Shown: piece after piece, positions 1 through 64,000 of the stretch
Position numbering within the stretch: position 1 is the first letter of the stretch
Layout of the letters: the number at the start of each line of letters is the position of its first letter
Virus record (IMG/VR): IMGVR_UViG_3300042922_000265
Span: 103,374 to 167,373 of that record
Length of the DNA: 64,000 nucleotides
Source of the DNA: a virus
Strand: one strand, 5' to 3'
Notes under the pieces: model-generated
The model's database searches: none
The model's input: the letters and a program-made list of their open reading frames with translations, nothing else
What the model was told of the DNA's origin: nothing
Position numbers and translations under genes: made by a program

Positions 1-2024
1 ATGGCCTCGGCGACATGCTGGTAGTGCTTGCGGCTCATGGCCTCCAGCAGCATGTTGTAGCCGTTGACGCTCAGGTCGTAGTGACGCGCGATCTTGAGGG
101 CGTGACCGGCCAGAGCGAGCTGACGGCTGGCTTCCTTCTTCTCGCTGGAGCCCGAGTCGCTGCCGCCGCCCGAGGACTCACCGCCTCCGGCGGGAGCCGC
201 AGGTGCTGCCGGGGCTGGCGGTGCCATACCGGCCTGCTGCGACGCGGCGGCTGCCGGGTCCACAGCGCTCTGCGGACTGACGTCCACGGTGCCTTCCGGC
301 GGGGTGACGTCCAGCGGATTGGCGGCCTGCTCGACCGACCGCGCGAACTCGATCGCCTGAACCGCCTGCTGCAGCGGGTCGATGATCATCTGGTATTCCT
401 GCGTCTTCTGGTCAACCAGCTGCGTGACAGCCTGGCCAGCCTGATCCAGCAGGGCACCGTTGTCTACACCAGGTGTAGTCGGAGCGGCAGGCGGAGCCGA
501 TGGGTCCGGGGCCGCTCCTGGTGCGGCAGGGGCAGCCGGGGCCGGAGCGGCGGCGGCGGGCTGCTCACCAAAAGACTGCTTGCGCCGTCCCATGTGCGGC
601 GGAGGTCCACCAGGACCTGACGACGGCCCTTGTGGGGCACCTCCGGCGCTTTCCATCAGGATCTGCTCCAGGGTGCCCGGAGGCAGGCCCAGCGCGTCCT
701 CGATCTGCTCTACAGCCACCAGTTCGGTATCCGGCGGTAGGGCTCCTGCGGCGTCGGGAGCGTATTCCTCGACTCCCGAGAAGTCATCCTGAGCCAGCGG
801 CGGAGCGTCTGACAGATCCGGCGGTCCCGGAGGTGCTTGCGGGTCGCCGGGCGGTGGCCCAGCAGGATCGCCGCCGTCTTCAGGACCGAGATCAGGTGGC
901 CCAGGCGGAGCTTCAGGATCACCAGCCGGTCCCGCATCGTCCGCCGGAGGGCCGGGTGCCTCTTCAGGCGCATCCGAAGGCGGGCCATCTTCACCCCCAT
1001 CCGAGAACGGGTTCTCCGACGAACCGCCACTGTCACTGTCTGACGAGTCGCCATCGTTGCTCTCGGTGTCGTCGGACTCCGACTCGCCGCCCTTCTCAGC
1101 CGCGCCCGACGGCGGTCCGTCGCTGTCGGTGTCGCTGCCCTCAGGACCGTCGGTGTCCTTGTCGTCCGAGCCGCTGCTGGACTCGCTGTCGTGGCTGTCC
1201 GACGAGTCATCGTCGTCGCAGTCGCAGTTCTCGTCGGCCTGGCGAATCAGGTTCGCGAGCATGAAGTAGGTGGAGTCGTCGATGCCGGTGTCGGCATAGT
1301 GGTTCAGGGTGGACAGCTTGGCCACGCGCAGACCGTTGTCGCTGGCGAAGTCCTTGTACAGCTCCACGGCCAGACGGCGCGCTTCCCGGTGAGTTCCGGT
1401 GTCGCCACCCTCGCTGAAATTGCGCTCGACCTTCTCTGGTCCGCCCTGGTCCACCGAGTCCAGGTAGGCGTCGAAGTTGCCCTCCGGGATCAGGTCACCG
1501 TCGTCGAAGTCCTCGGCCAGCAGCTGGCGCGCGGCGTGGCGCGGGTCCTTGTGCTTGGGGACGTTGGGGTCCTTGTTCTTGCCCTCGGCATCTGAGCCGT
1601 CCCCGGTGTTGGTCTCGACCTCATCGGTGACCGACTTGTCGCCGTCCTGGACTTTCTTGTACTGGGAATCGGAGATGGTGCGGCTGTCGCCGTCGCCATC
1701 ATCCTTCGGCTTCTTGGTGGGGTCGTCGGAGTTGTCCTCGCCCAGGGTGGCCACGAACTCACGCTTCATCGCGTTGTGAACGCGGCGCATGACTCCGGTG
1801 TTGGGGAAGGCTCCGGCAGCCTCGATGGTCTTGCGGATGTCCGCCTTGGCGTGGTGCCAGCGGTCCTCGAACTCGTCCTTGCCGGTGCTGCCCATGAGGA
1901 ACGGTCCGTAATCGTCCCGGACGTTCTGGACTGCGGTGGCCAGTCGGGTGGCTGCCACCCGTGCCTGCCGCTGTGGTGCCTGCTGGGCGTCTACATCCGC
2001 CTCAAACAGCCCGAAGTCACTCAT
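1..2024 (-). CDS. Large acidic/Pro-rich low-complexity protein, 3' end outside window (possibly virion-associated)
   Basis: ATG at 2024 preceded by GGGAGTGAGCAGGGA; hand translation stays open to the window edge (MSDFGLFEADVDAQQ...). Absent from the ORF track because no stop is in the window. Confidence 0.8.
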   Translation of the reverse strand, partial: MSDFGLFEADVDAQQAPQRQARVAATRLATAVQNVRDDYGPFLMGSTGKDEFEDRWHHAKADIRKTIEAAGAFPNTGVMRRVHNAMKREFVATLGEDNSDDPTKKPKDDGDGDSRTISDSQYKKVQDGDKSVTDEVETNTGDGSDAEGKNKDPNVPKHKDPRHAARQLLAEDFDDGDLIPEGNFDAYLDSVDQGGPEKVERNFSEGGDTGTHREARRLAVELYKDFASDNGLRVAKLSTLNHYADTGIDDSTYFMLANLIRQADENCDCDDDDSSDSHDSESSSGSDDKDTDGPEGSDTDSDGPPSGAAEKGGESESDDTESNDGDSSDSDSGGSSENPFSDGGEDGPPSDAPEEAPGPPADDAGPAGDPEAPPGPPDLGPEDGGDPAGPPPGDPQAPPGPPDLSDAPPLAQDDFSGVEEYAPDAAGALPPDTELVAVEQIEDALGLPPGTLEQILMESAGGAPQGPSSGPGGPPPHMGRRKQSFGEQPAAAAPAPAAPAAPGAAPDPSAPPAAPTTPGVDNGALLDQAGQAVTQLVDQKTQEYQMIIDPLQQAVQAIEFARSVEQAANPLDVTPPEGTVDVSPQSAVDPAAAASQQAGMAPPAPAAPAAPAGGGESSGGGSDSGSSEKKEASRQLALAGHALKIARHYDLSVNGYNMLLEAMSRKHYQHVAEA

Positions 2025-2089
2025 TCCCTGCTCACTCCCAGTTGAAGGTGTTCTACACCTTCTGGAAGCTGCTGCAGGTTTCTACAGGT

Positions 2090-2209
2090 TGGCTGGCCCT
2101 CCCCCGTTACAGGGGACCTCCCTCGCGCTCTCTCGACGGTCTATGCGCACTACTCCGTCGGTGCCCCGCTCAGTTCGCCACCGTCAGTTGCAACATCGGG
2201 TGGAGGCCA
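2090..2209 (-). ncRNA. Structured RNA with acceptor-like stem ending G-CCA
   Basis: 5' TGGCCT pairs with GGGCCA, followed by G-CCA; internal stems CCACC/GGTGG, CGACGG/CCGTCG and CCCC/GGGG; abuts the CUA tRNA. Confidence 0.45.
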
Positions 2210-2211
2210 TG

Positions 2212-2282
2212 CGGCCCATCCCGGAGTCGAACCGGGCTATCGCTGGGGTTAGAAGCCAGCTAGGTCGCCAGACCAATGAGCC
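2212..2282 (-). tRNA. tRNA with CUA anticodon (amber suppressor / tRNA-Pyl-like architecture)
   Basis: Acceptor GGCTCAT/ATGGGCC, G73; D arm GGTC-TGGC-GACC; anticodon arm GCTGG-C-TTCTAAC-C-CCAGC; T arm CCCGG-TTCGACT-CCGGG. Confidence 0.75.
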
Positions 2283-2283
2283 T

Positions 2284-2317
2284 TGGTGCTGCGGGTGGGT
2301 TTGACGCCACCCGCAAC
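2284..2317 (-). ncRNA. 34-nt minihelix ending ACCA (copy 1)
   Basis: GTTGCGGGTGG-CGTCAAAC-CCACCCGCAGC-ACCA. Confidence 0.65.
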
Positions 2318-2318
2318 G

Positions 2319-2380
2319 CGCCCGAGCGAGGCTTTGAACCTCTACACTCTCGCGCCTCCGAAGAGGTGCACGTCTCGGGC
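2319..2380 (-). ncRNA. tRNA-like RNA with a UUCG hairpin instead of D/anticodon arms
   Basis: Acceptor GCCCGAG/CTCGGGC, G73; T arm GAGG-TTCAAAG-CCTC; internal CCTC-TTCG-GAGG. Confidence 0.6.
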
Positions 2381-2381
2381 C

Positions 2382-2415
2382 TGGTGCTGCGGGTGGCCGT
2401 TAAGCCACCCGCAAC
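2382..2415 (-). ncRNA. 34-nt minihelix ending ACCA (copy 2)
   Basis: GTTGCGGGTGGC-TTAACG-GCCACCCGCAGC-ACCA (12 bp). Confidence 0.65.
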
Positions 2416-2416
2416 G

Positions 2417-2521
2417 TGACCGGGGAGGGAATCGAACCCAACCCCTTTCCCGGTTGCCCTGCTCTGGTGAGCGCTCACCTCGGCGATCTTCCCGGTTCCG
2501 GTGCTCCTATTGCACCCGGCC
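2417..2521 (-). ncRNA. tRNA-like RNA (T-loop plus acceptor-like stem, no canonical anticodon arm)
   Basis: GGCCGGG/CCCGGTC-A; GGG-TTCGATT-CCC T-loop; internal GGTGAG/CTCACC. Alternative folds are possible. Confidence 0.5.
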
Positions 2522-2522
2522 T

Positions 2523-2556
2523 TGGTGCCCCCGGTGGCTTTTACCCCACCGGGGAC
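2523..2556 (-). ncRNA. 34-nt minihelix ending ACCA (copy 3)
   Basis: GTCCCCGGTGG-GGTAAAAG-CCACCGGGGGC-ACCA; compensatory changes relative to copies 1 and 2. Confidence 0.65.
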
Positions 2557-2561
2557 AGGTC

Positions 2562-2924
2562 TTACATGGTGAAGGCGTTGCGTAGGCACAGCGGGTAGCT
2601 GGCGCAGAGCGCGGACGCTTTCTCTCCAGGTTCGATGGCGATAGCCGTGAACTCGTCACCGAGATCCGGTTCGACCACCTTGGAGACGACGAGATTGTGT
2701 CCCATGCTGGCCTCGGCGGCCAGAGTCAGGAGTTCGTTCTCGTCATTGACGTTGACGATCACGATGAAGTTGGACGTGCGAATCCACTCGCGCGTAACTT
2801 CGGGGTGCTCGTCGTAGAACTGAAAGGCTGCGTGACACGCCTGAGCGGTCTGCAAGCCTGGGGGGATGTCAGCCCGAACTGCGATGTACAGCTTGTCCAT
2901 CAGTTCGCGGGGCTTCTCATTCAT
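2562..2924 (-). CDS. Peptidyl-tRNA hydrolase, Pth2 family
   Basis: KLYIAVRADIPPGLQTAQACHAA, VVEPDL and TAIAIEP motifs. Confidence 0.8.
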   Translation of the reverse strand: MNEKPRELMDKLYIAVRADIPPGLQTAQACHAAFQFYDEHPEVTREWIRTSNFIVIVNVNDENELLTLAAEASMGHNLVVSKVVEPDLGDEFTAIAIEPGEKASALCASYPLCLRNAFTM

Positions 2925-3005
2925 CTACACCCCATCACTGTAGCACATAGGATCATCGGCCTGTCAACCATACTGACCACTATAGCATCTCTACAGGGTT
3001 TAGAG

Positions 3006-3087
3006 TAGCCGAAGTGGGACTCGAACCCACACGTCCGAAGACACGGCATTTTGAGTACCGCGCGTCTACCAGTTTCGCCATTCGGCC
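3006..3087 (-). tRNA. tRNA-Leu(CAA)
   Basis: Anticodon arm CGGTA-CTCAAAA-TGCCG, long variable arm, GTGGG-TTCGAGT-CCCAC; no encoded CCA. Confidence 0.92.
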
Positions 3088-3130
3088 ATCAGCTCGTCAT
3101 CTCCGGCCTGCAGTCCTCGGATGACTCACG

Positions 3131-3204
3131 TGCCCCTGGGGAGACTCGAACTCCCAACCACACGGGTTTAAACCGTGCCGCTCTACCAATTGGCGTACGA
3201 GGGC
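3131..3204 (-). tRNA. tRNA-Leu(TAA), short variable loop
   Basis: CACGG-TTTAAAC-CCGTG; GGGAG-TTCGAGT-CTCCC; A73. Confidence 0.88.
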
Positions 3205-3209
3205 CTACG

Positions 3210-3282
3210 TACTCCGAGCGGGACTCGAACCCGCACTGGGTGGCCTCTCAGACCACTGCCTCTGCCATTGGGCTACCGGAGC
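3210..3282 (-). tRNA. tRNA-Leu(GAG), short variable loop
   Basis: GTGGT-CTGAGAG-GCCAC; GCGGG-TTCGAGT-CCCGC; A73. Confidence 0.88.
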
Positions 3283-3287
3283 TTACG

Positions 3288-3373
3288 TACCTGGAGAGGG
3301 ACTCGAACCCTCACGACCGTCAAAGGCCACTGGATTCTGAGTCCAGCGCGTCTACCAATTCCACCACCCAGGC
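3288..3373 (-). tRNA. tRNA-Leu(CAG)
   Basis: CTGGA-CTCAGAA-TCCAG; long variable arm; GAGGG-TTCGAGT-CCCTC. Confidence 0.92.
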
Positions 3374-3401
3374 ATAGGTGCTGCTCTATTCAGTTGTCAC
3401 G

Positions 3402-3484
3402 CGGAAGGTAGAGGAATCGAACCCCCAGGAATCACCCCGCCCCGGTATTCGACGCCGGTTGCCGACCATTCAGCGGTACCCTCC
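3402..3484 (-). tRNA. tRNA-Ser(CGA)
   Basis: GGAGGGT/ACCTTCC-G73; CCGGC-GTCGAAT-ACCGG; long variable arm. Confidence 0.88.
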
Positions 3485-3496
3485 AAGGTTACTGCG

Positions 3497-3579
3497 CGGA
3501 AGGCGGGAGACTTGAACTCCACGGGGGTTAGTCCGTATCGGTTTAGCAAACCGACTGCATCACCTGATGCTCACCCTCC
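3497..3579 (-). tRNA. tRNA-Ser(GCT)
   Basis: GGAGGGT/GCCTTCC-G73; TCGGT-TTGCTAA-ACCGA; long variable arm. Confidence 0.9.
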
Positions 3580-3661
3580 ATAGCGAGGGCGAACGCCCTC
3601 AACCTACGAAAGTCGTAGGGAGGATGACAAACTCAGGCGTGTGAACATGGGATTGACTGTA

Positions 3662-5080
3662 TCAGAAGCTGTCGCGGCGGGTCAAGGGCCGCTTGGCACG
3701 CCAGTCCTCGTCACGCTGCTGGGCTAGCGGGCGGGCAACCTCCGACTCGGCGAAGGCCCGACCTTCGTCGCTCAAGTTCGGGCTGTGGTGCAGGTCAGGC
3801 TCGATGTTGTCGGTCACGTGATCAAACATCGCGGTGCCAACACCACGGCGCTGCCAATCCGGGTGGACTCGTAGGTCCCAGATCTCACCCTTCTTGCGCG
3901 GGTGATCGCCGATCCACTGCATGTGGCCGACCATCTGGTCACCGACGTGCGCCGAGATCGCAGGAAAGGCACCGGGGTCGACCTTCTCGCTGGGCTGGAT
4001 CACGTCGGGAAAGGGGGCGGCTCCAAGCGGGTGGTGCTGAAAGGTCAGCCCCTCCGGGTACGGACCGTTGAGACCAGCCATCTGGAGAACCCTATGGCCA
4101 CGTTCGGCCTTCGGACGGATGTCGACCATCTCGCCGATGCCGTATTTGTCATGGGTGACGATCCCGTCATGTCCCTTGGCGATCAGGGCGTCAGAAAGAG
4201 CTTGGCCGGTCGCGCCGCCATGGGCCTGACTCAGATCATGCTTCCAGTTGCCATCGTTGTGCGGCATGTACAGCGGGTTCTCGAAACTGACATTGCCGCG
4301 CTCCCACCCAGGGTGGGGCGTACCCGTGGCGTACTGGCCATCGGACATGTACCGGCCCCACGGCTCGACCTTCTGGGCATAGTCATCAGGACCGGCCCAC
4401 TGTCGCACGCCGCCGTTGTTGCGGATGTAGGGCATCGTCACGGCGGCAGTCCGATGAGCGTTCAGGACCATGTCGTTGGGCACGTGCTCGGGATGGTTCG
4501 GCGACCAGCGGATGTCCCAGGGAACGTCAGGGTGGTGCCCACGCCACTTCTTCGGCCACGGGCTGCCCTGCAGGGCTGCAGTGCGGTTCTGTGCCCTCTG
4601 GTCAGCCACCTGGAGGTAGGGCTTCATCTCGGCCTCATTCTGACCAGTGTAGGGGACATGGGCGGGCGTGTACTGCTTCACCGCCGTCCATCCCCAGTCC
4701 GCCGGGTTGTCCTCGGCCTTGGTGACGTGCTGGTCACCAGGATCGTGGTAATCCGGGTCAGACTGTGCCCAGGCGCGACCGGCGCTGGAGAAGTGATTGG
4801 AGTGCCGGATCGGGTAGCTGGCCTCGTAGGTGGCCGGATCGGACTGTGCGTGCTTGAGCATGGCGCTGGCCACGCCCATCCGCTGGAAGTCCGGGTGCAC
4901 GGTGATGGAATCGATCTCACCGTGCGGGTGCCAGTGCAGGTGGCCCAGAGGACGCCCATCCTGGGCGTGCCGCGCCATGATGCCGTTGGACCAGTGTGTG
5001 TCGAACGGCTCGAACGTCAGCGGTGGCAGGTCACCGTTTGCTCCAGCGGTGACGACTCCCCAGAGCCCCCAGGTGTCCAT
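3662..5080 (-). CDS. Multidomain protein with two GNAT acetyltransferase domains
   Basis: Two acetyl-CoA-binding motif A segments: VHPDFQRMGVASAML and VHPDWQRRGVGTAMF. Confidence 0.75.
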   Translation of the reverse strand: MDTWGLWGVVTAGANGDLPPLTFEPFDTHWSNGIMARHAQDGRPLGHLHWHPHGEIDSITVHPDFQRMGVASAMLKHAQSDPATYEASYPIRHSNHFSSAGRAWAQSDPDYHDPGDQHVTKAEDNPADWGWTAVKQYTPAHVPYTGQNEAEMKPYLQVADQRAQNRTAALQGSPWPKKWRGHHPDVPWDIRWSPNHPEHVPNDMVLNAHRTAAVTMPYIRNNGGVRQWAGPDDYAQKVEPWGRYMSDGQYATGTPHPGWERGNVSFENPLYMPHNDGNWKHDLSQAHGGATGQALSDALIAKGHDGIVTHDKYGIGEMVDIRPKAERGHRVLQMAGLNGPYPEGLTFQHHPLGAAPFPDVIQPSEKVDPGAFPAISAHVGDQMVGHMQWIGDHPRKKGEIWDLRVHPDWQRRGVGTAMFDHVTDNIEPDLHHSPNLSDEGRAFAESEVARPLAQQRDEDWRAKRPLTRRDSF

Positions 5081-5083
5081 CGG

Positions 5084-5308
5084 TCAGCCCTTGAGCGCCT
5101 TGATGCGGTCGGGCCGGAACCCCTGCCAGTGGGTGGCTTCGTCGACCACGACGACCGGCACACCAAGGTAGTTCAACGCCTCCACGGCGGCCTTGGCCGC
5201 CGGGTCGGTAGTGACATCGAGGACCTCATAGTCCACCCCGACCTTCTCCAGCTCCTGCTTGGTGAGCTTGCAGGGCTGGCAGCCGGGCTTGGTGTAGAGC
5301 ATGACCAT
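5084..5308 (-). CDS. nrdH: NrdH-like glutaredoxin
   Basis: YTKPGCQPC...VPVVVV...HWQGFRPDRI; TAGAAT -10 lies 6 nt upstream of the ATG. Confidence 0.92.
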   Translation of the reverse strand: MVMLYTKPGCQPCKLTKQELEKVGVDYEVLDVTTDPAAKAAVEALNYLGVPVVVVDEATHWQGFRPDRIKALKG

Positions 5309-5333
5309 GTGTATATTCTACCTTACTAGAGTA

Positions 5334-5762
5334 TTACTTAGGGAATTGCGAGCACTCGGGATACTGGTTCTTCTCCCGCGCTGCTGCCACCTTAGCCTGG
5401 TCCTTCTTGATTTCGGCGTTGACCGTGAAGAACCGCTGGAGAGCGGCCTTGTTCAGGTCAGCATTGCCCTCGCCCAGAGACAGATCGGTCACCAACTGCT
5501 CCCAGACCGCCTGGCGACGCTCGTCCAACTTGGCGATGTCGTCGTTGTACCCCACTCGGGTGGTCAGCACATTGACCACCTGCACGAGGCAGGCGTTGGT
5601 CTCGTTGGCGAACTCTGCCGTCGCTGCGGCCTGGTTTTCTACCTGATCAGCGGTCTGCTGAGTACGTACGCCGATCCACACGATGAAGAACGTCGCGATG
5701 ACCACGTAGGTCCAGAATCGCGAACTGTATGCGTAGGTCCCGTCAGCTTTCTTCTTGAACAT
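5334..5762 (-). CDS. Membrane-anchored protein
   Basis: ATG at 5762 (MFKKK...); N-terminal hydrophobic helix FWTYVVIATFFIVWIGV. Confidence 0.65.
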   Translation of the reverse strand: MFKKKADGTYAYSSRFWTYVVIATFFIVWIGVRTQQTADQVENQAAATAEFANETNACLVQVVNVLTTRVGYNDDIAKLDERRQAVWEQLVTDLSLGEGNADLNKAALQRFFTVNAEIKKDQAKVAAAREKNQYPECSQFPK

Positions 5763-5882
5763 CGTCGACCTTCCTATCACGCCAGAACTTGCAGTACAGA
5801 TGATGCGCGCCGACGCCAGCAAGGAACGACACCGGGGTCTGGTAGACAGCAAACCCCTGGATCGTTTCCATGATGGTGTTCA

Positions 5883-6110
5883 TCAGCCACCCTCATCCTC
5901 GTCGTCAGACTCAGATTTCTTGCTGCTGCTGTTCTTCTTGTCGATCGCCTCGTTGGCGAACCAGACACCGAAACTGGCCACCAAAAGCTGGTCGAGAACG
6001 GGGGGAGGAGTTGGGTCCCGCCATTGGAACAGTGCCCACAAGCACACCAGCAGAAACAAGCCGACCGTGGTCGGCTTGGTATCGGCCAGCGGGTTCTTCC
6101 ACTTCGCCAC
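5883..6110 (-). CDS. Small two-TM membrane protein
   Basis: GGAGG SD; two hydrophobic segments and an acidic tail. Confidence 0.65.
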   Translation of the reverse strand: MAKWKNPLADTKPTTVGLFLLVCLWALFQWRDPTPPPVLDQLLVASFGVWFANEAIDKKNSSSKKSESDDEDEGG

Positions 6111-6118
6111 TACCCCTC

Positions 6119-6583
6119 CTAGTAGAGGAGCTGATCGTCAAAGTCCTCGAACGTCGAGGTCTGAGCAGCCGCCACTTTCGGACGGTTGGGGATCAGCTCA
6201 GCCACCTGTGATACGAAAGCCTGCACAGCACGCTGCGCAGCTTCAGGAGTCCAGGTGGAGGTCAAAGTGCGGGCGTGCCGCTGAGCGCGGTACAGCGTTT
6301 CTGAGCGGCTCTCCGGGCATTCATGCTCGGCCAGGAAATTGCTCGCCTCCAGGCGCAGCGTCTGGGCCACCTTGCGGGGGACGCTGGACGTCTTCTCGGA
6401 CGGCTTGTCGTCGTCCCGATCCTCCCAGTTGTCTGGGTCCAGATCGTACTTCTCGTGCTCGCGCTGCGGTGCGTTCTTGGTCTCGGCCCAAGGGACACCA
6501 GCAGTACGGTGGGTCGGTCCTACCGACCGGCGCTGGATGTGCGCGGGCACCGCCAGCGGATCGCGCTCTGCATTCTTGAACAT
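6119..6583 (-). CDS. Hypothetical protein
   Basis: AGGAGG SD; packs with neighbouring genes. Confidence 0.75.
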   Translation of the reverse strand: MFKNAERDPLAVPAHIQRRSVGPTHRTAGVPWAETKNAPQREHEKYDLDPDNWEDRDDDKPSEKTSSVPRKVAQTLRLEASNFLAEHECPESRSETLYRAQRHARTLTSTWTPEAAQRAVQAFVSQVAELIPNRPKVAAAQTSTFEDFDDQLLY

Positions 6584-6618
6584 GGCAAGACCTCCTACCC
6601 ATTACGGGGAGAAGGAGA

Positions 6619-6921
6619 TCAAACCGCAGGGTCGCTGAGCGCCCGGTCGCGCGCCTCGCACCGGTCGTACCGGTAGACCTTGCCGCCCTTGACGCCGTCA
6701 CGCGGATCAGCCTTGCTGAACTCGTAGGCCAGAATGGCCAGGCTGTCATTGAGCAGTCGCTTCAGCTGCGGGTCACGAGCCTCGCTGATGCGCTGATTGT
6801 CGCAGGCGCGGTGTACGAAGAACATGTTGGGCCAACGGCCCTCGGTCTCGATGTCGGCGGTGTAGCCGTCCTGCTCTCCACCGAACAGCTCGACGTGGAT
6901 GGTTTTGGTCTTGATGGCCAT
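6619..6921 (-). CDS. Hypothetical protein
   Basis: AGGAGG SD before ATG 6921 (MAIKTK...). Confidence 0.7.
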   Translation of the reverse strand: MAIKTKTIHVELFGGEQDGYTADIETEGRWPNMFFVHRACDNQRISEARDPQLKRLLNDSLAILAYEFSKADPRDGVKGGKVYRYDRCEARDRALSDPAV

Positions 6922-6974
6922 GGAAGCATCCTCCTGTTCACCTATTCCAGGGGGTCCCAGGTTCCATCGCAGGG

Positions 6975-7334
6975 TCATTTGAAGTCGTCGGAATCGACGC
7001 CCTCACCGAAATATGGACCGCTCTTGTCGCGGTAACTCATCTCGAACTTCTCCAGCAGACTCTGGGCGAGCGCGTCGGTCACGCTGCCGGTGACCACGTA
7101 ATCGTGTTCAGTGAAAACCTGCTCGATGAACCCTCTCAGCTGGCGGTACCGGCGAGCCTCCTCGGCCTCTAGGGCCTCCAGGCGCGCCGCACGATCACGG
7201 AGGTGCTCCACGACACTGGCGACCGTGGCGATCTCATTCACTCCGCCCTCGGTCAGCTTGACCAAGGCGTTGGCCAGGCGGTCCAGGTCGGAGGCGCTCC
7301 AGTCCTCATAGGGGTCGAGTTGGTTGACCATCAT
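6975..7334 (-). CDS. Hypothetical protein
   Basis: Start overlaps the stop of the upstream gene. Confidence 0.7.
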   Translation of the reverse strand: MMVNQLDPYEDWSASDLDRLANALVKLTEGGVNEIATVASVVEHLRDRAARLEALEAEEARRYRQLRGFIEQVFTEHDYVVTGSVTDALAQSLLEKFEMSYRDKSGPYFGEGVDSDDFK

Positions 7335-7723
7335 CAGACCAACCGCTTTCCGACGCCGCCGGTGATCGGCACGCCAGAAACATCAGGGCCTGGGGCCGGT
7401 GCGGCAACGACTTCGCCCCGGTGATCATGCCATGGGCACAACTCGACTGCGGCAGACTCCACAATCGCGAAGGCTTCATCCTGATCGTAAAACCAGGGAG
7501 CCCCTCGGAAGGCGGCGATCACAGCGGTGCCGTTGTTGCTGTCCATCGCGGCACAGGCACCCCGGCCCTGAGCGACCATCAAGGCTGAGTCATGGACGAT
7601 CATCAGGTGGACGCCACCCAGGCGGTCTAGATAGCCAGGGACGTCCGCCTGCGCCGGAGATGCCATGATCATGGCTCCAGCTACGGACAGCATGCCTGCG
7701 AGTGCGAATTTTCCGATTGCCAT
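7334..7723 (-). CDS. Secreted DUF732-like protein (leaderless)
   Basis: Signal peptide ending AQA; G..AC...AIVESAAVELCP pattern typical of mycobacterial DUF732. Confidence 0.7.
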   Translation of the reverse strand: MAIGKFALAGMLSVAGAMIMASPAQADVPGYLDRLGGVHLMIVHDSALMVAQGRGACAAMDSNNGTAVIAAFRGAPWFYDQDEAFAIVESAAVELCPWHDHRGEVVAAPAPGPDVSGVPITGGVGKRLV

Positions 7724-7729
7724 AGCACA

Positions 7730-7758
7730 AGTATGTCAGACACTAGAACGTTTTGCAA
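7730..7758 (-). promoter_or_regulatory. SigA-like promoter with TTCTAG spacer box, leaderless
   Basis: TTGCAA-17-CATACT-6-ATG. Confidence 0.75.
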
Positions 7759-8266
7759 CCCGGACGATGATCCAGGGAGGCACGCCGTACTTCACGGCCA
7801 GGTGCATCCGCAAGATGTCCCGTGCGACCTGTGGCGCGGTGCTGGGCAGTCTGCGCATCACGTTGCGGATGCGGGAACGCTGGTAGCGCGTCAGGTGGTG
7901 GTATTCACCCTGCCGGGCCTCTGTGGCCCAACCACGAACTCTCGTCGGCCAGGGAGCCGTCCAACCACTGGCACCGCGTACGTCACCGATGCGCCCATCG
8001 AACGTGGGCTCGGCGGTCTGAGACCACCACTTGCCGGGGCGTCTGCCGAACAGCGGGTTATAGGCGCGCCGGTACATGCCGTCTTGTAGGTACTCGCCGA
8101 GCTTCAAGCCCACGGAGAACTCACGACGAAGACGAAGCTCATACTGGTGTGGGCTGAGGATTCCGTGAATCGGCCCGGTGACCAGATCTTCGTCGGCCCG
8201 GTCCAACGCCAGGATGGCCCAAGCCTGGTCTTCCAGGTCTTGGGCCACCCCGTAGTGGAGATCCAC

Positions 8267-9460
8267 TTAGACGTTGGCCGCCGCTGCCAGCTGCATGGCC
8301 TGGACTGCGGTGCCCTCCAGCTCGAACGCGCGATCCGGGTTGTCGACCCGCTGGACCATCGAGGTGACCGCGTGCATGATGCCGCCGGAGGTCAGCTGGC
8401 CGCCCCGCATGAAGTCGTCCAGGATCATGTCCTGCTCGCCCTCGGAGTACTGGAGCTTCTTGCCCACCAGCTTGACGGTGTCGTCGGCGTTGGAACCGGG
8501 GATCTCGACGCCCGCGTCCTTGATCAGGTCGTCGCGCAGGCTGGTCAGGTAGCCCTCCGAGAGGAAGGACTTGACCGCATCCTTGACCTGGGCGCGGACG
8601 AACTCGTTGGCCGCGTCCTGGGTCTCGGTGCTCCAGTTGATGGAGCCGGTCTCCAGCTTGCCGCCCAGGTGGACCTTGCGGAAGCCGTCCACGTCCCGAC
8701 GCAGACCGTTCTTGCAGACCTGGACCACCGCGCGGGGCAGGATCTGGAAGGCACCACGGCCCACCTCGGAGTTGGTGAACACCAGGCCCGCGCTCATGAA
8801 CGGGTTGTCCTTGGAGTCCTGGTCATAGAAGTGGTAGCCCTTCACCAGGTCCTGGGCGTGGATCTTGATCTCCGGCACGTCGACTGCCAGGTAGATGCGC
8901 TCGTCGGAGAGATCGATACCGGTGATGTTGGAGGCGTCCAGGCGCTTCTCGACGCCGTCCTCGCCGGTCACGGTGACCTCACGCAGGCCCTGCAGGACGC
9001 TCATGACGGTGTCCAGGTGGTCCCGGAAGCCGTAGCGGTCGCTCAGGATGGCCCGCACGTAGCCCATCGAGGTGGGGTCCTCCGGGTTGGAGCCCTGGAT
9101 GATGCGCAGCAGGCTGCGACCCGTGGCGTCGGCAGCCCACTCGTTGACGTTGGTGTCCAGCAGCGAGACCTTCTCGGCCCGCATGCGGCGAATGTAGCGG
9201 ACCGGGATGCCGAACAGGTCGGCGAGGTTCTGGTCCACGATGTGCGCGGTGTCGTAGGCACCGTTCGGGTTGGTCACGCCGTCGCCGTCGAGGATGATCT
9301 CCTGACCGTCGATGATGATGCGACCCATCTCCAGGTGGATGGAGTTGGTGGGGACCACGAGGTCCACCTTGGCCGCGTGCTGGTCCTTGAGGACCTGCAC
9401 CAGGGTCGGCAGATCGGCGTTGCGAAGGGTGCGGGTGGGAAGCGGGGCGAGAGTGGTCAT
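8267..9460 (-). CDS. DUF932-family protein
   Basis: RAILSDRY...FTNSEVGRGAFQI...VCKNGL pattern. Confidence 0.75.
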   Translation of the reverse strand: MTTLAPLPTRTLRNADLPTLVQVLKDQHAAKVDLVVPTNSIHLEMGRIIIDGQEIILDGDGVTNPNGAYDTAHIVDQNLADLFGIPVRYIRRMRAEKVSLLDTNVNEWAADATGRSLLRIIQGSNPEDPTSMGYVRAILSDRYGFRDHLDTVMSVLQGLREVTVTGEDGVEKRLDASNITGIDLSDERIYLAVDVPEIKIHAQDLVKGYHFYDQDSKDNPFMSAGLVFTNSEVGRGAFQILPRAVVQVCKNGLRRDVDGFRKVHLGGKLETGSINWSTETQDAANEFVRAQVKDAVKSFLSEGYLTSLRDDLIKDAGVEIPGSNADDTVKLVGKKLQYSEGEQDMILDDFMRGGQLTSGGIMHAVTSMVQRVDNPDRAFELEGTAVQAMQLAAAANV

Positions 9461-10291
9461 GTGTTGTGTTCTCCTTCGGGGTGTGTCTGACTGACAGGAT
9501 CTACTTTACACCCTCTATAGGACAAAACACAACACCTACTAGAACTAGCTGGTAGACGCCTTGATTTCGTCGTCAACCCTGTAGGGTTCCAGCCAGATCT
9601 CCAGCCGGTCCAGGGCACCATCCCCACCGGTCTTCTCCACCCAGCCGTAGATGTACCCGGCGGCGAACGCCAGGGCCTGGTCCACGTCCTCGTCAGCCAA
9701 ACTGATCACCACCGGGATCTCGCCGTCGTGCATCAGCTGCAGCGGTTCATGACCACCCTCGCCCTCCACGCTGGACCACACGGTCACCTGCTGGCCCATG
9801 GCCCCGGTCTTGAACACTGGGAACTGGGTGGCGATACGGTAGGGCTTAACCTCCTTGGGTACCGAGGGGTTCGGCGTCACCTCCACTCGGACGTGCTGGT
9901 CGGGATGCAGCTCACGGTGCTGGCGCGCCTGAGCAAGGAGATCCTGCGCCTGCGCGTTCTTCCTCAGCTGCTCCAGCCGCTCGCTCATGGGGTCGGACAT
10001 ACTTCTCCTTCATCGCGATGGCCAGACGGTACACCGCTGCCTCGCCGTACATGGTCTTGTCGATCTTGCCGTGCGTAACCACCCGATACTCCAGATCATG
10101 ATCTGCAGCAAGACAAGACGTGGTGTCGTAGATCAACGCCAGAACGTAGGTCGGAAAGTGCTTGCCCTGGCTGGGGGTAATGTCACGCGTTAGCGACCAA
10201 GAGAACAACAGCGGCAGATCCGGCAGCGGAATCTCGCCGAACTCCGGGATCTCCGGCAGCTCAGAACCCCATGCCTCGATCCACGGTGTGG

Positions 10292-11251
10292 TCACTTCTT
10301 CACCAGCTGTGTCCACTCGCCTTCAGGAGAAATGCGCCAGACCGTGTCATGCAGGTCCTGTCGTTCGGCGAAGCTCTTGGTGTCCAACCACGCGGTCACG
10401 AGGTTGTGAATGGAGCATTCCAGCAGGTCGTCGTTGGCCCGTTCGTGCAGCGGATGCTTGCTGTTGAAGAACCCCCTGCTGTCGATACGGACGATATGGC
10501 CTTTCTCGTCATCACCAAGGTCGCGCAAGTACTTGCGGGCCTCGGCGAGGTCCTTACGCAGCCACTGCGCCTCGCTCACATGCGGCTTAGTGTCCCACTG
10601 GTTGATGCCCCAGACGATGGCATGCAGAGCGATCTGGAAGTGCCAGCCCCACTCGCGCAGGTCCCACTCCCAGCTATCGGTGAACTCGTAGTCCGGGCGG
10701 ACGCTACCTCGCCGACGAGCCCTGGACATCCACTGCGGGACGAAGTCCTTGGCGGGCTCCGGCGGCGGTTCGGGGTGGTAGTACTGGAAGTTGTTCAGCC
10801 GACGGTGCGCCTCGTTCTCATCGATCTCGTCAAGACCGTCCAGGACCTCTTCCCGGATCGCCTTCCAGATGGGCGCGTGTGGGCGATCGACCCACTCCTG
10901 GGACTCGCGGAAGTGCTCGTAGACCCGGCGCTTGAGCGTGTCGGTGGAGAACTTCTTGGCCGTCTCCCGGACCGGTCCCTGTAGCTTCTCGGCCCAGTAT
11001 TGCTCGTTGATATGACCGACCGGCGACCGGAAGAACTCGAACATGTCCGAGATGCGGGCGAAGTGGTAGTCCTCCAGGTCCCCGGTGATAACCAGGTGTC
11101 CCGGCCAGGTGACCAGGTCGAAGCGCCAGATGCTGGTCCCTGGTTCCTGGAAGCGCACGTGCCGGTAGAGGCCCTCGTCCTTGAGCACGATCATCCGGTG
11201 ATTGGTGACCGAGCACTGCAGCATGGACAGTGGGGTGTGCGGCGTCGTCAC
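10292..11251 (-). CDS. Hypothetical protein
   Basis: 319-aa ORF coupled to both neighbours. Confidence 0.75.
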   Translation of the reverse strand: MTTPHTPLSMLQCSVTNHRMIVLKDEGLYRHVRFQEPGTSIWRFDLVTWPGHLVITGDLEDYHFARISDMFEFFRSPVGHINEQYWAEKLQGPVRETAKKFSTDTLKRRVYEHFRESQEWVDRPHAPIWKAIREEVLDGLDEIDENEAHRRLNNFQYYHPEPPPEPAKDFVPQWMSRARRRGSVRPDYEFTDSWEWDLREWGWHFQIALHAIVWGINQWDTKPHVSEAQWLRKDLAEARKYLRDLGDDEKGHIVRIDSRGFFNSKHPLHERANDDLLECSIHNLVTAWLDTKSFAERQDLHDTVWRISPEGEWTQLVKK

Positions 11252-11644
11252 GAGCGATTCACCCGCAACTCAGCGGTAACCGTGCACCAGTCGCTGCCCT
11301 TCTTGTCGCCAGCCATGTCGCGACCGGCGACGTGATGGGTGACCTTCAGTGGCTTCTTGGGGTCGATACCGAGGCCCTCCGCTGCATCGGCCCAGTCCCG
11401 GATGGACTGCAGCGTGAGCACCTCGTCGGGGTCGACGTTGAGCTTGAGTTCGATCACTTCACGTACTCCACGTAAGAGTCGTTTTCCCCACCGAGGTGGG
11501 CAAGGCGCGCGGGAATGGACAGGCCCGCGTGTCCGACGTGAGCCTCACCGGTCACCGACAACTCGCGAGCGGCAGCGCGGTCGATCTCCTTGCCCTCGTA
11601 GAAGTACCTCATTTTGCTCCTTCTTGGTAGTCGCTATACGGATT

Positions 11645-12736
11645 CTACAGCCTTGCGGGATCGCGATCGTACTGAATCATGGCCGCCTTCTTGGCCAGCT
11701 CCTCCTCGATCCATTTCTGCGACTCCTTGACCTTGACGTCGAAGTAGCCCTGTGGATCGTTGGGGTCCGCACGCGGCAGCACCCGGTAATTCAGATGGTG
11801 GATCTGGGCGTACTGAATCCACCATTCGTCACTGATCTCACGGCGGTCACCGCCATAGCGCAGCGGATCGGGCTCGAACGGAATCTCCGACGGCGTGATG
11901 ATGTACAGATCGCTCTTGAGCGCATCGGCCTGCTTGAGCAGGGCCATGGGTGGATAGTCCCGCAGCCGGGGGAGGCTCCAGGTGTCCAGGCTGTCGTAGT
12001 GATTGGCCCAGTACTGCCAGTAGCCGTGCGTGCTGTACAAGTCGGTGTCCTGGACGCGCAAGGGTGTCCTGAAGGGCATCCGCTGCAGCGCCGCCTGACC
12101 GCGCCAGATGTTGGTCATCGACTCGATCGTGATGCGATTTTCAACGTTCTCCAGGTACGGCCTGGCGAACTCCACGGTCTGGTCGCACCAGTTGTTGCGC
12201 TGCAGCTCACGGGTCAGCCGGGTCTTGCCGGTCGACTCCGCACCGAAGATGGTCACCGTGGTCTGCAGGAATTTGCGGAACTCCGGGAGGATCAGCCCGA
12301 ACTTCTTCAGCGGCTCCTCGCGGATGGCGGTGCCGCTGACCCGGTTCATCACTCGTTCGACGTCGAAGGGCATCCAGATGGCATCGGTCATCTCCGCACA
12401 CCACTTGCAATAGGGCTCACTGCCGACGATGTAGTCACCGGGCTGGATGCCCATGCCCAGCAGCATGCCCTGCCACAGCTCGCGGAACCCCTGGCCCTGG
12501 GCATCCTCGGGCAGCTGCTTGTGCAGGTGGAACAGCTTGACGTTCGAGGCCAGCTTGAAGTCATTCTTGATCGCCAGCTCCAGCGCGCCCTTGCGCTGCC
12601 AGACCATCGGCTCCGATGGCATCGTCCCCAGCATCACCGTGACACCGTCCTCGGCCAACAGAGAGGCGTAGCGGATCAGCTCCATGTGCCCCACCGTCGG
12701 CGGGATGCAGGTGAGCATCACGAACGCTCTGGCCAT
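11645..12736 (-). CDS. nadR: NadR-like NMN adenylyltransferase / ribosylnicotinamide kinase
   Basis: N-terminal PPTVGH (HIGH-like), C-terminal P-loop GAESTGKT, DTD and DPLRY motifs. Confidence 0.88.
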   Translation of the reverse strand: MARAFVMLTCIPPTVGHMELIRYASLLAEDGVTVMLGTMPSEPMVWQRKGALELAIKNDFKLASNVKLFHLHKQLPEDAQGQGFRELWQGMLLGMGIQPGDYIVGSEPYCKWCAEMTDAIWMPFDVERVMNRVSGTAIREEPLKKFGLILPEFRKFLQTTVTIFGAESTGKTRLTRELQRNNWCDQTVEFARPYLENVENRITIESMTNIWRGQAALQRMPFRTPLRVQDTDLYSTHGYWQYWANHYDSLDTWSLPRLRDYPPMALLKQADALKSDLYIITPSEIPFEPDPLRYGGDRREISDEWWIQYAQIHHLNYRVLPRADPNDPQGYFDVKVKESQKWIEEELAKKAAMIQYDRDPARL

Positions 12737-13491
12737 CAGAAGTCTCCTCGGGCGGCCTGCGTGGCGGCGATCTCGTCGGGTGTTGCCTCACGGACTCCGA
12801 CCGCTTTCCACTCCCTGCTGCGATTCCACATCCAGAAGCCAACCACGGTGTTGACCAGGAATAGCACGTACTGGAAGCCAGCCAGCGGCAGACCCGAGCT
12901 GAAGTAGGTGTAGATGGCGGCCACGTTGACCACGGCCCATACCGCCCACGTCTCCAGCTTCTTGTTGTCCAGCAGCATCTGCGCCAGCACGGTGCCGATC
13001 AGAATCAGAGCGTCCGCCGGGGCGAACCGTCCTCCAAGACCCTCCACGATCTCCACAGCACCCCAGTAGGTCAGCGCCGTCAGGATGACGTACATCGGCA
13101 GCCAGCGCAGCTTCAGGCGGCTCACAGAACGAGCCTGGTCGTCCGAACGCCACCGGAACCAGCCGTACACCAGGTACGGGCACAGGTAGGCGTTCAGAAT
13201 GGCCGAGGCAGCCAGGTCACTCTGCCAGAACAGCACCGCGTAGGCCGCCGTGCTCACCGCGCCGATCGGGTAGTTGATCCGGCGCTGACGCACGCACAGC
13301 CAGGTGCAGGCATAGCTGGTGTAGACAGCGAACGCCTCCAGCGGGTTGATGCCATCAGGGAGCCAGCCTGCCCACAGAGCGATGGCGTAGCTACCACTGG
13401 TGAACAGACTGGCCAGCGCGAACGCTTCCACCAGATGACCGATCAGCTTCTCGCGTCGGATGACCTTGGTGTAGTACTCCGGGACTGTCAT
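12736..13491 (-). CDS. pnuC: PnuC nicotinamide riboside transporter
   Basis: Multi-TM with YGWFRW, D...GTVLAQML..KKLETW..W..VN motifs; coupled to nadR; start placed at ATG 13491. Confidence 0.88.
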   Translation of the reverse strand: MTVPEYYTKVIRREKLIGHLVEAFALASLFTSGSYAIALWAGWLPDGINPLEAFAVYTSYACTWLCVRQRRINYPIGAVSTAAYAVLFWQSDLAASAILNAYLCPYLVYGWFRWRSDDQARSVSRLKLRWLPMYVILTALTYWGAVEIVEGLGGRFAPADALILIGTVLAQMLLDNKKLETWAVWAVVNVAAIYTYFSSGLPLAGFQYVLFLVNTVVGFWMWNRSREWKAVGVREATPDEIAATQAARGDF

Positions 13492-16012
13492 TTCTTGTCT
13501 CGGTTGTAGGCGTCCCAGTTGCAGCTCAAACCACCCGAGCTGTTGCCGACGCACCAGACCTCACCGCCATACTCGTCCGCCGGGAGCCAGGCCCCGGTGT
13601 TGGTGATGCCCTCGATGCCGCAGCCGGTCAGGACGACAGCCAAGGCGGCCATCCCGATGATCATCTTCTTCACTTCTTGCTCCAATCGCAGCTCAAGCCG
13701 CCGTAATCGACGGGCATCCATACACACGGAAGTGTGCGCCCGTCCTTGAGGTTGATGTCGATCTCGTAGGTGTAGGGGACCGTGCCGGTGTAGCCGCGAT
13801 CCTGGACGGTGGCCTCTTCTTTGGACACGGTGTCGCAGCCAACCAAGAAGATCATGACTAGCCCCAGGAGGACCCCAAGCGCCATGGCTTGAAAGAGGGC
13901 CTCCAGACGCTCCACCCGGCCCTGGAGTGTGATGGTGCCAGAGGCATCACGGTCGAAATGCTTCATCGCCGTCGCATCCTCACGGTGATGCCCAGACGGG
14001 TCTCCAACTCGGTCATGCGCTCTTGCAATGCGACCTCGCGGTCGGGCTCCTCTTCGGTCTCTCGCACGATTGTCCTCGCTGCTCGGATGGTGGCCGCCAC
14101 GATCTCGTCGATCGTGGCGGTTTCGACGTTCAGCCGCCGGTAGTCGGAGTTGGGCTCGTGCAAGAACTCCAGCTTGCCGGTGCGGTAGGACAGACGTTTC
14201 TTGCCCCGCCAGTTGGTCTCCAGTTCCTTGCTCCACAAGGTTCCCCACACCTCACCAGCGCGAAAGTCCAGCTCCAGGAGCCAGCCGTAGCCCTTGGGTG
14301 GCGCAGGCATCGCGGGTTCCAACTCGGTGACGTAGCCGCCGTTCACGCTCCCGGTCATCGTGCCTCCAATTGTTCGACGAGCAGATCGAAGGTGCCGACC
14401 TGGACCAGACCCTTGAAGAGCAAGCCCATGGCCACGATCCATAGAACGGAAGTGACCGTCGCGGCGAGAACCGACCCGATGATGGTCTCGGCTTGTGCCA
14501 TCCCCATCATGAAGTACAGGCAGATGAAGTAGGCGATCGCAGCCAGCGGCAGGTAGCTCATTGGACCACCTGCGGTGGCAGCATCAGTTCGACCCAGGTG
14601 GTGGGCTCCGGGGGTGCCAGCGGCACCGTGGGGCTCAGCAGGTCCTCGATGTACTGATCGAGAAACGGGGTGATCTGCTCCTCGGGCTGGACGGTGTAGA
14701 CCGTTTCCGAAGGTTGGGCTTCCGGCGGGTTCTCCGGTGAGGTACCGCAGGCACTCAGTCCGAGCGCGGCGGCGACCGCCATGGTGGCGATGAGGGTACG
14801 GTTCATGGTCTCTTCCTGGTGGGTGATTGGATACTTACTATAACACTTCTACAGGGTCAGTAGCCCAGTGCGCGGGCGCGGCGAGCCTCGTTCTCCTCCC
14901 GGTTGTTGCGCTCCTCGCGCTCGCGACGATTCCGGGCCTTGGACTCTTCCTCAGTCTCGGCGATCGTGGCCTTGAGTCGGTCGATCTCGTCCAGGGCCTC
15001 CAGGTGACTGTCCAGGACCTGGGCGTAAGAGTTGCTGTCCACGTAGAAGCTCATCTTGTGGGCAAACCGACGCTTGTCCTGCAGCGTCTCGCGCTTCATC
15101 ATTTCTCGCCTCCGGTGATGTCATTGATGGTTTGGTTGGCCATTGCCCGCACCGAGCAGGCCAAGGCCAGCGGGATCAGCAGGACCGCGATGACGGCCAC
15201 CCAACCCCACATCAGTTCTTAGCCCTTCCATCGGTGTAGGCGGTGTAGGTGCGGGTGGCCTCACGCTTGCCACCGTTGTCGATCGCGACGAACTGGTCGG
15301 TCATCACGATCAGACCCCGCAGTTCCTCGGCGGTAGCCTGTTCGATCTGCTGGCGCATCTTGTTGACGGTGCGCTTGATGACCGCCGAGTTGTCGCTGTA
15401 GTTGCCACGGCAGCCGCAGGCGCAGCCCAACTTGCCGGAGTAGGTCAGCGAGATGGGCTTGTCCAGCTCGTTGAGTGCCCGGTTCTTGAGGATGATGGTC
15501 TCGGTGGACAGATCGGTGACGAGAGGCATGACGCCTCCTTTCGGTGGGAGGGACTGGCAGGTTAGAGGAAGGCGGAGACGGCGTCGTCCAGGGCGGCGAA
15601 GATGGCCGAACGGCCCGCGTAGGAGGGACGTGAGTCCTCGTACTCACCGTCGGTCAGCTCGCCGACCGAGATACCCAGCGCGTCAGCTTCGGCCTCGTAG
15701 CGCTGCTGATCGGTCATCTGGTTGTCCTCGTCGGCCAGAGCGGCCTCGGCAGCGTTGTCATCGAACTCGACGCCGTCGACCAGGATGGTGAAGTTGGCGA
15801 CCGGGGTCTCGTCGATCTGATGGGCCTTGATGGCGAAGGTGCGACCGTCGAGCTTGACGACGTAGTTGACGGTGCCGTCCTTGAGAGGAAAGGCGGTGGC
15901 GACACCCTCGGCGACGAAGAGGTCAACAACAGAGCGGTCGTAGCGGGCGGCGGCAGTGGCGGCGATGGTAGGCATTTCGTCTCCTGTGGGTGGTTTCGTG
16001 CGGTACCTGTTA

Positions 16013-16041
16013 AGTATGACAGAGACTAGAACCTATTGCAA
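16013..16041 (-). promoter_or_regulatory. SigA-like promoter with TTCTAG box
   Basis: TTGCAA-TAGGTTCTAGTCTCTGT-CATACT. Confidence 0.75.
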
Positions 16042-16405
16042 CCCCTGATCAGTAATTGCGCGTCATCAGCATCCAGGTCTCGACCGTGGACTTCTTGTTC
16101 CGATCGCGCGGGCCGACGCTGTCACTGGTGCTGACGTATTGGCCATTCAGGGCGGCCTGATCCCTGGGAGTCTGGAAGGTGGCCGAAGTGATCGCGCCCA
16201 GGTAGTTGTAGGTGACCCGAATGTCCTCGGTGAGACGGAATCCCTGCAGGTCGGCAATGATGCGCAGCTTGTGGTCGGGAGGCAACTGCACGGAGGCATG
16301 AAAGGTATCGGACCAGGCACGATTCTCCGCCAGGGTCCACCCCGTACGCTCAGCTAGAGTGCGCAGGTCTTCGCGAGTCTTGGAGAGCTTGTTGGTCATG
16401 GTCTA

Positions 16406-16435
16406 ATTAAAGCAGACTAGAACGACATGGCGCAA
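16406..16435 (-). promoter_or_regulatory. SigA-like promoter with TTCTAG box, leaderless
   Basis: TTGCGC-18-TTTAAT-6-ATG(16399). Confidence 0.65.
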
Positions 16436-18664
16436 GCGCCTAGAACCCGCAGGGTACGTCAGAGCCCTCATCGCCCGCGTGGCTCTCCAGCTCGGAGCTG
16501 CCGTCGGAGTAGTACACCCGGACTGCCGAGTGGTGGCCGCACATCTCAGCCTCACGCCTGACCACTGTCGATTCGGGAGGGTCGAACGTAGCGCACCTTG
16601 GTGCCTCGTCCCACCACGGGTGCGGGGTCCAGGAGACCCGATCGATCTCATCGCGGAGCGGCCCGATGCCCTTCCTCATTTGTTCATCGTCCTCGCGTCG
16701 TACTGCTCCTGAGTCTCGCACCAGCACCGGTCATTCCACTGGTTGGTGCAGGTGTGCCTTGGCAGATCTCCTCGCGCGCGGGCGCTCTTGGTCCACTCCC
16801 GGCTGGTCTCCTCACGAAGCTCCCGCTGATCCTCGGGGAAGGACGCGGGGCGCGTGGCCCTGCGCCTCATTGCATCCAGTCCGGGCGCGGGTCGATGAAG
16901 TCGCTGATCGAGAAGACACACATCGGCGGCGCGGGATGCTCGTCGGTCTCCCACTCGCCGCACCCGTGGCAGCGATGGGTCAGCTCGCCGTCGATCATCA
17001 TCAGATCGCTGCTGTAGATCAGCTCATGGCTGGTGGGCTGCTCACGGACCCCGGCGGCTACCTCCAGGGTCACCAGGCCCAGCCAGACGTGGCTCCTGGT
17101 GCGCGGGTCCCAGAACCGATCGCGGCGTTCGCGCCACTGGACACCGAAGGGCTTCATGTCGTCGATGGCATGTCGGGCCATCAGTACCCCCTCCGAATGC
17201 TCCAGTAGATGCGCTTGGCGCAGGCGGCCTCGTTGCTGCAGATCACCTCGGTGACGGTGCGCGGGTAGGGCTGGTAGCCGCGCGTGCCCTGGCGACCGCA
17301 CAGACAGCAGAACTTCATCAGGCTGTAGTCGTCCATCACCATTTCCATCCTGCCGGTTTACCCACCTTGCGCCACACCCGCTTGTCACAGGCGATCGACG
17401 CCGTGCAGCGGTACTGGCCCTTGTGCTTGCCCCAACGCACCTCGTGGAAGCCACGAGTGCCGACGCGCTCGCACAGAAAACAGACGCGGCTAACGGGTCT
17501 GTGTGCCATCGTGCACCTCCATCAGGCTCCAGTGGTCCCATTGCGGCGGCGTGGTGCCAAACAGGGCGTGCATGCGGATCTCCGCCACGATCGTGGCCCA
17601 GGGGACCATTACCAGGCCACCAGAAGGATGCAGCGGTCCCGGTGGCCGGTCCTGCAGCGCGCGCAGGCGTAGGCGGCACCAACCTCGGGGTGGTCGTGAC
17701 AAGACCGCTGTCCCAGCGCGCCCAGCGGCGCGCTGCGCCCAGAGGCCAGGGCGTGCAGCTTGCGCGCAGGCGGAGTGTAGGGCCGATCGAGCTGCCACGC
17801 CTTGATGCCCTCGATAGACAACCCCGCGCGGTAAGTGCGCTCCACCTGACCGCTGTACACAGTGATCCAGCCCCGGTTCTCCAGCTTCCTGGCCGTCGGC
17901 TTGGTGGAGTTGGCGAAGGTCCAGACCTGCTCACCGAGCCGGTACCGGGCAGCCAGCACCTCCATCATCAGGTCTTCGCTGGGCGAGACGTCGGCGGCGC
18001 TCATCGTTCCCGCTTGATCGTCATCAGCAAGCGCTGGTGAGCTGAGGGCGCGGGGTGGTTGACCCGGCTGGCGTCGTAGCGATTCTCCCAGCCGGTGCGC
18101 ATCCAGTGCCCAAAGGACCAGAAGACCTGGGGAGACTTCATCGACGGCGTCCAGCCGTTCTTGTGGTGGACCCCCATCACTGCCTCCGCTTCTTCTTGGA
18201 CTGATTCTCGGCCTTGCGAGTACCGACGAATCGACCACCGGCAGGCAGACCCCGATCGTAGGTGTAGTCAGTACCACCACCGTGGGACTTGATGTCGGTG
18301 ATGATCCGCTCATGCTCCACGGTGATGATCACCCGGTCGCCAATCTCAAAGTCGCTCATCATTCCCCCTGATTCGGTGCGATCTCGTCGGCCAGGTCAAT
18401 CAGCTTCTGGGCCAGGTCCTGGTCTTTGGTGTACCCCACGACGATCGCGGCAGCGTCGTGCAAGGTGGCAGCGGACTTGAAGCGCAGCTCGCGCTGGGCC
18501 GGGGTCAAGGGCTTGGGCTCAGTAGACATCGTCGTCCTCCTTGTCGAGCACCAGGGCCAGGGCCTTGGCGATGAATACGCCAGCGAGACCAATGACCAGC
18601 ATCGGTACGGCAATGTAGCCCATCAGGCCCCAGAATTGATCCCACGGGAACTCACTCACAGCTT

Positions 18665-19153
18665 TCACAGCTTCACGTCTCCGGTTCGGTAGAGGATGGC
18701 CAGGGCGGTGCTGACCTGCGGACCCATGGTGTGACTCAGCAGGGTGACGAACGTGCGGGCGAAGTCCGGGCCGTGACCATGGGACTTGCTGTAGTGATGG
18801 GCCAACTCGTGCAGGACCACGGTCTCCCGCAGTGCCCAGCCCGATCCGCTGGCCATCTTGGTGGCCTTGGTGTTGATGGCGATCGTGTTCAGCCGGTAGT
18901 GCGCGGCAGTGTCGCCCCGGCGCTCGCGGACGTGGACGCGGCCCACCTTGCCGAACGCACCGATCACGTTCGGGTTCAGGGTGACCAGGTCCACGTAGCG
19001 CTGGACGGCGGCCAGGTCCTCGAACTTGCGCTCGGGCTCCAGCTGCAGTGGCACGCCGTGGAGGTTGATGTTGCCTCCCACGTTGTCGTACAGCCACTGC
19101 AGCTGGTGCTCGGCGGAGTAGACCTTACTCTGCTGGAAGTCTCGGTTGCTCAT
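18665..19153 (-). CDS. HEXXH metallohydrolase (Rv0185/TIGR04338-like)
   Basis: RDFQQSKVYSAE...WALRETVVLHELAHH...GHGPDF; start at ATG 19153, 7 nt after TAGAGT. Confidence 0.8.
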   Translation of the reverse strand: MSNRDFQQSKVYSAEHQLQWLYDNVGGNINLHGVPLQLEPERKFEDLAAVQRYVDLVTLNPNVIGAFGKVGRVHVRERRGDTAAHYRLNTIAINTKATKMASGSGWALRETVVLHELAHHYSKSHGHGPDFARTFVTLLSHTMGPQVSTALAILYRTGDVKL

Positions 19154-19187
19154 GAGATCTACTCTAGCACATAGAACCCCGGAAGGT

Positions 19188-20081
19188 CTAGGCGATAGCC
19201 TTGCGTGATCCGATCGATGCCGAGCTGGAGATCCGGGCGTTGGCACCGGCAGCCGAGCCCGCGCGCGAGGAGGTGTAGGCACCGCCACCGCTCCAGCCAC
19301 CCCGGTAAGAGCCACGGGCGTTGGACTTCTCCTTGTACAGGTTGGCCACGGCCTCCTTCTTCTCGACCAGCACCAGGGCGTAGCCGACATCGCCCTTGGC
19401 CTGCTCGGAGCCCTGCAGCATCTCGGAGGCGTGGACCTTCTCCATAGCATCGAACTTGGCCTGGGCCAGGCGCGAGCCGACGCGGCGGGCGAAGGACTGC
19501 TGGAAGTCCAGGCGCGCGGTCAGCCAGCTCACCGGCTTCTCCTCGCGACCGACCCATTCCTCGACAATGTCGTTGTGCCAGTAGTAGCGCTCGTACTCCG
19601 TGCGCGAGATCTGCTTGCCGGTGACCTTGTTGCGGTAGATCCAGCGGCCACCGACAGTGCGGGTGTCCTTCTTCCACTCGCCGGTCTTGCGGTACTCCGC
19701 AGCGGCGGCGGCCATCTGGACTGACAGGCTGGTGAATAGCGCCTCGGCGACGTCGATGTCCTCCTCGAACCCGAACGCGATGACGTAGGTCGAGTTGCGG
19801 GCGATGTTGAACTTGATGTCGTTGACCTCGGCGATGCCCTGGAAGAGTCGAACCAGGGTGTTGAGGCCCTTGGTGCCGCGCACGCCCATGGTGATGGTGC
19901 GCACGACGGGGACGGTGCGCTCCTTGGCGATCGTCATGTGGCGGGCCTTGGCCAGGTCCACCGAGTAGGTGGTCGCCAGCTCTTGGGCCTTGCGCATGAA
20001 AACCTCGGCCTCGGCATTGGTGCCAGCGTTCTCGGCCTGATTGAGGATCTTGGCGATCTTGGCGGTGATGGAGTCAGACAC
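19188..20081 (-). CDS. DUF2786-domain protein
   Basis: KIAKILNQAE...AEAEVFMRKAQEL...Y N-terminus; AGAAGGAG SD before GTG 20081. Confidence 0.8.
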   Translation of the reverse strand: MSDSITAKIAKILNQAENAGTNAEAEVFMRKAQELATTYSVDLAKARHMTIAKERTVPVVRTITMGVRGTKGLNTLVRLFQGIAEVNDIKFNIARNSTYVIAFGFEEDIDVAEALFTSLSVQMAAAAAEYRKTGEWKKDTRTVGGRWIYRNKVTGKQISRTEYERYYWHNDIVEEWVGREEKPVSWLTARLDFQQSFARRVGSRLAQAKFDAMEKVHASEMLQGSEQAKGDVGYALVLVEKKEAVANLYKEKSNARGSYRGGWSGGGAYTSSRAGSAAGANARISSSASIGSRKAIA

Positions 20082-20124
20082 TGGGTGTCTCCTTCTCGTG
20101 TGGGTGAGGTGTAGGTGCCCACTA

Positions 20125-20153
20125 ATCATGACAGAAGCTAGAACGAAATGCAA
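20125..20153 (-). promoter_or_regulatory. SigA-like promoter with TTCTAG box
   Basis: TTGCAT-TTCGTTCTAGCTTCTGT-CATGAT. Confidence 0.7.
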
Positions 20154-20238
20154 GTCATGATGGCAAACGAAAACAGAATGGTCGCCACCACCAGGCCACT
20201 GATGTAGCCGTACCAGAACATACGACTCGGGTCACCCA

Positions 20239-20646
20239 TCAGAACAGCTTCAACCATCCGGTGACCGGGGCGAGCTTCTCGTCAGTGTCAGGCCCCACCG
20301 CGATGCAGGTGAACGTGGTGCGCCCACCGAACTCGGTGAGCCCGTTGTCGAGGATGGGCGCGGCGATGAGCCCCTGGGCCAGCGCGTCGGTGTAGACGTC
20401 ACTCAACTGGACCTCGGACTCCGCCCGGACGACGACCTTGGTGAAGCTGTTCTGCAGCCACTCGTCGACCAGCAGAGCCTTCTTGGACCACTCCGCCGTC
20501 TCCTCCTCGGTGCCACTGAATCCCTGCAGGTAGGGCAGGACGGCGGCCATGGAGGCGTGGGCGGCCTGGGCCATCAGCTTGCCGCTGCGGACCTTGTGTC
20601 CCTCGGTGTTGCGGAGATCGGTCCGCATGACGATGACCTGCTTCAT
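20239..20646 (-). CDS. Peptidyl-tRNA hydrolase, Pth2 family (second copy)
   Basis: KQVIVMRTDL..GKLMAQAAHAS..TKVVVR..DNGLTEF..TCIAVGP. Confidence 0.92.
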   Translation of the reverse strand: MKQVIVMRTDLRNTEGHKVRSGKLMAQAAHASMAAVLPYLQGFSGTEEETAEWSKKALLVDEWLQNSFTKVVVRAESEVQLSDVYTDALAQGLIAAPILDNGLTEFGGRTTFTCIAVGPDTDEKLAPVTGWLKLF

Positions 20647-21705
20647 TTGTAGTCCTCGAAGTAGCTGATGGCGAGCTTAACGCCGTCGATCTTGGCCGAC
20701 AGACGATTGCGCTCGGCACGCGCGGCGCTCGGATGCAGCTCATCGTGGCGCTCCTGCAACCGGGCCACGGCCCGCTGTAGACGGGACTTGATGTCGGGAT
20801 CGTGGGTCACCTGCAGCTCGTAGCCCATCACCATCAGCTCGTCGCGGATACGCGCGCTGATCACCTTGACGTCGTGATTGCCCTGGTCGTCGGTGAAGTC
20901 CATGCCGAGCATGGCGGCCTCTAGAACCGCGTGGGCTTCAGGCCCGCTCTTGACCGTCTTGATGTAGATCGATGACGTCATGTGAAAACCTCCGTGATGA
21001 GTAGGTAGATGCCGTATCCCAGGGCGAACAGGATGAACGCTGCCAGGATGACGTGGATGATGATCAGGATCACCGCGCGGTCCGCACCACGCACAGGTTG
21101 GAGGTGACCAAGTCGATCTGCAGCGAGTCACCACCGTTGATCTCGACACCCTTGACTCCACGGTCGCGGCTGTACTTGACCATGATGTCGTGATGAAACT
21201 CGTCGTCGTTGTGCGGGTTGAAATGCACGGTCTGGTAGCCGTAGTGCTCCGGGACGTAGATGCGGTTGTCGTAGTCGCCGTACCAGATGCTGGTCTTCTC
21301 CACGGTGCCCAGGTGCTCGGCGAGCTTATCCTGGGCCACCTTGGTGGCGCGGCGGCCCTCAGTGAGGCGCTTCTGCGCCCAGGCGGGCAGCTTGTCCTCG
21401 CGGGGGTCCGGGGTAGCCAGCTCCTCGGGCTTGAGTGGGGGAGGGTGTCGTGTGCTCATGATTGCCTCCTCAGGCGGTTGCGTAGATCTCGATGTGCCAG
21501 GTGGTGCTGACGGGGGTGGGTTGGGTGGTGTCGTCGTCGGGCACCAGCGCAACGCTGGTGATCTTCCAGGCCATGTCGTCGAAATGGATGGTCTGACCCA
21601 CCACGGGCATGACCGGCATGCCGTTGAACCAGCGCGTGACCTGGATGCTGCGCGGGAAAGCTCCGGGGTCCGGGTTGTCCTTGTACCCGGTGACGTGCAT
21701 CCTCA

Positions 21706-22179
21706 TCAGGCTGCCGCGCGCTTGATCGCCTTGCGGATCTTCTCAGAGGCGCGGAAGTCAGCATGCCAGCGATCCTCGATCTTGGCCGAGCCATAGAAGT
21801 TGACGTCGAAGTAGTCGACCTGGATCTCGCTGGCGTCGTAGTTGTAGGACGAATGGATGTCCTTGAGAACCTTCTCGACACCCTGGCCCTTGATGGTCAG
21901 TACCTCGGAGGTGCGACCACGCGAGCAATCCCAGTGGTTGCAGCCGGTCTTGGCCTGGCCGGGGCAGGTCTCCCACATGCCCTCCAGATCGATGGCGGTG
22001 ATGTCGATCGAGCGGCCACCGGAGTAGTTGTCCACCTTCACCGAGTAGTTGCGCATCCCACCGGGAAGCGTGCCCGTCTTGATCGCGGCCTTGATGTCAG
22101 CTCGCATGCTCTTGGCGATCTCGGAAGCGGTGACGTAGGTGGTGGGGCAGTTGCGTCCGGTGAACTTGCGCTCGTACAT
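21706..22179 (-). CDS. LPD29-like domain protein
   Basis: EIAKSMRADIK...YSGGRSIDI...YNYDASEIQVDYFDVNFY; AGGAG SD before ATG 22179. Confidence 0.6.
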   Translation of the reverse strand: MYERKFTGRNCPTTYVTASEIAKSMRADIKAAIKTGTLPGGMRNYSVKVDNYSGGRSIDITAIDLEGMWETCPGQAKTGCNHWDCSRGRTSEVLTIKGQGVEKVLKDIHSSYNYDASEIQVDYFDVNFYGSAKIEDRWHADFRASEKIRKAIKRAAA

Positions 22180-22215
22180 GGTGGTCTCCTGTGGGTGGTG
22201 GTTGCGTGTGTATTT

Positions 22216-22244
22216 AGTATAGCAGACTAGAACGATTGATGCAA
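22216..22244 (-). promoter_or_regulatory. SigA-like promoter with TTCTAG box
   Basis: TTGCAT-CAATCGTTCTAGTCTGC-TATACT. Confidence 0.75.
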
Positions 22245-22249
22245 ACCGT

Positions 22250-22498
22250 TCAGCGCCCGCCATTGGCGGCGTAGTCATCGTTGGCGAGCTTGATCGCGGC
22301 CTGGTAGCCAACCCCTTTGCCGAGATCGTTGAGAACCTCGGTGCCACCATGACCCTGCCGGGTGCGCGGGACGGTGACCTTGGCGATCCATCCACCAAGC
22401 TCGTCGATCTTCTCGACGGTGTACTCGGTGCCGAAGTGGGTCTTGGCGGTCTTCTTGATGCCGTTGATGACGGTGGTGAACTTCAGTGCGTTGCTCAT
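22250..22498 (-). CDS. Small leaderless hypothetical protein
   Basis: ATG 6 nt after CATACT. Confidence 0.75.
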   Translation of the reverse strand: MSNALKFTTVINGIKKTAKTHFGTEYTVEKIDELGGWIAKVTVPRTRQGHGGTEVLNDLGKGVGYQAAIKLANDDYAANGGR

Positions 22499-22504
22499 GA
22501 CTCA

Positions 22505-22533
22505 AGTATGACAGACACTAGAATTTATCGCAA
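22505..22533 (-). promoter_or_regulatory. SigA-like promoter with TTCTAG box, leaderless
   Basis: TTGCGA-TAAATTCTAGTGTCTGT-CATACT-TGAGTC-ATG. Confidence 0.8.
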
Positions 22534-23196
22534 GCTCCCGCCATGGTCTGGCCGATAGACAGAGTGACGACCGAGGAACACCAGATTCATGCGCGCCTGA
22601 TGTGCGTCGGTGGTCTTGTTGGTCGTCAGCGTGCGGCACTTCTTGTCTGGTAGCGATCCACACGTCGGGCAGGTGTATCGCGCGTAGTCGTAGGGGATGC
22701 GACGACGGTCGGTTATCTCATCCTCCATCTCCACTTGAGATTCCAGAACCTGGGCACGGTGGCGCACGGCGTGAAGGGCGGATGCCACCCACGCTGGCAG
22801 TACCACCCCTTCGGCTGGGGGCGCTGACACTGCTGCGGCACAACATCAGGTGTGGTCATCGGTGATTCCTCTCAGCGTTCTCCCGCGCCACCATGCGCAT
22901 CGCCTCCCAGAGATCAGCCATGATGTTGTCCTCCGGGTGGCGCTCATACGGCGGGCACTCGGTGGCGCTGCGGTGATGCAGCCGCCCGTAGCCGCCCCAG
23001 TTCGTGTCCTTGCAATGCGGGTGACGACAGTACTTCTCCGGGTAGAAATGCTCCTGAAAGTGGTCACCGTGACCCTGGTAGGAGTAATCCACCGCGTGCC
23101 GGGGCTTGTGGTCGCCAGGATCACGCACACCGCTAGGGATCGACCGCTTGGCATGCCTGCCGTACAGGAACGCGCCGATGTCGGTCAGAGGGACGC

Positions 23197-24363
23197 TCAT
23201 GATGCCTCCATCCAATCTGCCAGGTGAGAGATGACGTCCTCGTGGGTCAGTTTGCCCTCATCCAGCCGCAGCTCCCAGAGGAAACGCAACGCCTCGCCCA
23301 CGCGCGGACCCTTGGAGAGGCCGGTCAAATCCATCACCTCGGCACCGGACAGGAAGGGCTCGGGATGACCCTCGGCCTCCAGTAGCGTCTCGATGCGACC
23401 GGAGAGGATGTCATCACCCAGCAGTTCCTCCAGCTGAGGCAGTAGGTCACCAGAGATGGCAACCACTCGCCGCACCATAGGCCAGGTCCATTCCGACACC
23501 TCCTGGAATCGCTGCACCCAGGTCACCAGGTTGGTGACGGAACGCTGACGCTCAACGCTCATCCTGAAGCGCTTGGTGATGTCGGTGACCTTGTGCGGGT
23601 CCACCTCCAGCAGCAGGTCCGCCCACGCGGACTCCAGAGTGGCGCGCTGCTTGATCGACGGCGCGGCGATCAGCTCGGGCAGGATCTCCTTGAGCAGGCC
23701 GGTGTGCAGCATCTCCGACAGCCCCCGGAACGGGTCCGGGCTCATCAGCATCCGATCCATCTCCACAGCCTTGCGCTCAGCACTGACCATGTGGATCAGC
23801 TCACGGTTGGCCGCGATGGCCAGCTTCTCCGCGTCACCGACCTTGAAGCCCAGCTGAGCAGCGAAGCGCACTGCGCGCATCATCCGCAGCGGGTCGTCGG
23901 TGAAGGTCTTGACCGGGTCCATCGGCGTCTTGAGCAGCCCCAGGGACAGGGCGGTCTTGCCGTTGAACGGGTCGATGACGTGGTCGTTGAGGCCGAGCTG
24001 AGTAACCTGCATGGCCATCGCGTTGATGGTGAAGTCGCGGCGCTGCAGATCCTCCTCCAGGACCTCGGTGAACGCCACCTCCGGCTTGCGGCCCGGACCG
24101 TCGGTGCGCATCGTGGTGATCTCCACATCGAATCCGTCACGGCGCGCGGCGATGGTTCCGAACCGGGCACCGACGTCCCAGATGGCGTCAGCCCACGAGG
24201 CCAAGATCGCCTGGATCTCATCCGGCTTGGCCGTGGTGGTGAAGTCCCAGTCCTTGACCTCGCGGTTCAGGAGTTTGTCCCGGACGCTGCCGCCGACCAG
24301 GAAGAGCCGATGGCCCGCCTGATCGAACTTCAGCCCGAGGCTGGAGAGAAGTTGGGGGTGCAT
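23197..24363 (-). CDS. cca: CCA-adding tRNA nucleotidyltransferase (class II)
   Basis: LVGGSVRD..DWDFTT, EITTMR, DLQRRDFTINAMA, DDPLRMMRAVRF; TTGACC-18-TAGAAT-7-ATG(24363). Confidence 0.9.
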   Translation of the reverse strand: MHPQLLSSLGLKFDQAGHRLFLVGGSVRDKLLNREVKDWDFTTTAKPDEIQAILASWADAIWDVGARFGTIAARRDGFDVEITTMRTDGPGRKPEVAFTEVLEEDLQRRDFTINAMAMQVTQLGLNDHVIDPFNGKTALSLGLLKTPMDPVKTFTDDPLRMMRAVRFAAQLGFKVGDAEKLAIAANRELIHMVSAERKAVEMDRMLMSPDPFRGLSEMLHTGLLKEILPELIAAPSIKQRATLESAWADLLLEVDPHKVTDITKRFRMSVERQRSVTNLVTWVQRFQEVSEWTWPMVRRVVAISGDLLPQLEELLGDDILSGRIETLLEAEGHPEPFLSGAEVMDLTGLSKGPRVGEALRFLWELRLDEGKLTHEDVISHLADWMEAS

Positions 24364-24396
24364 GAAATCCATTCTAGCCGATAGAGGACTACAGGG

Positions 24397-25068
24397 TCAA
24401 CTGAGTGCGTCGACCACAGCCTGGGCCTCGTCGAACGTGTTGACGGTGACCGTGGTCTTCTTGGCCTTGAGCTGGTACTTCATGTCGGTGACGACAAACC
24501 GCGTCAGGTAGGCGCGGCCCGACTGCACCACGATCTGCTCCACCAAGAAGCGCCCGCTGTTGCTCATCCACTCGCCGGGATAGTCGCCCGTGGGCAGCAG
24601 ATTGCCCGGACGGGTGGCCTCGCGCTGGGGTGTGGGGTCCAGGTGGATCATCACCCCCAGCGCCGAGGACTCCATGCCCTTCTCCCGGCGCAGGTCCCGG
24701 ATGGCCGCCGAGGGCTCGCGCTTCTTGCGCGGGCGACCGGGCGGGCGCTTCTTGGGCTTCTCGGTGAGCTTGGCGGGCTCGGGCGGGGTCCACGCAGGAC
24801 GCTGTGGCCGCACAGGGCGCGGGTCAGGGTGGATGAGCTTGCCCGCGACCTTCTCGTGCGCGTAGGAACCGCACAGCATGCACTGCGGGGCGCGAGGGTC
24901 GTCCACGGTGAAGGGGTGAGCCTCGATGCGCATGTGCGCACGGGCGCGGTCAGTGCCCTCGTCACCGGTACGCCAATGGGTTTTGACCTTGGCGGGTGCC
25001 GTGCGTTCGATCGACGTGGAGGGCATGACCTTGCCGGTCCACAGCCGCGCGCCGTTGGGGGAGGGCAT
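24397..25068 (-). CDS. Hypothetical protein with AT-hook-like GRPRK
   Basis: KKRPPGRPRKK; coupled start. Confidence 0.6.
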   Translation of the reverse strand: MPSPNGARLWTGKVMPSTSIERTAPAKVKTHWRTGDEGTDRARAHMRIEAHPFTVDDPRAPQCMLCGSYAHEKVAGKLIHPDPRPVRPQRPAWTPPEPAKLTEKPKKRPPGRPRKKREPSAAIRDLRREKGMESSALGVMIHLDPTPQREATRPGNLLPTGDYPGEWMSNSGRFLVEQIVVQSGRAYLTRFVVTDMKYQLKAKKTTVTVNTFDEAQAVVDALS

Positions 25069-25492
25069 CAGTCGTCGATGCGCCGGAGTTCCCAGCCGTC
25101 ACCACGGAGGTTGGAGGCCATCCCTCGCAGCTGGGCAAGGCTGACGTCGATAGAGGAGGCTCGCGCCGCCTTGAACAGGATCGCGGCGGGCTTGGCCACC
25201 GGATCGTGCAAGGACAGCGGACCCCAGCTCCTGATGACCTTGTCCAGGGACTGGCCGTGGGCGTCGTCCTCGTGGGAGCCATCCGGGCTGTCCACCCGAA
25301 TGAATCCACCGGACAGTGCGTGATGCTCCCAGACGCTGCCGTCGGGCGTGGAGAACTGCTGGGGAGCCTTGAACGGCACGAGGTTTCCTTCCTTGGTGGA
25401 GATCTCTCTGCGCTCTGCGCAGTCGGGTGAGTTGGGAGACAGGCAGTGCGAAAAGCAACCGCACTCGATGCACTGACTGGGGCGTTGTCCCA

Positions 25493-25756
25493 TCAGATCT
25501 CCTCGGTGGCCTCGACGCGGATGCTGGAGTAGCGCAGGTAGGCCGCGCTGTCCCAGGGGTAAGCCAGCGTGATGCCCGACTTGGCCTTGTTCCAGCGACC
25601 CACGTGGCCACCGGCATTCTTCTGGGCCAACTCCAGCGAACCTGCCCACTCGACGCGGACCTCGCCGTTGTCCTTCTCGAACACGGTGACGTAGGGCATC
25701 CGCTTGCCCTTGCGCTCGAAGGTCTCGCCGTTGATGGTGATCGCGTTGTGGGCCAT
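25493..25756 (-). CDS. Small leaderless hypothetical protein
   Basis: ATG 6 nt after CATACT. Confidence 0.75.
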   Translation of the reverse strand: MAHNAITINGETFERKGKRMPYVTVFEKDNGEVRVEWAGSLELAQKNAGGHVGRWNKAKSGITLAYPWDSAAYLRYSSIRVEATEEI

Positions 25757-25762
25757 GCATTA

Positions 25763-25791
25763 AGTATGACAGAGGCTAGAACTTATTGCAA
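25763..25791 (-). promoter_or_regulatory. SigA-like promoter with TTCTAG box, leaderless
   Basis: TTGCAA-TAAGTTCTAGCCTCTGT-CATACT-TAATGC-ATG. Confidence 0.8.
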
Positions 25792-26155
25792 GCCCCTTTT
25801 TTACGCGGTGCTCCAGGTGGTCGGACCAGCGACCTGACGCCGCAGCAGCACTGCACCCTTGGTGCAGGGGAATCGCTGAGCGCGACCTACGGCGGCCACA
25901 GCGGACGACTCGCTCTTGTGCTCCAGGATGACGCCACCGGGATAACGCACTGCGTACTCCTTGAGCATCAGAACCCCACGTCCTCGACCGTGGTGACGAC
26001 CCGACACAGGCGAACCTGGGAGAAGTCGCCGGAGTCGCGCAGGCCCTGGGCCATGGCTGCAGCGGCCTGCTCCGGGAAGCCGTCACCGATCACCAGGAAC
26101 TTGGGCTCGTCAGAATCCTCGGCCTTCCACTCCAGACGCCAGGTGATCTTGCTCT

Positions 26156-26755
26156 TCATGCCTTCAGGTCCTCTCGTAGCTCCATCAGTAGCTTGCCCAA
26201 CAGGTTCTCCCCCGGCACGGCGATGTGCCTGGGGCAGTTGCACGAGCCCCAGGTCTGGTCGTGCCAGGTGTTGCCCTCGACCAGCAGCTGCCCTTCAGTG
26301 GCCAGCAGCTTGGCCTTCAGGTCGGCGTGCTGAGTGAACTTCGCCCGCAGTACCTTGGCCATCCAGGGGACCTTGTAGTCCTCCCAGTCGGACCGCAGGG
26401 CCAGCTTTTGGCCCGCTCGTTTGGCCTCACCGGCAGTCGGCAACTGAGCGATCCGCAGCACCTCGGGGATCGTGCGGGCCTTGCCCGCCTGGTAGGCGTG
26501 CTCGGTGGTGGGGTAGACGATGTCCTCGACCGACACCGACGCCAGGTAGAAGTTGCTCAAGAACCGGTACTCCCCGTCAAACGAGGTGATCGCCTTCAGG
26601 TCCGGGTTATTGGACCGCATCTTGTCCCGGCGCAGCTGCCAACAGGCCCAGATCAGGTCCTTGTCGTCACTCTCCTCGGCAGCGTCGAAGGCGTACAGGA
26701 ACGCCTCAATCTCGTCGTGATTCTGCGGCCACTTGGGGTCATCCAGGTTGGTCAT
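26156..26755 (-). CDS. NADAR (YbiA-like) family protein
   Basis: FLSNFY...YPTTEHAYQAGK...KFTQH...LVEGNTWHDQTWG...GENLLGKLLMELRE. Confidence 0.92.
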   Translation of the reverse strand: MTNLDDPKWPQNHDEIEAFLYAFDAAEESDDKDLIWACWQLRRDKMRSNNPDLKAITSFDGEYRFLSNFYLASVSVEDIVYPTTEHAYQAGKARTIPEVLRIAQLPTAGEAKRAGQKLALRSDWEDYKVPWMAKVLRAKFTQHADLKAKLLATEGQLLVEGNTWHDQTWGSCNCPRHIAVPGENLLGKLLMELREDLKA

Positions 26756-26936
26756 AGCACTGTTGCTTCCGGCCTACTACCCTCACGGGGCGGCTTTGGC
26801 GAACCCAGGATGTACGCCTCAAACTCCTTCGCGACATCGAGCACGTCGCGAGTACTGCTGTGCTCTGCAGGAGAGCAGAACGTCGCGGCGGCCACGATAG
26901 CGGTCTTCCTTGCCGCCATCGCCTCCAGTCTGGCGG

Positions 26937-27959
26937 TCACCGCAGCACCAGTACCTGGGTGTTGGGCATCAGGTTGCGGTTCACCGAGGTGGATTGCACG
27001 AACACGTCGTAGTCCTTGTGGTGAGCCGGATCGACCTTGACCTCGTAGTCGGGCAAACCGAGCAGCTGACGGGCCGCAGCGCCCGTGTAGACACCCTTGG
27101 CACCCCGGATGGCGATCTGCTTGGACGCCTGGATGGTCTCGCGCTTGGTCAGCTGGTAGAACGCGCTGCCCTTGCGGTAGGGCTCGCCGCTGGACTCGGC
27201 CACGAACTCGTCGATCCGGCACTTCTCCGGGCCGACGTTGTAGAGGTCGAAGTCCTTGCCCTTGATCGGGATCAAGTTGACCTTGACCTCGGCCAGGCTC
27301 GGGGTGGTGATGCTGAACAGCTGCTTGGTGCCACGCACGCCCGCGCGGCGGGCTTGCATGAACGACTCGGTGGCGTCGCGCATGACCTCACCGGCTTTCT
27401 CCAGGCCCTGGTGGTCATTGACGTCCCAGACAGCGATGTTGGCCGCCGGGAAGCCGTTCTGCTGCGCGCGGCTGCGACCGTACTCGTCTGGGACGAACGT
27501 GGCCACGGTCCAGTGCTCGGGCAGCCGGTCGATACGGGTGCGCAGCGTGTAGCTGGAGTTGCGGGACACATTCTCGATACCGTCGGTGAGGACGTAGACC
27601 AGGAAGCTGTGCTCACCGTAGATCTCGGGGGTGAGGGTCAGGTCCTCGATCGCCTTGAGGGTGCCATCGATCAGCGGAGTGTTTCCGTACGGGCTGTAGA
27701 GGCCCGCGATGGACGGCATCCGCAGCACGTCCTTGTCCCAGACCAAGCAGTCGATCTTGGGATGCGGGTATCCGCCGAAGGTGTAGACGGTGATGCGAGT
27801 TTCCTGGTCCAGATCCTTGGACCGCTCCGCCAGATGTGCGATCTGGTTGTCAGCCACCTTGATGAGCGACTGAGCGTTGCGTCCTTCCATCGACGTAGAG
27901 GCGTCGAGTACCAGGACGATGTGGTTGATGATGTTTGCCGGTGCGGCTACTGCAGACAT
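26937..27959 (-). CDS. von Willebrand factor A domain protein
   Basis: MIDAS motif LVLDASTSM, GNTPLID, VLTDGIEN. Confidence 0.85.
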   Translation of the reverse strand: MSAVAAPANIINHIVLVLDASTSMEGRNAQSLIKVADNQIAHLAERSKDLDQETRITVYTFGGYPHPKIDCLVWDKDVLRMPSIAGLYSPYGNTPLIDGTLKAIEDLTLTPEIYGEHSFLVYVLTDGIENVSRNSSYTLRTRIDRLPEHWTVATFVPDEYGRSRAQQNGFPAANIAVWDVNDHQGLEKAGEVMRDATESFMQARRAGVRGTKQLFSITTPSLAEVKVNLIPIKGKDFDLYNVGPEKCRIDEFVAESSGEPYRKGSAFYQLTKRETIQASKQIAIRGAKGVYTGAAARQLLGLPDYEVKVDPAHHKDYDVFVQSTSVNRNLMPNTQVLVLR

Positions 27960-28056
27960 GGCTTTTACTCTGTTCTGTGAGTTCTGATTGTGTGTGGTGG
28001 TTTGGTGCGGTGTCTCGGGGGGTGAGCCTACCCCGAGACGTCGACAAGGTGAAGGG

Positions 28057-29070
28057 TCAGTCTTCGTCGGAGTAGCGCAAGGTGCCGTCGTCGTCGCGGA
28101 CGACGGTCTGGCGGATGTCCTCGATCCAGCGGATGCCCTTGCCTCCGCCACCGGCCTGGATCTTGGTGATCTCCTCGCCCATCATCCAGCGGTTGTACGC
28201 GCCGATGACGGTGTCGAAGTTGCGCAGCAGGAAGGGCAGGTGCGTGCCGCCAGTGCGCACCAGCTGGCCCGTACGGCTGATGTAGCGACGCACCGGCTTG
28301 ACGATGTTGCCCAGGCCCGACTCGGAGCTGTAGGTGCCCTCGGCGATGGCGGTGAAGAACTCGGCGATCGTGTCGGGGTTGGCACCGTCGCGCTCCATGA
28401 TGATGGCCAGCGCGGTCAACGGACCCTCGGCGATGGCCCGCTTGGGCTTCATCAGACCACGGCCCAGCTGGTTATCGCTGCTGACCATCAGGTTGCAGCT
28501 CTTGTAGACCGAGGCGGCCCAGGAAGCCCAGCCCTCCAGCTCGTCGCGGTTCTCCACGATCGTCTCGGCGACTCTGGCCCGGTTGGTGGAGTAGCGATCC
28601 AACTCGCGGTCGCCCTGCATCAGGATCAGCTGAGCAGCGGCCATCGTGGAAGCGTTGCGCAGCTTGTGACCCTGCAGCTTGAGCACCTGGGGCACCGTGC
28701 GGATCATGTCGCCGGTGTCGATGGTGGCCAGGCAGTCGATACCGAGTCCGCGCACCACGAGCAGTGGTACTGTCTTGCGCGCCTTGGTGATGGCCGTCAG
28801 GCGGTGCTGTCCGTCGATCAGACGGCCCTGACTGTCGAACTTGATGGTCTCACCGTTGAAGGCGAAGCTACCGTTGAGGATGTCATTGGTCCGGTCTTCG
28901 ATGCGGGTGCTGTTCATATCCCGGTTGTTCGGGATGTTGAGCTTGAGCCACTCGGCGGCCAGCTCCGGGGTCACACGAACGTATTCGACGATGATGGTGT
29001 TGCCGGTCGGGTCCGTGAAGATCATGTCATTGGACGCGGTCCCTGTGGGGTGGAACGAAACGGACGTCAT
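28057..29070 (-). CDS. ParB/DGQHR-like domain protein
   Basis: NNR...NGETIKFD..GRLIDGQHRLTAI. Confidence 0.7.
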   Translation of the reverse strand: MTSVSFHPTGTASNDMIFTDPTGNTIIVEYVRVTPELAAEWLKLNIPNNRDMNSTRIEDRTNDILNGSFAFNGETIKFDSQGRLIDGQHRLTAITKARKTVPLLVVRGLGIDCLATIDTGDMIRTVPQVLKLQGHKLRNASTMAAAQLILMQGDRELDRYSTNRARVAETIVENRDELEGWASWAASVYKSCNLMVSSDNQLGRGLMKPKRAIAEGPLTALAIIMERDGANPDTIAEFFTAIAEGTYSSESGLGNIVKPVRRYISRTGQLVRTGGTHLPFLLRNFDTVIGAYNRWMMGEEITKIQAGGGGKGIRWIEDIRQTVVRDDDGTLRYSDED

Positions 29071-29114
29071 GATTCCTTCTCTGTGGGTGGATCGGTGCAG
29101 TTGTAAATCGGGCG

Positions 29115-29187
29115 TGGACCGGACGGGACTCGAACCCGCATCTCGCGCATACGTCGGCTCTACTCCGGGGACTTGAGCTACCGGCCC
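29115..29187 (-). ncRNA. tRNA-Ala-like RNA with collapsed anticodon arm
   Basis: GGGCCGG/CCGGTCC-A (G3.U70, A73); D stem GCTC/GAGC with 14-nt loop; T arm GCGGG-TTCGAGT-CCCGT. Confidence 0.7.
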
Positions 29188-29198
29188 TTAATCTATCG

Positions 29199-29262
29199 CG
29201 GGCGTCGGGGAATCGAACCCCGATAGCGGCCTCTCGATGGCCGCGCTGACCTTTCAGCGCCC
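29199..29262 (-). ncRNA. Compact non-canonical tRNA-like RNA (loop AT-CGA-GA)
   Basis: GGGCG/CGCCC-G; CTGA-AAGG-TCAG; GCGGCC-ATCGAGA-GGCCGC; TCGGGG-TTCGATT-CCCCGA. Confidence 0.65.
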
Positions 29263-29264
29263 TC

Positions 29265-29371
29265 GGAGAGCGACAGGGAGCTACCCCGTCCTCTCCTGTG
29301 TCGGTTCCAGGAGAGAGCTGTACCGATTCGGCAGCGGCGGCTAACCCTGCTCCCCTTCGGTCTCGTTCTCC
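29265..29371 (-). ncRNA. Structured RNA with long bulged terminal stem
   Basis: GGAGA/TCTCC, GAC/GTC, bulged CGAA, GGGGAGC/GCTCCCT; internal CTCTCCTG/CAGGAGAG. Confidence 0.5.
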
Positions 29372-29432
29372 TGGTCCCTCATCTCGCTTCAGGCTCACAG
29401 TCGCCATAAACCCAGGCCCTATCACGAGATTG

Positions 29433-29507
29433 CTCCCCGCCCAGGTCTCGAACCTGATAACCACGCCTCGCGAAAGGTCGTTGCGCCCACCTGCTGGGCT
29501 GCGGGGA
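29433..29507 (-). ncRNA. tRNA-like RNA with distorted anticodon arm
   Basis: TCCCCGC/GCGGGGA-G; GCCCA-GCAGG-TGGGC; TCAGG-TTCGAGA-CCTGG. Confidence 0.65.
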
Positions 29508-29511
29508 CTAG

Positions 29512-29655
29512 AGAGGTCATCGGGGCTCGAACCCGATACGGTCTGACAGAGGCGGCCACCTCCATCAGCGCACTGCCTTCCGTTTTCATCTCGCCCTGCC
29601 ACGTCCGGGATGGCCGTCCCTCGCGCTTTCAGGTCCGATATAGGCAGTTGACCCC
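29512..29655 (-). ncRNA. 144-nt tRNA-like RNA with large inserted arm
   Basis: GGGGTCA/TGACCTC; TCGGG-TTCGAGC-CCCGA; ACTGCCT/AGGCAGT encloses about 60 nt; hairpin CTGATGGAGG/CCTCTGTCAG. Confidence 0.6.
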
Positions 29656-29682
29656 ATGTGGCAGTACGATGCCAGCGCTCGG

Positions 29683-29952
29683 TCAGGCCGAGGGGTTACC
29701 AGCGGACTTCGGGCCGGTCTTGCCCGCTCCACCGCCGCCGAAGCGGATCGGCGGGTGGCCGTCGTCGCCGATGCTCCACGCCTTGCGCGGCTCCTTCTTG
29801 CCCTCGTAAGGCTTCATGGTGTCGTCGTTGCGCGGGGTGCAGATGCTGCCGAGTGCCGGGAGTCCGGGGCAGGGCGCTGCGGAGGCGACAGGAGCGCCGA
29901 TGCCGGTGGCGGTGACACCCGCGATGGCGAGGGCGATGAGAGTCTTCTTCAT
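29683..29952 (-). CDS. Small secreted protein
   Basis: Signal peptide MKKTLIALAIAG...ASA; GGAAGGA SD. Confidence 0.7.
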   Translation of the reverse strand: MKKTLIALAIAGVTATGIGAPVASAAPCPGLPALGSICTPRNDDTMKPYEGKKEPRKAWSIGDDGHPPIRFGGGGAGKTGPKSAGNPSA

Positions 29953-30753
29953 GATGGAAAGTCCTTCCGTTTGACGGTTGTTTGATTGGTTCTACACAGA
30001 TACTACAGGGCGTTCTCTCGATAGTCTAGCAGCTATCAGTCCTCGTGTGTCACCTCCGCATTCATGGCCCAGGTGAGCAGGTGGGTCAGCACCGGCGCGG
30101 CATTGATGGTGACGACATCGGTGCTCGGCGGTTCACGCGTGGTCCAGTAAGTCACCTCGATCTCCGCACAACCCTGACGGAACTCCACGGTCTGGATGTC
30201 GCTGGGACTGATGGAGGGCCAGTCGTGGGCCGATTCGTAGACCTCGTTGCAGATGGCCCGCTTGATGCTCACTTCTTCTCCTGGGCGTCAATCCATGCCC
30301 GGACAGCGGGACGCATACCGCCGTTGCGGTGCTCCTGGATGCGCTTGATGCGCGCCAGGTCAAGACGGTACTCGCCCCAGGCGAAGGTCAGCGCCCACCA
30401 GTGGCGCTCGAAGAAGTCATGCAGTCGGTTCATGCGTAATGCCTTTCTTCCAGAACGAAGGTGCCGGTGCGGATCAATTCGGAGACGACTTCCAACTTCC
30501 GACGCTTGATGTGCTTGGTGCACACGATCGGATGGCCGGGTTGACCAGAATCCCAGTGCCGATAGGTGGCGCGGCGGAGCTGGCCCGACACCGTGTACTC
30601 GATGTAGAGAGCCTCGTCAGTAGAGGTGACCAGCTCGACATACGTGCCGCCACTGCCGTGGTTGATGTCTCCGGATGCGTCACGAACCCACAACTTCTGC
30701 TGGCGGGTGACTTCGCTGATCTTCTTACGGTCGGTGTCGCGGCTCATGACTCA

Positions 30754-30782
30754 AGTATGACACAAGCTAGAACTTATTGCAA
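30754..30782 (-). promoter_or_regulatory. SigA-like promoter with TTCTAG box, leaderless
   Basis: TTGCAA-TAAGTTCTAGCTTGTGT-CATACT-TGAGTC-ATG. Confidence 0.8.
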
Positions 30783-31810
30783 GTCCTTGAGTGCGTTCTC
30801 CCACGCCACAGTGATCGCCAGGTCCTGGAATCCGAACTCCCACTCGACATGGCGGGCGAAGTCCTCCCAGTCGTCATAGTCGGGCACCAGACCGTTGTAG
30901 CAGTCCTTCGCGTGACCGTACCGATAGGAGTCGTATCCACAGGCCCAGCAGCCAGGGCCGAGCGTCAGGTCGCAGTCAGGCATCAGAGATTCACCTTCAT
31001 CTGTGGCCACGCGGGCTTGAACCGCAGAAAGGCCATGCCGTTGACGCAGACCCAGATGCGACCATCGCTGGCCACCTGGACACCGACGTCGACCATCTTG
31101 CCCTCCTCGGCGAACCGGTTGATCTCGTCGATGATCTCGGCGTGGTTACAGATACCCAGGCTGCCCTGCTGATGGACCTCGGGATATTCGTCGATCATGA
31201 GAGTCTGGTCACCTTGGCATGGGCGGACAGCTGGTTGATGTGCGGCTCCCCGGTACAACGCACTCCCGCTAAGCTAACCGCGCCCTCGGCGCTCACACGC
31301 ATCCACTCAACGGTAAACCAAATAGAGCCGATGAGCTGAACACGGTCACCGATCTGGATCTCGGTGGCCAGGACGACGCGGGCCGCGCCGATCACAGAGT
31401 CACCTCGGCGGCAATGATCGCCACCAGCATCGCGGCGGCCACGATGCCGCAACCGATGCCCATGTTGATCGCGGCTCCACCGATGACGAACCCGGCGATA
31501 GACAGTCCCGCCACGATCGCCAGCAGAGTCAGGATGAACGCCATCAGGCACCGAACCGATCCAGCTCGTCGTGGATCTCGGCGTCGATGCTGTCCTCGAC
31601 GTCGGTGGTTTTGGAGAGGTCGCGGATGTGGACCTCGATGACGTCTTCGCTGTGGAAGGGGCGGACCATGACCGCGCCGCACTTGTCGCGGCAGACCGCG
31701 ATGATCTCGACGTGCTCGGTGCCCATCGCGACCTCTTCCTCCTGAGTGCGGTCAACGACGGTGTAGATGGCGGTCTCGTGGATCTTGAAGGTCTCGTTGC
31801 TCATGACTCA

Positions 31811-31839
31811 AGTATGACAGACACTAGAACGATATGCAA
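31811..31839 (-). promoter_or_regulatory. SigA-like promoter with TTCTAG box, leaderless
   Basis: TTGCAT-ATCGTTCTAGTGTCTGT-CATACT-TGAGTC-ATG. Confidence 0.8.
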
Positions 31840-32704
31840 GTCTTTCGGCTCGCATTCTCTCGTGCACCATGTCCGGTGACATGCAGCTGTCGCAGGCCCA
31901 GACGCCCAGAGCGGGCCATTCCGGGGGCACCCAGTGGGCACCAGGTGAGCGGCAGGCCGAACAGATGCCCAGCCCGACGCTCACCCCGGTGATCGGTCGC
32001 ATTTACTTGGCCGCGTGCGAACGCAGGGCGTTCGACTTGGTGACCGTGACGCGCTGACCGCAGTCGTTGCAGATGCCGTAGTTACCGGCGCAGTAGCCCA
32101 GGCGGGCGGTCGCGCGATCGTAGTTGTGGGTCAGCGAGCCCTTGCACTTGCTGGCCTCGGCAGCCGCCTTCTTCTCAGCCTTGGCCTTGGCCTCGGGCGA
32201 GACGAACATCTTGGTCGGCTGGGCCAGGATCTCGACCGGAGCGGAGGGGAAGCACACGGTGCAGGCCATGCAGCCAGCGGCCTCGACGATCTCGGCCTCG
32301 TCCTTGCCCGAGTAGTCGATCATCCAGGCGTACTGCGTGGTGATGAAGCAGGTGCTGCAGTTCATCGAGCTGTGCACGTGGCCGTTGCTGTTGCTCACCA
32401 GGAAGGCGCGGCTCCAGCCACCACGGCGGACGTACTCGTTCTCGTAGGGCAGGGCCTCGGCCTTGATGGGCACCAGCTGCTCGCGCAGCGCGGGGATGCG
32501 GGCCTCGTACTTCTCGGCCAGACCATCGTAGTGCTTGAAGCCCTGCTTGACCGCCTTACGGGCGCTGCGAGCCTTGTCGTTGATGTCAGCGATCTGGGTC
32601 TGCACGGCGTTGATGCGACCCCAGATCTCAGAGAGGATGGTGTCGATCTCGGCGGGGGTCATGATGGTCAGGTCGGCGGTGGCGGTTCCGTTGCTCATGC
32701 ATTA

Positions 32705-32734
32705 ACTATAGCATAGTAGAACTTTTACACGCAA
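32705..32734 (-). promoter_or_regulatory. SigA-like promoter (TTCTAC variant), leaderless
   Basis: TTGCGT-18-TATAGT-TAATGC-ATG. Confidence 0.75.
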
Positions 32735-34191
32735 GTCCTGCGCTGAAGACCCTTCAAGATGATCCGCCAGGACGGCGGCTCGGTGAGCAGACGTTCATGG
32801 TCGTAGTCGTAGACCGGGAACATCACCGACCACTCATGGCCACAATCGCACGGCAGGCCATCGGCACGCACACGCGCGCAGATGCTGCACTCCATCTGGG
32901 CCATCATTTGTGCCGCGCGCGTTCTCTGCTGCTCTTCGGCATCCGTTCGATCGTCTTGATCAGAGCGCGCTTGCGCCAGTTATACCAGCGCACCTTCTCC
33001 CAGTTGCGGCCAATGCCACCAGCCCAGGTGATGCCGCGCATCGAGTACTTGTACCAGTACCGACCGCAGCCATCGCATTGCCAGATCGATCCCACCGGGC
33101 GGTCACAACCGTAGCTGCCCGGATAGTCGCATTGGTGGCCATAGTCCACAGGCGGAGGCACAGGGGCGCGGTAGATGTCACCCACGAGCGTCCGCCCATT
33201 CCTTGGGCATGAAGCCACCCGAGGACAGCCAGGTGTCGAGCTGGATGGCGAACGTGGCCGCCTCCTCCCAGTCGTCACGGTTGACGGCGTCGCGCAGGTT
33301 GGTCAGAACGGCATCGGGGTCCATCAGTCTTCTTCCTGTCCGGTGAGCTTGTTGATGCGGTAGTAGTTCGGTCCCGAACGCCAGCCCGCAGGCCGGTCAT
33401 CGGTGGTGCGCTTACAGCAGGGCAGCTCAAACACCGAGCAGTCGGTATAGCGCTGCAGCACCTTGGCGGCACCGAGATCGAAGATCTGCCCGCACGTGCA
33501 GCGCGCGGGAAAGTTCATGCCCTTGATCTCGGCCAGATGATCAGGCCGATAGTAGGGCAGCGTCACGGCCTCGCTCCGATCGCGCGCACCGGGAACTTCG
33601 GTTTCCAGTCCATCAGCGTTCGGTAGTCGGTGGTGTCTTCCTCGGTCGCCTCAGCACCGTAGTGATACATGTAGCCCTCGGCGTTGGTCAGGTAGTACGA
33701 GATCCCGATCAGGTCACCCTGGTCAGTCGCGGCGGTGAGGAACACGGTCCCGGCATCATCGACACAGGCCAGCTCGGCCACCACGGCCTCGTCGTAGTTC
33801 ATCACCGTGATGCGCTCATGCAGCTCCTCCTCGGTGGAGAAGATCCTGACCTCGCTCATCCAAACACCTCATCCAGGATGCCCTCGATGACATTGCCGAT
33901 GCCCCTAGCGATAGCCCGGAAGAAGTTGGCGACCCTGCGCCCCGCTCGGCGGATCATGGCTTGGCCGTCAGTCTGTCGACCACAGCGGGACGCTTGGCCT
34001 GCTTGGGCGAGGTGATGCGCTGACCGCTGGTCAAAGTCGCCCCGGTGATCTTGTTGGCCCGGATGCGGATCTGCACCCGTTCGTTGCCGCGTTCGTAGAC
34101 GCGGGTCCACCAACCCAACAGACCGGTGCTCTGGCGCTTCCAGCCGTTGTTCTCGGCCAGCTTGTCGATGTCGTTCAATGTGTCTGCCACG

Positions 34192-34297
34192 TGCCCGTCA
34201 GGGAGTCGAACCCCGCCAGCACTCGGATCACGCGGTCAAGCGAAGGTCCTAGACCCTCTCCCTACGTGTCTTCGCTTCCAGCCCTCGCTGGACGAGC
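34192..34297 (-). ncRNA. tRNA-like RNA with long arm replacing the anticodon arm
   Basis: GCTCGTC/GACGGGC-A; CAGC-GAGG-GCTG; AAGCGAAG/CTTCGCTT; GGGG-TTCGACT-CCCT. Confidence 0.6.
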
Positions 34298-34438
34298 TTG
34301 CCCGGATGAGCGCCGGGACTTGGTGATGCGATCAGGCCCTGAAGGAGGCTGGTTCCCGGCGGCTTCTATTCCGGGGCCTCTAGGTCTATTATCGCGGTTC
34401 TCACGTAGCTCTCCCTTCCCGTGGGTGGATCGGTGCGC

Positions 34439-34818
34439 ATCAACAACTCAACAGAGAATCTGGCCAGCGAACCCTTGCTTACCCTCCCCGCTTTGTGCGC
34501 ACGCCACGGTTCTTCTCGGTCATCAGGTCTGCTGTTTGACACGGACACTTCACGGTGCATGGGGTCATGACTCCCCACTTACTCCGGCTCGGCCCTCGAC
34601 TTCGCTCCCCGTCTCCATGCTCTCCTCCACCGTTCGTTCAGGGATCGCTCTCCTGCTGGCCGGGCTCACCGTCTCGCGGATACCGCACAATGCGGGATCG
34701 TTGTACCTGGGGTCTTGCGCAGCGCTGGGAGAGTCGTGGTCGTTAGCCGTCAGCGGTGGGATCTCGGAGTTGGTTGGAAGGCACCTCGTCGGTCCAGATT
34801 CTCTGTTCGGTTGTCGAT
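34439..34818 (-). ncRNA. ~380-nt highly structured non-coding RNA
   Basis: Begins 6 nt after a -10 box; 5' ATCGACAAC-CG-AACAGAGAATCTGG pairs with CCAGATTCTCTGTT-GA-GTTGTTGAT; nested internal stems. Confidence 0.7.
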
Positions 34819-34824
34819 GGTTCA

Positions 34825-34853
34825 AGTATAGCAGCTCCTAGAAGGAACTACAA
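34825..34853 (-). promoter_or_regulatory. SigA-like promoter with TTCTAG box driving the ncRNA
   Basis: TTGTAG-TTCCTTCTAGGAGCTGC-TATACT-TGAACC-A. Confidence 0.75.
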
Positions 34854-35009
34854 CCCTGCTGAGCGGTTGGCTGCTCGCATCTGCGCCTGGGCAGAACGGT
34901 TCGACGTGAACACGCCCTTCACCTCGACAGAGAGGACCTTGCCCTCATCGTCACGCTTCACCGTGACGAGATTGCCCTGGCGGTTGATGTAGTGGCCTGC
35001 GTTGCTCAT
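34848..35009 (-). CDS. 53-aa leaderless protein (below ORF-track cutoff)
   Basis: MSNAGHYINRQG...; ATG 6 nt after CATACT of promoter 35016-35044. Confidence 0.7.
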   Translation of the reverse strand: MSNAGHYINRQGNLVTVKRDDEGKVLSVEVKGVFTSNRSAQAQMRAANRSAGL

Positions 35010-35015
35010 ACATCA

Positions 35016-35044
35016 AGTATGGCATAGCTCCTAGAATAATGCAA
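35016..35044 (-). promoter_or_regulatory. SigA-like promoter with TTCTAG box, leaderless
   Basis: TTGCAT-TATTCTAGGAGCTATGC-CATACT-TGATGT-ATG. Confidence 0.75.
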
Positions 35045-37372
35045 GCCCCTAGAGCTAACCAGTTTCAGACTGCTCTTCGCCCAGGTCAAGGCACCCAAGG
35101 CGCACCTGGTAGGCGCGCGGATTGGCCGGTTGGCTGGTCAGATGGAAGTGCATTCCGCACGGATAGACACGCATGGTGTGACCCAGGGTGCGACCGGCCA
35201 GCACCGCTGCCGACTCGGCCTCACGACGGACGTAGTAGCGGACCTTCTCCGGGTTGCGGCACTTCCCCGGCTGGACACGGCCCGTGCGCTGTGAAGGCAG
35301 CGGCGGGAACGGCACCACCTCCACGTAGTTCTTTCCCTTGGGCTGCTTGGGACCCTTACCACGCCTTTTGGACACCCCGACCCCCGTAGATCAGCGCTCG
35401 TGTCATCACGTCGAAGCAGGGCTCGCACAGTCGCATCTCCTTGAGCCCACGCATGGTGGGAAACGAGCCACCATGGGTGGCCTCGATAGCCCGGAGGCGG
35501 TTCAGGTAGCCCTGGTCGCTCAAGAAGTCCTTGAAGTCGGTCCAGACCTTCACCTTGGGCAGGCACAGCTCGCACGCCTTGTGCCAGGCGTACTGCTCGG
35601 CCAGCTGGTTGAACAGATGCCAGTCGTAGGTGCCTCGGTGACTGTGACCACGACCGAACACCGCGTTGCCGTCCTTGGCCGGGAACTTCTTGACCAGGTC
35701 CTGCGGGATGACTACCCAATGGCCCTTCTTGTCCGGGGCGATCGGATACGGGTAGGTGCCACGGTGCTTACCTGTCATGACCGGTTCGTCCAGCTGGTTG
35801 CGGTGTTGGCCGGGCGTTGGCACACTCCGGTGCAGAAGCACGGCTGCCCCTCATTGGGGCAACGAGGTCGCTCTTCCTCAACCTTGGGGAAGAGCGCACC
35901 GGGCAACAGTGTCGGTGCCAGCTCATCCTCCTGTGGTGCATGCTCGCGCCCGTACGCCATGATCGCCTCGAACTCGTCCTTGGACAGCCCGATGCGCCGA
36001 CCGGGCCGGGAGAACTCGATCCAGACCACCGGGAACTCGGTGCCGTTGTACTCGGTCACCTTGTCGACCTTCAGCTCAGCCATCAGATCGCCTCCGAGTC
36101 GTATTGGACATAGAGCACGCCGTTGCGCACGGCGGTGTCGAAGTTCTCACCGAACGTAAGGTAGCGGCCTGCGCGGATATGCGTGGCGACCAGAGAAGGA
36201 TTGGCCACTGGCACCGGATAGACCGCCCAGGTGAGCGGGCGTTCCTTCAGCGCGCTGGCGAAGCGCTTGAGCACCGCACGGTGCTCCCGGCGAGGCGGGA
36301 AGGTGTCTTCGGGCAGCTGGTCGACGAACCGGAATGCGCTCATCGCATGGCCGCCTGCTGCTGGGCGATCATCGAACGGACGTAGGGATCATTGGCGATA
36401 CGGTCCAGCAAGCGCGTACGCCCACCATGCACCCAGTTGGCGTCGTCGATCTTGCGCGGGTCGCACTCCTGAGAGGGCAGGACGCCGCAGTCCGGGCACT
36501 GGAATTGCTTGGACTCGGTCACCCGAGAGAATGTCATGTCCTGTCCTGCTCCTTCTTCATGTCTTTCAGCTGCTTGATGCGGTCCTTGCAGGTGGCGATG
36601 CCCTCGGTGGCCCGGCTCTCCATCTGATCAGCCAGGGTGACGTAATGCTGGTGATGCTCACGCATCTGCTTGGCCTGGCGAACTTCCTCCACGTTGCACT
36701 TCAGCGTCCACTCCGCGCTGCGGATGAGAGTGTCGATGTCCATTATAGCCGCTACTCCTTCTCGCGGATACGGAACGGCAGAATCTTCCACAGCCGCACT
36801 TGGGCTGCCAACAGCGACTTGTCCGTGCTGGAGTCAGCTCCCAGCTCGATGCCGGTGGGCTTGTGGATGAGTTGAACCGACCAAGCGCCGCCAGGGACAG
36901 CCTCCGGGGTGATGTCCCACACGACATCTGCGCCGTCGATCTCCGGCGGATCAGTGAGGGTGGTGCTGGCAGTCTCAAACAGGGTCTCGATGCCCAGCAG
37001 CTCGGCGAAGCGCGACCAGGGGATGATCACCGCACCAGGGTTGGAGTGATCGTCCTGGTAGACCATCACCGTGCCCTGCTTCTCCTCCACGAACTCGATC
37101 AGCCGGGTGACGCTGTCCGAGGACAGAGGCATCACCGCCTGGCGCAGATTGGTCAGTGGTTCTCTCATGCGAGCGCTCCTGTGATGATGTTGATGATGGT
37201 CATGAGCAGGACGCCGCAGGCGACCCCCATGGTGAAGATGATCCAGAACCACTGACGAATCATGGCGTCAGCGCCGAGATGATGAGTGATGCTCCCAAGA
37301 TCAGAAGGACGATGGAGCCCAGGACCACCGAGATGATGATCCACAGCGATGGTTCGTCACCAGGTTGCCCCA

Positions 37373-38077
37373 TCAGACGTGATCCTCCTGGTAACCCCGC
37401 GCGCGGCACATGGTGCACAGGCAGCCTGGCTGATGCTGTGACGCCTCTACATAGCCATCGGCCTCGGCGCGCACTCGCGCCAGAAACTTGGCGTAGGTGT
37501 CGCCGTCGGTGGGCTTCGGCCCGTCCTCGAACGCCTTGGTGATCTTCTCAGCCGGTGTGGGAGGCGGCAGCGGCGGTAGATGGCCAGCTGCCCGAGCTTT
37601 GTCCACCCAGACGTTGTGGGCGTGATCCAGGCCCGCCTCGTAGTCCGGGTTGTAGGGCATGCTGTCCCGACGCTGCGGGAACAGCTCGTCCATCATCTTC
37701 TCCCGCTCCTTGCGCAGGTGCTGCAGTGTCCAGGGCAGCATCAGCTTGTCGTTCTCGCGCCGGGGCACGATGTGGACGTGAGTGTGCATCACCGTCTGGG
37801 TGGCATGCGGGCCGATGCTGGTGATGATGTTGGCCTGCAGCCGGTGATTCCACACGTACTGCCCAGCCAGGTACATCAGGTCAGCGGCCACCTTGAAGCC
37901 GTCGACATCAGTGCCCGTGTTGGCATCGGCAGCGTCCTGGGTATGCGTGCCGCAGATCAGCAGGACATGGCCCTCGGTCACCGGGTCCAGCGGGTTGACC
38001 ACAGCGAAGTTGTCGTCGATGGTCTGCACGATGTCCAGATTGAGCCAGTTGGCGGGACAGAACACGCATCCGGTCAT
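37373..38077 (-). CDS. HIT family hydrolase with C-terminal extension
   Basis: CVFC, PVTEGHVLLI, QTVMHTHVHIVPR. Confidence 0.88.
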   Translation of the reverse strand: MTGCVFCPANWLNLDIVQTIDDNFAVVNPLDPVTEGHVLLICGTHTQDAADANTGTDVDGFKVAADLMYLAGQYVWNHRLQANIITSIGPHATQTVMHTHVHIVPRRENDKLMLPWTLQHLRKEREKMMDELFPQRRDSMPYNPDYEAGLDHAHNVWVDKARAAGHLPPLPPPTPAEKITKAFEDGPKPTDGDTYAKFLARVRAEADGYVEASQHQPGCLCTMCRARGYQEDHV

Positions 38078-40740
38078 CAGTAATCCTCCAGGTTCTTGGC
38101 GCGTGCGGCGGCGGCCTCGTAGTCGCCTTCAAACCCCTCGCGCTGGTCATAGTCGACGAGCCAATCAGACAGCGGTCCTGCCGAGCCGAGCAGAATATCC
38201 TCGACCACAGCGGACGGTTCACCAATGTGAACGGACTTGAGCATGCGAATGCGTGACCGGTTGCCCACCTTGACCCAGACCTGCAGCTCCACCGACTCAG
38301 CCATCGTTCAGCTTCCTCTCCAGGCTCATGCCCGTGCGGGAATCAACAGGTAGCGCGCTGAAGCCCAGGCCCGTGCCGTGACAGTGCGTACCGAGCACAC
38401 TGACGACCGTGGCGACCTGCTGCTCCAGGGCCTCCACGGCGGCGATGAGCTGAATCAGTACGTTGCTCACCTCGAACTGGTAGCCGTGCTTATCAAGCCG
38501 CTCCCAGGAGTCGCGGGCGCGCTGGGTGTGGATACTCACCGGGGGATCGCCCCCAACATGTTCTCGATGTCGTTGAGCTTCCAGAAGATGAGCCAGACGC
38601 CCACGTTCATGAGCGAAACCGTCACCCAGATGGGAAAGCCCCAGTCGCTCACATTCCCTCCTCGTCGATCTTGGACTGGACGAACGCCCAGAACACACCG
38701 CGCGGGACATCGGGCAGGGCAGCACCGGCCTTCTCTGCGCCCTCGATGTCCCCGGAGGCCATCAGGATCAGCTCTACCTCGTCACGCAGAGAGGGCTCGG
38801 TCATTTCTCGTCCGAGAGCTTGTACGCCTTGTGCAGCGCGTGCCTGGCGATGTCCTGGGCGAAACCGGAATCCAGACAACCCTCGGTGGCATCACCCAGG
38901 ACGCTCATGATCTGGGCCACGTGGCTCAGTGGCGGCTCCGGCGCGACACCGTCAACCGGAGTGTCCAGGCGCTCCTCGGTGATCTCACTGCGGATGCGGA
39001 ACGCTCCCCAGACAGGATGCAGATAACTCGTGTTGAGCAGATTGCACACCAGCAGGGCGTCGCGAGCGGAGTCGACCTGGTAGTAGCCCGGCTCGCCGTA
39101 GGGGCGATCACCGTTGACGCGGCGCACCTCGAACTTGGTCTCGCTGCTGCAGCTCTGCGGGTTGGTCACAGGGATCGAGACTTGAATGGGCATCAGAGAA
39201 TCGTCTCCTCGACGGTGGTCTTGCGCGTGATGGCCTCGTACTTGGTGCTGGTGTTGCCACTGAGGATCGCCGCCGTGATCACCGCATCATTGGCCGTGTC
39301 GAACGGACCGAAACGCAACGGCTCCTTCGCGCCCACTCTGCGCAGTAGGTGCCGCTCGGTGACCGTGGTCTTGGTCTTCTCGACGGCGGGCTGCTGCAGG
39401 CCCTGCAACTCCCTGAGCTTGTTCTTGAATGTCAGGTCACCGTCCGCCTCGAACAGCCACTCGCGCGCCTCATGGTCGCCGTTGTAGCGCGTGAGCTTGC
39501 GGCTGCCCTGTTTTCCGGTCAGCTGCCAGACATCGGTGTCCAGGATCATCAGAACTCCTCTTCGTCGTGCTGGACGGGCCGTGGTGCGCCTGACAAATTC
39601 ACGATGATGGCGGCCAGGATGATGGGGAACAGGAAGGTGAGGCTGGACAGCACCTTGACCAGGCCGCTGGCCTCGATGTCGCTGAAGAACAGCATGGTCA
39701 CGATCAACGTGCCGTAGAGCACCGTGGTGGCCGCCAGCAGGATGTAGGCCGACGCCTTGGTCACTGGATTGCTCCTGCGTCCTTGGCGGCCTTCTTGGCC
39801 GCGAGCGTGGCCGCGCGCTTCTCAGCCGGAGTGCGGGTGTCGACCTGGGCTTTTGGAGTGCCTTCCTGGGCTTTTGTCGGCTCTTTGAGCAAAAGCGTGG
39901 CCTCGAACTCTTCCTCCTGATCGCCACCTGGGGTTTTGTCCTCGGCCTCGGTCACGACCTGGGCTTTTGCAGCCACCTGAGCGCGGATCTCGTCAGCCTT
40001 CTCGTTGAAGTCATCCTCGGCATCCAGCCGAGCCTCGGCCTCATCGGTGCTCAGCGGGCCGGTGCGAGGGATAAAGCCCTTGTCCACGGCCTCGTCGTAC
40101 AGGCTGTAGCTGCCGGTCTTGCGACGCTTGGGCCGGGCCTTGGCCTTGGGCAGCGGTGAGCCGTCCGGGTTGCGGGGAATGACGGTGGACTCTGGAATGC
40201 CCGAGGGCGTGGTGAGTGGTTGAGACATAGCTCCCGATTCTAGCAGGTTGTTCTAAAAGGAGATACTGCCAGCCGTGACGCGCTTGTCTCGGGTGGAGAC
40301 GCCGACGATGCGGCCATCGGTGACGGCCAGGACCAACAGACCCTTGAACTCGTCCCATTCCTGCAGCGCACGCAGGATGCGAGGGCTGACGTCGTAGATC
40401 CCTGCACCCGTGATCGCACGGGCAACCTTGGCACCGGGGCGGACGTTGATGGTCTCGATGTGGGTGAAGATCGTGGCGCTCATGCGGTCACCACGTCCAG
40501 CTCGGACTCGATGTAGTGCATGATCTCGGTCTCTTCCTGGGTCAGGCCGTACTCTTCAGCGTTCATCGCGCCGTCGGGGAAGCGAACCGTGATGCCGCCG
40601 AGGGGGCTGATGGCCAGCACCTCACCGACGGTCATGTAACCGACCTGCTCGATGACGACCTTGACGACGTCACCGACGTGGATGCGTTCGCAGATGTTGG
40701 TGGGGTTTCCGTGGCTGCAGGTCTCGTTGCTCATGATTAA

Positions 40741-40769
40741 AGTATGACAGTTCCTAGAAGGAATGTCAA
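40741..40769 (-). promoter_or_regulatory. SigA-like promoter with TTCTAG box, leaderless
   Basis: TTGACA-TTCCTTCTAGGAACTGT-CATACT-TTAATC-ATG. Confidence 0.85.
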
Positions 40770-41082
40770 GCCCTCAGAGCCAGCTGGTGATGATCTCGAC
40801 GGCGTTCTTGACGCCCTTGACCTCTTCTTCGATCTGAAGGTGCTTGGTGGTCATGTCGACCATCACCGCGCTCTTGATGCGGCCCGTGCCGTAGGCGGCA
40901 AGCTGGATTTCGCTGTTGCCATTGGGGCTGCGCAGGATTTCGTAGTCCGGGCAGATGAAGCCCATGTTCCAACCGGCCTCCAGGGCGTTGGCCCGGACGG
41001 TGAGGCGGGCGTTGCCGTTGGCGCGGGCCTGGGCGATCATGTTGGCGCGGTGCTGGGGGTTCATCTCGTTGCTCATGGTTAA

Positions 41083-41111
41083 AGTATAGCAGCTGCTAGA
41101 ACTCCATGCAA
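41083..41111 (-). promoter_or_regulatory. SigA-like promoter with TTCTAG box, leaderless
   Basis: TTGCAT-GGAGTTCTAGCAGCTGC-TATACT-TTAACC-ATG. Confidence 0.8.
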
Positions 41112-41467
41112 CCCTACTTCACTCCCGTCAGGGCCAGGTACAGATCGGATGCCTGCTGGAGCAGGGTGAGCTTGGGGTCATCGGGCTGCAGGCCGTCGGT
41201 GGCACGAATCAGGTAGTGCGTGGCCAGACGAGCATGCTCACGGGCATCAGCGATGTCAGCCTCGGCCTGCAGCTTGTCGGCGACCTTCTGAGCTGCCTCT
41301 TTGGTGGCGAACTTGCGCGTATTGCCCTTGGCGTTCAGGGCAGCAAAGCGATCCAGGCTGCCCGGTGTGTGCACGGTGCGGGTGACCCAGTAGGGGAAGC
41401 GCGCGCTGCGCGTGCCGGTCGCTACGTGCCAGTCCTGGGCGTCAAACTCGCGGTCGCTCATGACTCA

Positions 41468-41497
41468 AGTATAGCAGCTGCTAGAGCTTCCTGTCTA
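41468..41497 (-). promoter_or_regulatory. SigA-like promoter with CTCTAG box, leaderless
   Basis: TAGACA-18-TATACT-TGAGTC-ATG. Confidence 0.78.
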
Positions 41498-44047
41498 GCG
41501 CGAACGCAACTCGTCAATCTCCGCGATGGACTCAGCCACCTCACGGTCCTCCTGGTAGCAGGCCGCGCACGTGGGGATGGAAAGGTCGGTGCAGGTATGG
41601 ATGAGCATCAGAGCGCAACCAACACCGGATCGTAGCCACCCTCATTGGCGTGAGCCACCCGCTTGTCCTTGTGTTCATCACAAGCGAAGGACCGGCTCAG
41701 CTCCAAACCACCAGAAGACTTGATGACGAGTGCCCACTGAGGTGACTTCAAACACTCCCAGCATCCCTTGGGCTCGTCCCACTTCGGTTCACCCATCAGC
41801 CGAACACCGCGCTCTCCAGATCGTTCAGCCGGTTGGCCACCCGCAGGTTGTTCTGCAGGCGTGCCCAGCGCACGAACAGGAAACCCAGCGTGATCATGGT
41901 CAGGCCGACGTACTGGCCGGTGGTCACGGGCTGCAGGACGGTCTTCTTGGCCATGGTCAGTTCTCCTTGGTGACGAGATCGGCATCGGATGGCGGCGTGG
42001 GTGCTGCGCGGGGGAACAATGTCTTGCCCACGAAGTCGGCCAGCTCCTCCAGATCGATCGGTCCGGTGATGGTCACCGTGCCCTCGCCATAGGCTTCCAC
42101 CTGGGCCTGGTCTTCCAGGCCGGTGAGCAGCGCTGTGGCCAGGCTGATGGGCTCGTCAACAGGTGTGGTCATAATGGTGCCCCTCCCTCGGTGTAGTCCA
42201 GGCCAGTGTAGGCAGAGGCCGCTGGCGCTGGCTCGGGCTGCTGGAGCTGTGGTGCTTCCAGAGCCTGAGCGATGCGCTCCAGGGCGTCGGCCTTGCGGTG
42301 CTCTGCATCGGCAACGCGGTCCTGAGCACGGGCCAGATGCTTCAACTTCTCGGTGAGCTTGCCGATGTCGTAACTGCTGACGTTGCTCATACGACTCGGT
42401 GCCCTGCCTTTCCGAGTAGGTCGATCACCCTGACCACCGACTCCTGGACCTTGACGTCGGCCTTGTTGATCATGTCGATCACCGTGTGGGTCGTGGGACT
42501 CCGCAGGGTGCTCACCGCGACGATGTCGTCGGCGCGGATGAGGAGCGAGTAGCCGGTGACGAAACCGGTGAGCTTGAGGTAGGTGGCCATCAGAACGGCT
42601 CCTCCTTCTGATCCATCTCGCTGATCTGGACCATGCCGTTGATCTGACGGCTGATCTCCGCCATCACACGGTTGGCGTTCTTCACCAGGGTGTTGTCCTG
42701 ACTGCTGGCCCGCACGCTCTTGGTGATGGTGGTGCCCTGGTACTCCACCACGATGGTGGCAGTGACGGTGGTGTTTTTTGCCATGCTCAGCTTCCTTTCA
42801 GTGTGAGGGCGATCAGGGCGATGATGAGTGCGGCCCAGATGACGATGATGATGTCGAACCACAGGTGGCCGGTAGTGGGCATCAGTAGTCCAACCAGGCC
42901 CACCAGGCGACGATGATCCCGGCGATGATCAGGATGATGCCGCCGATGATCAACACCATGCCGGTGCTCATCAGTTGCCCTGCATGTGCTCGGCAGCACG
43001 AGAGGCGACGGCGTTGGGGACATTGGCCAGGGTGGCGTGCAGCTGTCCCTGAGCCCAGATGCCCATGGCCTTCTTGCCCAGCTCGTCCATCTTCTCGGTG
43101 ACGGCGTCGATCAAGGCTTTCTGGTCTGGGGTGACGGTGCCGACGGTGTATCCCGGACTCTGGTTGAAGTTCTGAAACATGCTCTCGCGATACTCAGCAG
43201 CCCTACTGATGTCCTGGACGACCTTGCGTCCCTCCAGGGCCAGCTTCTGGGCGATGGCGTAATGCTCCCAGGGCATGAGGTTGGGCATCAGGACTTCTCC
43301 CCGTTCGGACCGTGCGTCTTGAACTGCTCACCCAAACTCATCGACTCGATGTCGTGATGACCACGAATGAAACGCAGGTCGGACGGGTTGGGCAGGTTGG
43401 TGCCACCAACAATGGTCACCGGCTGATTCATCAACCAGAGCCACGCCCCGACGTAGAACTTCTGACTGTCCATCAACTCTTGGCCGCCTTGGCCGCCACG
43501 GTGAAGATGCGGCCCACGTTCTTCAGGCCCAGCTGGCGCAGCTCGTTGACGGTGAAGGTGAGCTGGTCACCGGTGGCTGCCTTGAGGACCTCGCGCAGCG
43601 CGGTGATCTCCGCCAGCTCGTCCTCCTTGAGCAGGTTGGGCTCCTTGCCGAACTGACGGTCCAGCTCCCAGTCGTTGGTGGGGATGTAGAAGGCTTTGTC
43701 CAGGTCGTTGAGCTTGAGCGTGCGCTGCACCTCGTAGCGGTTGATCGGGGTGCCGTCCTTCTTGTACCGGGCGATGGCCTTGGTCAGCTCATCACGCAGA
43801 GCGATGGCGTTACCCGCATTCCACTTCGCCTCGTTCTTGGCGTGGTGGGCACGCTTGGCCTTCTTCCAGGCGACCTTGGTCTCGTCATGAGCTTTCAGCG
43901 CCCGGTCGCAGGCGTCGATCAGGGATTCCTTGCTGAACATCAGAGGCATGTGGGTGGGTCCTTCGCTTGGTTTGTCGGGTACTGACGGTTTCTTTGTGGT
44001 TCTTGTCTAGTGCTTTACGCATTCTACAGGGTAGAGGCGTAGTGGGT

Positions 44048-44890
44048 CTAGGGTTGCTCTCTATCTGCCCAGTACTGGGCGTAGAAGCCACTGAGCCAGT
44101 GGTTGACCTGGTCGTAGTCGGGCTCATCCTTCAACGGTGAGGTGTCCAGGTAGTGGTCCATGGAATTGGCGAACTCATCCACCATGATGAGCACTTCGTC
44201 CTTGGTGTATTTACCTTCGCGAATATCGCGCAGCACACCGACGTAGTGAGGGGCCATCGGGTAGTTGATGCGACCCGATTGGATGAGGTGCCTACCCTGC
44301 AGGGCGATGCGTACGGCGTGATAGCCCGCCTTGGTGTCCCACCCGAATTTCTCCACCAGCTCCGGGCGTGGTGACTGGTCAGCCTCCAGGTAGCGCACCA
44401 GCTGCTTCTGCAGGTATCCCCAGTAGCGCTGGGCGGCGATCTTGGAGACGAACATCGGGGCGCGTCGCGCTACCTCAATCCACCAATGGGTGACCACCCA
44501 CCGCGTGGTGTGTGGTGAGAACAGCAGGGCGGTCATGTTGGGATCGCCCTTGAGCACCAGGCCGATGAATTTGTTCAGGCCGAAGACGGTCATGTCGATG
44601 CCGTCGGCTGGTGTCTTCTCGCCAATGGGTGCCGAGCTGTAGATGTACTGATCGAACCAGCCCGCGTCATAGCCCAGCATGGCCTCAGGCGGCTCGATGC
44701 ACACGCCTTGCAGATCGGTGTCGCTGTGCTCGGTGTCGGTGCCGTACATGACACTGCCCACCTGGGTGAGCATGATGCAGTTGTTGGCTGCCACGTCGAA
44801 GTGACGGGCGGTGCGATGCTTGCCGGTGATCTCAGGGCCGGGGCGCGTGATGCCGTGGCTGTTCAGTGTGGCGACGACCATCAGAACCAC
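44048..44890 (-). CDS. Pol-beta-superfamily nucleotidyltransferase
   Basis: VGSVMYGTDTEHSDTDLQGV, GDPN..ALLF, DTKAGYHAVR. Confidence 0.85.
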   Translation of the reverse strand: MVLMVVATLNSHGITRPGPEITGKHRTARHFDVAANNCIMLTQVGSVMYGTDTEHSDTDLQGVCIEPPEAMLGYDAGWFDQYIYSSAPIGEKTPADGIDMTVFGLNKFIGLVLKGDPNMTALLFSPHTTRWVVTHWWIEVARRAPMFVSKIAAQRYWGYLQKQLVRYLEADQSPRPELVEKFGWDTKAGYHAVRIALQGRHLIQSGRINYPMAPHYVGVLRDIREGKYTKDEVLIMVDEFANSMDHYLDTSPLKDEPDYDQVNHWLSGFYAQYWADREQP

Positions 44891-45789
44891 CGAGTGTTCA
44901 GTGGCTTCTTGACCTTGTGTTTCTTCACGTCTTCAATGCTACCACGGTAGAGAAAATTACTAGCATTCATTCCGGCGCGTTCCTCGGTCTCATTGAGCGC
45001 GTCCAGGACGTTGCAGACCAGCACTTGCTCGTTGACCGAGAGCTGCCCGATGGGCGTGTACAGACCTCCCCTGGACTCCAGAGTGAAGCTACTCATGCGA
45101 GCCTGGCCACCGCCTTGACCATCAAGCCCTTGGCTGAATAGCCAGGGCTCTCGATGCCGGTCACCTCGTACACCACGGTGTGGTCGATAGTCCATCGCTG
45201 CTGATCTGGTGTGCTCGCTGCTGTCTTGGTCTCGGCATCAAACATCACCAGGTCACCGACATCGACCTTCACAACCGGCTGCAAGTTCATGTTGAGTGCC
45301 ACGATGGTGCCCCGCCCGGTGATGCTGAAGACGTCATCGCCATGAAGCACCGGGATGCTGACAACCGGCTTGAGTGTGGGCACCTTGGGCGCAGGACGCA
45401 GGGTGGCGCAGTAGTCCACCAGTTGACCAATGATGGCCTCACGACCAGGGGTCACACCGTTATCGAAACTGGTGAACCGCAGAACCTCGCGGATAGCCTT
45501 GTCGTCAGCGAGATAGCGCAGCTTGGGTTCGGTCATCAGCGCCCCACAATAAACGCGATGAACGCGCCCACAGCGATCACGAGCAGGAACAGCGCCACGA
45601 CAGCGCAGCCGATGAAGGTGGGCACCAGAATCTGCCACCAGCTCCAGTACAGGACCGGGTTCCAATCGGTCTGCGGGAAGAAGTGCAGCACAACGAACAC
45701 AGCCTGGATGAGGCCCAGGACGCCAATGCCCCCGCTGCTGCTCGAACTGCTGCTGGAGGAACCCATGCGAGGGGCGGGTCGCATAGCCA

Positions 45790-47328
45790 TCAGCGATGCT
45801 CCTCGCGCTGCTTGGCCAGGTTCTCACGTACCGAGTCGAAGCTCTGGTGCACGATGAACCGGCCATCGCGCCAGATCGGCTTAAGCAGGCTCTGGGCCTC
45901 GGTCTGGTAGTCGGCCTTCTCCACCAGGTAGAGATCCTCGCCGTCACCACCCAGCACGGCCAGGCGACCGGTGGCGCTCTTCTTGGTGCCGTCGTCGGTG
46001 ACGGGGTCCTTGAACAGGTTGACGCCCTTTCCATTGACCTCGGCCCAGGTGGCCTTCATGGCCGAGCCGAAGGTGTCGCGCGTGACGTACTGGTAGGTGT
46101 AGCTACCCACACCGAACACCACGTTGCTGGCCGCAAAGCCCTGGCGCTTGAGGTTGCTCAGAATAGCCTCGGCACGGTCCAAGGTGATGCTGTCACCGTA
46201 GATGGCACCGATGTGCGAGTTCAACTCGCGGAAGCCCTTGGTGTTGGTGGTACCACCGAAGGTCTCCCACAGCAGTGGGATCACACCACGCTGCTCGGCC
46301 ACCGTACGTCCTGCCGGGTTGCCACACAGGATCTTCTCGGGGTCACCCGAGTCCGGGCGGATGACCAGCTTGCCGTCACGCGCCTCGATCTGTGCCTTGA
46401 ACACGGGCAGGATGAACTCCAGCACGTTCCACAGGTCGAAGGTGTCGCTGACCACGCTCACGATGCCGCCGGGGTACAGATCCAGGAGGCGATGAAACAG
46501 AGCTGCCTCGGCCTCACCCCGGTTGTAGCCGTCGCGGAATCCAATGCCGTCCTGCTGGCTCATGATGCCGGTGCTCATCACCGAGTGCTCGGTGGCTGCC
46601 ACGCTCATCAGGTCGTAGTCACCGCCGTAGTACTTCTCGATGTAGTCGGCAGTGAGCAGGCTGTCACTGCCCTTGAAGCTGAGCAGATGGCCTGCGCCCG
46701 AGCTGGCCGCGCTCTCCCAGCTGTTCATGCCCCGAAGGCTGAAGTCGTGCAGCTGGAAGTCGACGTGACTCAGGTTGTCCCCGGTCTCATCACCGAACTT
46801 CTCCAGCTTGACGCGGAAGGCGTGCGCCGTGGTGGCGCTGGTGCTGGGACCCCAGATGGCCGCGCTGATGGCGCTCTCCAGGTAGTTGGTCACCCAGAAG
46901 AAGTCGTCCAAGGTGTTCTCCACCGTGAAGCTGGGCACCCGGATCGGCACCAGAGTGCCCTCGGGTACCGCGCGGAACTCCACGGGCAGGAAGCCCAGGT
47001 CGTGCAGCTGGCCGATGTGTTCGGCACCGATGGCCTCGGCGGCGTCGGGACCCAGGATCTTGAGCACCCGAGCGAAGTACTTCTCGGTGACCTCATCACG
47101 ACTGGCGGCAAAGAAGGGCTCGTAGGCGTCGGTGATCTTGTGCAGGAATGCCTGCAGGCCGAAGTGCACCACGTGATCGAACCCGGCGATCCGACTCTTT
47201 CGGTTCGTGTAGTTGGTCAGCACGCGTGTGACGTCACCGGCCAGCTGGTACTGGCGACGGTGGTCCAGCTTGTAAGCGTCGGTGAGGAACAACGGCGCGA
47301 TGCACGCATTGTCGTAGGTGTCCAGCAT
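45790..47328 (-). CDS. Nicotinamide phosphoribosyltransferase-like (NAMPT / Namat)
   Basis: TDAYKLDH, HDFSLRG, AATEHSVM, SVVSDTFD, VIRPDSGDP, IYGDSIT, FGVGSY, TRDT, KDPVTDDGTKKS. Confidence 0.92.
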   Translation of the reverse strand: MLDTYDNACIAPLFLTDAYKLDHRRQYQLAGDVTRVLTNYTNRKSRIAGFDHVVHFGLQAFLHKITDAYEPFFAASRDEVTEKYFARVLKILGPDAAEAIGAEHIGQLHDLGFLPVEFRAVPEGTLVPIRVPSFTVENTLDDFFWVTNYLESAISAAIWGPSTSATTAHAFRVKLEKFGDETGDNLSHVDFQLHDFSLRGMNSWESAASSGAGHLLSFKGSDSLLTADYIEKYYGGDYDLMSVAATEHSVMSTGIMSQQDGIGFRDGYNRGEAEAALFHRLLDLYPGGIVSVVSDTFDLWNVLEFILPVFKAQIEARDGKLVIRPDSGDPEKILCGNPAGRTVAEQRGVIPLLWETFGGTTNTKGFRELNSHIGAIYGDSITLDRAEAILSNLKRQGFAASNVVFGVGSYTYQYVTRDTFGSAMKATWAEVNGKGVNLFKDPVTDDGTKKSATGRLAVLGGDGEDLYLVEKADYQTEAQSLLKPIWRDGRFIVHQSFDSVRENLAKQREEHR

Positions 47329-47351
47329 GGTGTGCCTTTCGTTGTGGGTGG

Positions 47352-48590
47352 TTAGAGGTACTGCCCGACGGCCTCGGGCTCAGCGATGCCCGTGGTGACG
47401 CGATCGGATTCATTGGCCTTGAGGTCTTCCATCAGCTGGGCCAGGCTGACCGGGCCGTGGTAGTTCTTGCTGATGCCGCGCTTGAGCATCCACTGGCGCG
47501 CGAGGTTGGAATCGAACTCCTTGAACTCGACCTGAGCCAGGCAGCGCCCCGGACGGGTGACCGCCTTGTCCAGACGGTCGATCTCCTCGTTGGTGGTGAT
47601 CAGGAAGATGGTGTTGCTGCCTGCGCCCAGGATGCCGTCGGAGAAGTTGAGCAGACGGCTCATGGCCGCGCTGGCGTCACCACGCTGGCGTGCGCGCAGG
47701 AACTCACCAGCATCCTCGGCCACCACCAGACGCCATGGTGTCCTGCGCGACAAACGCCTCTCATCCATGATCTCGGCGTAGTCTTCATCCTCCGGCGAGC
47801 CGTCATCGGGCTCTTCCTCTCCCTCCGACAGTTCGTCATCCTCGATCTCCACGGTGCCGCTGGACGACCCCACATCCATGAGGTACTTGGGCAGCGAGAA
47901 GAACTTCTCGGGATCGGAGATGTAGTGGAAGCTGCACCAGTCCTTCCACTCGCGTGCGAGCGAACGCAGGGCCGTGGTCTTACCGGTGCCAGGAGGGCCA
48001 TGCCACAGCACGATCTTGCCCTGGCCGCTGGGACGCTCGTAGCTCATCATGGTGGTGAGCGCTTCACGGATGCCCTGGGTGTAGTTGTCGCTGATCTCGT
48101 CCCAGCTTTGGGCCTCGATCTTCTTGAGATTGGACTCCGGCCCTTGCGGCCCTGCAGCCCACACCCAGGTGTCCACCACGTGATCAGCGACCACCTTGTT
48201 GGGGATCTTCTTGGCGATCTTCCTGACCATCTCATGGACCTCGGCCTCATTGGGGCCGCACAACGTGATCGAGATAGACGTCTTGGTGGACCGGGTGACG
48301 AGCGCCATGACGCGGTCGTTGTCATCGGTGAACAGCCTGATCTCGTTGAGACCCTTGGTCCCGAACTCATGGCTACGCAGGAGGGTCCATGTGCGATCGT
48401 CGGGCAGATAGCTGTGCACATCCACGAGCTTGGTGTTGGACTGCTTACTGATCAGCCGGGTAAAGGGCTTGGTGCCATTGACGATGCACGCCTGAAACTC
48501 GGCATAGACCGGGACTGAACAACGTCCGTACTCGTTGTCGGGGTTGAGGTTCAGATTCACCATGTTGCTGATGGCATCAGAGGCAGTCAC
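47352..48590 (-). CDS. AAA+ ATPase
   Basis: HGPPGTGKT, Walker B VVAEDA, LLNFSDG, ITTN, D.AVTRPGR; GTG 48590 overlaps the upstream stop. Confidence 0.85.
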   Translation of the reverse strand: MTASDAISNMVNLNLNPDNEYGRCSVPVYAEFQACIVNGTKPFTRLISKQSNTKLVDVHSYLPDDRTWTLLRSHEFGTKGLNEIRLFTDDNDRVMALVTRSTKTSISITLCGPNEAEVHEMVRKIAKKIPNKVVADHVVDTWVWAAGPQGPESNLKKIEAQSWDEISDNYTQGIREALTTMMSYERPSGQGKIVLWHGPPGTGKTTALRSLAREWKDWCSFHYISDPEKFFSLPKYLMDVGSSSGTVEIEDDELSEGEEEPDDGSPEDEDYAEIMDERRLSRRTPWRLVVAEDAGEFLRARQRGDASAAMSRLLNFSDGILGAGSNTIFLITTNEEIDRLDKAVTRPGRCLAQVEFKEFDSNLARQWMLKRGISKNYHGPVSLAQLMEDLKANESDRVTTGIAEPEAVGQYL

Positions 48591-49483
48591 TTGACTCCAA
48601 ACGTTGTCTCGTAGAGAGGGATGAAGCAGGGGACGATGGCAGAAGCCACGCCTACTCGGTTGTGGCCGGGATGGCTGTCTGTGGTTCCGATCCAGCTGTA
48701 GGACTTCCTGAGCTGATCCGCGTGCCCGCTGAAGATGCCGTGGGTGACCCACAACCCGAGCTGCTCACGTGGTAGTCCGATATTATCAGCAAGTAGAGCG
48801 AAAGTTCCACCCCCATCGCAGATGTCATCTACCACCAGGTAGCGCAGCTTGGGGTCCAGGGGTGGCACCTTGAGCCCCAGAATGGCACCCGTGGCCTGGT
48901 CACGCGCCTTGTCACAGACATGCAGCGGCACGTCCAACGCCTGAGCCACAGCGCCTGCGCGGTGCACTGCACCCTTGTCCGGGCTGATGACGCCGTCGAA
49001 GGGTGCAGTGTTGGCCAGGCCCTGCAGGGCACGGAACACCAGTGGCACCACGTCTACAGAACGGATGCCAGAGATCTGGCGGGTGATGACGCTACTGTGC
49101 GGATCAATTCCCACCACATGGTGGGCACTCAGGCTGTTGATCATGCGGGCATACACCGCACTGCCCAAGGGATAGCCCTTGTCGGCTCGTGCTGCAGGCA
49201 GATAAGGAGCCCAGAGCACGAACCGGAAACCCTGGCGGTCCTGATGCCAGAAGTTCGCCCGATGCGCCAGATCGGCCCACAGAGCCACCTGGGCGTACTC
49301 ATCCATGTCAGCACCGCGCCAGTCGGCGATGAAGGTCACCTGCCCGCGATTGGAGGGGATCTCCGGCAGGTTACGCAGGTGCCACTCACCACCGGGGAAC
49401 CGGAATGCCTCTGGCTTACCGGTCAACACCCCCAGGTTGAGAATGCCATCGACTTGGGTGTGAACACGAAAGTGAATGGTCAT
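48587..49483 (-). CDS. Ribose-phosphate pyrophosphokinase-like (Prs / Adps)
   Basis: FPGGE, PYLPAARADK, DPHS, SPDKGA, VVDDICDGGGTF, VTHGIFS. Confidence 0.9.
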   Translation of the reverse strand: MTIHFRVHTQVDGILNLGVLTGKPEAFRFPGGEWHLRNLPEIPSNRGQVTFIADWRGADMDEYAQVALWADLAHRANFWHQDRQGFRFVLWAPYLPAARADKGYPLGSAVYARMINSLSAHHVVGIDPHSSVITRQISGIRSVDVVPLVFRALQGLANTAPFDGVISPDKGAVHRAGAVAQALDVPLHVCDKARDQATGAILGLKVPPLDPKLRYLVVDDICDGGGTFALLADNIGLPREQLGLWVTHGIFSGHADQLRKSYSWIGTTDSHPGHNRVGVASAIVPCFIPLYETTFGVK

Positions 49484-49836
49484 GCGCCGAGCTTCTCCTT
49501 GATCGCAGTGACGTCGGACTTGAGCTTCTCCTGCTCGCCGTCAGTCCACGCATCGTTGTTCACGATCATGTAGGCGGCGATGCGGGCGGTGAGGATAGGC
49601 GTGATCACCCAGAGAGCGACGGTCAGGTAAATCACCGTGACGATGCGACCGGCCCTGGTCTTGGGTGTGATGTCGCCGTACCCCGTCGAGCTGCCACTGA
49701 CGATGGACCAGTAGAACGACTCCAAAGGGCCGGTGCCCTCGAACACCGAGTAGGCCACAGCAGCAATGACCGTGGTGGCGATTGCCAGACCAGCCACGCG
49801 AGGAATGGTGCTGGTCAGAGAATGAATTTTGCTCAC
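49480..49836 (-). CDS. Two-TM potassium channel family protein
   Basis: ESFYWSIVSGSSTGYGDITPKTRAGR between two TM helices. Confidence 0.85.
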   Translation of the reverse strand: MSKIHSLTSTIPRVAGLAIATTVIAAVAYSVFEGTGPLESFYWSIVSGSSTGYGDITPKTRAGRIVTVIYLTVALWVITPILTARIAAYMIVNNDAWTDGEQEKLKSDVTAIKEKLGA

Positions 49837-49928
49837 GAAGTGAGCCCTTTCGTTATGCGTGGATAGGAGAAGGACGTGGTGGGTGGAGCACCGGGGTGCA
49901 ATTCCATTCCACCCACCACGTCGGTACC

Positions 49929-50369
49929 TCAGTAGCTCCCGGAAGAGCCGGAATCGAACGACGAGCTGGACCCCGAGTCGTACGACGAAGAGCTGCTGGA
50001 GCCGTAGTCCGAGCTGGACGACGAGCTGGAGCTGCTGCCGGAGTCGTATCCCCCGCTGGAGTAACCGGAGGACCCATAGTCCGAGGAATCCGAAGAGCCC
50101 TGGGTGGAGTACGTGCTGTCGACGTCAGCGCCCTTGGTGCTGTAAGAGTCGTCGTGGGTCGTGTGATGCGGTTGATCATCGGAATGATCCGACCGCGCCG
50201 GGACGTCACGCTCGATGGCACCGAAGCCGGTACCGCTGTACCCCACTCCGTACAAGCCCACCGGACTGGACGGGAGGGGATGGTCGATCGGCGGGCTGTA
50301 CGAGGCAACACGCCGACGATCAGCGGCCACCTTCGCTTGGCGCTCCTTGCGCCGTTGCAGCCACCCCAT
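49929..50369 (-). CDS. Ser/Asp/Gly/Tyr low-complexity protein
   Basis: SSSSYDSGSS-type tail; coupled start. Confidence 0.6.
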   Translation of the reverse strand: MGWLQRRKERQAKVAADRRRVASYSPPIDHPLPSSPVGLYGVGYSGTGFGAIERDVPARSDHSDDQPHHTTHDDSYSTKGADVDSTYSTQGSSDSSDYGSSGYSSGGYDSGSSSSSSSSSDYGSSSSSSYDSGSSSSFDSGSSGSY

Positions 50370-50499
50370 CAGTCGTCGTATTCGTACTGGGGCTGGGCCG
50401 CACAGGCCACGCCCGCCACTCCGGTGATGCCCAGGCCAATGGCCAGCACCACCGCTGCGATCTTGCTGTTCACGTTTCTACTTCCTTTCGTTGTTGTTG

Positions 50500-51042
50500 T
50501 TACTGAGCGGCATTGATCAACGCAGCAGCCTTGGCCGCAGCGTCATGGTCCCACCCCGGAACGATCTCGATCTCCGGGATGCCCATCTCTTCCCACAACG
50601 TGATGATTGCCGGGTTGTCATCGACAGCCCCCACCACGTCGAAGCTCTGGCTGATCTCGGCGAAGATTTCACGCTTGACCTCGACGTCCTTGCGGTGGTC
50701 GCCGTCGGTGCGCATGTAGATGTGCGGTTCCCAGTCGAAGAACTCACGGCACGTGCGCTCCAAGAATCGGGTGGTCACACCCTCCCACTTGCGCATGCGC
50801 GCGGTCACGATCAAGACCCGGTAGCCCTGGTTGTTGGCCCTCACACAGAAGTCGATGGCCTGCTGGTTGGCCGGGACGAACTCACTGGCCGCATGGAAGG
50901 CGTCGAAGTTCTTGATAACCTTCACCCCACCGCTGGCCTTCGGCTTGGTCACCGATCCATCGACGTGGAATCGCACCGAGCTGACGTTGGCCAACGTGCC
51001 ATCCATATCAGCCAATACAGCTTTCGGCTTGAACTTTGTCAT
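50500..51042 (-). CDS. HAD phosphatase (polynucleotide 3'-phosphatase-like), leaderless
   Basis: DMDGTL, VTAR, MR..GDHRKD.EVK, VDDNP; TAGACA-17-TATAGT-6-ATG. Confidence 0.85.
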   Translation of the reverse strand: MTKFKPKAVLADMDGTLANVSSVRFHVDGSVTKPKASGGVKVIKNFDAFHAASEFVPANQQAIDFCVRANNQGYRVLIVTARMRKWEGVTTRFLERTCREFFDWEPHIYMRTDGDHRKDVEVKREIFAEISQSFDVVGAVDDNPAIITLWEEMGIPEIEIVPGWDHDAAAKAAALINAAQ

Positions 51043-51313
51043 ACAGTTACTATAACTCCTCTATAGGGTTTTGTCTATTCGACTTCTACCGTGATCACGT
51101 ACTTGAAGATGCGCGCAATGCGACCCTCCTTGGCCAGCCGCTTCTTGTACGTGCGTGCAGTGGTGAGGTCGGTGTAGATCCGCTTTTTGTCGTTGTAGGG
51201 GGACTTCGCGAACTCCCCTGTACGCGGATTCTGAGCGTAAGCGCCGACCATCCTGCCCTGTAGCTCGCCGTCGACCTCCTCGAACACGCGATAGAGGTAC
51301 ATCGCTTCCTCGC

Positions 51314-52108
51314 TCATGCGCCGAGGTCCGAGGGCTCCAGCAGCATGACGTTGTCGCGGAAGGTGCCGCCGTCCATGTCCAGGCCACGGTAGATAGTGTT
51401 CTCACCGTTCAGCACGCTGTGGATGTAGTAGGGGACGTGATAATGCCCATGGATGAACACCGCAGGCTTGTGCTTGTCCACGATCTTGCGCAGCTGCTTG
51501 CGGTGCGCATTGGCCCGCGCCAACATGTCCGGGGGCCAATGCTCTGCCCCACCACGTGGCTTGGAATCCGGGCCGATGCCAGGGATGTCCACACCCGTAG
51601 GGCAGTCGTGAGCGAAGATCACGTCCACACCGTGAGGCTGGTGGCAGCACCAGTTGACGTCCTCGTCGGTCAGCTCCTCTTCCTTCCACACGCTCTTGCC
51701 CTCTTTGCGCATGAAACGATCGATGCTGAACGCACCACCGACGGCCATGAACTTCTTACCCCACCACTCCCACCGGTAGCCGATGGGCAAAAACACGGTG
51801 TTGCGAATCAGCGAGGGGTGTTTGCCACGGCCCTTCTCGGGGAGATCTGGCCACGCCTCATGGTTGCCGGGAAGCCAGGCGAACCACATACCGGTCTCCT
51901 TGATGGCCTGCTCGACCACATCCAGATAGTGGTCGCGCCTACCCTCGGTCCAGTATCCGAAATCACCGACCTGCACCATGGCGTCAGCACCCAGATCATG
52001 AGCGCGGTAAATGGCCATTGCGGCGTGACTGCCATTGCCATGCCAATCACCGGCCACAGCGAGCTTGGTCGGTTCCTTCAAGATCACGGGGTGCCTCCGG
52101 TCTTCCAT
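51314..52108 (-). CDS. Calcineurin-like metallophosphoesterase
   Basis: GDWHG, VGDFG, PGNHE, GGAFSID, HDCP, HGHYH. Confidence 0.9.
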   Translation of the reverse strand: MEDRRHPVILKEPTKLAVAGDWHGNGSHAAMAIYRAHDLGADAMVQVGDFGYWTEGRRDHYLDVVEQAIKETGMWFAWLPGNHEAWPDLPEKGRGKHPSLIRNTVFLPIGYRWEWWGKKFMAVGGAFSIDRFMRKEGKSVWKEEELTDEDVNWCCHQPHGVDVIFAHDCPTGVDIPGIGPDSKPRGGAEHWPPDMLARANAHRKQLRKIVDKHKPAVFIHGHYHVPYYIHSVLNGENTIYRGLDMDGGTFRDNVMLLEPSDLGA

Positions 52109-52761
52109 TTGAGCAGGGTGAACAGCAGATCCACATCGGGCTCGATGCCGTGATCGTTGAAGATCTTGGCCAGGACATAGGTCTCGGCAATGACGTACTC
52201 AGGGGTGAGAGACTCATGCTCCGGCGACTCGGTCAGGGTACGCAGGCGCGCCTTGGTGCGCTCGGTCTGGCGGAGCTGTGACTCCCAGGTGGTGGCGGGC
52301 TCGCCGCGTTCAGCAGCAGCGTCGTGAGCATCGGCGATGCGATCCAGCACAGCCTGACGCAGATCAGGAGGACTCACACGCAGGGCGTTGATGATCTGGA
52401 ATCCGACGCCGTCACCCTCACGAAGGAGTCCGAGCAGGATGTGCTCGGTAGCGATGTAGCCCACGTTGAGCTGGCGCGCTTCCTTCAGAGACAACTCCAG
52501 CACCAGCTTGGCGCGCGGCGTGAACGGAATGTGGCCGGTGGGGGCCTGCTGACCATATCCAATGAGGTCGCCAACCCTGTCACGAACCTTCTCCACGGTG
52601 ATGCCACGCTCAGTCAGGACCTGCCCAGCAATGCCCTCGGCCTCGTGCGCCAACGCCAACAGGATGTGCTCGGTGCCGATGTAGTTGTGGTTGAGCATCC
52701 GGGCCTCTTCTTGAGCCAGGACGACCACCCGACGGGCACGGTCTGTGAATCTCTCGAACAT
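52084..52761 (-). CDS. Stand-alone ClpC N-terminal (Clp repeat) domain protein
   Basis: MFERFTDRARRVVVLAQEEARMLNHNYIGTEHILL...GHIPFTPRAK..LELSL.EA; no AAA domain. Confidence 0.9.
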   Translation of the reverse strand: MFERFTDRARRVVVLAQEEARMLNHNYIGTEHILLALAHEAEGIAGQVLTERGITVEKVRDRVGDLIGYGQQAPTGHIPFTPRAKLVLELSLKEARQLNVGYIATEHILLGLLREGDGVGFQIINALRVSPPDLRQAVLDRIADAHDAAAERGEPATTWESQLRQTERTKARLRTLTESPEHESLTPEYVIAETYVLAKIFNDHGIEPDVDLLFTLLKWKTGGTP

Positions 52762-53039
52762 CAGACGCTTTCTTCTGCCGGGTGTGGTGGTTCCGGGGTG
52801 ACGACCTTCTTGGGTCGCGGCTTGTCGCCATCGCGGATCTGATACACCCTGGGCAACGAAAGCCCACTAGCCTTGGACAGCTTGTTGCCGCTGATGTCCA
52901 TGTCGAAGCCAGTCTTGATCAGGTCGTGCACCTCCTTCATCGCCTCATCCTCGCGACTACGGATGCGACGCAGCTTAGCCTTAGCCTGTTCGAGCTGGTC
53001 AAGGTGCTGCTGCTGTTCTGGGCCGACCTTCTTGGTCAT
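52761..53039 (-). CDS. Putative HTH DNA-binding protein
   Basis: ISGNKLSKASGLSLPRVYQIR. Confidence 0.6.
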   Translation of the reverse strand: MTKKVGPEQQQHLDQLEQAKAKLRRIRSREDEAMKEVHDLIKTGFDMDISGNKLSKASGLSLPRVYQIRDGDKPRPKKVVTPEPPHPAEESV

Positions 53040-53063
53040 GGGCGCGGTGTTCCTCTCATGGCT

Positions 53064-53312
53064 CTATCGAGCCGGGGCGTTATTGGGTGAGTTGTTGGGC
53101 AGGTTGTTGGGTCCCAAAGTTGATACAGCTTCTTTCTCTTGAGATGGGTGAATACCGAGCATCATCATCAGCTCGGTGGCCTCTTCGGCGTTGTCCACAT
53201 TGGCGCATACGGTGAGACGGGCCTTGGAGATCTGATCGTCCTCCAACGGGTCACCGTCCATCGTCACGGTCATGGACTCAGCATCAATTGCCGAGGCGTG
53301 CTTTCCTGCCAT
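53064..53312 (-). CDS. Hypothetical protein
   Basis: GGAG SD; upstream TATAGT promoter-like element. Confidence 0.65.
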   Translation of the reverse strand: MAGKHASAIDAESMTVTMDGDPLEDDQISKARLTVCANVDNAEEATELMMMLGIHPSQEKEAVSTLGPNNLPNNSPNNAPAR

Positions 53313-53385
53313 CTGCTCTCCACTTCGGATACAGCTCCACCACTCTGATGAAGCTATAACTACTATAGCAGATACCTACAGCGAA

Positions 53386-55665
53386 CTAGAACCGCCCACG
53401 TGCACGGTTTGAGCCACCTCCGGCGTACCGATTGCGCTCGGATCGAACAGCGCTTGTGGGAGCATTGCGACCGAACCCACGATCCGGGCGTTCCAGGCGC
53501 TGAGCATTGAAACGCTCCAGGTTGTTGCGGTTGGAACGCGCACGTACTGCGCGAGAATCCTGCGGCGCATCGCGGCCACCGACGCCTGCCAGAGCCATTC
53601 GCTCCTGCTCGCGACCGCTCTTGAGTCCTGCGGTGTTGGTGGAACCGAACGAGGCACGGGTGCGACCCTTGTACCAACGCTCCAAGTGATCCTCCAGCAG
53701 GTCCACAGCCACCACCATGACACAGTCGGCGAGGTCCTTGGTGGTCACCGGGCCGATCTCCTGGCGATCGACCTTGCCGTTCTTCTCCTGGAGGAACTTC
53801 AGCTCTTGCTCCAGCAGGCTCATGCCGTCGTCGAAGAAGTCGTCCTTGTAGGCGTGCACCAGGCCCAGGTTGATGGCGGCCTTGAAACGCTCGAACCGGC
53901 GCTGGTTCTCCTGCACCGTGAACGTCTTCTCGAAGATGTGCATCTGGGGGTGGTCCAAGCGCTGCTGATCGACCAGACCGAAGGCGGCGTACTGGTCGTA
54001 GGTCATCTTGGAGATGGACGGCCACTTGCGCAGCAGGCTGTCGATGTCACGGCCCACCGTGACGTAGTTGACGGTGTGATCGACGAAGTTCTCTGGCTTC
54101 CACACATGCAGCTTGTCGAAGATGACGTGCGGGAGGACACGGCCACCCTTCTTGCAGTTGTGATCGTACTTGAGCTGCGGTGGGGCGTTGCGGGGCAAGT
54201 TGTTGGGGTCCCACCCGCAGCCATCGCACGGCGCGTCCTCGATATGGCCGATGGCAAAGCCGAAGTTGGCGTTGGTGCGCGACGGGTCACCGTGCGCGCG
54301 GTAGACGATGGAGAACTTACCCTTGTCCTGCTTGACGACGTCATCACGCCACCACGGGCGCTCAAACATGCGGTCGACCATGATCTCGTTGAGGTAGGCG
54401 TCCTCGACGCTGGCGAACTGCGCAGCACGTTCGACCTTGAACTTCTCGGGGTTCTTGGCCCGCATGCGCTGCATGGCCCTGGACTCAGGCCCATCACCCT
54501 CCGGGTCCCACTGCACCGGGCGCTTCCACCGGGGGAAGGTGCGCTTCTTGCCGGGACGCATTGGGATGGTGTGGCTGGTGTCCCAATCCTGGTAGGTGGC
54601 CCAGGACGGCAGCTGGAAGATCAGCATGCCAGGGTCAGCGATGGCGACCTCCAGCTCCTCTTCCACCTCGTCCATGTCCATGCCCAGGTGAGCCTCGGTG
54701 TAGGTGCGCCGCTCGAACTTACCCTCGCGCTTGTCGTACTCCTCCATGGTCACGCAGCCCTCTTGGTAGAGCTGGTAGAAGCGACCGACCTTGGTGAAGG
54801 GCGAGCTGGGGACATAGGTGAACTGCTGCAGACCAAACTGGTCCAGCGAGGGCTGCATAGCGGCGTAGACCTCGTCGCCACTCTTGGTCGAGCCAGTGCC
54901 CATGATCTGGTGGGCGAACTCGTCGTAGTAGTTGGCGAAGCCGTTACCACCACGCTTGCTGGTCGAGCTGGTGGCCGCCGCCTGGGCGTGCAGTGAGGCG
55001 TACTCGCGGTCCAGGGACACACCCTGCAGGCGCATCTCGTCGATATAGCGCTCATCGGCGGGCGTGCGGATGTAGAAGTCGGTGACGCGGTTGGCCACGA
55101 TGTGCGGCTTGAGGTACTCGCAGTTCTCCACGGTGCGCCGGATGTCACCGAACTGACGATCGGCGGCCTGAGCCTGGGTGGTCGCGATGACGGTCAACTC
55201 ACCCACAGCGTGAGGCACGATGCCGAAATGCTGCTGCCAGTCGTCCAGGCTCAGGAAGTAGGCCAGGCGCTCTGCCCCGGTGACACCACCAATGATGCCC
55301 TTGGACGCACGACGACCGGCCACGGCCTGGACGTGCGGGAAGTGGTGGTACCCGTTGGTCTTCAGGTAGTGGACGCGGTCCCAGATGTCAGGCTGCACAC
55401 CGATGGGCTGGGTGCGGTCCTTGAAACCCTGCCGCCACTCCTCGATCTTCTCGAAATCGTAGTCGGTCATCATCTCGGTTTCGAGATAGATGAGCTTGAG
55501 CAACGTCAGCTGACGTGGGTACAGGTTCATCCCACAGAAGCTGCGGTGGGTGGCGAAGTCGACGATGGACTCCCACGGCGGCCCCGAACGCATGGCGTTC
55601 TGGAACTGCTTGATGGGGTCAAATGACCAGCCCTCACCGCCTGGCGTGACGTTGCGGGAGACCAC
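53386..55665 (-). CDS. Terminase large subunit
   Basis: LYPRQ, Walker A-like AGRRASKG, IATTQAQA, Walker B YYDEFAH, PSSP, nuclease region HGDPS...KDLAD. Confidence 0.8.
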   Translation of the reverse strand: MVSRNVTPGGEGWSFDPIKQFQNAMRSGPPWESIVDFATHRSFCGMNLYPRQLTLLKLIYLETEMMTDYDFEKIEEWRQGFKDRTQPIGVQPDIWDRVHYLKTNGYHHFPHVQAVAGRRASKGIIGGVTGAERLAYFLSLDDWQQHFGIVPHAVGELTVIATTQAQAADRQFGDIRRTVENCEYLKPHIVANRVTDFYIRTPADERYIDEMRLQGVSLDREYASLHAQAAATSSTSKRGGNGFANYYDEFAHQIMGTGSTKSGDEVYAAMQPSLDQFGLQQFTYVPSSPFTKVGRFYQLYQEGCVTMEEYDKREGKFERRTYTEAHLGMDMDEVEEELEVAIADPGMLIFQLPSWATYQDWDTSHTIPMRPGKKRTFPRWKRPVQWDPEGDGPESRAMQRMRAKNPEKFKVERAAQFASVEDAYLNEIMVDRMFERPWWRDDVVKQDKGKFSIVYRAHGDPSRTNANFGFAIGHIEDAPCDGCGWDPNNLPRNAPPQLKYDHNCKKGGRVLPHVIFDKLHVWKPENFVDHTVNYVTVGRDIDSLLRKWPSISKMTYDQYAAFGLVDQQRLDHPQMHIFEKTFTVQENQRRFERFKAAINLGLVHAYKDDFFDDGMSLLEQELKFLQEKNGKVDRQEIGPVTTKDLADCVMVVAVDLLEDHLERWYKGRTRASFGSTNTAGLKSGREQERMALAGVGGRDAPQDSRAVRARSNRNNLERFNAQRLERPDRGFGRNAPTSAVRSERNRYAGGGSNRARGRF

Positions 55666-55671
55666 GGTCGG

Positions 55672-55998
55672 TTACTTCTTCCAGGGGTTCTCGTACGTGC
55701 CGTCGTGCGGTGGCTCCACGGCTACTGGAGCGTCCGGGCCGACGGCCAGGGTGTCGACCTCGGTGGCATTCGGGTCCACGGCCAGCACGGTGCCCTTGGG
55801 CTTGTACGGGGCACGGTAGATGCCCAGTGCGGTCAGCACAGCGAACAGCGCGCCGACAACAGCAGGCCACGGTGACGGCAGGGCGTCGGTGGACTGCAAG
55901 ATGAACGGACCGATGAAGGTCAACAGCGAGCCGATGAGGCCCACCCAGGTCTTCATCTTGGACGGGATGATCTCGGTGATGTCGACGGGGTTGGTCAT
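55672..55998 (-). CDS. Holin
   Basis: Two TM helices (K.WVGLIGS...LTALGIY); directly after lysin A. Confidence 0.75.
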   Translation of the reverse strand: MTNPVDITEIIPSKMKTWVGLIGSLLTFIGPFILQSTDALPSPWPAVVGALFAVLTALGIYRAPYKPKGTVLAVDPNATEVDTLAVGPDAPVAVEPPHDGTYENPWKK

Positions 55999-57728
55999 GA
56001 TGTCTCTCCATCCGATGCCTTGGTCTGCAGCACGCCGATCAGCGCGAGCAGCGGAGCCTTCTCGGTGTCATTGAGCACACCCGAGAGCTGCAGGGCCTCC
56101 AGCGCGTCGTACGCGCGCCCGATGACCTGGCCGGTGCTGCTGGCCGTGGGCTCAGCGACAACCTGCTGCTGCAGCGATGCCTGATATGCCTGGGCCTGCA
56201 GTGCCTCGGTCAGGCCAGGCACTGGCCCTGCCGAGACGGGGGTGTCCCTGGCCGTCGGCACCACATCGGTGACCTCGGCCAGGATGGCGCGGGCGATCTG
56301 CCGGTCCTCCTGACGATCCGGGTAGCGCACGGGGTCAGCATTGGCGACCTCGCGCAATAGTTCCAGTGAGCCAGGATGGCCGTAGCCAGCCAGCAGGCGT
56401 ACCAGCTGCACGTGGCCATGGCCGTCGCCATTGAGCGTGAACCCAGCGATGGTGTCTACCGCGCCTTCACCGAGGTGACGCAGCGGACTGCGGCTCGGGA
56501 AGCGCTTGAGCACTTCGCTGTGGATCTCGCTGATCTTGCGTTCTGCTTCGGCGCTCAACTCGTCCTCCTCGGGTACGGGTGTGGTGTTGATCAGGGCAAG
56601 GAGCTGGACACCGAGCGCCGATGCCCGGTCGTAGCGCGCCTTGCGGTCAGCGGCACCGTTCTGGCCGCCGTTGATGGCCTGGGTGACGGCGTACAGGTTG
56701 CGCTCGTCGCTCAGACGGTTGATCTGTGGTCGGGCCACAGTCCAGTACCAGGCAGGACCGACACCCGCATAGCGGATCTCGGCCAGACGACGCGAGTCGT
56801 CCACAAAGTAGGTCGGCGTGGGGACGATGCCCTGCTCATAGGCCCATTTGCTCAGCTGGGTGTAGTTGTGTCGGCCCGTGACCTGAATCCACGAACGCCC
56901 CTTGAAGCGCACGCCATCACCAGGCTGGGTGTTGCCCAAGTCCTTGCGGCCCTCGTAGGCCGCACCGGAGGCGATCTCCTCGGTGTACTTGAAGCTGGCC
57001 GACTCGTGGCCCATCTGCGCCAACCACATGGCGATGCGGTTGGGGTTGGTGGCATCGCTCTCGGCCAATCCGGTCTGAATGCCAGGCAGGATCTCCGCCG
57101 CGCGAGCCACGCTCAGGCCAGTAGCGCGTACCAGAACGTCGATGGCCGCTGGGACCTGCACGGGTGGCTTGGGCTGCTCGGGCGGCGTAGTGGTACCGCC
57201 GCGCTTGTATGTGCTGAATCCATCCGGGCGGATCTTGCGCCGGATGAAGTCGTTGACCTTGGCAACGTGCTGGGAACCATAGGTGTTGCCACCCATCTGG
57301 AAGTGCATCCAGTCCCGAATGGACCAGTAGCCGCCGCAGAAGATCATGCCCTCATACCAGTCGAGCAGCTCGTCGAGAGCCTTGGCCTTGGGTCCTGGGT
57401 AGGCACGTTCCTTGGTGATGCCATACCGAAACACGGGGGCCTCGGGCGGTCCGTTCCAGTTCAGATCCATGCCGGTGCCAGACAGATGGTTGCTGGAAGA
57501 CACGCTGTTGGTGGCGGTCCAGCACGCGCTGTCAGCATCACGCAGAGGCTCGATGTAGGCGTGGTAATCAGCCGCGAAGGCGGCCATGATCTTCTCCGGC
57601 TGGCCCTCGCGGATCAGCAACGAGACATGTTGCGCGCCGGGGATGCGCACCCAGCGGCAACTGTTCTGGTCGACCATCCGCCACCCGTTCTCCGAGTGGG
57701 TTCGACCATAGACGGTCCTGTCAGCCAC
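55995..57728 (-). CDS. lysA: Lysin A (M15-type peptidase + GH19 glycoside hydrolase + C-terminal domain)
   Basis: SENGW, SNHLSGTGMDLNW, DWMHFQ; WLAQMGHES, FKGRSWIQVTGRHNY, INGGQNG. Confidence 0.92.
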   Translation of the reverse strand: MADRTVYGRTHSENGWRMVDQNSCRWVRIPGAQHVSLLIREGQPEKIMAAFAADYHAYIEPLRDADSACWTATNSVSSSNHLSGTGMDLNWNGPPEAPVFRYGITKERAYPGPKAKALDELLDWYEGMIFCGGYWSIRDWMHFQMGGNTYGSQHVAKVNDFIRRKIRPDGFSTYKRGGTTTPPEQPKPPVQVPAAIDVLVRATGLSVARAAEILPGIQTGLAESDATNPNRIAMWLAQMGHESASFKYTEEIASGAAYEGRKDLGNTQPGDGVRFKGRSWIQVTGRHNYTQLSKWAYEQGIVPTPTYFVDDSRRLAEIRYAGVGPAWYWTVARPQINRLSDERNLYAVTQAINGGQNGAADRKARYDRASALGVQLLALINTTPVPEEDELSAEAERKISEIHSEVLKRFPSRSPLRHLGEGAVDTIAGFTLNGDGHGHVQLVRLLAGYGHPGSLELLREVANADPVRYPDRQEDRQIARAILAEVTDVVPTARDTPVSAGPVPGLTEALQAQAYQASLQQQVVAEPTASSTGQVIGRAYDALEALQLSGVLNDTEKAPLLALIGVLQTKASDGETS

Positions 57729-58020
57729 GCGGCCTCCAGAAGTCAGCCAGCTGGCCGAGGCCAGGGAAGGTGATGTTCGGGATCAACTGGTCCAGCGCAG
57801 CAGCGGCGGCATCAGTAACCTGCGCCAAGTCGGGCTTGCCGTCGCGGTTCAGGTCAGCACTGGTGATCGCCTCCACGGCAGCGGCGGCTGACGCGACCGG
57901 GATGATCGGCAGAATGCGCTCGGTGATGAGTTCACCGAGGATGTCCTTGATCGCCTGCTTGGTCTGCGGGTCCGCGATGACCTTGACGATCACGTCTTTG
58001 ACAAAGTCCTGTAGTGCCAC
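57721..58020 (-). CDS. Hypothetical protein upstream of lysin A
   Basis: AGGAGG SD, GTG start. Confidence 0.7.
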   Translation of the reverse strand: MALQDFVKDVIVKVIADPQTKQAIKDILGELITERILPIIPVASAAAAVEAITSADLNRDGKPDLAQVTDAAAAALDQLIPNITFPGLGQLADFWRPRG

Positions 58021-58061
58021 TGGGCACCTCCTCTATCCCTTCTAGGGATTGCTGACAGGAA

Positions 58062-58814
58062 CTACAGTGCGGTGCGAGCGAAGAAGAGTGCGGCGGTGGC
58101 CACAGATCCAACCTGGGTCGTCGACTGCCCGCCCTCGGTGTCAAACAGCCAGGCGTTGATGAGCAAATTGGTGGCGGGATGCCAGGAGTCCTGGACGCCA
58201 TCCTGTCCCTCGGCCAGCGCAGCGGTGACCGGCAGCACGGTGATGGTCTGATAATCCAGGTAGTGGCTGCGCCCATATCCCTGGCCAATGAGCGTCTGCG
58301 CCGCGTAGGTGGTCTGGGTGTTGTCGCCGATGCGGATCTCGATGACGGCTCGGCCTGTGCTGGCCACCGAGGTGCTCATAAACACCAAGGGCTGGCCACG
58401 CACGCCAGAGACACCCAGATTCCACTGAGCGATCTTGAGAGGGGTGATGCCCGTGGTGCCACCAAAGGTCTGGTTGGCCCCCCAGGGACCACGCATGGTG
58501 CCTGCGCCGAGGACGGGGACCTGAGCCTGAGGCACCTTGCCGTCACTGCCCAGCGTGGCCACACCGGAAGCCGTGCCCTTTGCTGTCAGGGGAACCAACA
58601 GGTTGTCCTGGGCCGGGTAGTAGCTAGCTGGTGCGTACAGTTCGTCCTGGCTGTCCACGTAGGTCTTGGGTGCACGAGTGGACTTCAGGGTGTCGACACG
58701 GCCCGCGACATAGGCGCGACTGACACCACTGGTGAGGATCTCCTCAGTGGTCTGACGAGTTTCGGTGGCGCGTGGGTGGTCTTCATCCACACCCACGAAT
58801 GGCAATCCAGCGAT
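58062..58814 (-). CDS. Minor tail / fibre-associated protein (possible ATC start)
   Basis: YVDSQD...GVATLGSDGKVPQAQVP, paralogous to its neighbours. Confidence 0.7.
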   Translation of the reverse strand: MAGLPFVGVDEDHPRATETRQTTEEILTSGVSRAYVAGRVDTLKSTRAPKTYVDSQDELYAPASYYPAQDNLLVPLTAKGTASGVATLGSDGKVPQAQVPVLGAGTMRGPWGANQTFGGTTGITPLKIAQWNLGVSGVRGQPLVFMSTSVASTGRAVIEIRIGDNTQTTYAAQTLIGQGYGRSHYLDYQTITVLPVTAALAEGQDGVQDSWHPATNLLINAWLFDTEGGQSTTQVGSVATAALFFARTAL

Positions 58815-58824
58815 GATGCACCTC

Positions 58825-59595
58825 CTAGAGTCCGGGATAGACCAGCGCGAAGAAGGTCAGTCCCGCGCTGGCAAACGTGTACGTGGACCCGCTCCACAGA
58901 CTGAGCCACAAACTGAAGTCCACCGCGCCCTCGATCGGCAGACGGTTGCCGGGGTTGACCGAGTTATCGGCGAAGGGCAGTGCGGTGTGCATCGCCATGT
59001 GTCGATGGGCCGTGGTCAGGCACCAGGAGTACTTGGTGTCATCATTGCGCAGCACGCTGATCTGGCCGTAGCTGCCGGTGCCCATCATGCGGTTGGCCGA
59101 TGCCCCCAGGGTGGACCCACCCAGAACCTGAGCGAAGATCAGCGGCACGTAGGGGTAGCCAGGATCGGGAATGGTCAGCGACGCAGCCTGGTATTCCTTG
59201 GGGTTGTTGCTGGTCGCCTGGTATTGCCCACTGATGATGATGCTGGTGGCCGGTACGAACAGCGGTTTGCGGTTGGTCTGCACTGTGGGCAGGTACGGCG
59301 AGGTGACGTAGCTGTTGTTGTCGAGCGGGACGACCCCGTTGGCCTGGCCCACCTGGGTGGTCGGCACGTAGTTCTGGTCTGCTGCATCGACGGCGGTCTT
59401 GAGTGCGCGCAGGTTGTCCTGCTGATCGACGTAGGCCGGGTTGACCAGTCCTGCGGCTGACGCCTGTGCGGCGACCTCGGAATTGATGTAGTCGTCGTCC
59501 ACACGGATGGTGTCGTAGCGAGTGTTGACGTAGCTGCGCGGCACCACGGAGGTGTCGCTGTCAGGGGTGCGACCCACATACCGAATCGGTGGCAT
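58825..59595 (-). CDS. Minor tail / fibre-associated protein
   Basis: YVDQQDNL...NGVVPLD...PDPGYPY shared with neighbours; AGGAGG SD. Confidence 0.75.
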   Translation of the reverse strand: MPPIRYVGRTPDSDTSVVPRSYVNTRYDTIRVDDDYINSEVAAQASAAGLVNPAYVDQQDNLRALKTAVDAADQNYVPTTQVGQANGVVPLDNNSYVTSPYLPTVQTNRKPLFVPATSIIISGQYQATSNNPKEYQAASLTIPDPGYPYVPLIFAQVLGGSTLGASANRMMGTGSYGQISVLRNDDTKYSWCLTTAHRHMAMHTALPFADNSVNPGNRLPIEGAVDFSLWLSLWSGSTYTFASAGLTFFALVYPGL

Positions 59596-59604
59596 GACTC
59601 CTCC

Positions 59605-60996
59605 TTACGCCGGGTAGGCCATGACGTGGAGCTTGGGCCGGTAATTGCGCAGGGTGCTGATCCCGGCCCCGGTGTTCAGCGCCCTGATGTAGAGCGTGGT
59701 CGCACCTGTCTGCACAGGCATGGAATGCAAGTTCTGCGGAACGACGATGACCGGCGCGTAGTTGCGAAACATGTCGTTGACCCAGATGGACTCGAAATCC
59801 GGTGGCTTGGTCTGGCCAAGGTTTGCTGCCGCCGGAGCCTGCATGAATCCCCAGCCACGATTATTCGGACCGTAAACGGTGAGCCCGGTGTTGTCGGTGA
59901 AATCCAGGATCGGGGTGTTGGAGCCGTGCCGGTAATACCGGAATCGACGCATGTCCAGGTCGTACTCGCCTGCGGTCAACCAGATCAGTTCGTTGTTGGA
60001 TGGCTGCCCTGACGGCGCGGTGGCCAGAACCTGCTCCCCGTCACTGGTCGGCGACCGATACACCAGCGAACACGAACCCGGACTGGTGTTGTGGATCGCC
60101 ACATAGCTGGTGAAATCAGCATTCACGCGAGTGTAGAGCCGGAAGGCAGGGCGACCCTGGGAACCGAACTCAGGGTCACCATTGCCGCCGATGCGTACGA
60201 ACACACCCTGACGGTCAGAGCCGGTCTGAGCAAAGGCGGGGTCGATGGCTCGGGCATGGCAACGCCGAGCCAGGCCCGCGTACGGCCAGTAGGCGCGTCC
60301 GTCATTGATGCCTAGACGACCACCAGATCCGTTATCGCCGCCGGTGCCGTCCGGATTGGTGGCGTAGGTCTGCTCCCACCCAGGGCCGAGGTTGTTGGCA
60401 TCAGGCCGCTCGAAATCGTCCCCGTGAGCCAATTCGGTGACGTCCTGGGAATCGTTGGCTCCCTGACCGACCCCGATGATGGTTCCCGATGCAGAACCGA
60501 GGCGCACGTAGACCACAGAATGCTCGGTATCAACATCCGATCGGGCATCCACTTCCCCGAAGACGACGAGCCGGTACGGATAGCCAGGATCGGTAACTCC
60601 GCACGTGTACAGCGTGGTTTCTGCTGCCGCTGTGGTCTGCGCGTTGTAGGCCGACGGAGACCACGGGCCACGATGGTACTGCTGGGTGTTGGGGGCGTTG
60701 ATGCGCGCCGGGTTGAGCTTGCTGGTGGCGTCCAGGCCCGCCACGCCGTTGGGGACCTCACGACTGGCCAGCTTGACCCGCAGGTTGTCCTGGGCATTGA
60801 CATAGGCGGTAGTGGCCAGCAGCGCGTCGCGATCATCCACGTAGGTCCGCGAAGCGTAGCTGGTCAAACCCGCGTTGATCGCATCATCGATCTCCTCGGT
60901 GGACAGCTCGTTGCCCTTGAGAAGGTCGACATAATCCTGGTACACCAGGTCTCGGTCAGCGGCAATGGCCGCGCCGACGTTGCGCAGCCCTGACAT
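59605..60996 (-). CDS. Minor tail protein
   Basis: YVNAQDNL, NGVAGLD, TDPGYPY, DDFER...LGPGW, NRGWGF; TGATG coupling at 60996. Confidence 0.75.
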   Translation of the reverse strand: MSGLRNVGAAIAADRDLVYQDYVDLLKGNELSTEEIDDAINAGLTSYASRTYVDDRDALLATTAYVNAQDNLRVKLASREVPNGVAGLDATSKLNPARINAPNTQQYHRGPWSPSAYNAQTTAAAETTLYTCGVTDPGYPYRLVVFGEVDARSDVDTEHSVVYVRLGSASGTIIGVGQGANDSQDVTELAHGDDFERPDANNLGPGWEQTYATNPDGTGGDNGSGGRLGINDGRAYWPYAGLARRCHARAIDPAFAQTGSDRQGVFVRIGGNGDPEFGSQGRPAFRLYTRVNADFTSYVAIHNTSPGSCSLVYRSPTSDGEQVLATAPSGQPSNNELIWLTAGEYDLDMRRFRYYRHGSNTPILDFTDNTGLTVYGPNNRGWGFMQAPAAANLGQTKPPDFESIWVNDMFRNYAPVIVVPQNLHSMPVQTGATTLYIRALNTGAGISTLRNYRPKLHVMAYPA

Positions 60997-63900
60997 CAGC
61001 CGGTCACCGTCACTCGCCACTGTCCCGACGTCGGAGGCACAGCAAACTCAGCGCTGATGGTGTTGACGCCGGTAGGACGCCATCCGACCAAGACAGCGTC
61101 ACCGCTGCTCTTATCGCGGAAGGTGGCTTGCACATCCAGGCTGTTCAGGCTGTGGGTGATGGTCGCAACCGTGGAGCCTGCAGGCACGTCGCCTGCGAAC
61201 TTGCGGGTGGCCACCAGGGGGTCCAGACGAGCCTGGCCGCCACTGATGATGATGCCGCCGCCGGTTGCTGGGTCCAGCTGGAAGTCGCTGCCGATCTTCT
61301 TGACGCCGTTGCTGGCGGTGAAACTGGTGGCCGCGCCTGCGGTGAGAACCTTGGTCCAGTTGTTGGCATTGGTGCCGATCACGCCGGGGTTGTTGGTCTG
61401 CTGCCAGATGGTCTGGGCATGGGCGGCACCCTTGTCCACGATGATCTGAGTGCCCTTGACTAAGTACTGGCCCGCCGCCATGTCAGCCACGCGAGTCCAG
61501 GCACCCGTGTTGACGGTGTACAGGCCGTTGTTGGCCGAGCTGGACTGGGCGGTGAGCAGGACGATGGAGCCCACGGGGACCAGGGTGCCGTCGATGCTCT
61601 GCTGACCGGAGAGGCTGGCCACGGCGCTGCTGGCGCAGTAGTCCGCACGCGGCCTGTTCGAGGCTGCCTCGTTGATCTGGGCGTAGACGTCAGCAGGGCT
61701 GGTCTTGCCTGCCAGGCCCGAGGACAGCGCGGCGGTGGACGCCTTGCTGGCGAGCTGGGTGTCCAGACCAGTGACCTCGGACGTGGCGATAGGTGCCGAG
61801 GAGCTACGTGCACCGACGTCAGCGGCAGACAGCACTACGGTGCCAGACTGACCGTTGACCGTCTGCACCGCGTCATCGGGCGCAGCGAGCTTGACCCAGT
61901 TGCCGAACACCGTCGGGTCGGTGTTGTTGAGGATGTAGGAGCCCTTGTCGGCAGTGGCCGTGATGACGGCGACGTCACCGGGCTGCACCTGGCTGGTGGT
62001 CAGCGCCAGCATGGCGTTGCGGTTTGCCACCGGGAAGACGTTGGTCAGGGCCACCGATGGCAACTGGTTGCTCGGGACCTTGCCGTCGACCAGGTCCGCC
62101 TTGATGGCCAGGGCCGCATTGAGACCGGTGATCTTGTCGATGCCGAGATCAGGCAGCTGAGCCAGCGGCACCTTGCCGCCGACCAGATCCACCTTGGCGT
62201 CCAAGGCAGCCTGCAGGCCGTCAATACCCGCGATGGGCAGCAGTGGGACCTGGTTGACCGGAACCTTGCCTGCGACCAGGTCTGCCTTGCCTGTCTGCAA
62301 CCCTCCTACAAGGTCACTGAGCGTGCTGACCGAACTAGTGGACGCCTTACCATCCACTTCGCTCTCAAGCGCCTCCAGATCGCTCTGTAGAGCCCTATCA
62401 GCCACCTGAGTAGCCAACGTGTCTACCTGGCTCTGGCTAGCCTTGGTGGCCACTGAATCAGCCACGCCATTGAGCGCGGTGATGGACGCCTTGGTGTCCA
62501 CGATGGCGGCCAGGTCGCTCAGAGCCGCCAGAGACGCCTTGGTGTTGATCGCGGCGTTGGCGATGTCCAGATCCGCCTGAGTGGCCGCAGCGTCCACCAG
62601 AACGGCCAGCGCGTCCAGAGCGGCCTCGGTGGCCAGCGGTTCGTCCTCCGGCGCGCTCTCGTTGCGCTGAATGAACTTCAGATGCCCGTTCGGGGTCAGG
62701 TATGGCCAGACCGCCTCACCGGGGTCCGCACCAGCCGGGTTGTAGTAGTAGTTGGTGCCATCGTTGCCGAACGGACTGCGCAGCAGGACCGTGGACAAGT
62801 CGGTGGTCAGACCTCCGGCATTGAACCAAACCGTCTTCGCCGAGCCGCCCGAGCCACCGCTGCCTGGCTCCAGGTCCTCCAGCTGCTGCTCGACAGAGCT
62901 GATGCGCCCGTCCAGGTCGCTGGTGGATGTCAGGGCGTTGTTGGTCAAGATCGCCTGCAGCCCTGTCACGTCGGCGATCGGGATGTTGACCCCCGCAGCG
63001 CGGGCACCGATCGACGCGGGCGTAATCGCGTCAGATCCGCCGGTAGCGTGGCTTGCCGCGTGCGCTACGGGGGTTCTCGGGTTGGTCAGTGCCGGGTCAG
63101 TGTTCAGGACCCGTTCGGCGAGGGCTTCCGGCAGTCCGTCGACATCCTCGATGTCGAGCGTGCCACCTCCGCCAAGGTTGAGAACGGTGCCGTCCTTCTT
63201 GGCCACCAGATTATTGACGGTGACGAAAGCCACGTCGTTGGGCATGGCCGACTTAGCGATAAGTCCGCCGGTCGTACGCACGATGGTGGCGTCAGTCTCC
63301 AGGTTCTGCAGACGCGCATTGATCGCGTTGGTGACGGTGACGTCAGTCTTGAGGACCAGGGCAGCGCCCAGGTCGGAGATGTCAGCCAGCGGCACCGGAG
63401 AGCTGGCACTGCGGGCACCCACGTCGGCTGCCGAGAGAACCACCGCGCCGGTCTGGCCGTTGACCGTGAGCACGGTGGCGCTGACCTGGAAACGGACCCA
63501 GTTGTTGAGGTTGGACGCCGGGGTGGCGTTGAGGAAGAAGATGCCGTCCGGGCGCACCGCGAAGTCACCAGGCTGGATCTGCGAACTGGTGAGGGCCAAC
63601 ATGGCGGCCTCGTTGGCCACCGGCACAGCCTTGCCCAGGGCGACATCAGGCAGCTGACTGGAGGGGATCTTGCCTCCGACCAGATCCGCCTTGGCGAGCA
63701 TCTCGGTCTCGACGTCATCGATCAGCGCGTTGAGCCCTGCGACCTGAGCATTGGTGCTGGTCTGCAGATTGGTCAACGAGGTGTTCAGCGCCGTGACAGC
63801 GGCCTGCCGCTGAGCCTTCTCGGTGATGTCGGCGTTCTGCAGCTGGCCGACAGCCTGGCTCAGGCTGGCAGCAGTGGACTGGTAGACCTGAGTGATCTGG

Positions 63901-64000
63901 TCTTGAATCTGCTGCTGCAGAGAGGTACGCAGCAGGCTGTCCGCGCTCTGGCGCGCGACGATCTCGGCCTCCAGGTTGCCCTGGACCACGGCGGCGGACT
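60996..64000 (-). CDS. Long tail-fibre-like protein, 5' end outside window
   Basis: Four K(A/V)DLV.GK(I/V)P..Q.P repeats, duplicated VNGQ.G.VVLSAADVGARS module, coiled coil; frame is open to the window edge. Confidence 0.8.
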   Translation of the reverse strand, partial: SAAVVQGNLEAEIVARQSADSLLRTSLQQQIQDQITQVYQSTAASLSQAVGQLQNADITEKAQRQAAVTALNTSLTNLQTSTNAQVAGLNALIDDVETEMLAKADLVGGKIPSSQLPDVALGKAVPVANEAAMLALTSSQIQPGDFAVRPDGIFFLNATPASNLNNWVRFQVSATVLTVNGQTGAVVLSAADVGARSASSPVPLADISDLGAALVLKTDVTVTNAINARLQNLETDATIVRTTGGLIAKSAMPNDVAFVTVNNLVAKKDGTVLNLGGGGTLDIEDVDGLPEALAERVLNTDPALTNPRTPVAHAASHATGGSDAITPASIGARAAGVNIPIADVTGLQAILTNNALTSTSDLDGRISSVEQQLEDLEPGSGGSGGSAKTVWFNAGGLTTDLSTVLLRSPFGNDGTNYYYNPAGADPGEAVWPYLTPNGHLKFIQRNESAPEDEPLATEAALDALAVLVDAAATQADLDIANAAINTKASLAALSDLAAIVDTKASITALNGVADSVATKASQSQVDTLATQVADRALQSDLEALESEVDGKASTSSVSTLSDLVGGLQTGKADLVAGKVPVNQVPLLPIAGIDGLQAALDAKVDLVGGKVPLAQLPDLGIDKITGLNAALAIKADLVDGKVPSNQLPSVALTNVFPVANRNAMLALTTSQVQPGDVAVITATADKGSYILNNTDPTVFGNWVKLAAPDDAVQTVNGQSGTVVLSAADVGARSSSAPIATSEVTGLDTQLASKASTAALSSGLAGKTSPADVYAQINEAASNRPRADYCASSAVASLSGQQSIDGTLVPVGSIVLLTAQSSSANNGLYTVNTGAWTRVADMAAGQYLVKGTQIIVDKGAAHAQTIWQQTNNPGVIGTNANNWTKVLTAGAATSFTASNGVKKIGSDFQLDPATGGGIIISGGQARLDPLVATRKFAGDVPAGSTVATITHSLNSLDVQATFRDKSSGDAVLVGWRPTGVNTISAEFAVPPTSGQWRVTVTG

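Follow-up and report, generated by a model that had tools for sequence, protein, structure and literature searches.

Hairpins copying the tRNA acceptor end alternate with tRNA-like RNAs behind a Pth2-family gene in a relative of the mycobacteriophage Myrna

Behind a Pth2-family gene of a phage genome lie three short hairpins, each ending in ACCA, that alternate with tRNA-like RNAs and precede a tRNA with a CUA anticodon. What these hairpins (hereafter minihelices) are, and whether they serve as RNAs in their own right or as parts of a longer transcript, are the questions raised by this locus. The window analysed here, 64,000 nucleotides long, forms the end of the IMG/VR phage genome IMGVR_UViG_3300042922_000265 (positions 103,374 to 167,373), which is complete, measures 167,373 bp and has terminal repeats. 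The DNA of the array region is about 75% identical to that of the Mycobacterium phages Myrna, Phabba and ScoobyDoobyDoo (genus Myrnavirus), and the Pth2 protein has relatives in 213 phage records, nearly all of them from mycobacteriophages. An earlier note on this DNA had given the order and coordinates of the array units, and all of them hold on the minus strand. The units were delimited by eye; automatic tiling had merged units. The features of the locus, in the direction of transcription, are as follows:

2967-2937, minus strand: promoter-like site, with a -35 element at 2967-2962 and an extended -10 element at 2942-2937
2930-2562, minus strand: Pth2-family gene (PF01981) including GTG-TAG; the annotated ORF is 2924-2562, 120 codons
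2556-2523, minus strand: minihelix 1, 34 nt, 11-bp stem, 8-nt loop, 3' GCACCA, beginning 5 nt past the Pth2 stop codon; -25.6 kcal/mol, z -4.0; covariance model 53.4 bits, E 4.7e-9
2521-2417, minus strand: TL1, tRNA-like RNA of 105 nt with an acceptor stem, a D arm and a canonical T arm
2415-2382, minus strand: minihelix 2, 34 nt, 13-bp stem, 3' GCACCA; -26.9 kcal/mol, z -6.1; 48.6 bits
2380-2319, minus strand: TL2, tRNA-like RNA of 62 nt; -30.3 kcal/mol, z -2.9
2317-2284, minus strand: minihelix 3, 34 nt, 3' GCACCA; -22.7 kcal/mol, z -4.5; 52.5 bits
2282-2212, minus strand: tRNA(CUA), reading UAG, called by ARAGORN; discriminator G73, CCA not encoded
2209-2090, minus strand: GCCA-ended structured RNA of 120 nt

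The units are separated from one another by 1 nt, the spacer between tRNA(CUA) and the GCCA-ended RNA being 2-3 nt. Each of the three minihelices is a single hairpin of exactly 34 nt that shares G1-C, a U2.G wobble and the 3' ACCA with the others; these traits are as the earlier note had described them, and the stems span 11-13 bp. Folding energies lie between -22.7 and -26.9 kcal/mol (z -4 to -6), and 0/200 shuffles are equally stable. Minihelices 2 and 3 have identical stems, differ only in the loop and form a direct repeat that flanks TL2. The compensatory swap between TGCG/CGCA and CCCC/GGGG that had been attributed to the third copy is real, but the odd one out is the minihelix closest to Pth2 (2556-2523), the first copy along the transcript. 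The loop is 8 nt long (4 nt in copy 2) and its consensus contains GUCAA, which is GNRA-like, although two of the three loops in this window deviate from the family consensus. It had also been claimed that CCA is encoded in the minihelices and not in the true tRNAs; this extends to the whole 167-kb genome, in which none of the 35 tRNAs called by ARAGORN is followed by CCA.

Hairpins of this kind might be expected to turn up by chance. A scan of the whole genome for plain hairpins followed by NCCA does return weak matches, about as many as in shuffled sequence, among which only these three are mutually related and clustered on one strand; a generic scan for a 7-bp closure followed by NCCA gives about 180 matches per strand, too many to be informative in a genome so rich in GC. 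With a covariance model trained on five minihelix copies, exactly these three sites of the genome are recovered (E 5e-9 to 5e-8), the next best having an E-value of 0.1. This three-site specificity, together with the homologues in relatives that are described below, leads us to reject a chance origin. The minus strand reaches 48-53 bits with this model and the plus strand 16-20, and these scores, together with the U.G wobble, establish that the functional strand is the one transcribed into the RNA of the tRNA operon.

The search of related phages proposed in the earlier note recovers the unit of hairpin and ACCA next to Pth2. The 34-nt element follows Pth2 twice in Myrna and twice in Phabba, occurs once (at 35 nt) in ScoobyDoobyDoo, and is also present in the uncultured relatives L032, L039, L042, L043 and L048, where Pth2 is 46-68% identical. 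Ten distinct copies from seven phage lineages could be aligned without gaps. Loss of the ACCA tail or of the 34-nt length in homologues had been named as what would speak against the claim, and the alignment shows the opposite: the length is 34 nt in 10/10 copies, CCA is kept in 10/10 and A73 in 9/10. All 110 base-pair cells are paired (shuffling lowers this figure to 73% and sliding the partner to about 50%), and changes on both sides of the helix are seen in 8 of the 11 pairs. No copy departs from G1-C72, from the G-C pairs at the two innermost positions, from two of the loop bases or from the CCA; position 2:71 is U.G in seven copies, C-G in two and G-C in one, and position 3:70 is a Watson-Crick pair, C-G or U-A. 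As a chance control, the 16-base skeleton of the minihelix was also scanned for in IMG/VR and in bacterial genomes. Six of the 57 matches in IMG/VR have all 11 pairs, against 0/120 fully paired among the bacterial matches listed (with a peak at 6-7 of 11 pairs), a figure to be read as a chance control and not as proof of absence. Taken together, these results support the conclusion that the hairpins form an RNA family under selection, one that imitates the acceptor end of tRNA. Their linkage to Pth2, also proposed earlier, is borne out by the relatives in which minihelices follow the gene and is weakened by a solitary, full-scoring copy (11/11 pairs, 43 bits) that lies between two protein genes of the 72-kb phage L100, in which a PTH2 gene was looked for and not found.

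How do these hairpins relate to known classes of RNA? They are not tRNAs, as single hairpins stand in place of a cloverleaf with D, anticodon and T arms, and neither ARAGORN nor Rfam (RF00005) calls a tRNA at the minihelix coordinates. They do have the features of an acceptor/T-arm minihelix, namely a helix of about 12 bp, G1-C72, and a discriminator followed by a single-stranded CCA, while the canonical 7-nt T loop (UUCRANY, with G53-C61 closure) is absent. Judged by sequence, all copies are predicted minimal RNase P substrates (G at +1, a helix of at least about 7-12 bp, 3' RCCA), and position -1 is U or C in most of them. A tmRNA or tRNA-like domain was detected neither by ARAGORN nor by Rfam at E<=10, and there is no G3.U70. 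The possibility that the minihelices are introns of a tRNA gene was considered and rejected, the flanking units each closing on their own 7-bp acceptor stem. The terminator scan finds no intrinsic terminator in 2090-2560, where each hairpin runs into its ACCA and then into the next unit, with no U tract. At gathering thresholds, Rfam reports four tRNAs in the whole window and no family that matches the minihelices; at E<=10, over 1800-4200, weak tRNA-Sec-like matches are added, with no tmRNA and no YrlA.

The other RNAs of the array are tRNA-like to various degrees. In TL1, the anticodon arm is replaced by a long arm that ends in a palindromic hairpin; its CCA is not encoded (a C follows A73), its Rfam match is weak and tRNA-Sec-like (17.7 bits), and its homologues in L032, L035 and L042 show compensatory change in 7 pairs. 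In TL2, a 7-bp acceptor stem encloses two hairpins, one capped by a UUCG loop and the other resembling a T arm; there is neither an anticodon nor an encoded CCA. The 120-nt GCCA-ended RNA, which combines a short acceptor-like helix with a hairpin at the T-arm position, is kept in Phabba and absent in Myrna and ScoobyDoobyDoo; 7 of its 29 pairs have changed on both sides, and the terminal hairpin is fully swapped. Other units of the arrays are short tRNA-like RNAs with a single hairpin besides the acceptor stem and the T arm; most of them end in ACCA or GCCA. The unit content of the array turns over between lineages, and butt-joined tRNA-like RNAs with an encoded CCA are present in every GC-rich lineage examined. 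Parts of the array are labelled 'tRNA-OTHER (NNN)' in the GenBank record of Phabba and 'tRNA-Ser' in that of Myrna.

The gene that adjoins the array is, at the profile level, predicted to be a PTH2-family member, its ORF matching PF01981 over profile positions 2-103 of 115 (E 3e-10; 40.7 bits, for a gathering cut-off of 23). The earlier note had correctly placed Pth2 next to the array and had missed what lies ahead of it: GTG at 2930-2928 and TAG at 2927-2925 directly precede the ORF, in frame and without a gap, and the TAG is probably codon 2 of the Pth2 gene. A start codon followed by TAG also precedes the Pth2 ORF in relatives and, at least in L036, L040 and L041, there is no start codon between the TAG and the conserved domain. 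The promoter-like site, which is conserved in most lineages, was found by sequence inspection only. Its -10 element is separated from the start codon before TAG by 6-7 nt in Myrna, Phabba, Catera, L032, L035, L036, L042 and L043, and the predicted transcript start is the GTG at 2930. This spacing suggests that the Pth2 mRNA is probably leaderless and begins with the start-TAG; leaderless mRNAs are common in mycobacteria. A tRNA with a CUA anticodon ends the array in almost all relatives (UUA replaces it in one), and the start-TAG would tie Pth2 to this array-closing tRNA(CUA), making Pth2 a candidate for amber-gated (suppressor-gated) expression. A genome-wide recoding of TAG was also considered and rejected: no sign of it is seen, standard-code ORFs of at least 150 aa covering 82% of the genome and TAG ending 76 of 279 long ORFs. 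The genome further encodes a CCA-adding-type nucleotidyltransferase and a Ro60/TROVE homologue; an RtcB gene was looked for in the phage genome and not found. The occurrence of Pth2 in tRNA arrays of cluster C phages has been described (PMC5966550, PMC7824862). The unit made up of the promoter, the start-TAG Pth2, the ACCA-ended RNAs and then the TAG-reading tRNA is conserved among the relatives.

The conservation of the minihelices could concern their shape or also their sequence. In two phage pairs, the minihelix is unchanged while the flanks differ by 15-43%, and the few nearby changes sit in spacers. Between Myrna and Phabba, the block formed by a minihelix, a short tRNA-like RNA and a second minihelix has a single difference in 124 nt, a single-base indel in a spacer, and a further substitution is found in the 4-nt gap ahead of the block, whereas Pth2 is 84.9% identical (64.7% at third codon positions), the next gene 79% and the adjacent tRNA 66.7%; part of the block identity could reflect recombination. 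Between L043 and L048, the minihelix is identical at 34/34 positions, against 70.5% over 190 nt of Pth2 and 57% over the next 100 nt. Over longer distances, the stems vary solely by paired substitutions, as is typical of RNAs that carry identity elements. These comparisons suggest selection on the sequence and not on shape alone, beyond the needs of a generic hairpin, and a sequence kept against diverged flanks argues for a specific partner. The unit in first position has a constant acceptor stem and ACCA around an interior that ranges from an 8-nt loop to two extra hairpins (versions of 65-70 nt with two internal hairpins are found in ScoobyDoobyDoo, in second position, and in Catera, Cane17, L032 and L042). 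Since the interior varies and the acceptor stem and ACCA do not, selection seems to act on the acceptor end.

Several scenarios may explain these observations. The one that we prefer, tentatively and at somewhat less than even chances, is that RNase P releases small RNAs and that these, acting in trans, mimic a tRNA acceptor end towards a sequence-specific partner. The three hairpins would then be genes for minimal tRNA-derived RNAs, each composed of an acceptor-type helix, a GNRA-like loop and a ready-made ACCA, and they would be transcribed within the unit that runs from the promoter through the start-TAG Pth2 and the ACCA-ended RNAs to tRNA(CUA). RNase P would cut at G1 of each butt-joined unit and, with the packing seen here, every cut would free the upstream neighbour with ACCA plus one nucleotide, so that RNase Z and the CCA-adding enzyme would not be needed. 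The released RNAs of 34-35 nt would act in trans as competitors, decoys or regulators, and the protein to which they offer their tRNA-like 3' end would read the acceptor arm alone, including its sequence. Phage Pth2 and an aminoacyl-tRNA synthetase are candidates for this partner, as is a host enzyme or toxin by which the CCA end is sensed or modified. The acceptor stem of the minihelices may resemble its counterparts in tRNA-Glu and tRNA-Arg; it differs from copy to copy. In favor of the trans-acting mimics, we count the combination of ordinary tRNAs without CCA, mimics with CCA and a phage enzyme of the CCA-adding type, and both the presence of 2-3 copies per array and their minimal size would suit a stoichiometric ligand. 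The lack of a canonical T loop and the deviating loops count against this interpretation, as does the possible recombination between Myrna and Phabba. The same is true of the fact that every conserved feature is also a determinant of minimal RNase P substrates.

This last point is at the heart of the main alternative, which we consider somewhat unlikely and in which the hairpins act in cis as punctuation: they would be minimal RNase P substrates or 3'-end stabilisers that free the Pth2 mRNA and the CCA-less tRNA-like RNAs, the 34-mers being by-products. The determinants of a minimal RNase P substrate are a G at +1, a helix of 11-12 bp and a 3' RCCA, which the conserved features of the minihelices match. 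Their positions are also suggestive, as the distance from the Pth2 stop to the first unit is always 4-16 nt and minihelices 2 and 3 each come after a CCA-less unit in this array. In addition, the solitary intergenic copy in L100, which lies between protein genes in a phage without PTH2, looks more like a cis element than a trans-acting mimic and keeps a role in cis, in RNase P cleavage or stability, alive. Nevertheless, the neighbouring tRNA-like units already provide RNase P sites, which would make two or three extra copies redundant. A cleavage signal would also need less than the full sequence, loop included, that is kept next to flanks diverged by 15-43%, and it would not require a fixed length of 34 nt.

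If the minihelices do act in trans, a more specific version can be envisaged, which we regard as unlikely in its entirety. The minihelices and the larger ACCA-ended RNAs would be stoichiometric decoys or regulators of tRNA 3'-end enzymes. With the amber-gated Pth2, the private tRNA(CUA) and the CCA-adding enzyme, they would make up an island of the phage genome whose role during infection would be to protect or control the ends of tRNAs. Candidate targets of such decoys are MenT/AbiEii nucleotidyltransferase toxins, pyrophosphorylating toxSAS of the CapRel type, GNAT toxins that acetylate aminoacyl-tRNA, or Rel; MenT, toxSAS and GNAT toxins had already been put forward in the earlier note.

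It is quite doubtful that the minihelices are themselves charged with amino acids, which they would carry or donate for purposes other than normal decoding and with Pth2 acting upon the charged forms; a role as amino-acid carriers had been suggested in the earlier note. Minihelices can be charged by several synthetases in vitro, the acceptor-stem sequence is conserved here (G1-C72, Y2.G71, A73-CCA), and in most loci the hairpins adjoin Pth2, a predicted esterase for acylated tRNA ends. Yet the minihelices match no known acceptor identity set, G3.U70 (Ala), G-1 (His) and U73 (Gly, Cys) all being absent. Moreover, the conserved synteny includes no transferase, the upstream GNAT gene not being conserved in Phabba and ScoobyDoobyDoo, and the copy in L100 stands without Pth2. 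A role as transcription terminators or attenuators of the 'I-shaped' type without a U tract, which has been proposed for mycobacteria, is highly improbable. Such a role could account for GC-rich hairpins of which one lies 5 nt past a stop codon and another, in L100, after a gene, and the scan found no canonical terminator in the array. The role would leave unexplained the invariant single-stranded CCA, G1-C72 and the butt-joined tRNA-like neighbours, and it would place terminators without a following U tract upstream of the tRNA(CUA) that the unit needs. Finally, very little credence can be given to functionless remnants of duplicated tRNA genes, or to the boundaries of mobile tRNA-like cassettes or introns, since, for all the turnover of unit content between lineages and the direct repeat of minihelices 2 and 3 around TL2, perfect pairing and compensatory change across seven lineages, and the lack of any substitution next to diverged flanks, indicate purifying selection, and the self-closing flanking units put the hairpins between genes and not within them.

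The comparison with known systems helps to situate these RNAs. Synthetic acceptor/T-arm minihelices serve as model substrates in work on RNase P, on the CCA-adding enzyme and on some synthetases, and the phage minihelices share with them a continuous helix of about 12 bp, G1-C72, a discriminator, a single-stranded CCA and a length of about 35 nt. Contrary to the synthetic constructs, they are natural, gene-encoded, multi-copy and conserved, they are capped by 8 nt of GNRA-like sequence and not by a 7-nt T loop, and they prefer U2.G71. Species 1 and 2 of T4 (rnaC and rnaD) and the stable RNAs of T5 are co-transcribed with phage tRNAs, and their function is unexplained. They are likewise non-decoding RNAs with tRNA-like ends inside a phage tRNA transcription unit, but they are longer (78-140 nt), more complex and unrelated in sequence to the minihelices, and we know of no alternating tRNA-like array and no link to Pth2 or a suppressor tRNA for them. 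The mascRNA and the t-elements of plant mitochondria are tRNA-like processing elements, that is, tRNA-shaped modules that recruit tRNA-processing enzymes as the minihelices might, whereas the minihelices are repeated in an RNA-only array and lie neither in a tRNA gene nor, with the exception of L100, between protein genes. Two further systems come from mycobacteriophages. DS6A has an RNA reduced to the tRNA-like domain of tmRNA, for which a titration of SmpB, a tRNA-binding protein, has been suggested (PMC4131195). This is also a phage RNA that retains little beyond an acceptor/T-arm mimic; it has the G3.U70 and T-arm signature by which tmRNA finders detect it, whereas the minihelices are Watson-Crick at 3:70. 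YrlA and other bacterial Y RNAs are found beside Ro60 in cluster C1 mycobacteriophages (PMC4201824). YrlA is a tRNA mimic of relatives of the present phage, which also has a Ro60/TROVE gene; unlike the minihelices, it mimics the T/D elbow, binds Ro60, adjoins the Ro60 gene and is without a free ACCA acceptor end. A literature search found no description of phage minihelix arrays, and the 34-nt family that alternates with tRNA-like RNAs in a putatively amber-gated Pth2 unit appears to be new.

Acceptor-arm minihelices have been a laboratory construct for decades. The existence of natural, selected minihelix genes implies that the bare acceptor end of tRNA is put to use in some process of infected mycobacteria. 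The partner of these RNAs, once identified, could reveal a new layer of conflict or control between phage and host at the tRNA 3' end, and it could help to explain a decades-old puzzle, that of the non-decoding stable RNAs of phage tRNA clusters. The probably leaderless start-TAG Pth2 with its own putative suppressor tRNA is of interest in itself. Since Myrna, Phabba and ScoobyDoobyDoo are cultured on M. smegmatis mc2 155, these ideas can be tested directly.

Ahead of the Pth2 gene and in frame with it, a start codon is followed without any gap by TAG, an arrangement found in the window and in the phage loci L001, L002, L003, L012, L032, L035, L036 and L038-L043. The conserved promoter-like site sets the predicted transcript start on this very start codon, and in L036, L040 and L041 there is no start codon at all between TAG and the conserved Pth2 domain. 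It is this combination of a start-TAG with a predicted transcript start on the same start codon that makes Pth2 look, at the sequence level, like a leaderless, amber-gated gene, the key to which would be the tRNA(CUA) that closes the same unit.

Window 2922-2967, minus strand: Pth2 start region and promoter-like site (sequence inspection)
Window 2212-2282, minus strand: tRNA(CUA)
L046 1636-1708: tRNA with a UUA anticodon

The loop-proximal pair of the tRNA(CUA) anticodon stem is mismatched (C.C in the window, A.C in L039), the D arm of the window copy is small, and the homologues are labeled Arg(tct), Ser or Pyl(cta) in the public records. Since TAG still terminates 76 of the 279 long ORFs of the phage genome, there is no sign of genome-wide TAG recoding. 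At L046, a distant Pth2 locus, a tRNA whose UUA anticodon reads UAA is found in place of CUA; in its Pth2 frame, no early stop codon was found over 50 codons upstream.

Several other elements were found at these loci and in L100.

Window 2417-2521, minus strand; L032 1940-2044; L035 1120-1224; L042 790-897: TL1 family
Window 2090-2209, minus strand; L001 2038-2156: GCCA-ended RNA, 120 nt
Window 2020-2089, minus strand; L002 2136-2210; L003 2091-2165; L035 about 1298-1320: conserved motif and nested hairpin
L100 6393-6426 (IMGVR_UViG_3300005669_000010, 72 kb): solitary 34-nt minihelix

The TL1 family consists of tRNA-like RNAs with a long arm in place of the anticodon arm. The tip of this arm is a conserved, perfectly palindromic 14-nt hairpin, possibly a site of kissing-dimer formation or protein binding. 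The GCCA-ended RNA is common to the window phage and Phabba, with covariation, and absent from Myrna and ScoobyDoobyDoo. Its acceptor-like helix is short (U1-A72 in the window, G3.U70 in Phabba), a hairpin occupies the T-arm position, and no match to Rfam or tmRNA was found. The motif CTGTAGAA and a nested hairpin separate the RNA array from a large downstream gene, a homologue of Myrna gp87; this CTGTAG motif also occurs upstream of the Pth2 promoter and may be a regulatory or processing signal specific to the phage. The L100 minihelix (11/11 pairs) is flanked by a protein gene on either side and has a ribosome-binding site directly downstream; the phage that carries it has no PTH2 gene and a single tRNA, 6 kb away.

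Three further features were found in the window.

Window 3403-3484, minus strand: tRNA-Ser-like sequence (Rfam tRNA-Sec model, 29 bits)
Window 3665-5080, minus strand: protein of 472 aa carrying a GNAT acetyltransferase domain at its C terminus
Window about 23932-24306, minus strand: CCA-adding-type nucleotidyltransferase (PF01743, 114 bits, 399-aa frame)

The tRNA-Ser-like sequence, not called by ARAGORN, has CGA in its anticodon region and a loop closed by a mismatch. The GNAT-domain gene sits just upstream of the tRNA unit, with a promoter-like site (3685-3656) overlapping its end; neither Phabba nor ScoobyDoobyDoo conserves the gene there. The presence of a phage CCA-adding-type enzyme is consistent with the 35 tRNA genes, all of which lack an encoded CCA.

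Follow-up and report, generated by a model that had tools for sequence, protein, structure and literature searches.

A cluster of probable non-decoding tRNA-like RNA genes in a Myrna-like mycobacteriophage

We have analysed a non-coding gap in a window (the whole stretch of DNA under analysis, 64,000 nt in length) from the genome of a Myrna-like mycobacteriophage. The best explanation of its contents, to which we assign a probability of about 0.55, is a row of separate small RNAs that resemble the top half of a tRNA and do not decode, with three structured hairpins between them. The four tRNA-like elements, here called el1 to el4, appear to copy the acceptor stem, T arm, elbow and N73-C74 end of tRNA without a working anticodon arm, and would act via the acceptor end and the elbow. 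On the basis of sequence comparison, it is likely that they are selected non-decoding RNA genes and not decaying tRNAs, attP scars, a tmRNA or Y RNAs; we regard them as selected look-alikes and not dead tRNA genes because relatives preserve them via compensating mutations. The original prediction had proposed a family of non-decoding tRNA mimics; the non-decoding mimics stand, whereas the single family does not, since el1 to el4 are four distinct families. Our literature searches found no description of these RNAs.

Locus layout and detection of the elements

The gap extends over 612 nt (29071-29682 of the window), and the four elements lie where they had been predicted, all on the minus strand; the cluster occupies 132488-133028 of the whole 167-kb genome. 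Along the minus strand the order is el4, el3, hairpin A, hairpin B, hairpin C, el2 and el1. A 191-aa ORF runs across the gap, and because its GC3 is 0.58, against 0.83-0.89 in the adjoining genes, we regard it as non-coding and have rejected a coding reading of the gap. Genes for a CCA-adding enzyme (at about 5 kb), PTH2 and NADAR are located downstream of the cluster on the same strand. Phabba and Myrna have the motif TAGTACAAT 5' of el4, whereas the window lacks it.

All four elements possess an acceptor stem and a T arm and terminate in N73-C74. The C74 that follows every element, as predicted, also follows nearly all of the 35 tRNAs assigned to this genome by ARAGORN, and CCA is not encoded. 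Our strict scan, which accepts only T stems with all 5 bp paired, loops of the form TTCRANN and acceptor stems with 7/7 pairs immediately next to the T arm, recovers el1 (29115-29187), el3 (29433-29507) and el4 (29512-29655). The same scan gave 0-2 matches per sequence (mean about 0.2) in 20 Markov random sequences simulated with the dinucleotide transitions of the genome, each at whole-genome length (167 kb). These three elements combine a 7-bp acceptor stem with a 5-bp T stem carrying the T-loop consensus; el2 has 5 + 6 bp instead. Scan and folds together bear out the predicted combination of acceptor and T arm with non-canonical middles, and a conserved 5-bp anticodon stem with a 7-nt loop and a conserved anticodon is found in none of the four.

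Computer programs for known RNAs recovered these elements in part. ARAGORN called none of the four, as had been expected, and found no tmRNA in the gap. With the Rfam tRNA model (RF00005; gathering score 29), el1 scored 34.3 bits and el2 28.1 bits, and there was no match for el3 or el4. The Rfam E-value search of the gap gave only weak tRNA and YrlA matches and no other family, and RNase P RNA or another large known RNA was rejected on this lack of an Rfam match; the Rfam search of 30000-35000 gave nothing useful.

Searches for relatives by sequence gave few results. No match was obtained when the 3 kb surrounding the site were compared by megablast with 50,697 phage records, the sole blastn match of the gap was the copy of el1 in mycobacteriophage Whirlwind, and blastn of hairpins A-B gave no real match. 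A search for related loci with a 337-aa neighbour protein found no relatives, and three loci with a 47% identical vWA protein (L005-L007) have no comparable RNA gap. The sets available for comparison are small (3-12 sequences) and partly related, so shuffle statistics overstate significance. Among these relatives the modules come and go, Myrna having only el4 and el3, Phabba lacking el1 and L021 having only el1, which means that each module is dispensable in some backgrounds.

The alanine-type element el1

The element el1, supported by the Rfam tRNA model, its fold and an eight-member comparison, is a tRNA-Ala derivative with a reduced anticodon arm, and its nearest canonical relative is a phage tRNA-Ala. 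It is 73 nt long and has G1-C72, G2-C71, G3·U70, A73-C74 and a normal T arm, and its 14-nt D loop contains UCCCCGGA. The middle comprises 17 nt against the 23 expected, with a 4-bp stub and a tetraloop instead of an anticodon arm. The eight members come from the window, from Whirlwind and from six metagenomic or IMG/VR phage contigs; across the family the stub has 3-4 bp, and its sequence varies while the hairpin stays. None of the eight departs from G1-C72, G2-C71, G3·U70, A73 or C74, and the D arm with its loop octamer and the T arm do not vary either. Six pairs are altered on both sides in this comparison; such two-sided changes affect 4:69, 5:68 and 6:67, and 7:66 is altered in L026. Because the complete AlaRS identity set (G3·U70, A73 and G1-C72/G2-C71) is present in every member, el1 is probably alanylated by AlaRS, as judged from its sequence.

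The surroundings of el1 were compared in six contexts, and these have no common protein partner, only various DUFs. A CCA-adding enzyme is not present in the other records bearing el1. We also observed a P-loop kinase 4 kb from el1 in one contig. Two contigs, one of 17 kb and one of 56 kb (79% complete), have el1 as their sole match to the tRNA model. A tmRNA reading of el1 was rejected on its length of 73 nt and because the RF00023 search of the genome lists the true tmRNA of the phage elsewhere (G000:C1:44185-44617), and not el1.

Elements el2 to el4 and the hairpins

The 64-nt el2 (29199-29262, minus strand) is supported by its fold, a Phabba homologue and a group of 41-nt elements, here called minis, together with an Rfam tRNA score just below the gathering score. 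Its acceptor has 5 bp and its T stem 6 bp, as predicted; between them lie a D-like hairpin of 4 bp, a 6-bp stem capped by the loop AUCGAGA and a variable region of 3 nt. The 3' end is G73-C74, and residues 8-9 are missing. In the Phabba homologue, the acceptor and the stems are compensated and the body is otherwise conserved. The acceptor/T core is common to the minis of L018 and L028, which have no anticodon arm and only a 10-11-nt linker as their middle, and minis form arrays in related contigs. In all, we found 11 more elements with the 5 + 6-bp core, and many of the pairs are compensated.

The 75-nt el3 is cloverleaf-like and is supported by its fold, the strict scan and homologues in Phabba, L018 and Myrna. 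It has the closing stem UCCCCGC/GCGGGGA, a T arm and G73-C74, and its middle arm is formed by 9 irregular bp and a tetraloop, without an anticodon loop. Homologous four-way junctions with an identical closing stem are present in Phabba and L018, and the Myrna version is compensated; the T-loop consensus has been lost in Phabba and Myrna, which leaves the window and L018 as its only carriers. The 144-nt el4, supported by the strict scan, its fold and a covariance model, is tRNA-like with a 7-bp acceptor including G2·U71, a T arm and U73-C74, and its 112-nt middle forms two long arms, each capped by a GGCC-containing loop. A model built from Phabba and Myrna only (R1) matches el4 of the window end to end (30.5 bits, E about 1e-4), and 13 of 32 pairs are compensatory in an alignment fitted to the structure of this model. 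In Myrna, one of these RNA genes is hidden within an over-extended ORF.

One long-stem RNA had been predicted beside the four elements; there are actually three hairpins, all found by folding on the minus strand. Hairpin A (29381-29430) has a counterpart in Phabba and in the metagenomic relative L018, and the Phabba equivalent encloses GGCUUAUGGCG. The long one, hairpin B (29303-29378), matches no Rfam family and likewise recurs in Phabba and L018, where both its stem and its apex motifs are found, the conserved apex being GGUUAGCC(G/U)CC..CCGAAUC(C)GG. Hairpin C (29265-29296) is GC-rich, has 13 bp and no U tract 3' of it, and was not called as a terminator; at its site, Phabba has a hairpin that is alike in shape and unrelated in sequence.

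The arm-by-arm comparison places the variation on the anticodon side, with the acceptor, D and T parts held, as anticipated, and the compensatory changes in el1, el4 and el2 argue for selection and not random decay. The relatives carry non-canonical shapes and not canonical tRNAs with evenly spread mutations. Since the odd shapes are shared and are accompanied by compensatory changes, the pseudogene outcome that the original prediction had set against itself fails, and its reading stands.

Discussion

The ends of the elements are of the tRNA type, and for this reason we infer that the RNAs are probably excised by RNase P and RNase Z like the phage tRNAs and that their 3' ends are probably completed to CCA by the CCA-adding enzyme encoded by the phage. 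As to their role, we tentatively propose, at well below even odds, that they serve as competitive substrates (decoys or sponges) for proteins whose recognition of tRNA is confined to its acceptor end or elbow. Such decoys would most likely be aimed at host or prophage anti-phage toxins inactivating tRNA 3' ends, such as the MenT/AbiEii nucleotidyltransferases or the toxSAS pyrophosphokinases, e.g. PhRel of mycobacteriophage Phrann, and the decoys would spare the real tRNA pool. MenT1 acts on an isolated acceptor stem with CCA and modifies it (PMC10435456), tRNA CCA ends are pyrophosphorylated by toxSAS enzymes including a mycobacteriophage one (bioRxiv 10.1101/2021.04.30.441581), and FaRel2 chooses tRNAs by the acceptor stem (bioRxiv 10.1101/2024.07.05.602228). 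The link of such toxins to the present RNAs is a conjecture drawn from plausibility in this literature only. Specific partners are suggested by the octamer UCCCCGGA of el1 and by the GGCC-containing loops of el4, and a generic decoy model leaves these unexplained.

The tRNA-like units might alternatively be punctuation for processing, their main task being to mark the sites at which RNase P and RNase Z cleave a long transcript, with the tRNA-like pieces as by-products. Cleavage would then free hairpins A-C as small RNAs and set the 5' end of the downstream mRNA. The units indeed stand head to tail with spacers of 4-11 nt and hairpins interspersed, a scan of the gap found no promoter or terminator, and a start codon lies 31-63 nt downstream of el1 in five of six contexts. 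For cleavage, however, an acceptor/T minihelix suffices, so that the alanine set, the octamer and the T-arm sequence kept by el1 across unrelated phages would be unexplained, as would the two conserved arms of el4; moreover, the genes downstream of el1 vary between phages. We consider this explanation unlikely.

Two further proposals start from the alanine identity of el1. A rather unlikely one is that el1 represents a phage-specific class of anticodon-less alanine acceptors, charged by the host AlaRS and used outside the genetic code. Such uses would be message-less, tmRNA-like rescue or blocking on stalled ribosomes, or service as an alanine donor or bait for an enzyme, with UCCCCGGA as the handle for a specific partner; el2, el3 and el4 would then be parallel mimics with other partners, the whole constituting a phage toolkit of tRNA top-half mimics. 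Quite unlikely, in our view, is the proposal that el1 is a working alanine carrier which delivers alanine outside normal decoding, either by entering stalled ribosomes with SmpB in a tmRNA-like manner without a message, or by supplying a tRNA-dependent aminoacyl transferase. The identity set fixed in 8/8 members amid drifting adjoining pairs is what such a carrier should have, its anticodon arm is cut to a stub like that of the tmRNA tRNA-like domain, and the tmRNA and PTH2 of this phage, together with an RF-like protein in relatives, represent an investment in ribosome rescue and tRNA turnover. Against this, we could link el1 to no gene for a transferase or for SmpB, and the contigs having only el1 are without such genes in the parts examined; an alanine donor without a resume codon has no known ribosomal use, and the proposal is silent on el2, el3 and el4.

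It is very unlikely that the RNAs are Y-RNA-like partners of the phage Ro60 or of the neighbouring vWA protein. The phage does encode a TROVE/Ro60 protein (ORF at about G000:C1:6600-7650), mycobacteriophage Y RNAs have tRNA-like domains (PMC4201824), and a vWA gene lies downstream of the cluster in the window as well as in Phabba, Myrna and L018. The YrlA match (RF02553), however, reaches only 18.2 bits (E 0.76) against a gathering score of 69, and runs from el1 into the next gene; the ends of Y RNAs make the Ro-binding stem where the present elements have an acceptor stem and a discriminator base. The cluster and the Ro60 gene do not adjoin, being about 41 kb apart across the genome ends, and among the phages with el1 are some in which we saw no Ro60 near it.

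Functionless tRNA pseudogenes in decay, or attP remnants, are a highly improbable explanation. Decay might be expected because the phage has as many as 35 tRNAs, and rejection by ARAGORN and the loss of individual modules in relatives agree with it; on the other hand, the odd features are common to distant phages and are kept by compensatory changes, and el1 is the only tRNA-like gene in the two contigs mentioned above. The pseudogene reading is thereby largely refuted by covariation already. An attP site or tRNA 3'-end fragment was also rejected, since each acceptor stem has both of its strands and these co-vary, neither of which an attP core needs, and since the D-arm signature of el1 did not occur in a set of 185,579 bacterial and archaeal species with one genome each. 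Hardly credible, finally, is a decoding el2, an unusual mini-tRNA with anticodon CGA reading UCG: it keeps a formal 7-nt loop with U33 and a purine at 37, folds stably (z -4.05) and comes close to the Rfam threshold, but the Phabba loop GUUAUAA puts the anticodon UAU on the conserved body, close relatives of the acceptor/T core are wholly without an anticodon arm, the acceptor has only 5 bp with residues 8-9 missing, and there is no long variable arm of the kind required by SerRS for tRNA-Ser.

The usual explanations for tRNA genes in phages are codon supply and the replacement of tRNAs cut by host nucleases. Conserved non-decoding RNAs of the present type would point to a second phage use of the tRNA shape, that is, engaging the readers of the acceptor end and elbow, which include synthetases, EF-Tu, the CCA-adding enzyme, RNase P and acceptor-end toxins. 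The element el1 yields a clear biochemical prediction, alanylation through G3·U70, and is present in Whirlwind, an isolated and genetically tractable phage of M. smegmatis. If the decoy idea is true, mycobacterial systems of the MenT/AbiE or toxSAS type would be met here by a counter-defence made of RNA. Annotation can also be corrected, as standard tRNA finders overlook these genes and the one in Myrna is masked by a gene call.

Comparison with known systems

The tRNA-like domain of tmRNA and el1 are alike in G3·U70, A73, an acceptor and T arm without an anticodon arm and an altered D region, and among the four elements el1 is the only one with G3·U70 and A73. Unlike tmRNA, el1 lacks an mRNA-like domain and pseudoknots; it is the remnant of a cloverleaf, closed, 73 nt long and with its D stem intact.

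Y RNAs with tRNA-like domains have been reported (Chen et al. 2014, PMC4201824; Rfam RF02553). YrlA and the mycobacteriophage Y RNAs are similar to the present elements in being non-coding, in occurring in Ro60-encoding mycobacteriophages, in mimicking the T and D arms and in being handled by tRNA enzymes. Their ends, however, form the Ro60-binding stem at the place of the anticodon stem and their 'acceptor' is closed by a loop, whereas the present elements have a true acceptor stem and N73-C74 at their ends.

RNA species I and II of phage T4, which are presumably similar in size to el4 and for which we know of no function, are alike in being stable small RNAs that are co-matured among phage tRNA genes. 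They are encoded in the T4 tRNA gene cluster (PMC2330249). We found no homology in sequence or structure between them and the present elements, and the host phylum differs.

The vtRNAs of the MHV68 TMER genes and mascRNA are cut by RNase P and RNase Z, CCA-tailed, non-decoding and linked to hairpin RNAs, and the MHV68 tRNA-miRNA units and MALAT1/mascRNA are the model for regarding tRNA-like units as processing punctuation. These systems are eukaryotic, unlike the present elements, and they do not account for the alanine identity and the covariation-protected middles. The pseudo-ToxI repeats of phage ΦTE mimic a type III antitoxin RNA and neutralise an abortive-infection toxin; they are a precedent for arrays of small structured RNAs in a phage, with a fold and a target that differ from those of the present elements.

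Acceptor/T-arm minihelices and microhelix-Ala serve in the laboratory as substrates for AlaRS, RNase P and the CCA-adding enzyme, and an acceptor plus T-arm stack with G3·U70 suffices for alanylation and end processing. It is to the same acceptor/T core that el2 and the 41-nt minis reduce, the stack in the el2 family being of 11 bp (5 + 6) instead of 12 bp (7 + 5). Unlike the synthetic minihelices, however, the elements found here are natural, conserved genes.

The RNA cluster and its coding status

The cluster occupies a 612-nt gap that opens after the stop codon of a gene for an 89-aa protein with a signal peptide (29683–29952) and closes at the start codon of one for a 337-aa protein (28057–29070), in a phage genome of 167,373 bp with direct terminal repeats, of which bases 103374–167373 make up the window; the minus strand carries all 35 tRNAs called by ARAGORN and all genes surrounding the cluster. 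On this strand we found four tRNA-like elements and three hairpins in the order el4 (29655–29512), el3 (29507–29433), hairpins A (29430–29381), B (29378–29303) and C (29296–29265), el2 (29262–29199) and el1 (29187–29115). The original prediction had described the three hairpins as one long-stem RNA, which is the sole correction to what it observed. A long ORF crosses the gap, but its GC3 is 0.58 versus 0.83–0.89 in the adjoining genes, and the gap is therefore regarded as non-coding.

A strict scan required a TTCRANN loop on a perfect 5-bp T stem, directly adjoined by a 7/7 acceptor stem, and recovered el1, el3 and el4; random sequences as long as the whole genome, simulated from its dinucleotide transitions, gave about 0.2 matches each. 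Element el2 was recognized by its 5-bp acceptor and 6-bp T stem, and the predicted tRNA-like elements are confirmed. Each of the four is followed by C74, as the prediction had stated, with CCA not encoded, the same pattern as in the real tRNAs of the genome. Standard finders were expected to miss them or score them low, and ARAGORN called none of the four; the Rfam tRNA model (threshold 29 bits) gave no match for el3 or el4, 28.1 bits for el2 and, above threshold, 34.3 bits for el1. The analysis establishes that el1–el4 are conserved, structured, non-coding and non-decoding RNAs with tRNA-type ends, on comparative sets that are small.

Structure and conservation of the elements

The acceptor strands of el1, GGGCCGG/CCGGUCC followed by A73, contain the alanine identity set (G1-C72, G2-C71, G3·U70 and A73), and among canonical genes tRNA-Ala(UGC) of Rhodococcus phage Dorin stands closest to it. 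Element el1 has a normal D stem (GCUC/GAGC), a 14-nt D loop with UCCCCGGA inside, and only 17 nt, a 4-bp stub with a tetraloop, between the D and T stems. A blastn search found an unannotated copy in the cluster L mycobacteriophage Whirlwind, and pattern scans of IMG/VR and metagenome contigs with the D-arm signature added further copies, giving eight distinct members; in 185,579 bacterial and archaeal species, one genome each, this signature had no real copy, the only matches being chance ones within Phenylobacterium coding sequence. The identity set, C74, the D arm, the D-loop octamer and the T-arm sequence are invariant in all eight. In the seven that were aligned, pairs 4:69, 5:68 and 6:67 are altered on both sides, and the stub varies in sequence while retaining a 3–4-bp hairpin; the alignment as a whole has six pairs altered on both sides and 96% of cells paired, values that no shuffle reached, and the eighth member, on phage contig L026, contributes A7-U66.

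Two contigs, one of 17 kb and one of 56 kb (79% complete), have el1 as their sole tRNA-model match; it is therefore not a by-product of a tRNA array, and the variation of its flanking genes from phage to phage argues against cis-regulation of one particular gene. On contig L029 (G002), where el1 is the only tRNA-like gene, a P-loop nucleotide kinase 3 (PF18751; 5483–6067, plus strand) lies 4.4 kb from it.

The fold of el2 is highly stable (z −4.05). From a 5-bp acceptor it passes through a 4-bp hairpin, a 6-bp stem closed by loop AUCGAGA and three variable nucleotides to a 6-bp T stem and G73. The mycobacteriophage Phabba has the same architecture with a compensated acceptor (GCCCG/CGGGC versus GGGCG/CGCCC) and compensation in both inner stems; its loop is GUUAUAA instead of AUCGAGA, and the "anticodon" is therefore unconserved. 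Arrays of five and six tRNA-like units of 40–42 nt occur in metagenome contig L018 (8419–9330, minus strand) and IMG/VR contig L028 (5100–5900, minus strand), each unit having el2's 5+6-bp acceptor/T stack, a 10–11-nt linker and an A-C-G end, and one unit per array matches the acceptor and T arm of el2 exactly. Because these units share the stack with so short a linker, the conserved core of the family is the acceptor/T-arm stack and the middle is optional. In these relatives of the phage, the units are spaced by about 130–170 nt, with G-rich spacers crowded with GGCNNGG-like repeats.

Element el3 is a four-way junction whose closing stem, UCCCCG/CGGGGA, is shared by the window, Phabba and L018; the el3-like RNA of Myrna has a compensated version (UCCCAUG/CAUGGGG). 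The inner arms persist though their sequences differ, and none has a 7-nt anticodon loop. Selection on the elbow, as originally proposed, is weakened for el3 alone, because only the window and L018 copies show its T-loop consensus. The invariant D-loop stretch of el1, GUCCCCGGAG (29165–29172), is a near repeat of the 5' strand of the el3 closing stem, GUCCCCGCAG (29501–29507), with UCCCCG in common in the window and UCCCCGG in L018, so that it could pair with the el3 3' strand.

Phabba and Myrna have el4 homologues of 120 nt each, in which an acceptor stem and T arm accompany two long arms, both capped by loops that contain GGCC. A covariance model built from these two sequences only had the window el4 as its top match in 146 kb of DNA, end to end (30.5 bits, E about 1e-4). 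In the alignment, which was fitted to the model structure and so favours pairing, 13 of 32 pairs are altered on both sides with all cells paired; G2·U71, the CCUAUAUC stretch and the GGCC loops are retained. The self-complementary GGCC is present in the loops of both long arms in all three phages (window 29512–29655; Phabba 6567–6686; Myrna 6419–6538), and these loops may kiss or mediate dimerisation.

Phabba and L018 also have hairpins A and B, the apex of B being conserved as GGUUAGCC(G/U)CC..CCGAAUC(C)GG; hairpin C of Phabba is alike in shape and unrelated in sequence. No Rfam family matches A, B or C.

Relatives and turnover of modules

Directly downstream, a vWA protein (26937–28151) has 67–72% identity to gp18 of Myrna and the homologue of Phabba, both cluster C2 mycobacteriophages, and 67% identity to a protein on the 12.4-kb contig L018. 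As listed, its ORF extends 95 nt into the upstream gene and homology begins only near residue 68, for which reasons the real start is probably internal. Paired with it (26937–29070, minus strand) is the 337-aa protein, phrog_5931, whose distant relatives are annotated as ParB-like or DNA-binding.

The equivalent cluster occupies an unannotated gap in Phabba (6534–7021; el4, el3-like, A, B, C, el2) and lies beneath an over-extended start of gp17 in Myrna (el4, el3-like), while L018 has el3, A, B and el1, and contig L021 has el1 alone behind a signal-peptide gene. From these differing layouts among five phages and contigs, the units are separate modules gained or lost singly. In Myrna, the annotated gp17 start (6413) traverses the el4 and el3 homologues (6413–6650), and translation likely begins instead at the ATG near 6647, which follows a GGAGG motif, as in Phabba.

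Possible functions

Judging from ends and spacing, RNase P and RNase Z would mature these RNAs like the phage's tRNAs, and a CCA-adding enzyme would then complete the 3' ends. AlaRS requires only the acceptor identity set, and el1 is probably alanylated. The phage has its own CCA-adding enzyme (23197–24372) on the strand of the cluster; with PTH2 (20239–20646) and NADAR (26156–26755) it lies downstream in 20239–26755 (minus strand), an apparent neighbourhood of tRNA-end maintenance and counter-defence functions.

Mycobacteria and their prophages have anti-phage or toxin systems acting on the acceptor end. MenT1 can elongate an isolated acceptor stem at its 3' end (PMC10435456), the CCA end is where toxSAS enzymes, among them PhRel from the mycobacteriophage Phrann, add pyrophosphate (bioRxiv 10.1101/2021.04.30.441581), and for FaRel2 it is the acceptor stem that guides the choice of tRNA (bioRxiv 10.1101/2024.07.05.602228). 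On this basis we propose, speculatively (probability about 0.3), that the RNAs are putative decoys for enzymes reading only the acceptor end. That the tRNA-like units instead serve as processing punctuation is rather unlikely; that el1 acts as an alanine carrier is less probable still. A role as Y-RNA-like partners of proteins is very doubtful: the YrlA-type assignment is rejected at 18.2 bits versus a threshold of 69, the ends pair as an acceptor stem and not as the Ro-binding stem formed by Y RNA ends (PMC4201824), and the Ro60 gene is far off. Neither decoys nor these alternatives explain the el1 D-loop octamer and the el4 GGCC loops, which hint at specific partners.

Other assignments were rejected. 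The original prediction would have given way to tRNA pseudogenes had relatives carried canonical tRNAs at these positions with mutations spread evenly; the odd features are common to several phages and guarded by compensation. Against attP cores speak the two acceptor strands, which both exist and co-vary, and the lack of the sequence in any host (185,579 species, one genome each). For tmRNA, the tmRNA model has no match to el1, and the real tmRNA is at G000:C1:44185–44617.

Other RNAs and comparison with known RNAs

This tmRNA (minus strand, whole-genome coordinates, outside the window) scores 58.4 bits versus the Rfam threshold of 47, escapes ARAGORN run with its default settings and, unlike the phage tRNAs, encodes CCA. 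Also outside the window, a 580-aa TROVE/Ro60 ORF (G000:C1:~6600–7650, minus strand) has just upstream a weak tRNA-model match (7867–7932, minus strand), probably the tRNA-like domain of a Ro60-associated Y RNA. Within the window, a 74-nt element (31002–31075, minus strand) absent from the original list has a perfect 7-bp acceptor (GUGGCCA/UGGCCAC), a T arm with loop UUCAAGC and A73, with no ARAGORN or Rfam call. Two further acceptor and T-arm elements missed by ARAGORN, both on the minus strand, have 83 nt with G73 (3402–3484, its acceptor common to the adjoining Ser-type tRNA) and 106 nt with a 6-bp acceptor (34192–34297).

No annotation covers the RNAs of the cluster in Phabba or Whirlwind, an ORF overlies them in Myrna, and we found no description of them in the literature. 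Within the known broad kind of tRNA mimics, they seem to constitute four new families.

Follow-up and report, generated by a model that had tools for sequence, protein, structure and literature searches.

The window, which is the whole 64-kb stretch of DNA analyzed here, is the last part of an IMG/VR virus record of 167,373 bp that carries direct terminal repeats. Among named phages, the nearest relatives of this record are Myrna and Phabba, two Myrna-like mycobacteriophages of subcluster C2. As judged from sequence, positions 34819–34438 of the window, read on the minus strand, are the gene for a highly folded, non-coding RNA of approximately 380 nt, the transcription of which we infer. The element is bounded by an inverted repeat, which forms the terminal stem P1 of the model described below. 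The arms of this repeat are 26 nt long, 88% complementary and separated by 330 nt, and they hold the perfect 14-bp block that had been pointed out in a preliminary description of the locus. The RNA is C-rich in its 5′ part and G-rich in its 3′ part, which that description had also stated and which base composition bears out.

P1 begins 5–6 nt past the −10 hexamer of a TTGTAG-N17-TATACT sequence, which had been proposed as the promoter of the RNA. This proposal is strengthened, as the sequence is one of nine copies of a 29-nt motif, TTGCAa-N5-TTCTAG-N4-CTG-N-cATACT, all of which are on the minus strand of the window, where 0.01 copies are expected. On this sequence evidence the motif is a phage-specific promoter class, one copy of which belongs to the RNA element, even though a scan with the generic sigma-70 consensus calls no promoter at 34825–34853. 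The same promoter design is present upstream of the element in Phabba and Myrna. In addition, a good −10 hexamer is found 4–40 nt upstream of P1 in approximately 10 other family members. The 5′ end of the RNA is predicted to lie at approximately 34819/34818. The features of the element are collected in Table 1.

Table 1. Features of the RNA element and of its promoter motif, in window coordinates
Feature	Position	Strand	Partner or parts	Basis
Promoter motif	34825..34853	−	−35-like TTGTAG (34853–34848), conserved spacer TTCTAGGAGCTG, −10 TATACT (34830–34825)	Read from sequence
P1 5′ strand (terminal stem)	34794..34819	−		Inner 7 pairs all changed on both sides, 28 members
P1 3′ strand	34438..34463	−		Homology to other phages stops here
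P2 5′ strand CGAC	34788..34791	−	34597–34600	All 4 pairs covary; 95.5% of cells paired
P3 5′ strand UGCCUUC	34777..34783	−	34603–34610, bulged A	Covariation; conserved U·G wobbles
P3b 5′ strand CCA-A-CUC	34767..34773	−	34615–34622	Three innermost pairs: 90% paired, all with double changes
P4 5′ strand CCACCG	34754..34759	−	34627–34632	4 counted pairs all covary; 95.5% paired
J1 near-invariant strand CUGACGGCUAACGACCACG	34735..34753	−		Exact in 29 IMG/VR contigs
P5 and lineage-specific extension	34646..34736	−	Stem 34736–34728 with 34653–34646; extension 34727–34654	5 of 8 closing pairs covary
J2 near-invariant strand GCGAUCCCUGAACGAA	34633..34648	−		Sequence alignments
Myrna-like insertion (60 nt)	34537..34596	−	Hairpin 34577–34560; loop with second palindrome UCAUGA (34570–34565)	Only in window, Phabba, Myrna and ScoobyDoobyDoo; invariant
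P6 5′ strand CAGC	34531..34534	−	34465–34468	All 4 pairs covary; hand-mapped
Loop-E-like internal loop GAGAAGAA / GGAGGGUAAG and hairpin P8	34478..34517	−	P8: 34509–34506 with 34491–34488	Three counted P8 pairs all covary
Palindromic core GUGCGCAC of P8 loop	34495..34502	−		Predicted symmetric kissing-loop dimerization site

Covarying helices and the model of the fold

In the model, the RNA folds as a Y, with P1, a rod called domain I and an arm called domain II meeting at a three-way junction. The model was derived with RNAalifold from a covariation set of 28 diverse members (alignment A1) and was refined using a scan for covariation together with inspection; an earlier version comprised 34 pairs. 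The alignments were made using MAFFT and manual anchors, and are not model-based. In its final form the model comprises 41 pairs in nine covarying helices. Here, standard pairs fill 90.2% of cells versus 65.3% after shuffling, and none of 500 shuffles reached the observed value. When partners were slid by 1–3 columns, only 34–40% of cells were paired. Changes on both sides are seen in 33 pairs, and cells with a double change number 283 versus 85 after shuffling.

The single-sequence fold of the window copy beats its shuffles modestly (z = −2.4). Because this value is so small, the evidence beyond chance is covariation and not folding energy. By energy, the opposite strand folds equally well. 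The strand can be assigned from P3, in which U·G wobbles are kept at two positions in 19 of the 28 members; therefore, the minus strand of the window is the RNA strand.

Domain I is a rod comprising P2, P3, P3b, P4 and P5, with purine-rich internal loops and the J1/J2 junction. Several of the nested helices proposed previously are retained in this fold: CCACCG/CGGTGG corresponds to P4 and CTCTCC/GGAGAG to P5, both with covariation, while CCGCA/TGCGG and TGGGG/CCCCA appear as lineage-specific hairpins in the constrained fold. Two others had to be given up. The pairing TGCCTTCC/GGAGGGTA is replaced by P3, in which UGCCUUC (34783–34777) pairs with 34610–34603, and ACTCCG/CGGAGT is replaced by P3b, in which CUC (34769–34767) pairs with 34622–34620. 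The length of domain I is variable at P5, which spans 15 to 114 nt across the family. The junction strands are near-invariant, with the family sequences CUGACGGYUAACGAYCACG for J1 and GCGAYCCCUGAAYGAA for J2. In the model, J1 probably forms a mini-hairpin of its own (GACG-GYUAA-CGAY), the pairs of which are invariant or are G-C/G·U, with the one variable stem position being C or U opposite G.

Domain II is closed by P6, which meets P1 and P2 at the three-way junction. The conserved strand GAGAAC joins P2 to P6, and in the Myrna-like lineage this linker is interrupted by the 60-nt insertion. The flanks of hairpin P8 are also conserved, with GAGAGUA facing GAGGGUAGG in a purine-rich internal loop, which we take to be loop-E-like by comparison to 5S rRNA. 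The loop E strands of Escherichia coli 5S rRNA are GAUGGUAG and GAGAGUAG, and the likeness is that GAGAGUA faces GA(G/U)GGUAG below a hairpin. In contrast to 5S rRNA, the order of the strands is swapped, and the 5S model does not match. The resemblance would be that of a common building block and not of homology.

P1 ranges from 9 to 31 bp, and its sequence is entirely different among phages. This bears on the possibility that the locus is a DNA-level element, that is, an origin, a packaging site or a MITE-like mobile element with inverted repeats at its ends. Such an element could display 26-nt terminal inverted repeats around an interior of approximately 330 bp, and could lie in different gene neighborhoods in different phages, as is the case here. 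However, MITEs and MPMEs are characterized by multiple copies and a conserved terminal inverted-repeat sequence, whereas this element is present in a single copy per genome and its repeats, being unrelated among phages, offer no conserved sequence for a transposase to recognize. In addition, eight internal helices covary besides the terminal one, and both the conserved G·U wobbles and the G·U-tolerant palindrome of P8 work on one RNA strand only. A DNA-level element is consequently an extremely improbable explanation.

Family members, coding potential and known RNA classes

A sensitive blastn search detected the element in 207 GenBank phages, all of which are cluster C mycobacteriophages. The limits of the match are window positions 34438–34819, that is, the ends of P1. 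In the C1 phages, alignment to the window copy at the DNA level is seen only at the two ends of the element. The two invariant strands of the first alignment were reused as exact search patterns. The first, CTGACGGNTAACGACCACGAC, has matches in 29 IMG/VR contigs and in one MAG contig. The second, GCGAYCCCTGAAYGAA, independently finds the same set together with seven further true members; in these seven, found via J2, variation in J1 is confined to the Y positions and to one position outside the 19-nt core. After removal of duplicates, approximately 33 distinct versions are present in IMG/VR, with lengths of 223–406 nt. Apart from the one MAG contig, all carriers in the GenBank and IMG/VR searches are phage or virus records.

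The range of the family so far is restricted to large actinophage-like genomes. The main text of a survey reporting approximately 10,000 unnamed candidate RNAs from IMG/VR (PMC10690425) does not mention it. The family thus appears to be undescribed and unnamed, at the level of that main text, and it could sit among the unnamed candidates.

Existing annotations of the locus are varied. In Myrna, Phabba and ScoobyDoobyDoo it is an unannotated gap. In C1 phages, one, two or three "hypothetical proteins" have been called, depending on the annotator (for example Trinitium 61/62 and Daffodil 68–70), and the calls disagree between near-identical phages. Open frames of 45–146 aa are indeed present in every copy, and the region could in principle code for one or more small proteins, as the C1 annotations or the window ORFs at 34565–34825 and 34366–34578 would allow. 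This is highly improbable for several reasons in addition to the inconsistency and absence of the annotations. A frame that is open in one lineage is interrupted elsewhere in the family, with the breaks at different places, and the only frame common to several lineages lacks an ATG, GTG or TTG in Myrna and comprises 33 codons in Phabba. Relative to the three closest relatives, codon positions 1, 2 and 3 of ORF 34565–34825 are substituted at rates of 0.25, 0.28 and 0.25, so that there is no excess at the third position. Only 3 of 26 indels are divisible by three, and the other 23 are not. Finally, substitutions are compensatory across helices. Because there is no conserved frame and no third-position bias, and because indels are not multiples of three, the element is non-coding as far as sequence comparison can tell. 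The earlier statement that the locus contains no convincing ORF agrees with these frame breaks, codon-position rates and indels.

Known RNA classes were sought with Rfam 15, which comprises 4227 models including 6S, Ms1, tmRNA, Y RNA, 5S, RNase P, GOLLD, ROOL, OLE and raiA, using the gathering threshold as the criterion. In the whole window, only four tRNAs located elsewhere reach threshold, and the element has no match. When positions 33800–35300 were searched at E up to 10, only a chance hairpin-ribozyme match was seen. For 17 relatives at gathering score, the only match is to a neighboring tmRNA. 5S rRNA, RNase P and the other Rfam classes were excluded by the lack of a match. A hammerhead was rejected as well, as no Rfam match exists and relatives do not conserve the CUGAUGA that the window copy contains. 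Strong support for a structured non-coding RNA comes from the nine helices that covary, the lack of a coding signal or of an Rfam match, and the breadth of the family. This part of the preliminary interpretation, namely a structured non-coding RNA with a promoter motif and maybe a new large phage RNA class, therefore stands, with the correction of the two long-range helices. Its more specific suggestions, a 6S/Ms1 mimic and an antitoxin or defense-protein sponge, gained no support and were not eliminated.

The first of these suggestions can be compared to the model directly. 6S RNA and mycobacterial Ms1, which occurs in the host genus, would provide the precedent for an RNA-polymerase decoy, in which the domain I rod and a J1/J2 "bubble" mimic an open promoter or bind core polymerase, thereby redirecting host transcription. 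Domain I has the form of a long and irregular duplex in which P4 and P5 flank a large opening of two strands, the RNA sits among promoter-rich small-gene regions, and a role in takeover of host expression is plausible. However, 6S-type RNAs are single rods with a closing stem, a large central bubble and a terminal stem-loop, whereas the family consensus is a branched Y with a second domain. In 6S bubbles it is shape that is conserved and not sequence; by contrast, J1 and J2 are near-invariant in sequence and the opening is probably structured, since the probable J1 mini-hairpin would produce a three-way junction and not a bubble. Neither the window copy (E up to 10) nor the 17 relatives (gathering score) matches these models in Rfam, and a polymerase decoy of this kind is distinctly unlikely.

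A derivative or partner of translation-related RNAs, either a tmRNA paralogue without the tRNA-like domain or a Y RNA for a phage Ro60 protein, is very unlikely. By eye, the P1 5′ strand resembles tmRNA helix 2, the J1 sequence GCU AAC GAC CAC GAC could encode a tag, "ANDHD", and two members (L023 and L035) have a tmRNA gene immediately downstream of the element. However, the best blast score of the family against tmRNA is 24.3, while shuffled tmRNAs yield a mean of 24.0 (three phage tmRNAs); with this chance-level score and no covariance-model match, a relationship to tmRNA was rejected. ARAGORN and the Rfam tmRNA model find nothing in the element, so that neither a tRNA-like domain, with a T arm and an acceptor stem ending in CCA, nor a tag frame with a stop was found. 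Across members the "tag" frame lacks a consistent stop, the sequences flanking P1 on the outside are unconserved, and a separate, full tmRNA is present in the same genome. An obligate association with tmRNA was also rejected, as a tmRNA at or near the Rfam cut-off is present in only 4 of 10 other carrier genomes, which is an enrichment at most.

As for a Y RNA, the phage does encode a TROVE/Ro60 protein, and CUGGACCGA resembles CUGGUCCGA, the Ro-binding sequence of human Y1. The Ro60 gene is, however, approximately 36 kb from the element, and the Rfam Y RNA models do not match. TROVE is absent from all 10 other carrier genomes, 8 of which are at least 90% complete, and this excludes a Y RNA/Ro60 partnership as a general explanation. 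Y RNA and YrlA are defined by co-occurrence with Ro60, by binding of it and by a Ro-binding stem formed from the RNA ends; here, the co-occurrence does not extend from this phage to the 10 other carriers.

The palindromic loop of P8

The P8 loop reads GGA-NNNNNNNN-GAA. A perfect palindrome of at least 8 nt is present in 23 of 28 P8 loops, whereas shuffled loops give 0.94 on average and never more than 5; in the other five loops no perfect 8-nt palindrome is present. The palindromes are of at least seven kinds, including GUGCGCAC, GUGGCCAC, GUUGCAAC, GUCCGGAC, GCUGCAGC and GGUGCACC. One core variant, GGUGCAUC, is self-complementary only when G·U pairs are allowed. Switching can be seen in two members (L052 and L070) that have 7 differences in 268 nt: four of these are the center of the palindrome, where GGCC is replaced by CCGG. 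This covarying palindromic loop is the most informative feature of the element, and is absent from the preliminary description.

A run of eight self-complementary bases is unable to pair within a single loop, so that the simplest target of selection is pairing between two copies. The switching palindrome would then be the signature of a symmetric kissing-loop homodimer. A dimeric protein that binds the P8 loop is an alternative that is computationally indistinguishable from RNA dimerization.

There is precedent for such a loop. In the dimerization initiation site of HIV-1, natural variants swap the palindrome while self-complementarity is kept. The P8 loop resembles this site in that the palindrome is placed in a purine-flanked hairpin loop, here GGA-GUGCGCAC-GAA; the context is unrelated and the core is 8 nt in the family rather than 6 nt. 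A second, looser analogy is to the phage-encoded pRNA of phi29, which has paired 5′ and 3′ ends forming a long helix, a three-way junction, and arms with intermolecular loop–loop pairing. In contrast to the family, pRNA uses two different complementary loops and forms rings on the portal of small podoviruses. The family has one palindromic loop, is present in large, myovirus-type genomes and displays no link to packaging genes.

The closest comparison is to GOLLD, ROOL and OLE. Here, the likeness is that of phage-encoded RNAs of open function with an elaborate fold, many covarying helices and invariant junctions, and the family element sometimes adjoins tRNA or tmRNA genes. In OLE and GOLLD, as in P8, a hairpin-loop palindrome switches and yet stays self-complementary. 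The part of PMC12286853 that deals with OLE loop L9.3 and GOLLD loop L21a validates this argument, as the palindromes chosen by the same criterion form kissing-loop bridges in cryo-EM structures of homo-oligomers. In contrast, the family has no sequence or structure match to the Rfam models of GOLLD, ROOL and OLE, is 223–406 nt long versus about 580–800 nt or more, and has only one universally conserved self-complementary loop. It is therefore a dimer and not a cage that is predicted. Placement among the ornate phage RNAs is a functional grouping and not one of homology: the large, multi-helix, covariation-supported fold, the phage origin and the palindrome-preserving covariation signature are all present, with physical oligomerization being a prediction.

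Predicted transcript borders, proposed mode of action and significance

A terminator is present within 160 nt of the element in only 2 of 27 members; one member, L043, has a strong intrinsic terminator 39 nt past the 3′ end. In the C1 phages, a gene begins approximately 45 nt downstream, with its ribosome-binding site and start codon both inside that distance. Because terminators are so rare and the C1 gene start is so close, the RNA may be part of a longer transcript or may need processing. In the window, the next plausible ORF is approximately 250 nt downstream, and the spacer between is not conserved. A tRNA-like 3′ extension was considered as a part of the family and excluded, as positions 34439–34190 are not conserved in Myrna or Phabba.

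These borders bear on whether the element is a cis-acting leader, either riboswitch-like or a processing element, which controls downstream genes on the same transcript. The rarity of terminators directly after P1 and the nearby C1 gene start are what such a leader would have, and invariant junction strands are typical of ligand pockets. However, the genes downstream differ from phage to phage, and outside of the syntenic Myrna-like phages no protein family is conserved within 4 kb of the element across 29 loci. In the window the spacer to the next plausible ORF is unconserved, L043 has its terminator, P1 sequesters both ends of the RNA far from any ribosome-binding site, and it is not obvious what a palindromic kissing loop would do in cis control. 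A leader is thus unlikely, while keeping some weight. Instead, action in trans is suggested because there is no conserved adjacent gene family outside of the Myrna-like phages, because of the L043 terminator and because the element is present in a single copy per genome.

The reading that we favor, and consider reasonably probable as a whole, is that of a new family of ornate phage RNAs, expressed from a phage promoter, which forms homodimers via P8 and acts in trans as a scaffold or decoy with J1/J2 as its working site. Transcription would start from the phage-specific promoter, the −10 hexamer of which ends 5–6 nt before the first base of P1. A discrete RNA species with P1 at its borders would accumulate, perhaps once processing has taken place. 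Two such molecules would then pair through the self-complementary 8-nt core of their P8 loops, which makes a homodimer the most likely functional unit. The working site would probably be the invariant J1/J2 junction, the partner of which is most likely common to all hosts or phages, be it a protein or RNA that is conserved, or a small molecule. Acting in this way, the RNA would serve as scaffold or decoy during infection. An antisense target of J1 was sought using the reverse complement of its core (up to 2 mismatches) in 151 Actinomycetota genomes, four of them unpublished (G121, G002, G049 and G089), and no conserved target was found; matches are scattered, are on both strands and are not far above the reversed-pattern control.

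A more elaborate proposal is offered tentatively and is rather doubtful. Here, the RNA would self-assemble, with two or more copies joined by P8, J1/J2 would capture a universally conserved component of host translation or RNA processing during takeover, and the palindrome would function as a "mating type". If so, the second palindromic loop, UCAUGA, of the Myrna-like lineage could allow chains or higher oligomers to form, and the GGCC to CCGG switch between near-identical phages would stop mixed particles from forming on co-infection.

Returning to the favored homodimer, the palindrome-switching loop provides a ready, testable prediction of RNA–RNA dimerization. If it is correct, RNA with a broken palindrome (GUGCGCAC to GUGCGGAC) would be monomeric, and RNA with a swapped one (GUGGCCAC) would dimerize with itself and not with wild type.

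The new, well-supported family is an addition to the few large and ornate RNAs of bacteria and phages whose function is open. Few phages have been sampled as well as those of mycobacteriophage cluster C, with Bxz1, Myrna and isolates from SEA-PHAGES that number more than 200, and yet this locus has been left blank or has been filled inconsistently with ORFs. Recognition of the RNA gene corrects these annotations. It also makes the family available in a culturable, genetically tractable system, Mycobacterium smegmatis, for which phage recombineering is established.

A recurrent promoter-like motif

Nine copies of a 29-nt, promoter-like motif, TTGCAa-N5-TTCTAG-N4-CTG-N-cATACT, are present where 0.01 would be expected, and all of these lie on one strand (window 7730-41111, minus). 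Conservation of the spacer sequence TTCTAG suggests that these are promoters of a class specific to the phage, or that a regulator binds within the spacer.

Coordinates of the features discussed
Feature	Position	Strand	Remark
Promoter-like motif, 5' ends	window 7758, 16041, 20153, 22533, 25791, 31839, 34853, 40769, 41111	minus	
tRNA-like stretch	window 34303-34192	minus	possible acceptor stem and T-arm-like segment
Hairpin UGGGG-AGUCAUGA-CCCCA	window 34577-34560	minus	inside the Myrna-like-specific insertion of the RNA element
Trinitium genes 61, 62	L012 2055-2674		overlap RNA element
Daffodil genes 68-70	L013 1984-2674		overlap RNA element
Myrna gp2, small release-factor-like gene	L001 5014-5403		annotated RF-1 or RF-2
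Phabba gp002, small release-factor-like gene	L002 4745-5125		annotated RF-1 or RF-2
Myrna gp9 homologue	window 32003-32698		similarity to Myrna gp9
Phage's own tmRNA	G000:C1:44185-44617 (= L003 1501-1933), outside window	minus	Rfam model, 58.4 bits
tRNA, anticodon CUA (labelled Pyl)	window 2211-2282	minus	ARAGORN

Loop palindromes and overlapping ORFs

The predicted structured RNA (the RNA element) has a palindrome in the loop of hairpin P8, a predicted kissing-loop dimer site. The copies of the element in two environmental carriers (L052, 4172-4439, and L070) differ at 7 of 268 nt, and four of these differences change GGCC to CCGG at the centre of this palindrome, which looks like a natural "specificity switch". 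A second palindrome, UCAUGA, occupies the loop of the tabulated hairpin. It is the same in all four sequences having it, leaving no covariation to score.

In the C1 phages, ORFs are annotated over the element, and their number and borders vary between near-identical genomes. These ORFs are probably spurious, at least for the portions within the element.

tRNA-like sequences and the tmRNA

The RNA element is separated from the downstream gp9 homologue by about 1.7 kb in this phage and by 150-250 nt in Phabba and Myrna, and thus there is an insertion of roughly 1.5 kb in this phage. The insertion contains several small ORFs and the tRNA-like stretch, in which GCUCGUC/GACGGGC could form an acceptor stem and CGGGG-UUCGACU-CCCUG resembles a T arm; a GTG at 34190 follows the stretch immediately. 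Neither ARAGORN nor Rfam calls a tRNA here, the acceptor stem is not formed in the MFE fold, and Myrna and Phabba are without a counterpart.

The phage's own tmRNA, which is found by the Rfam model, is missed by ARAGORN; it has an unusual T-arm region at its 3' end, and seven genes for tRNAs, together with a single aberrant tRNA call, surround it. In addition, the CUA-anticodon tRNA, a potential amber suppressor, adjoins four tRNA-Leu genes and one tRNA-Ser.

Genes upstream of the RNA element

In Myrna-like phages, the release-factor-like gene and then a nucleotidyltransferase gene precede the RNA element by about 2.5 kb; these genes are not conserved beside the element in other carriers. Their presence suggests that the neighbourhood is related to translation in the Myrna-like phages.
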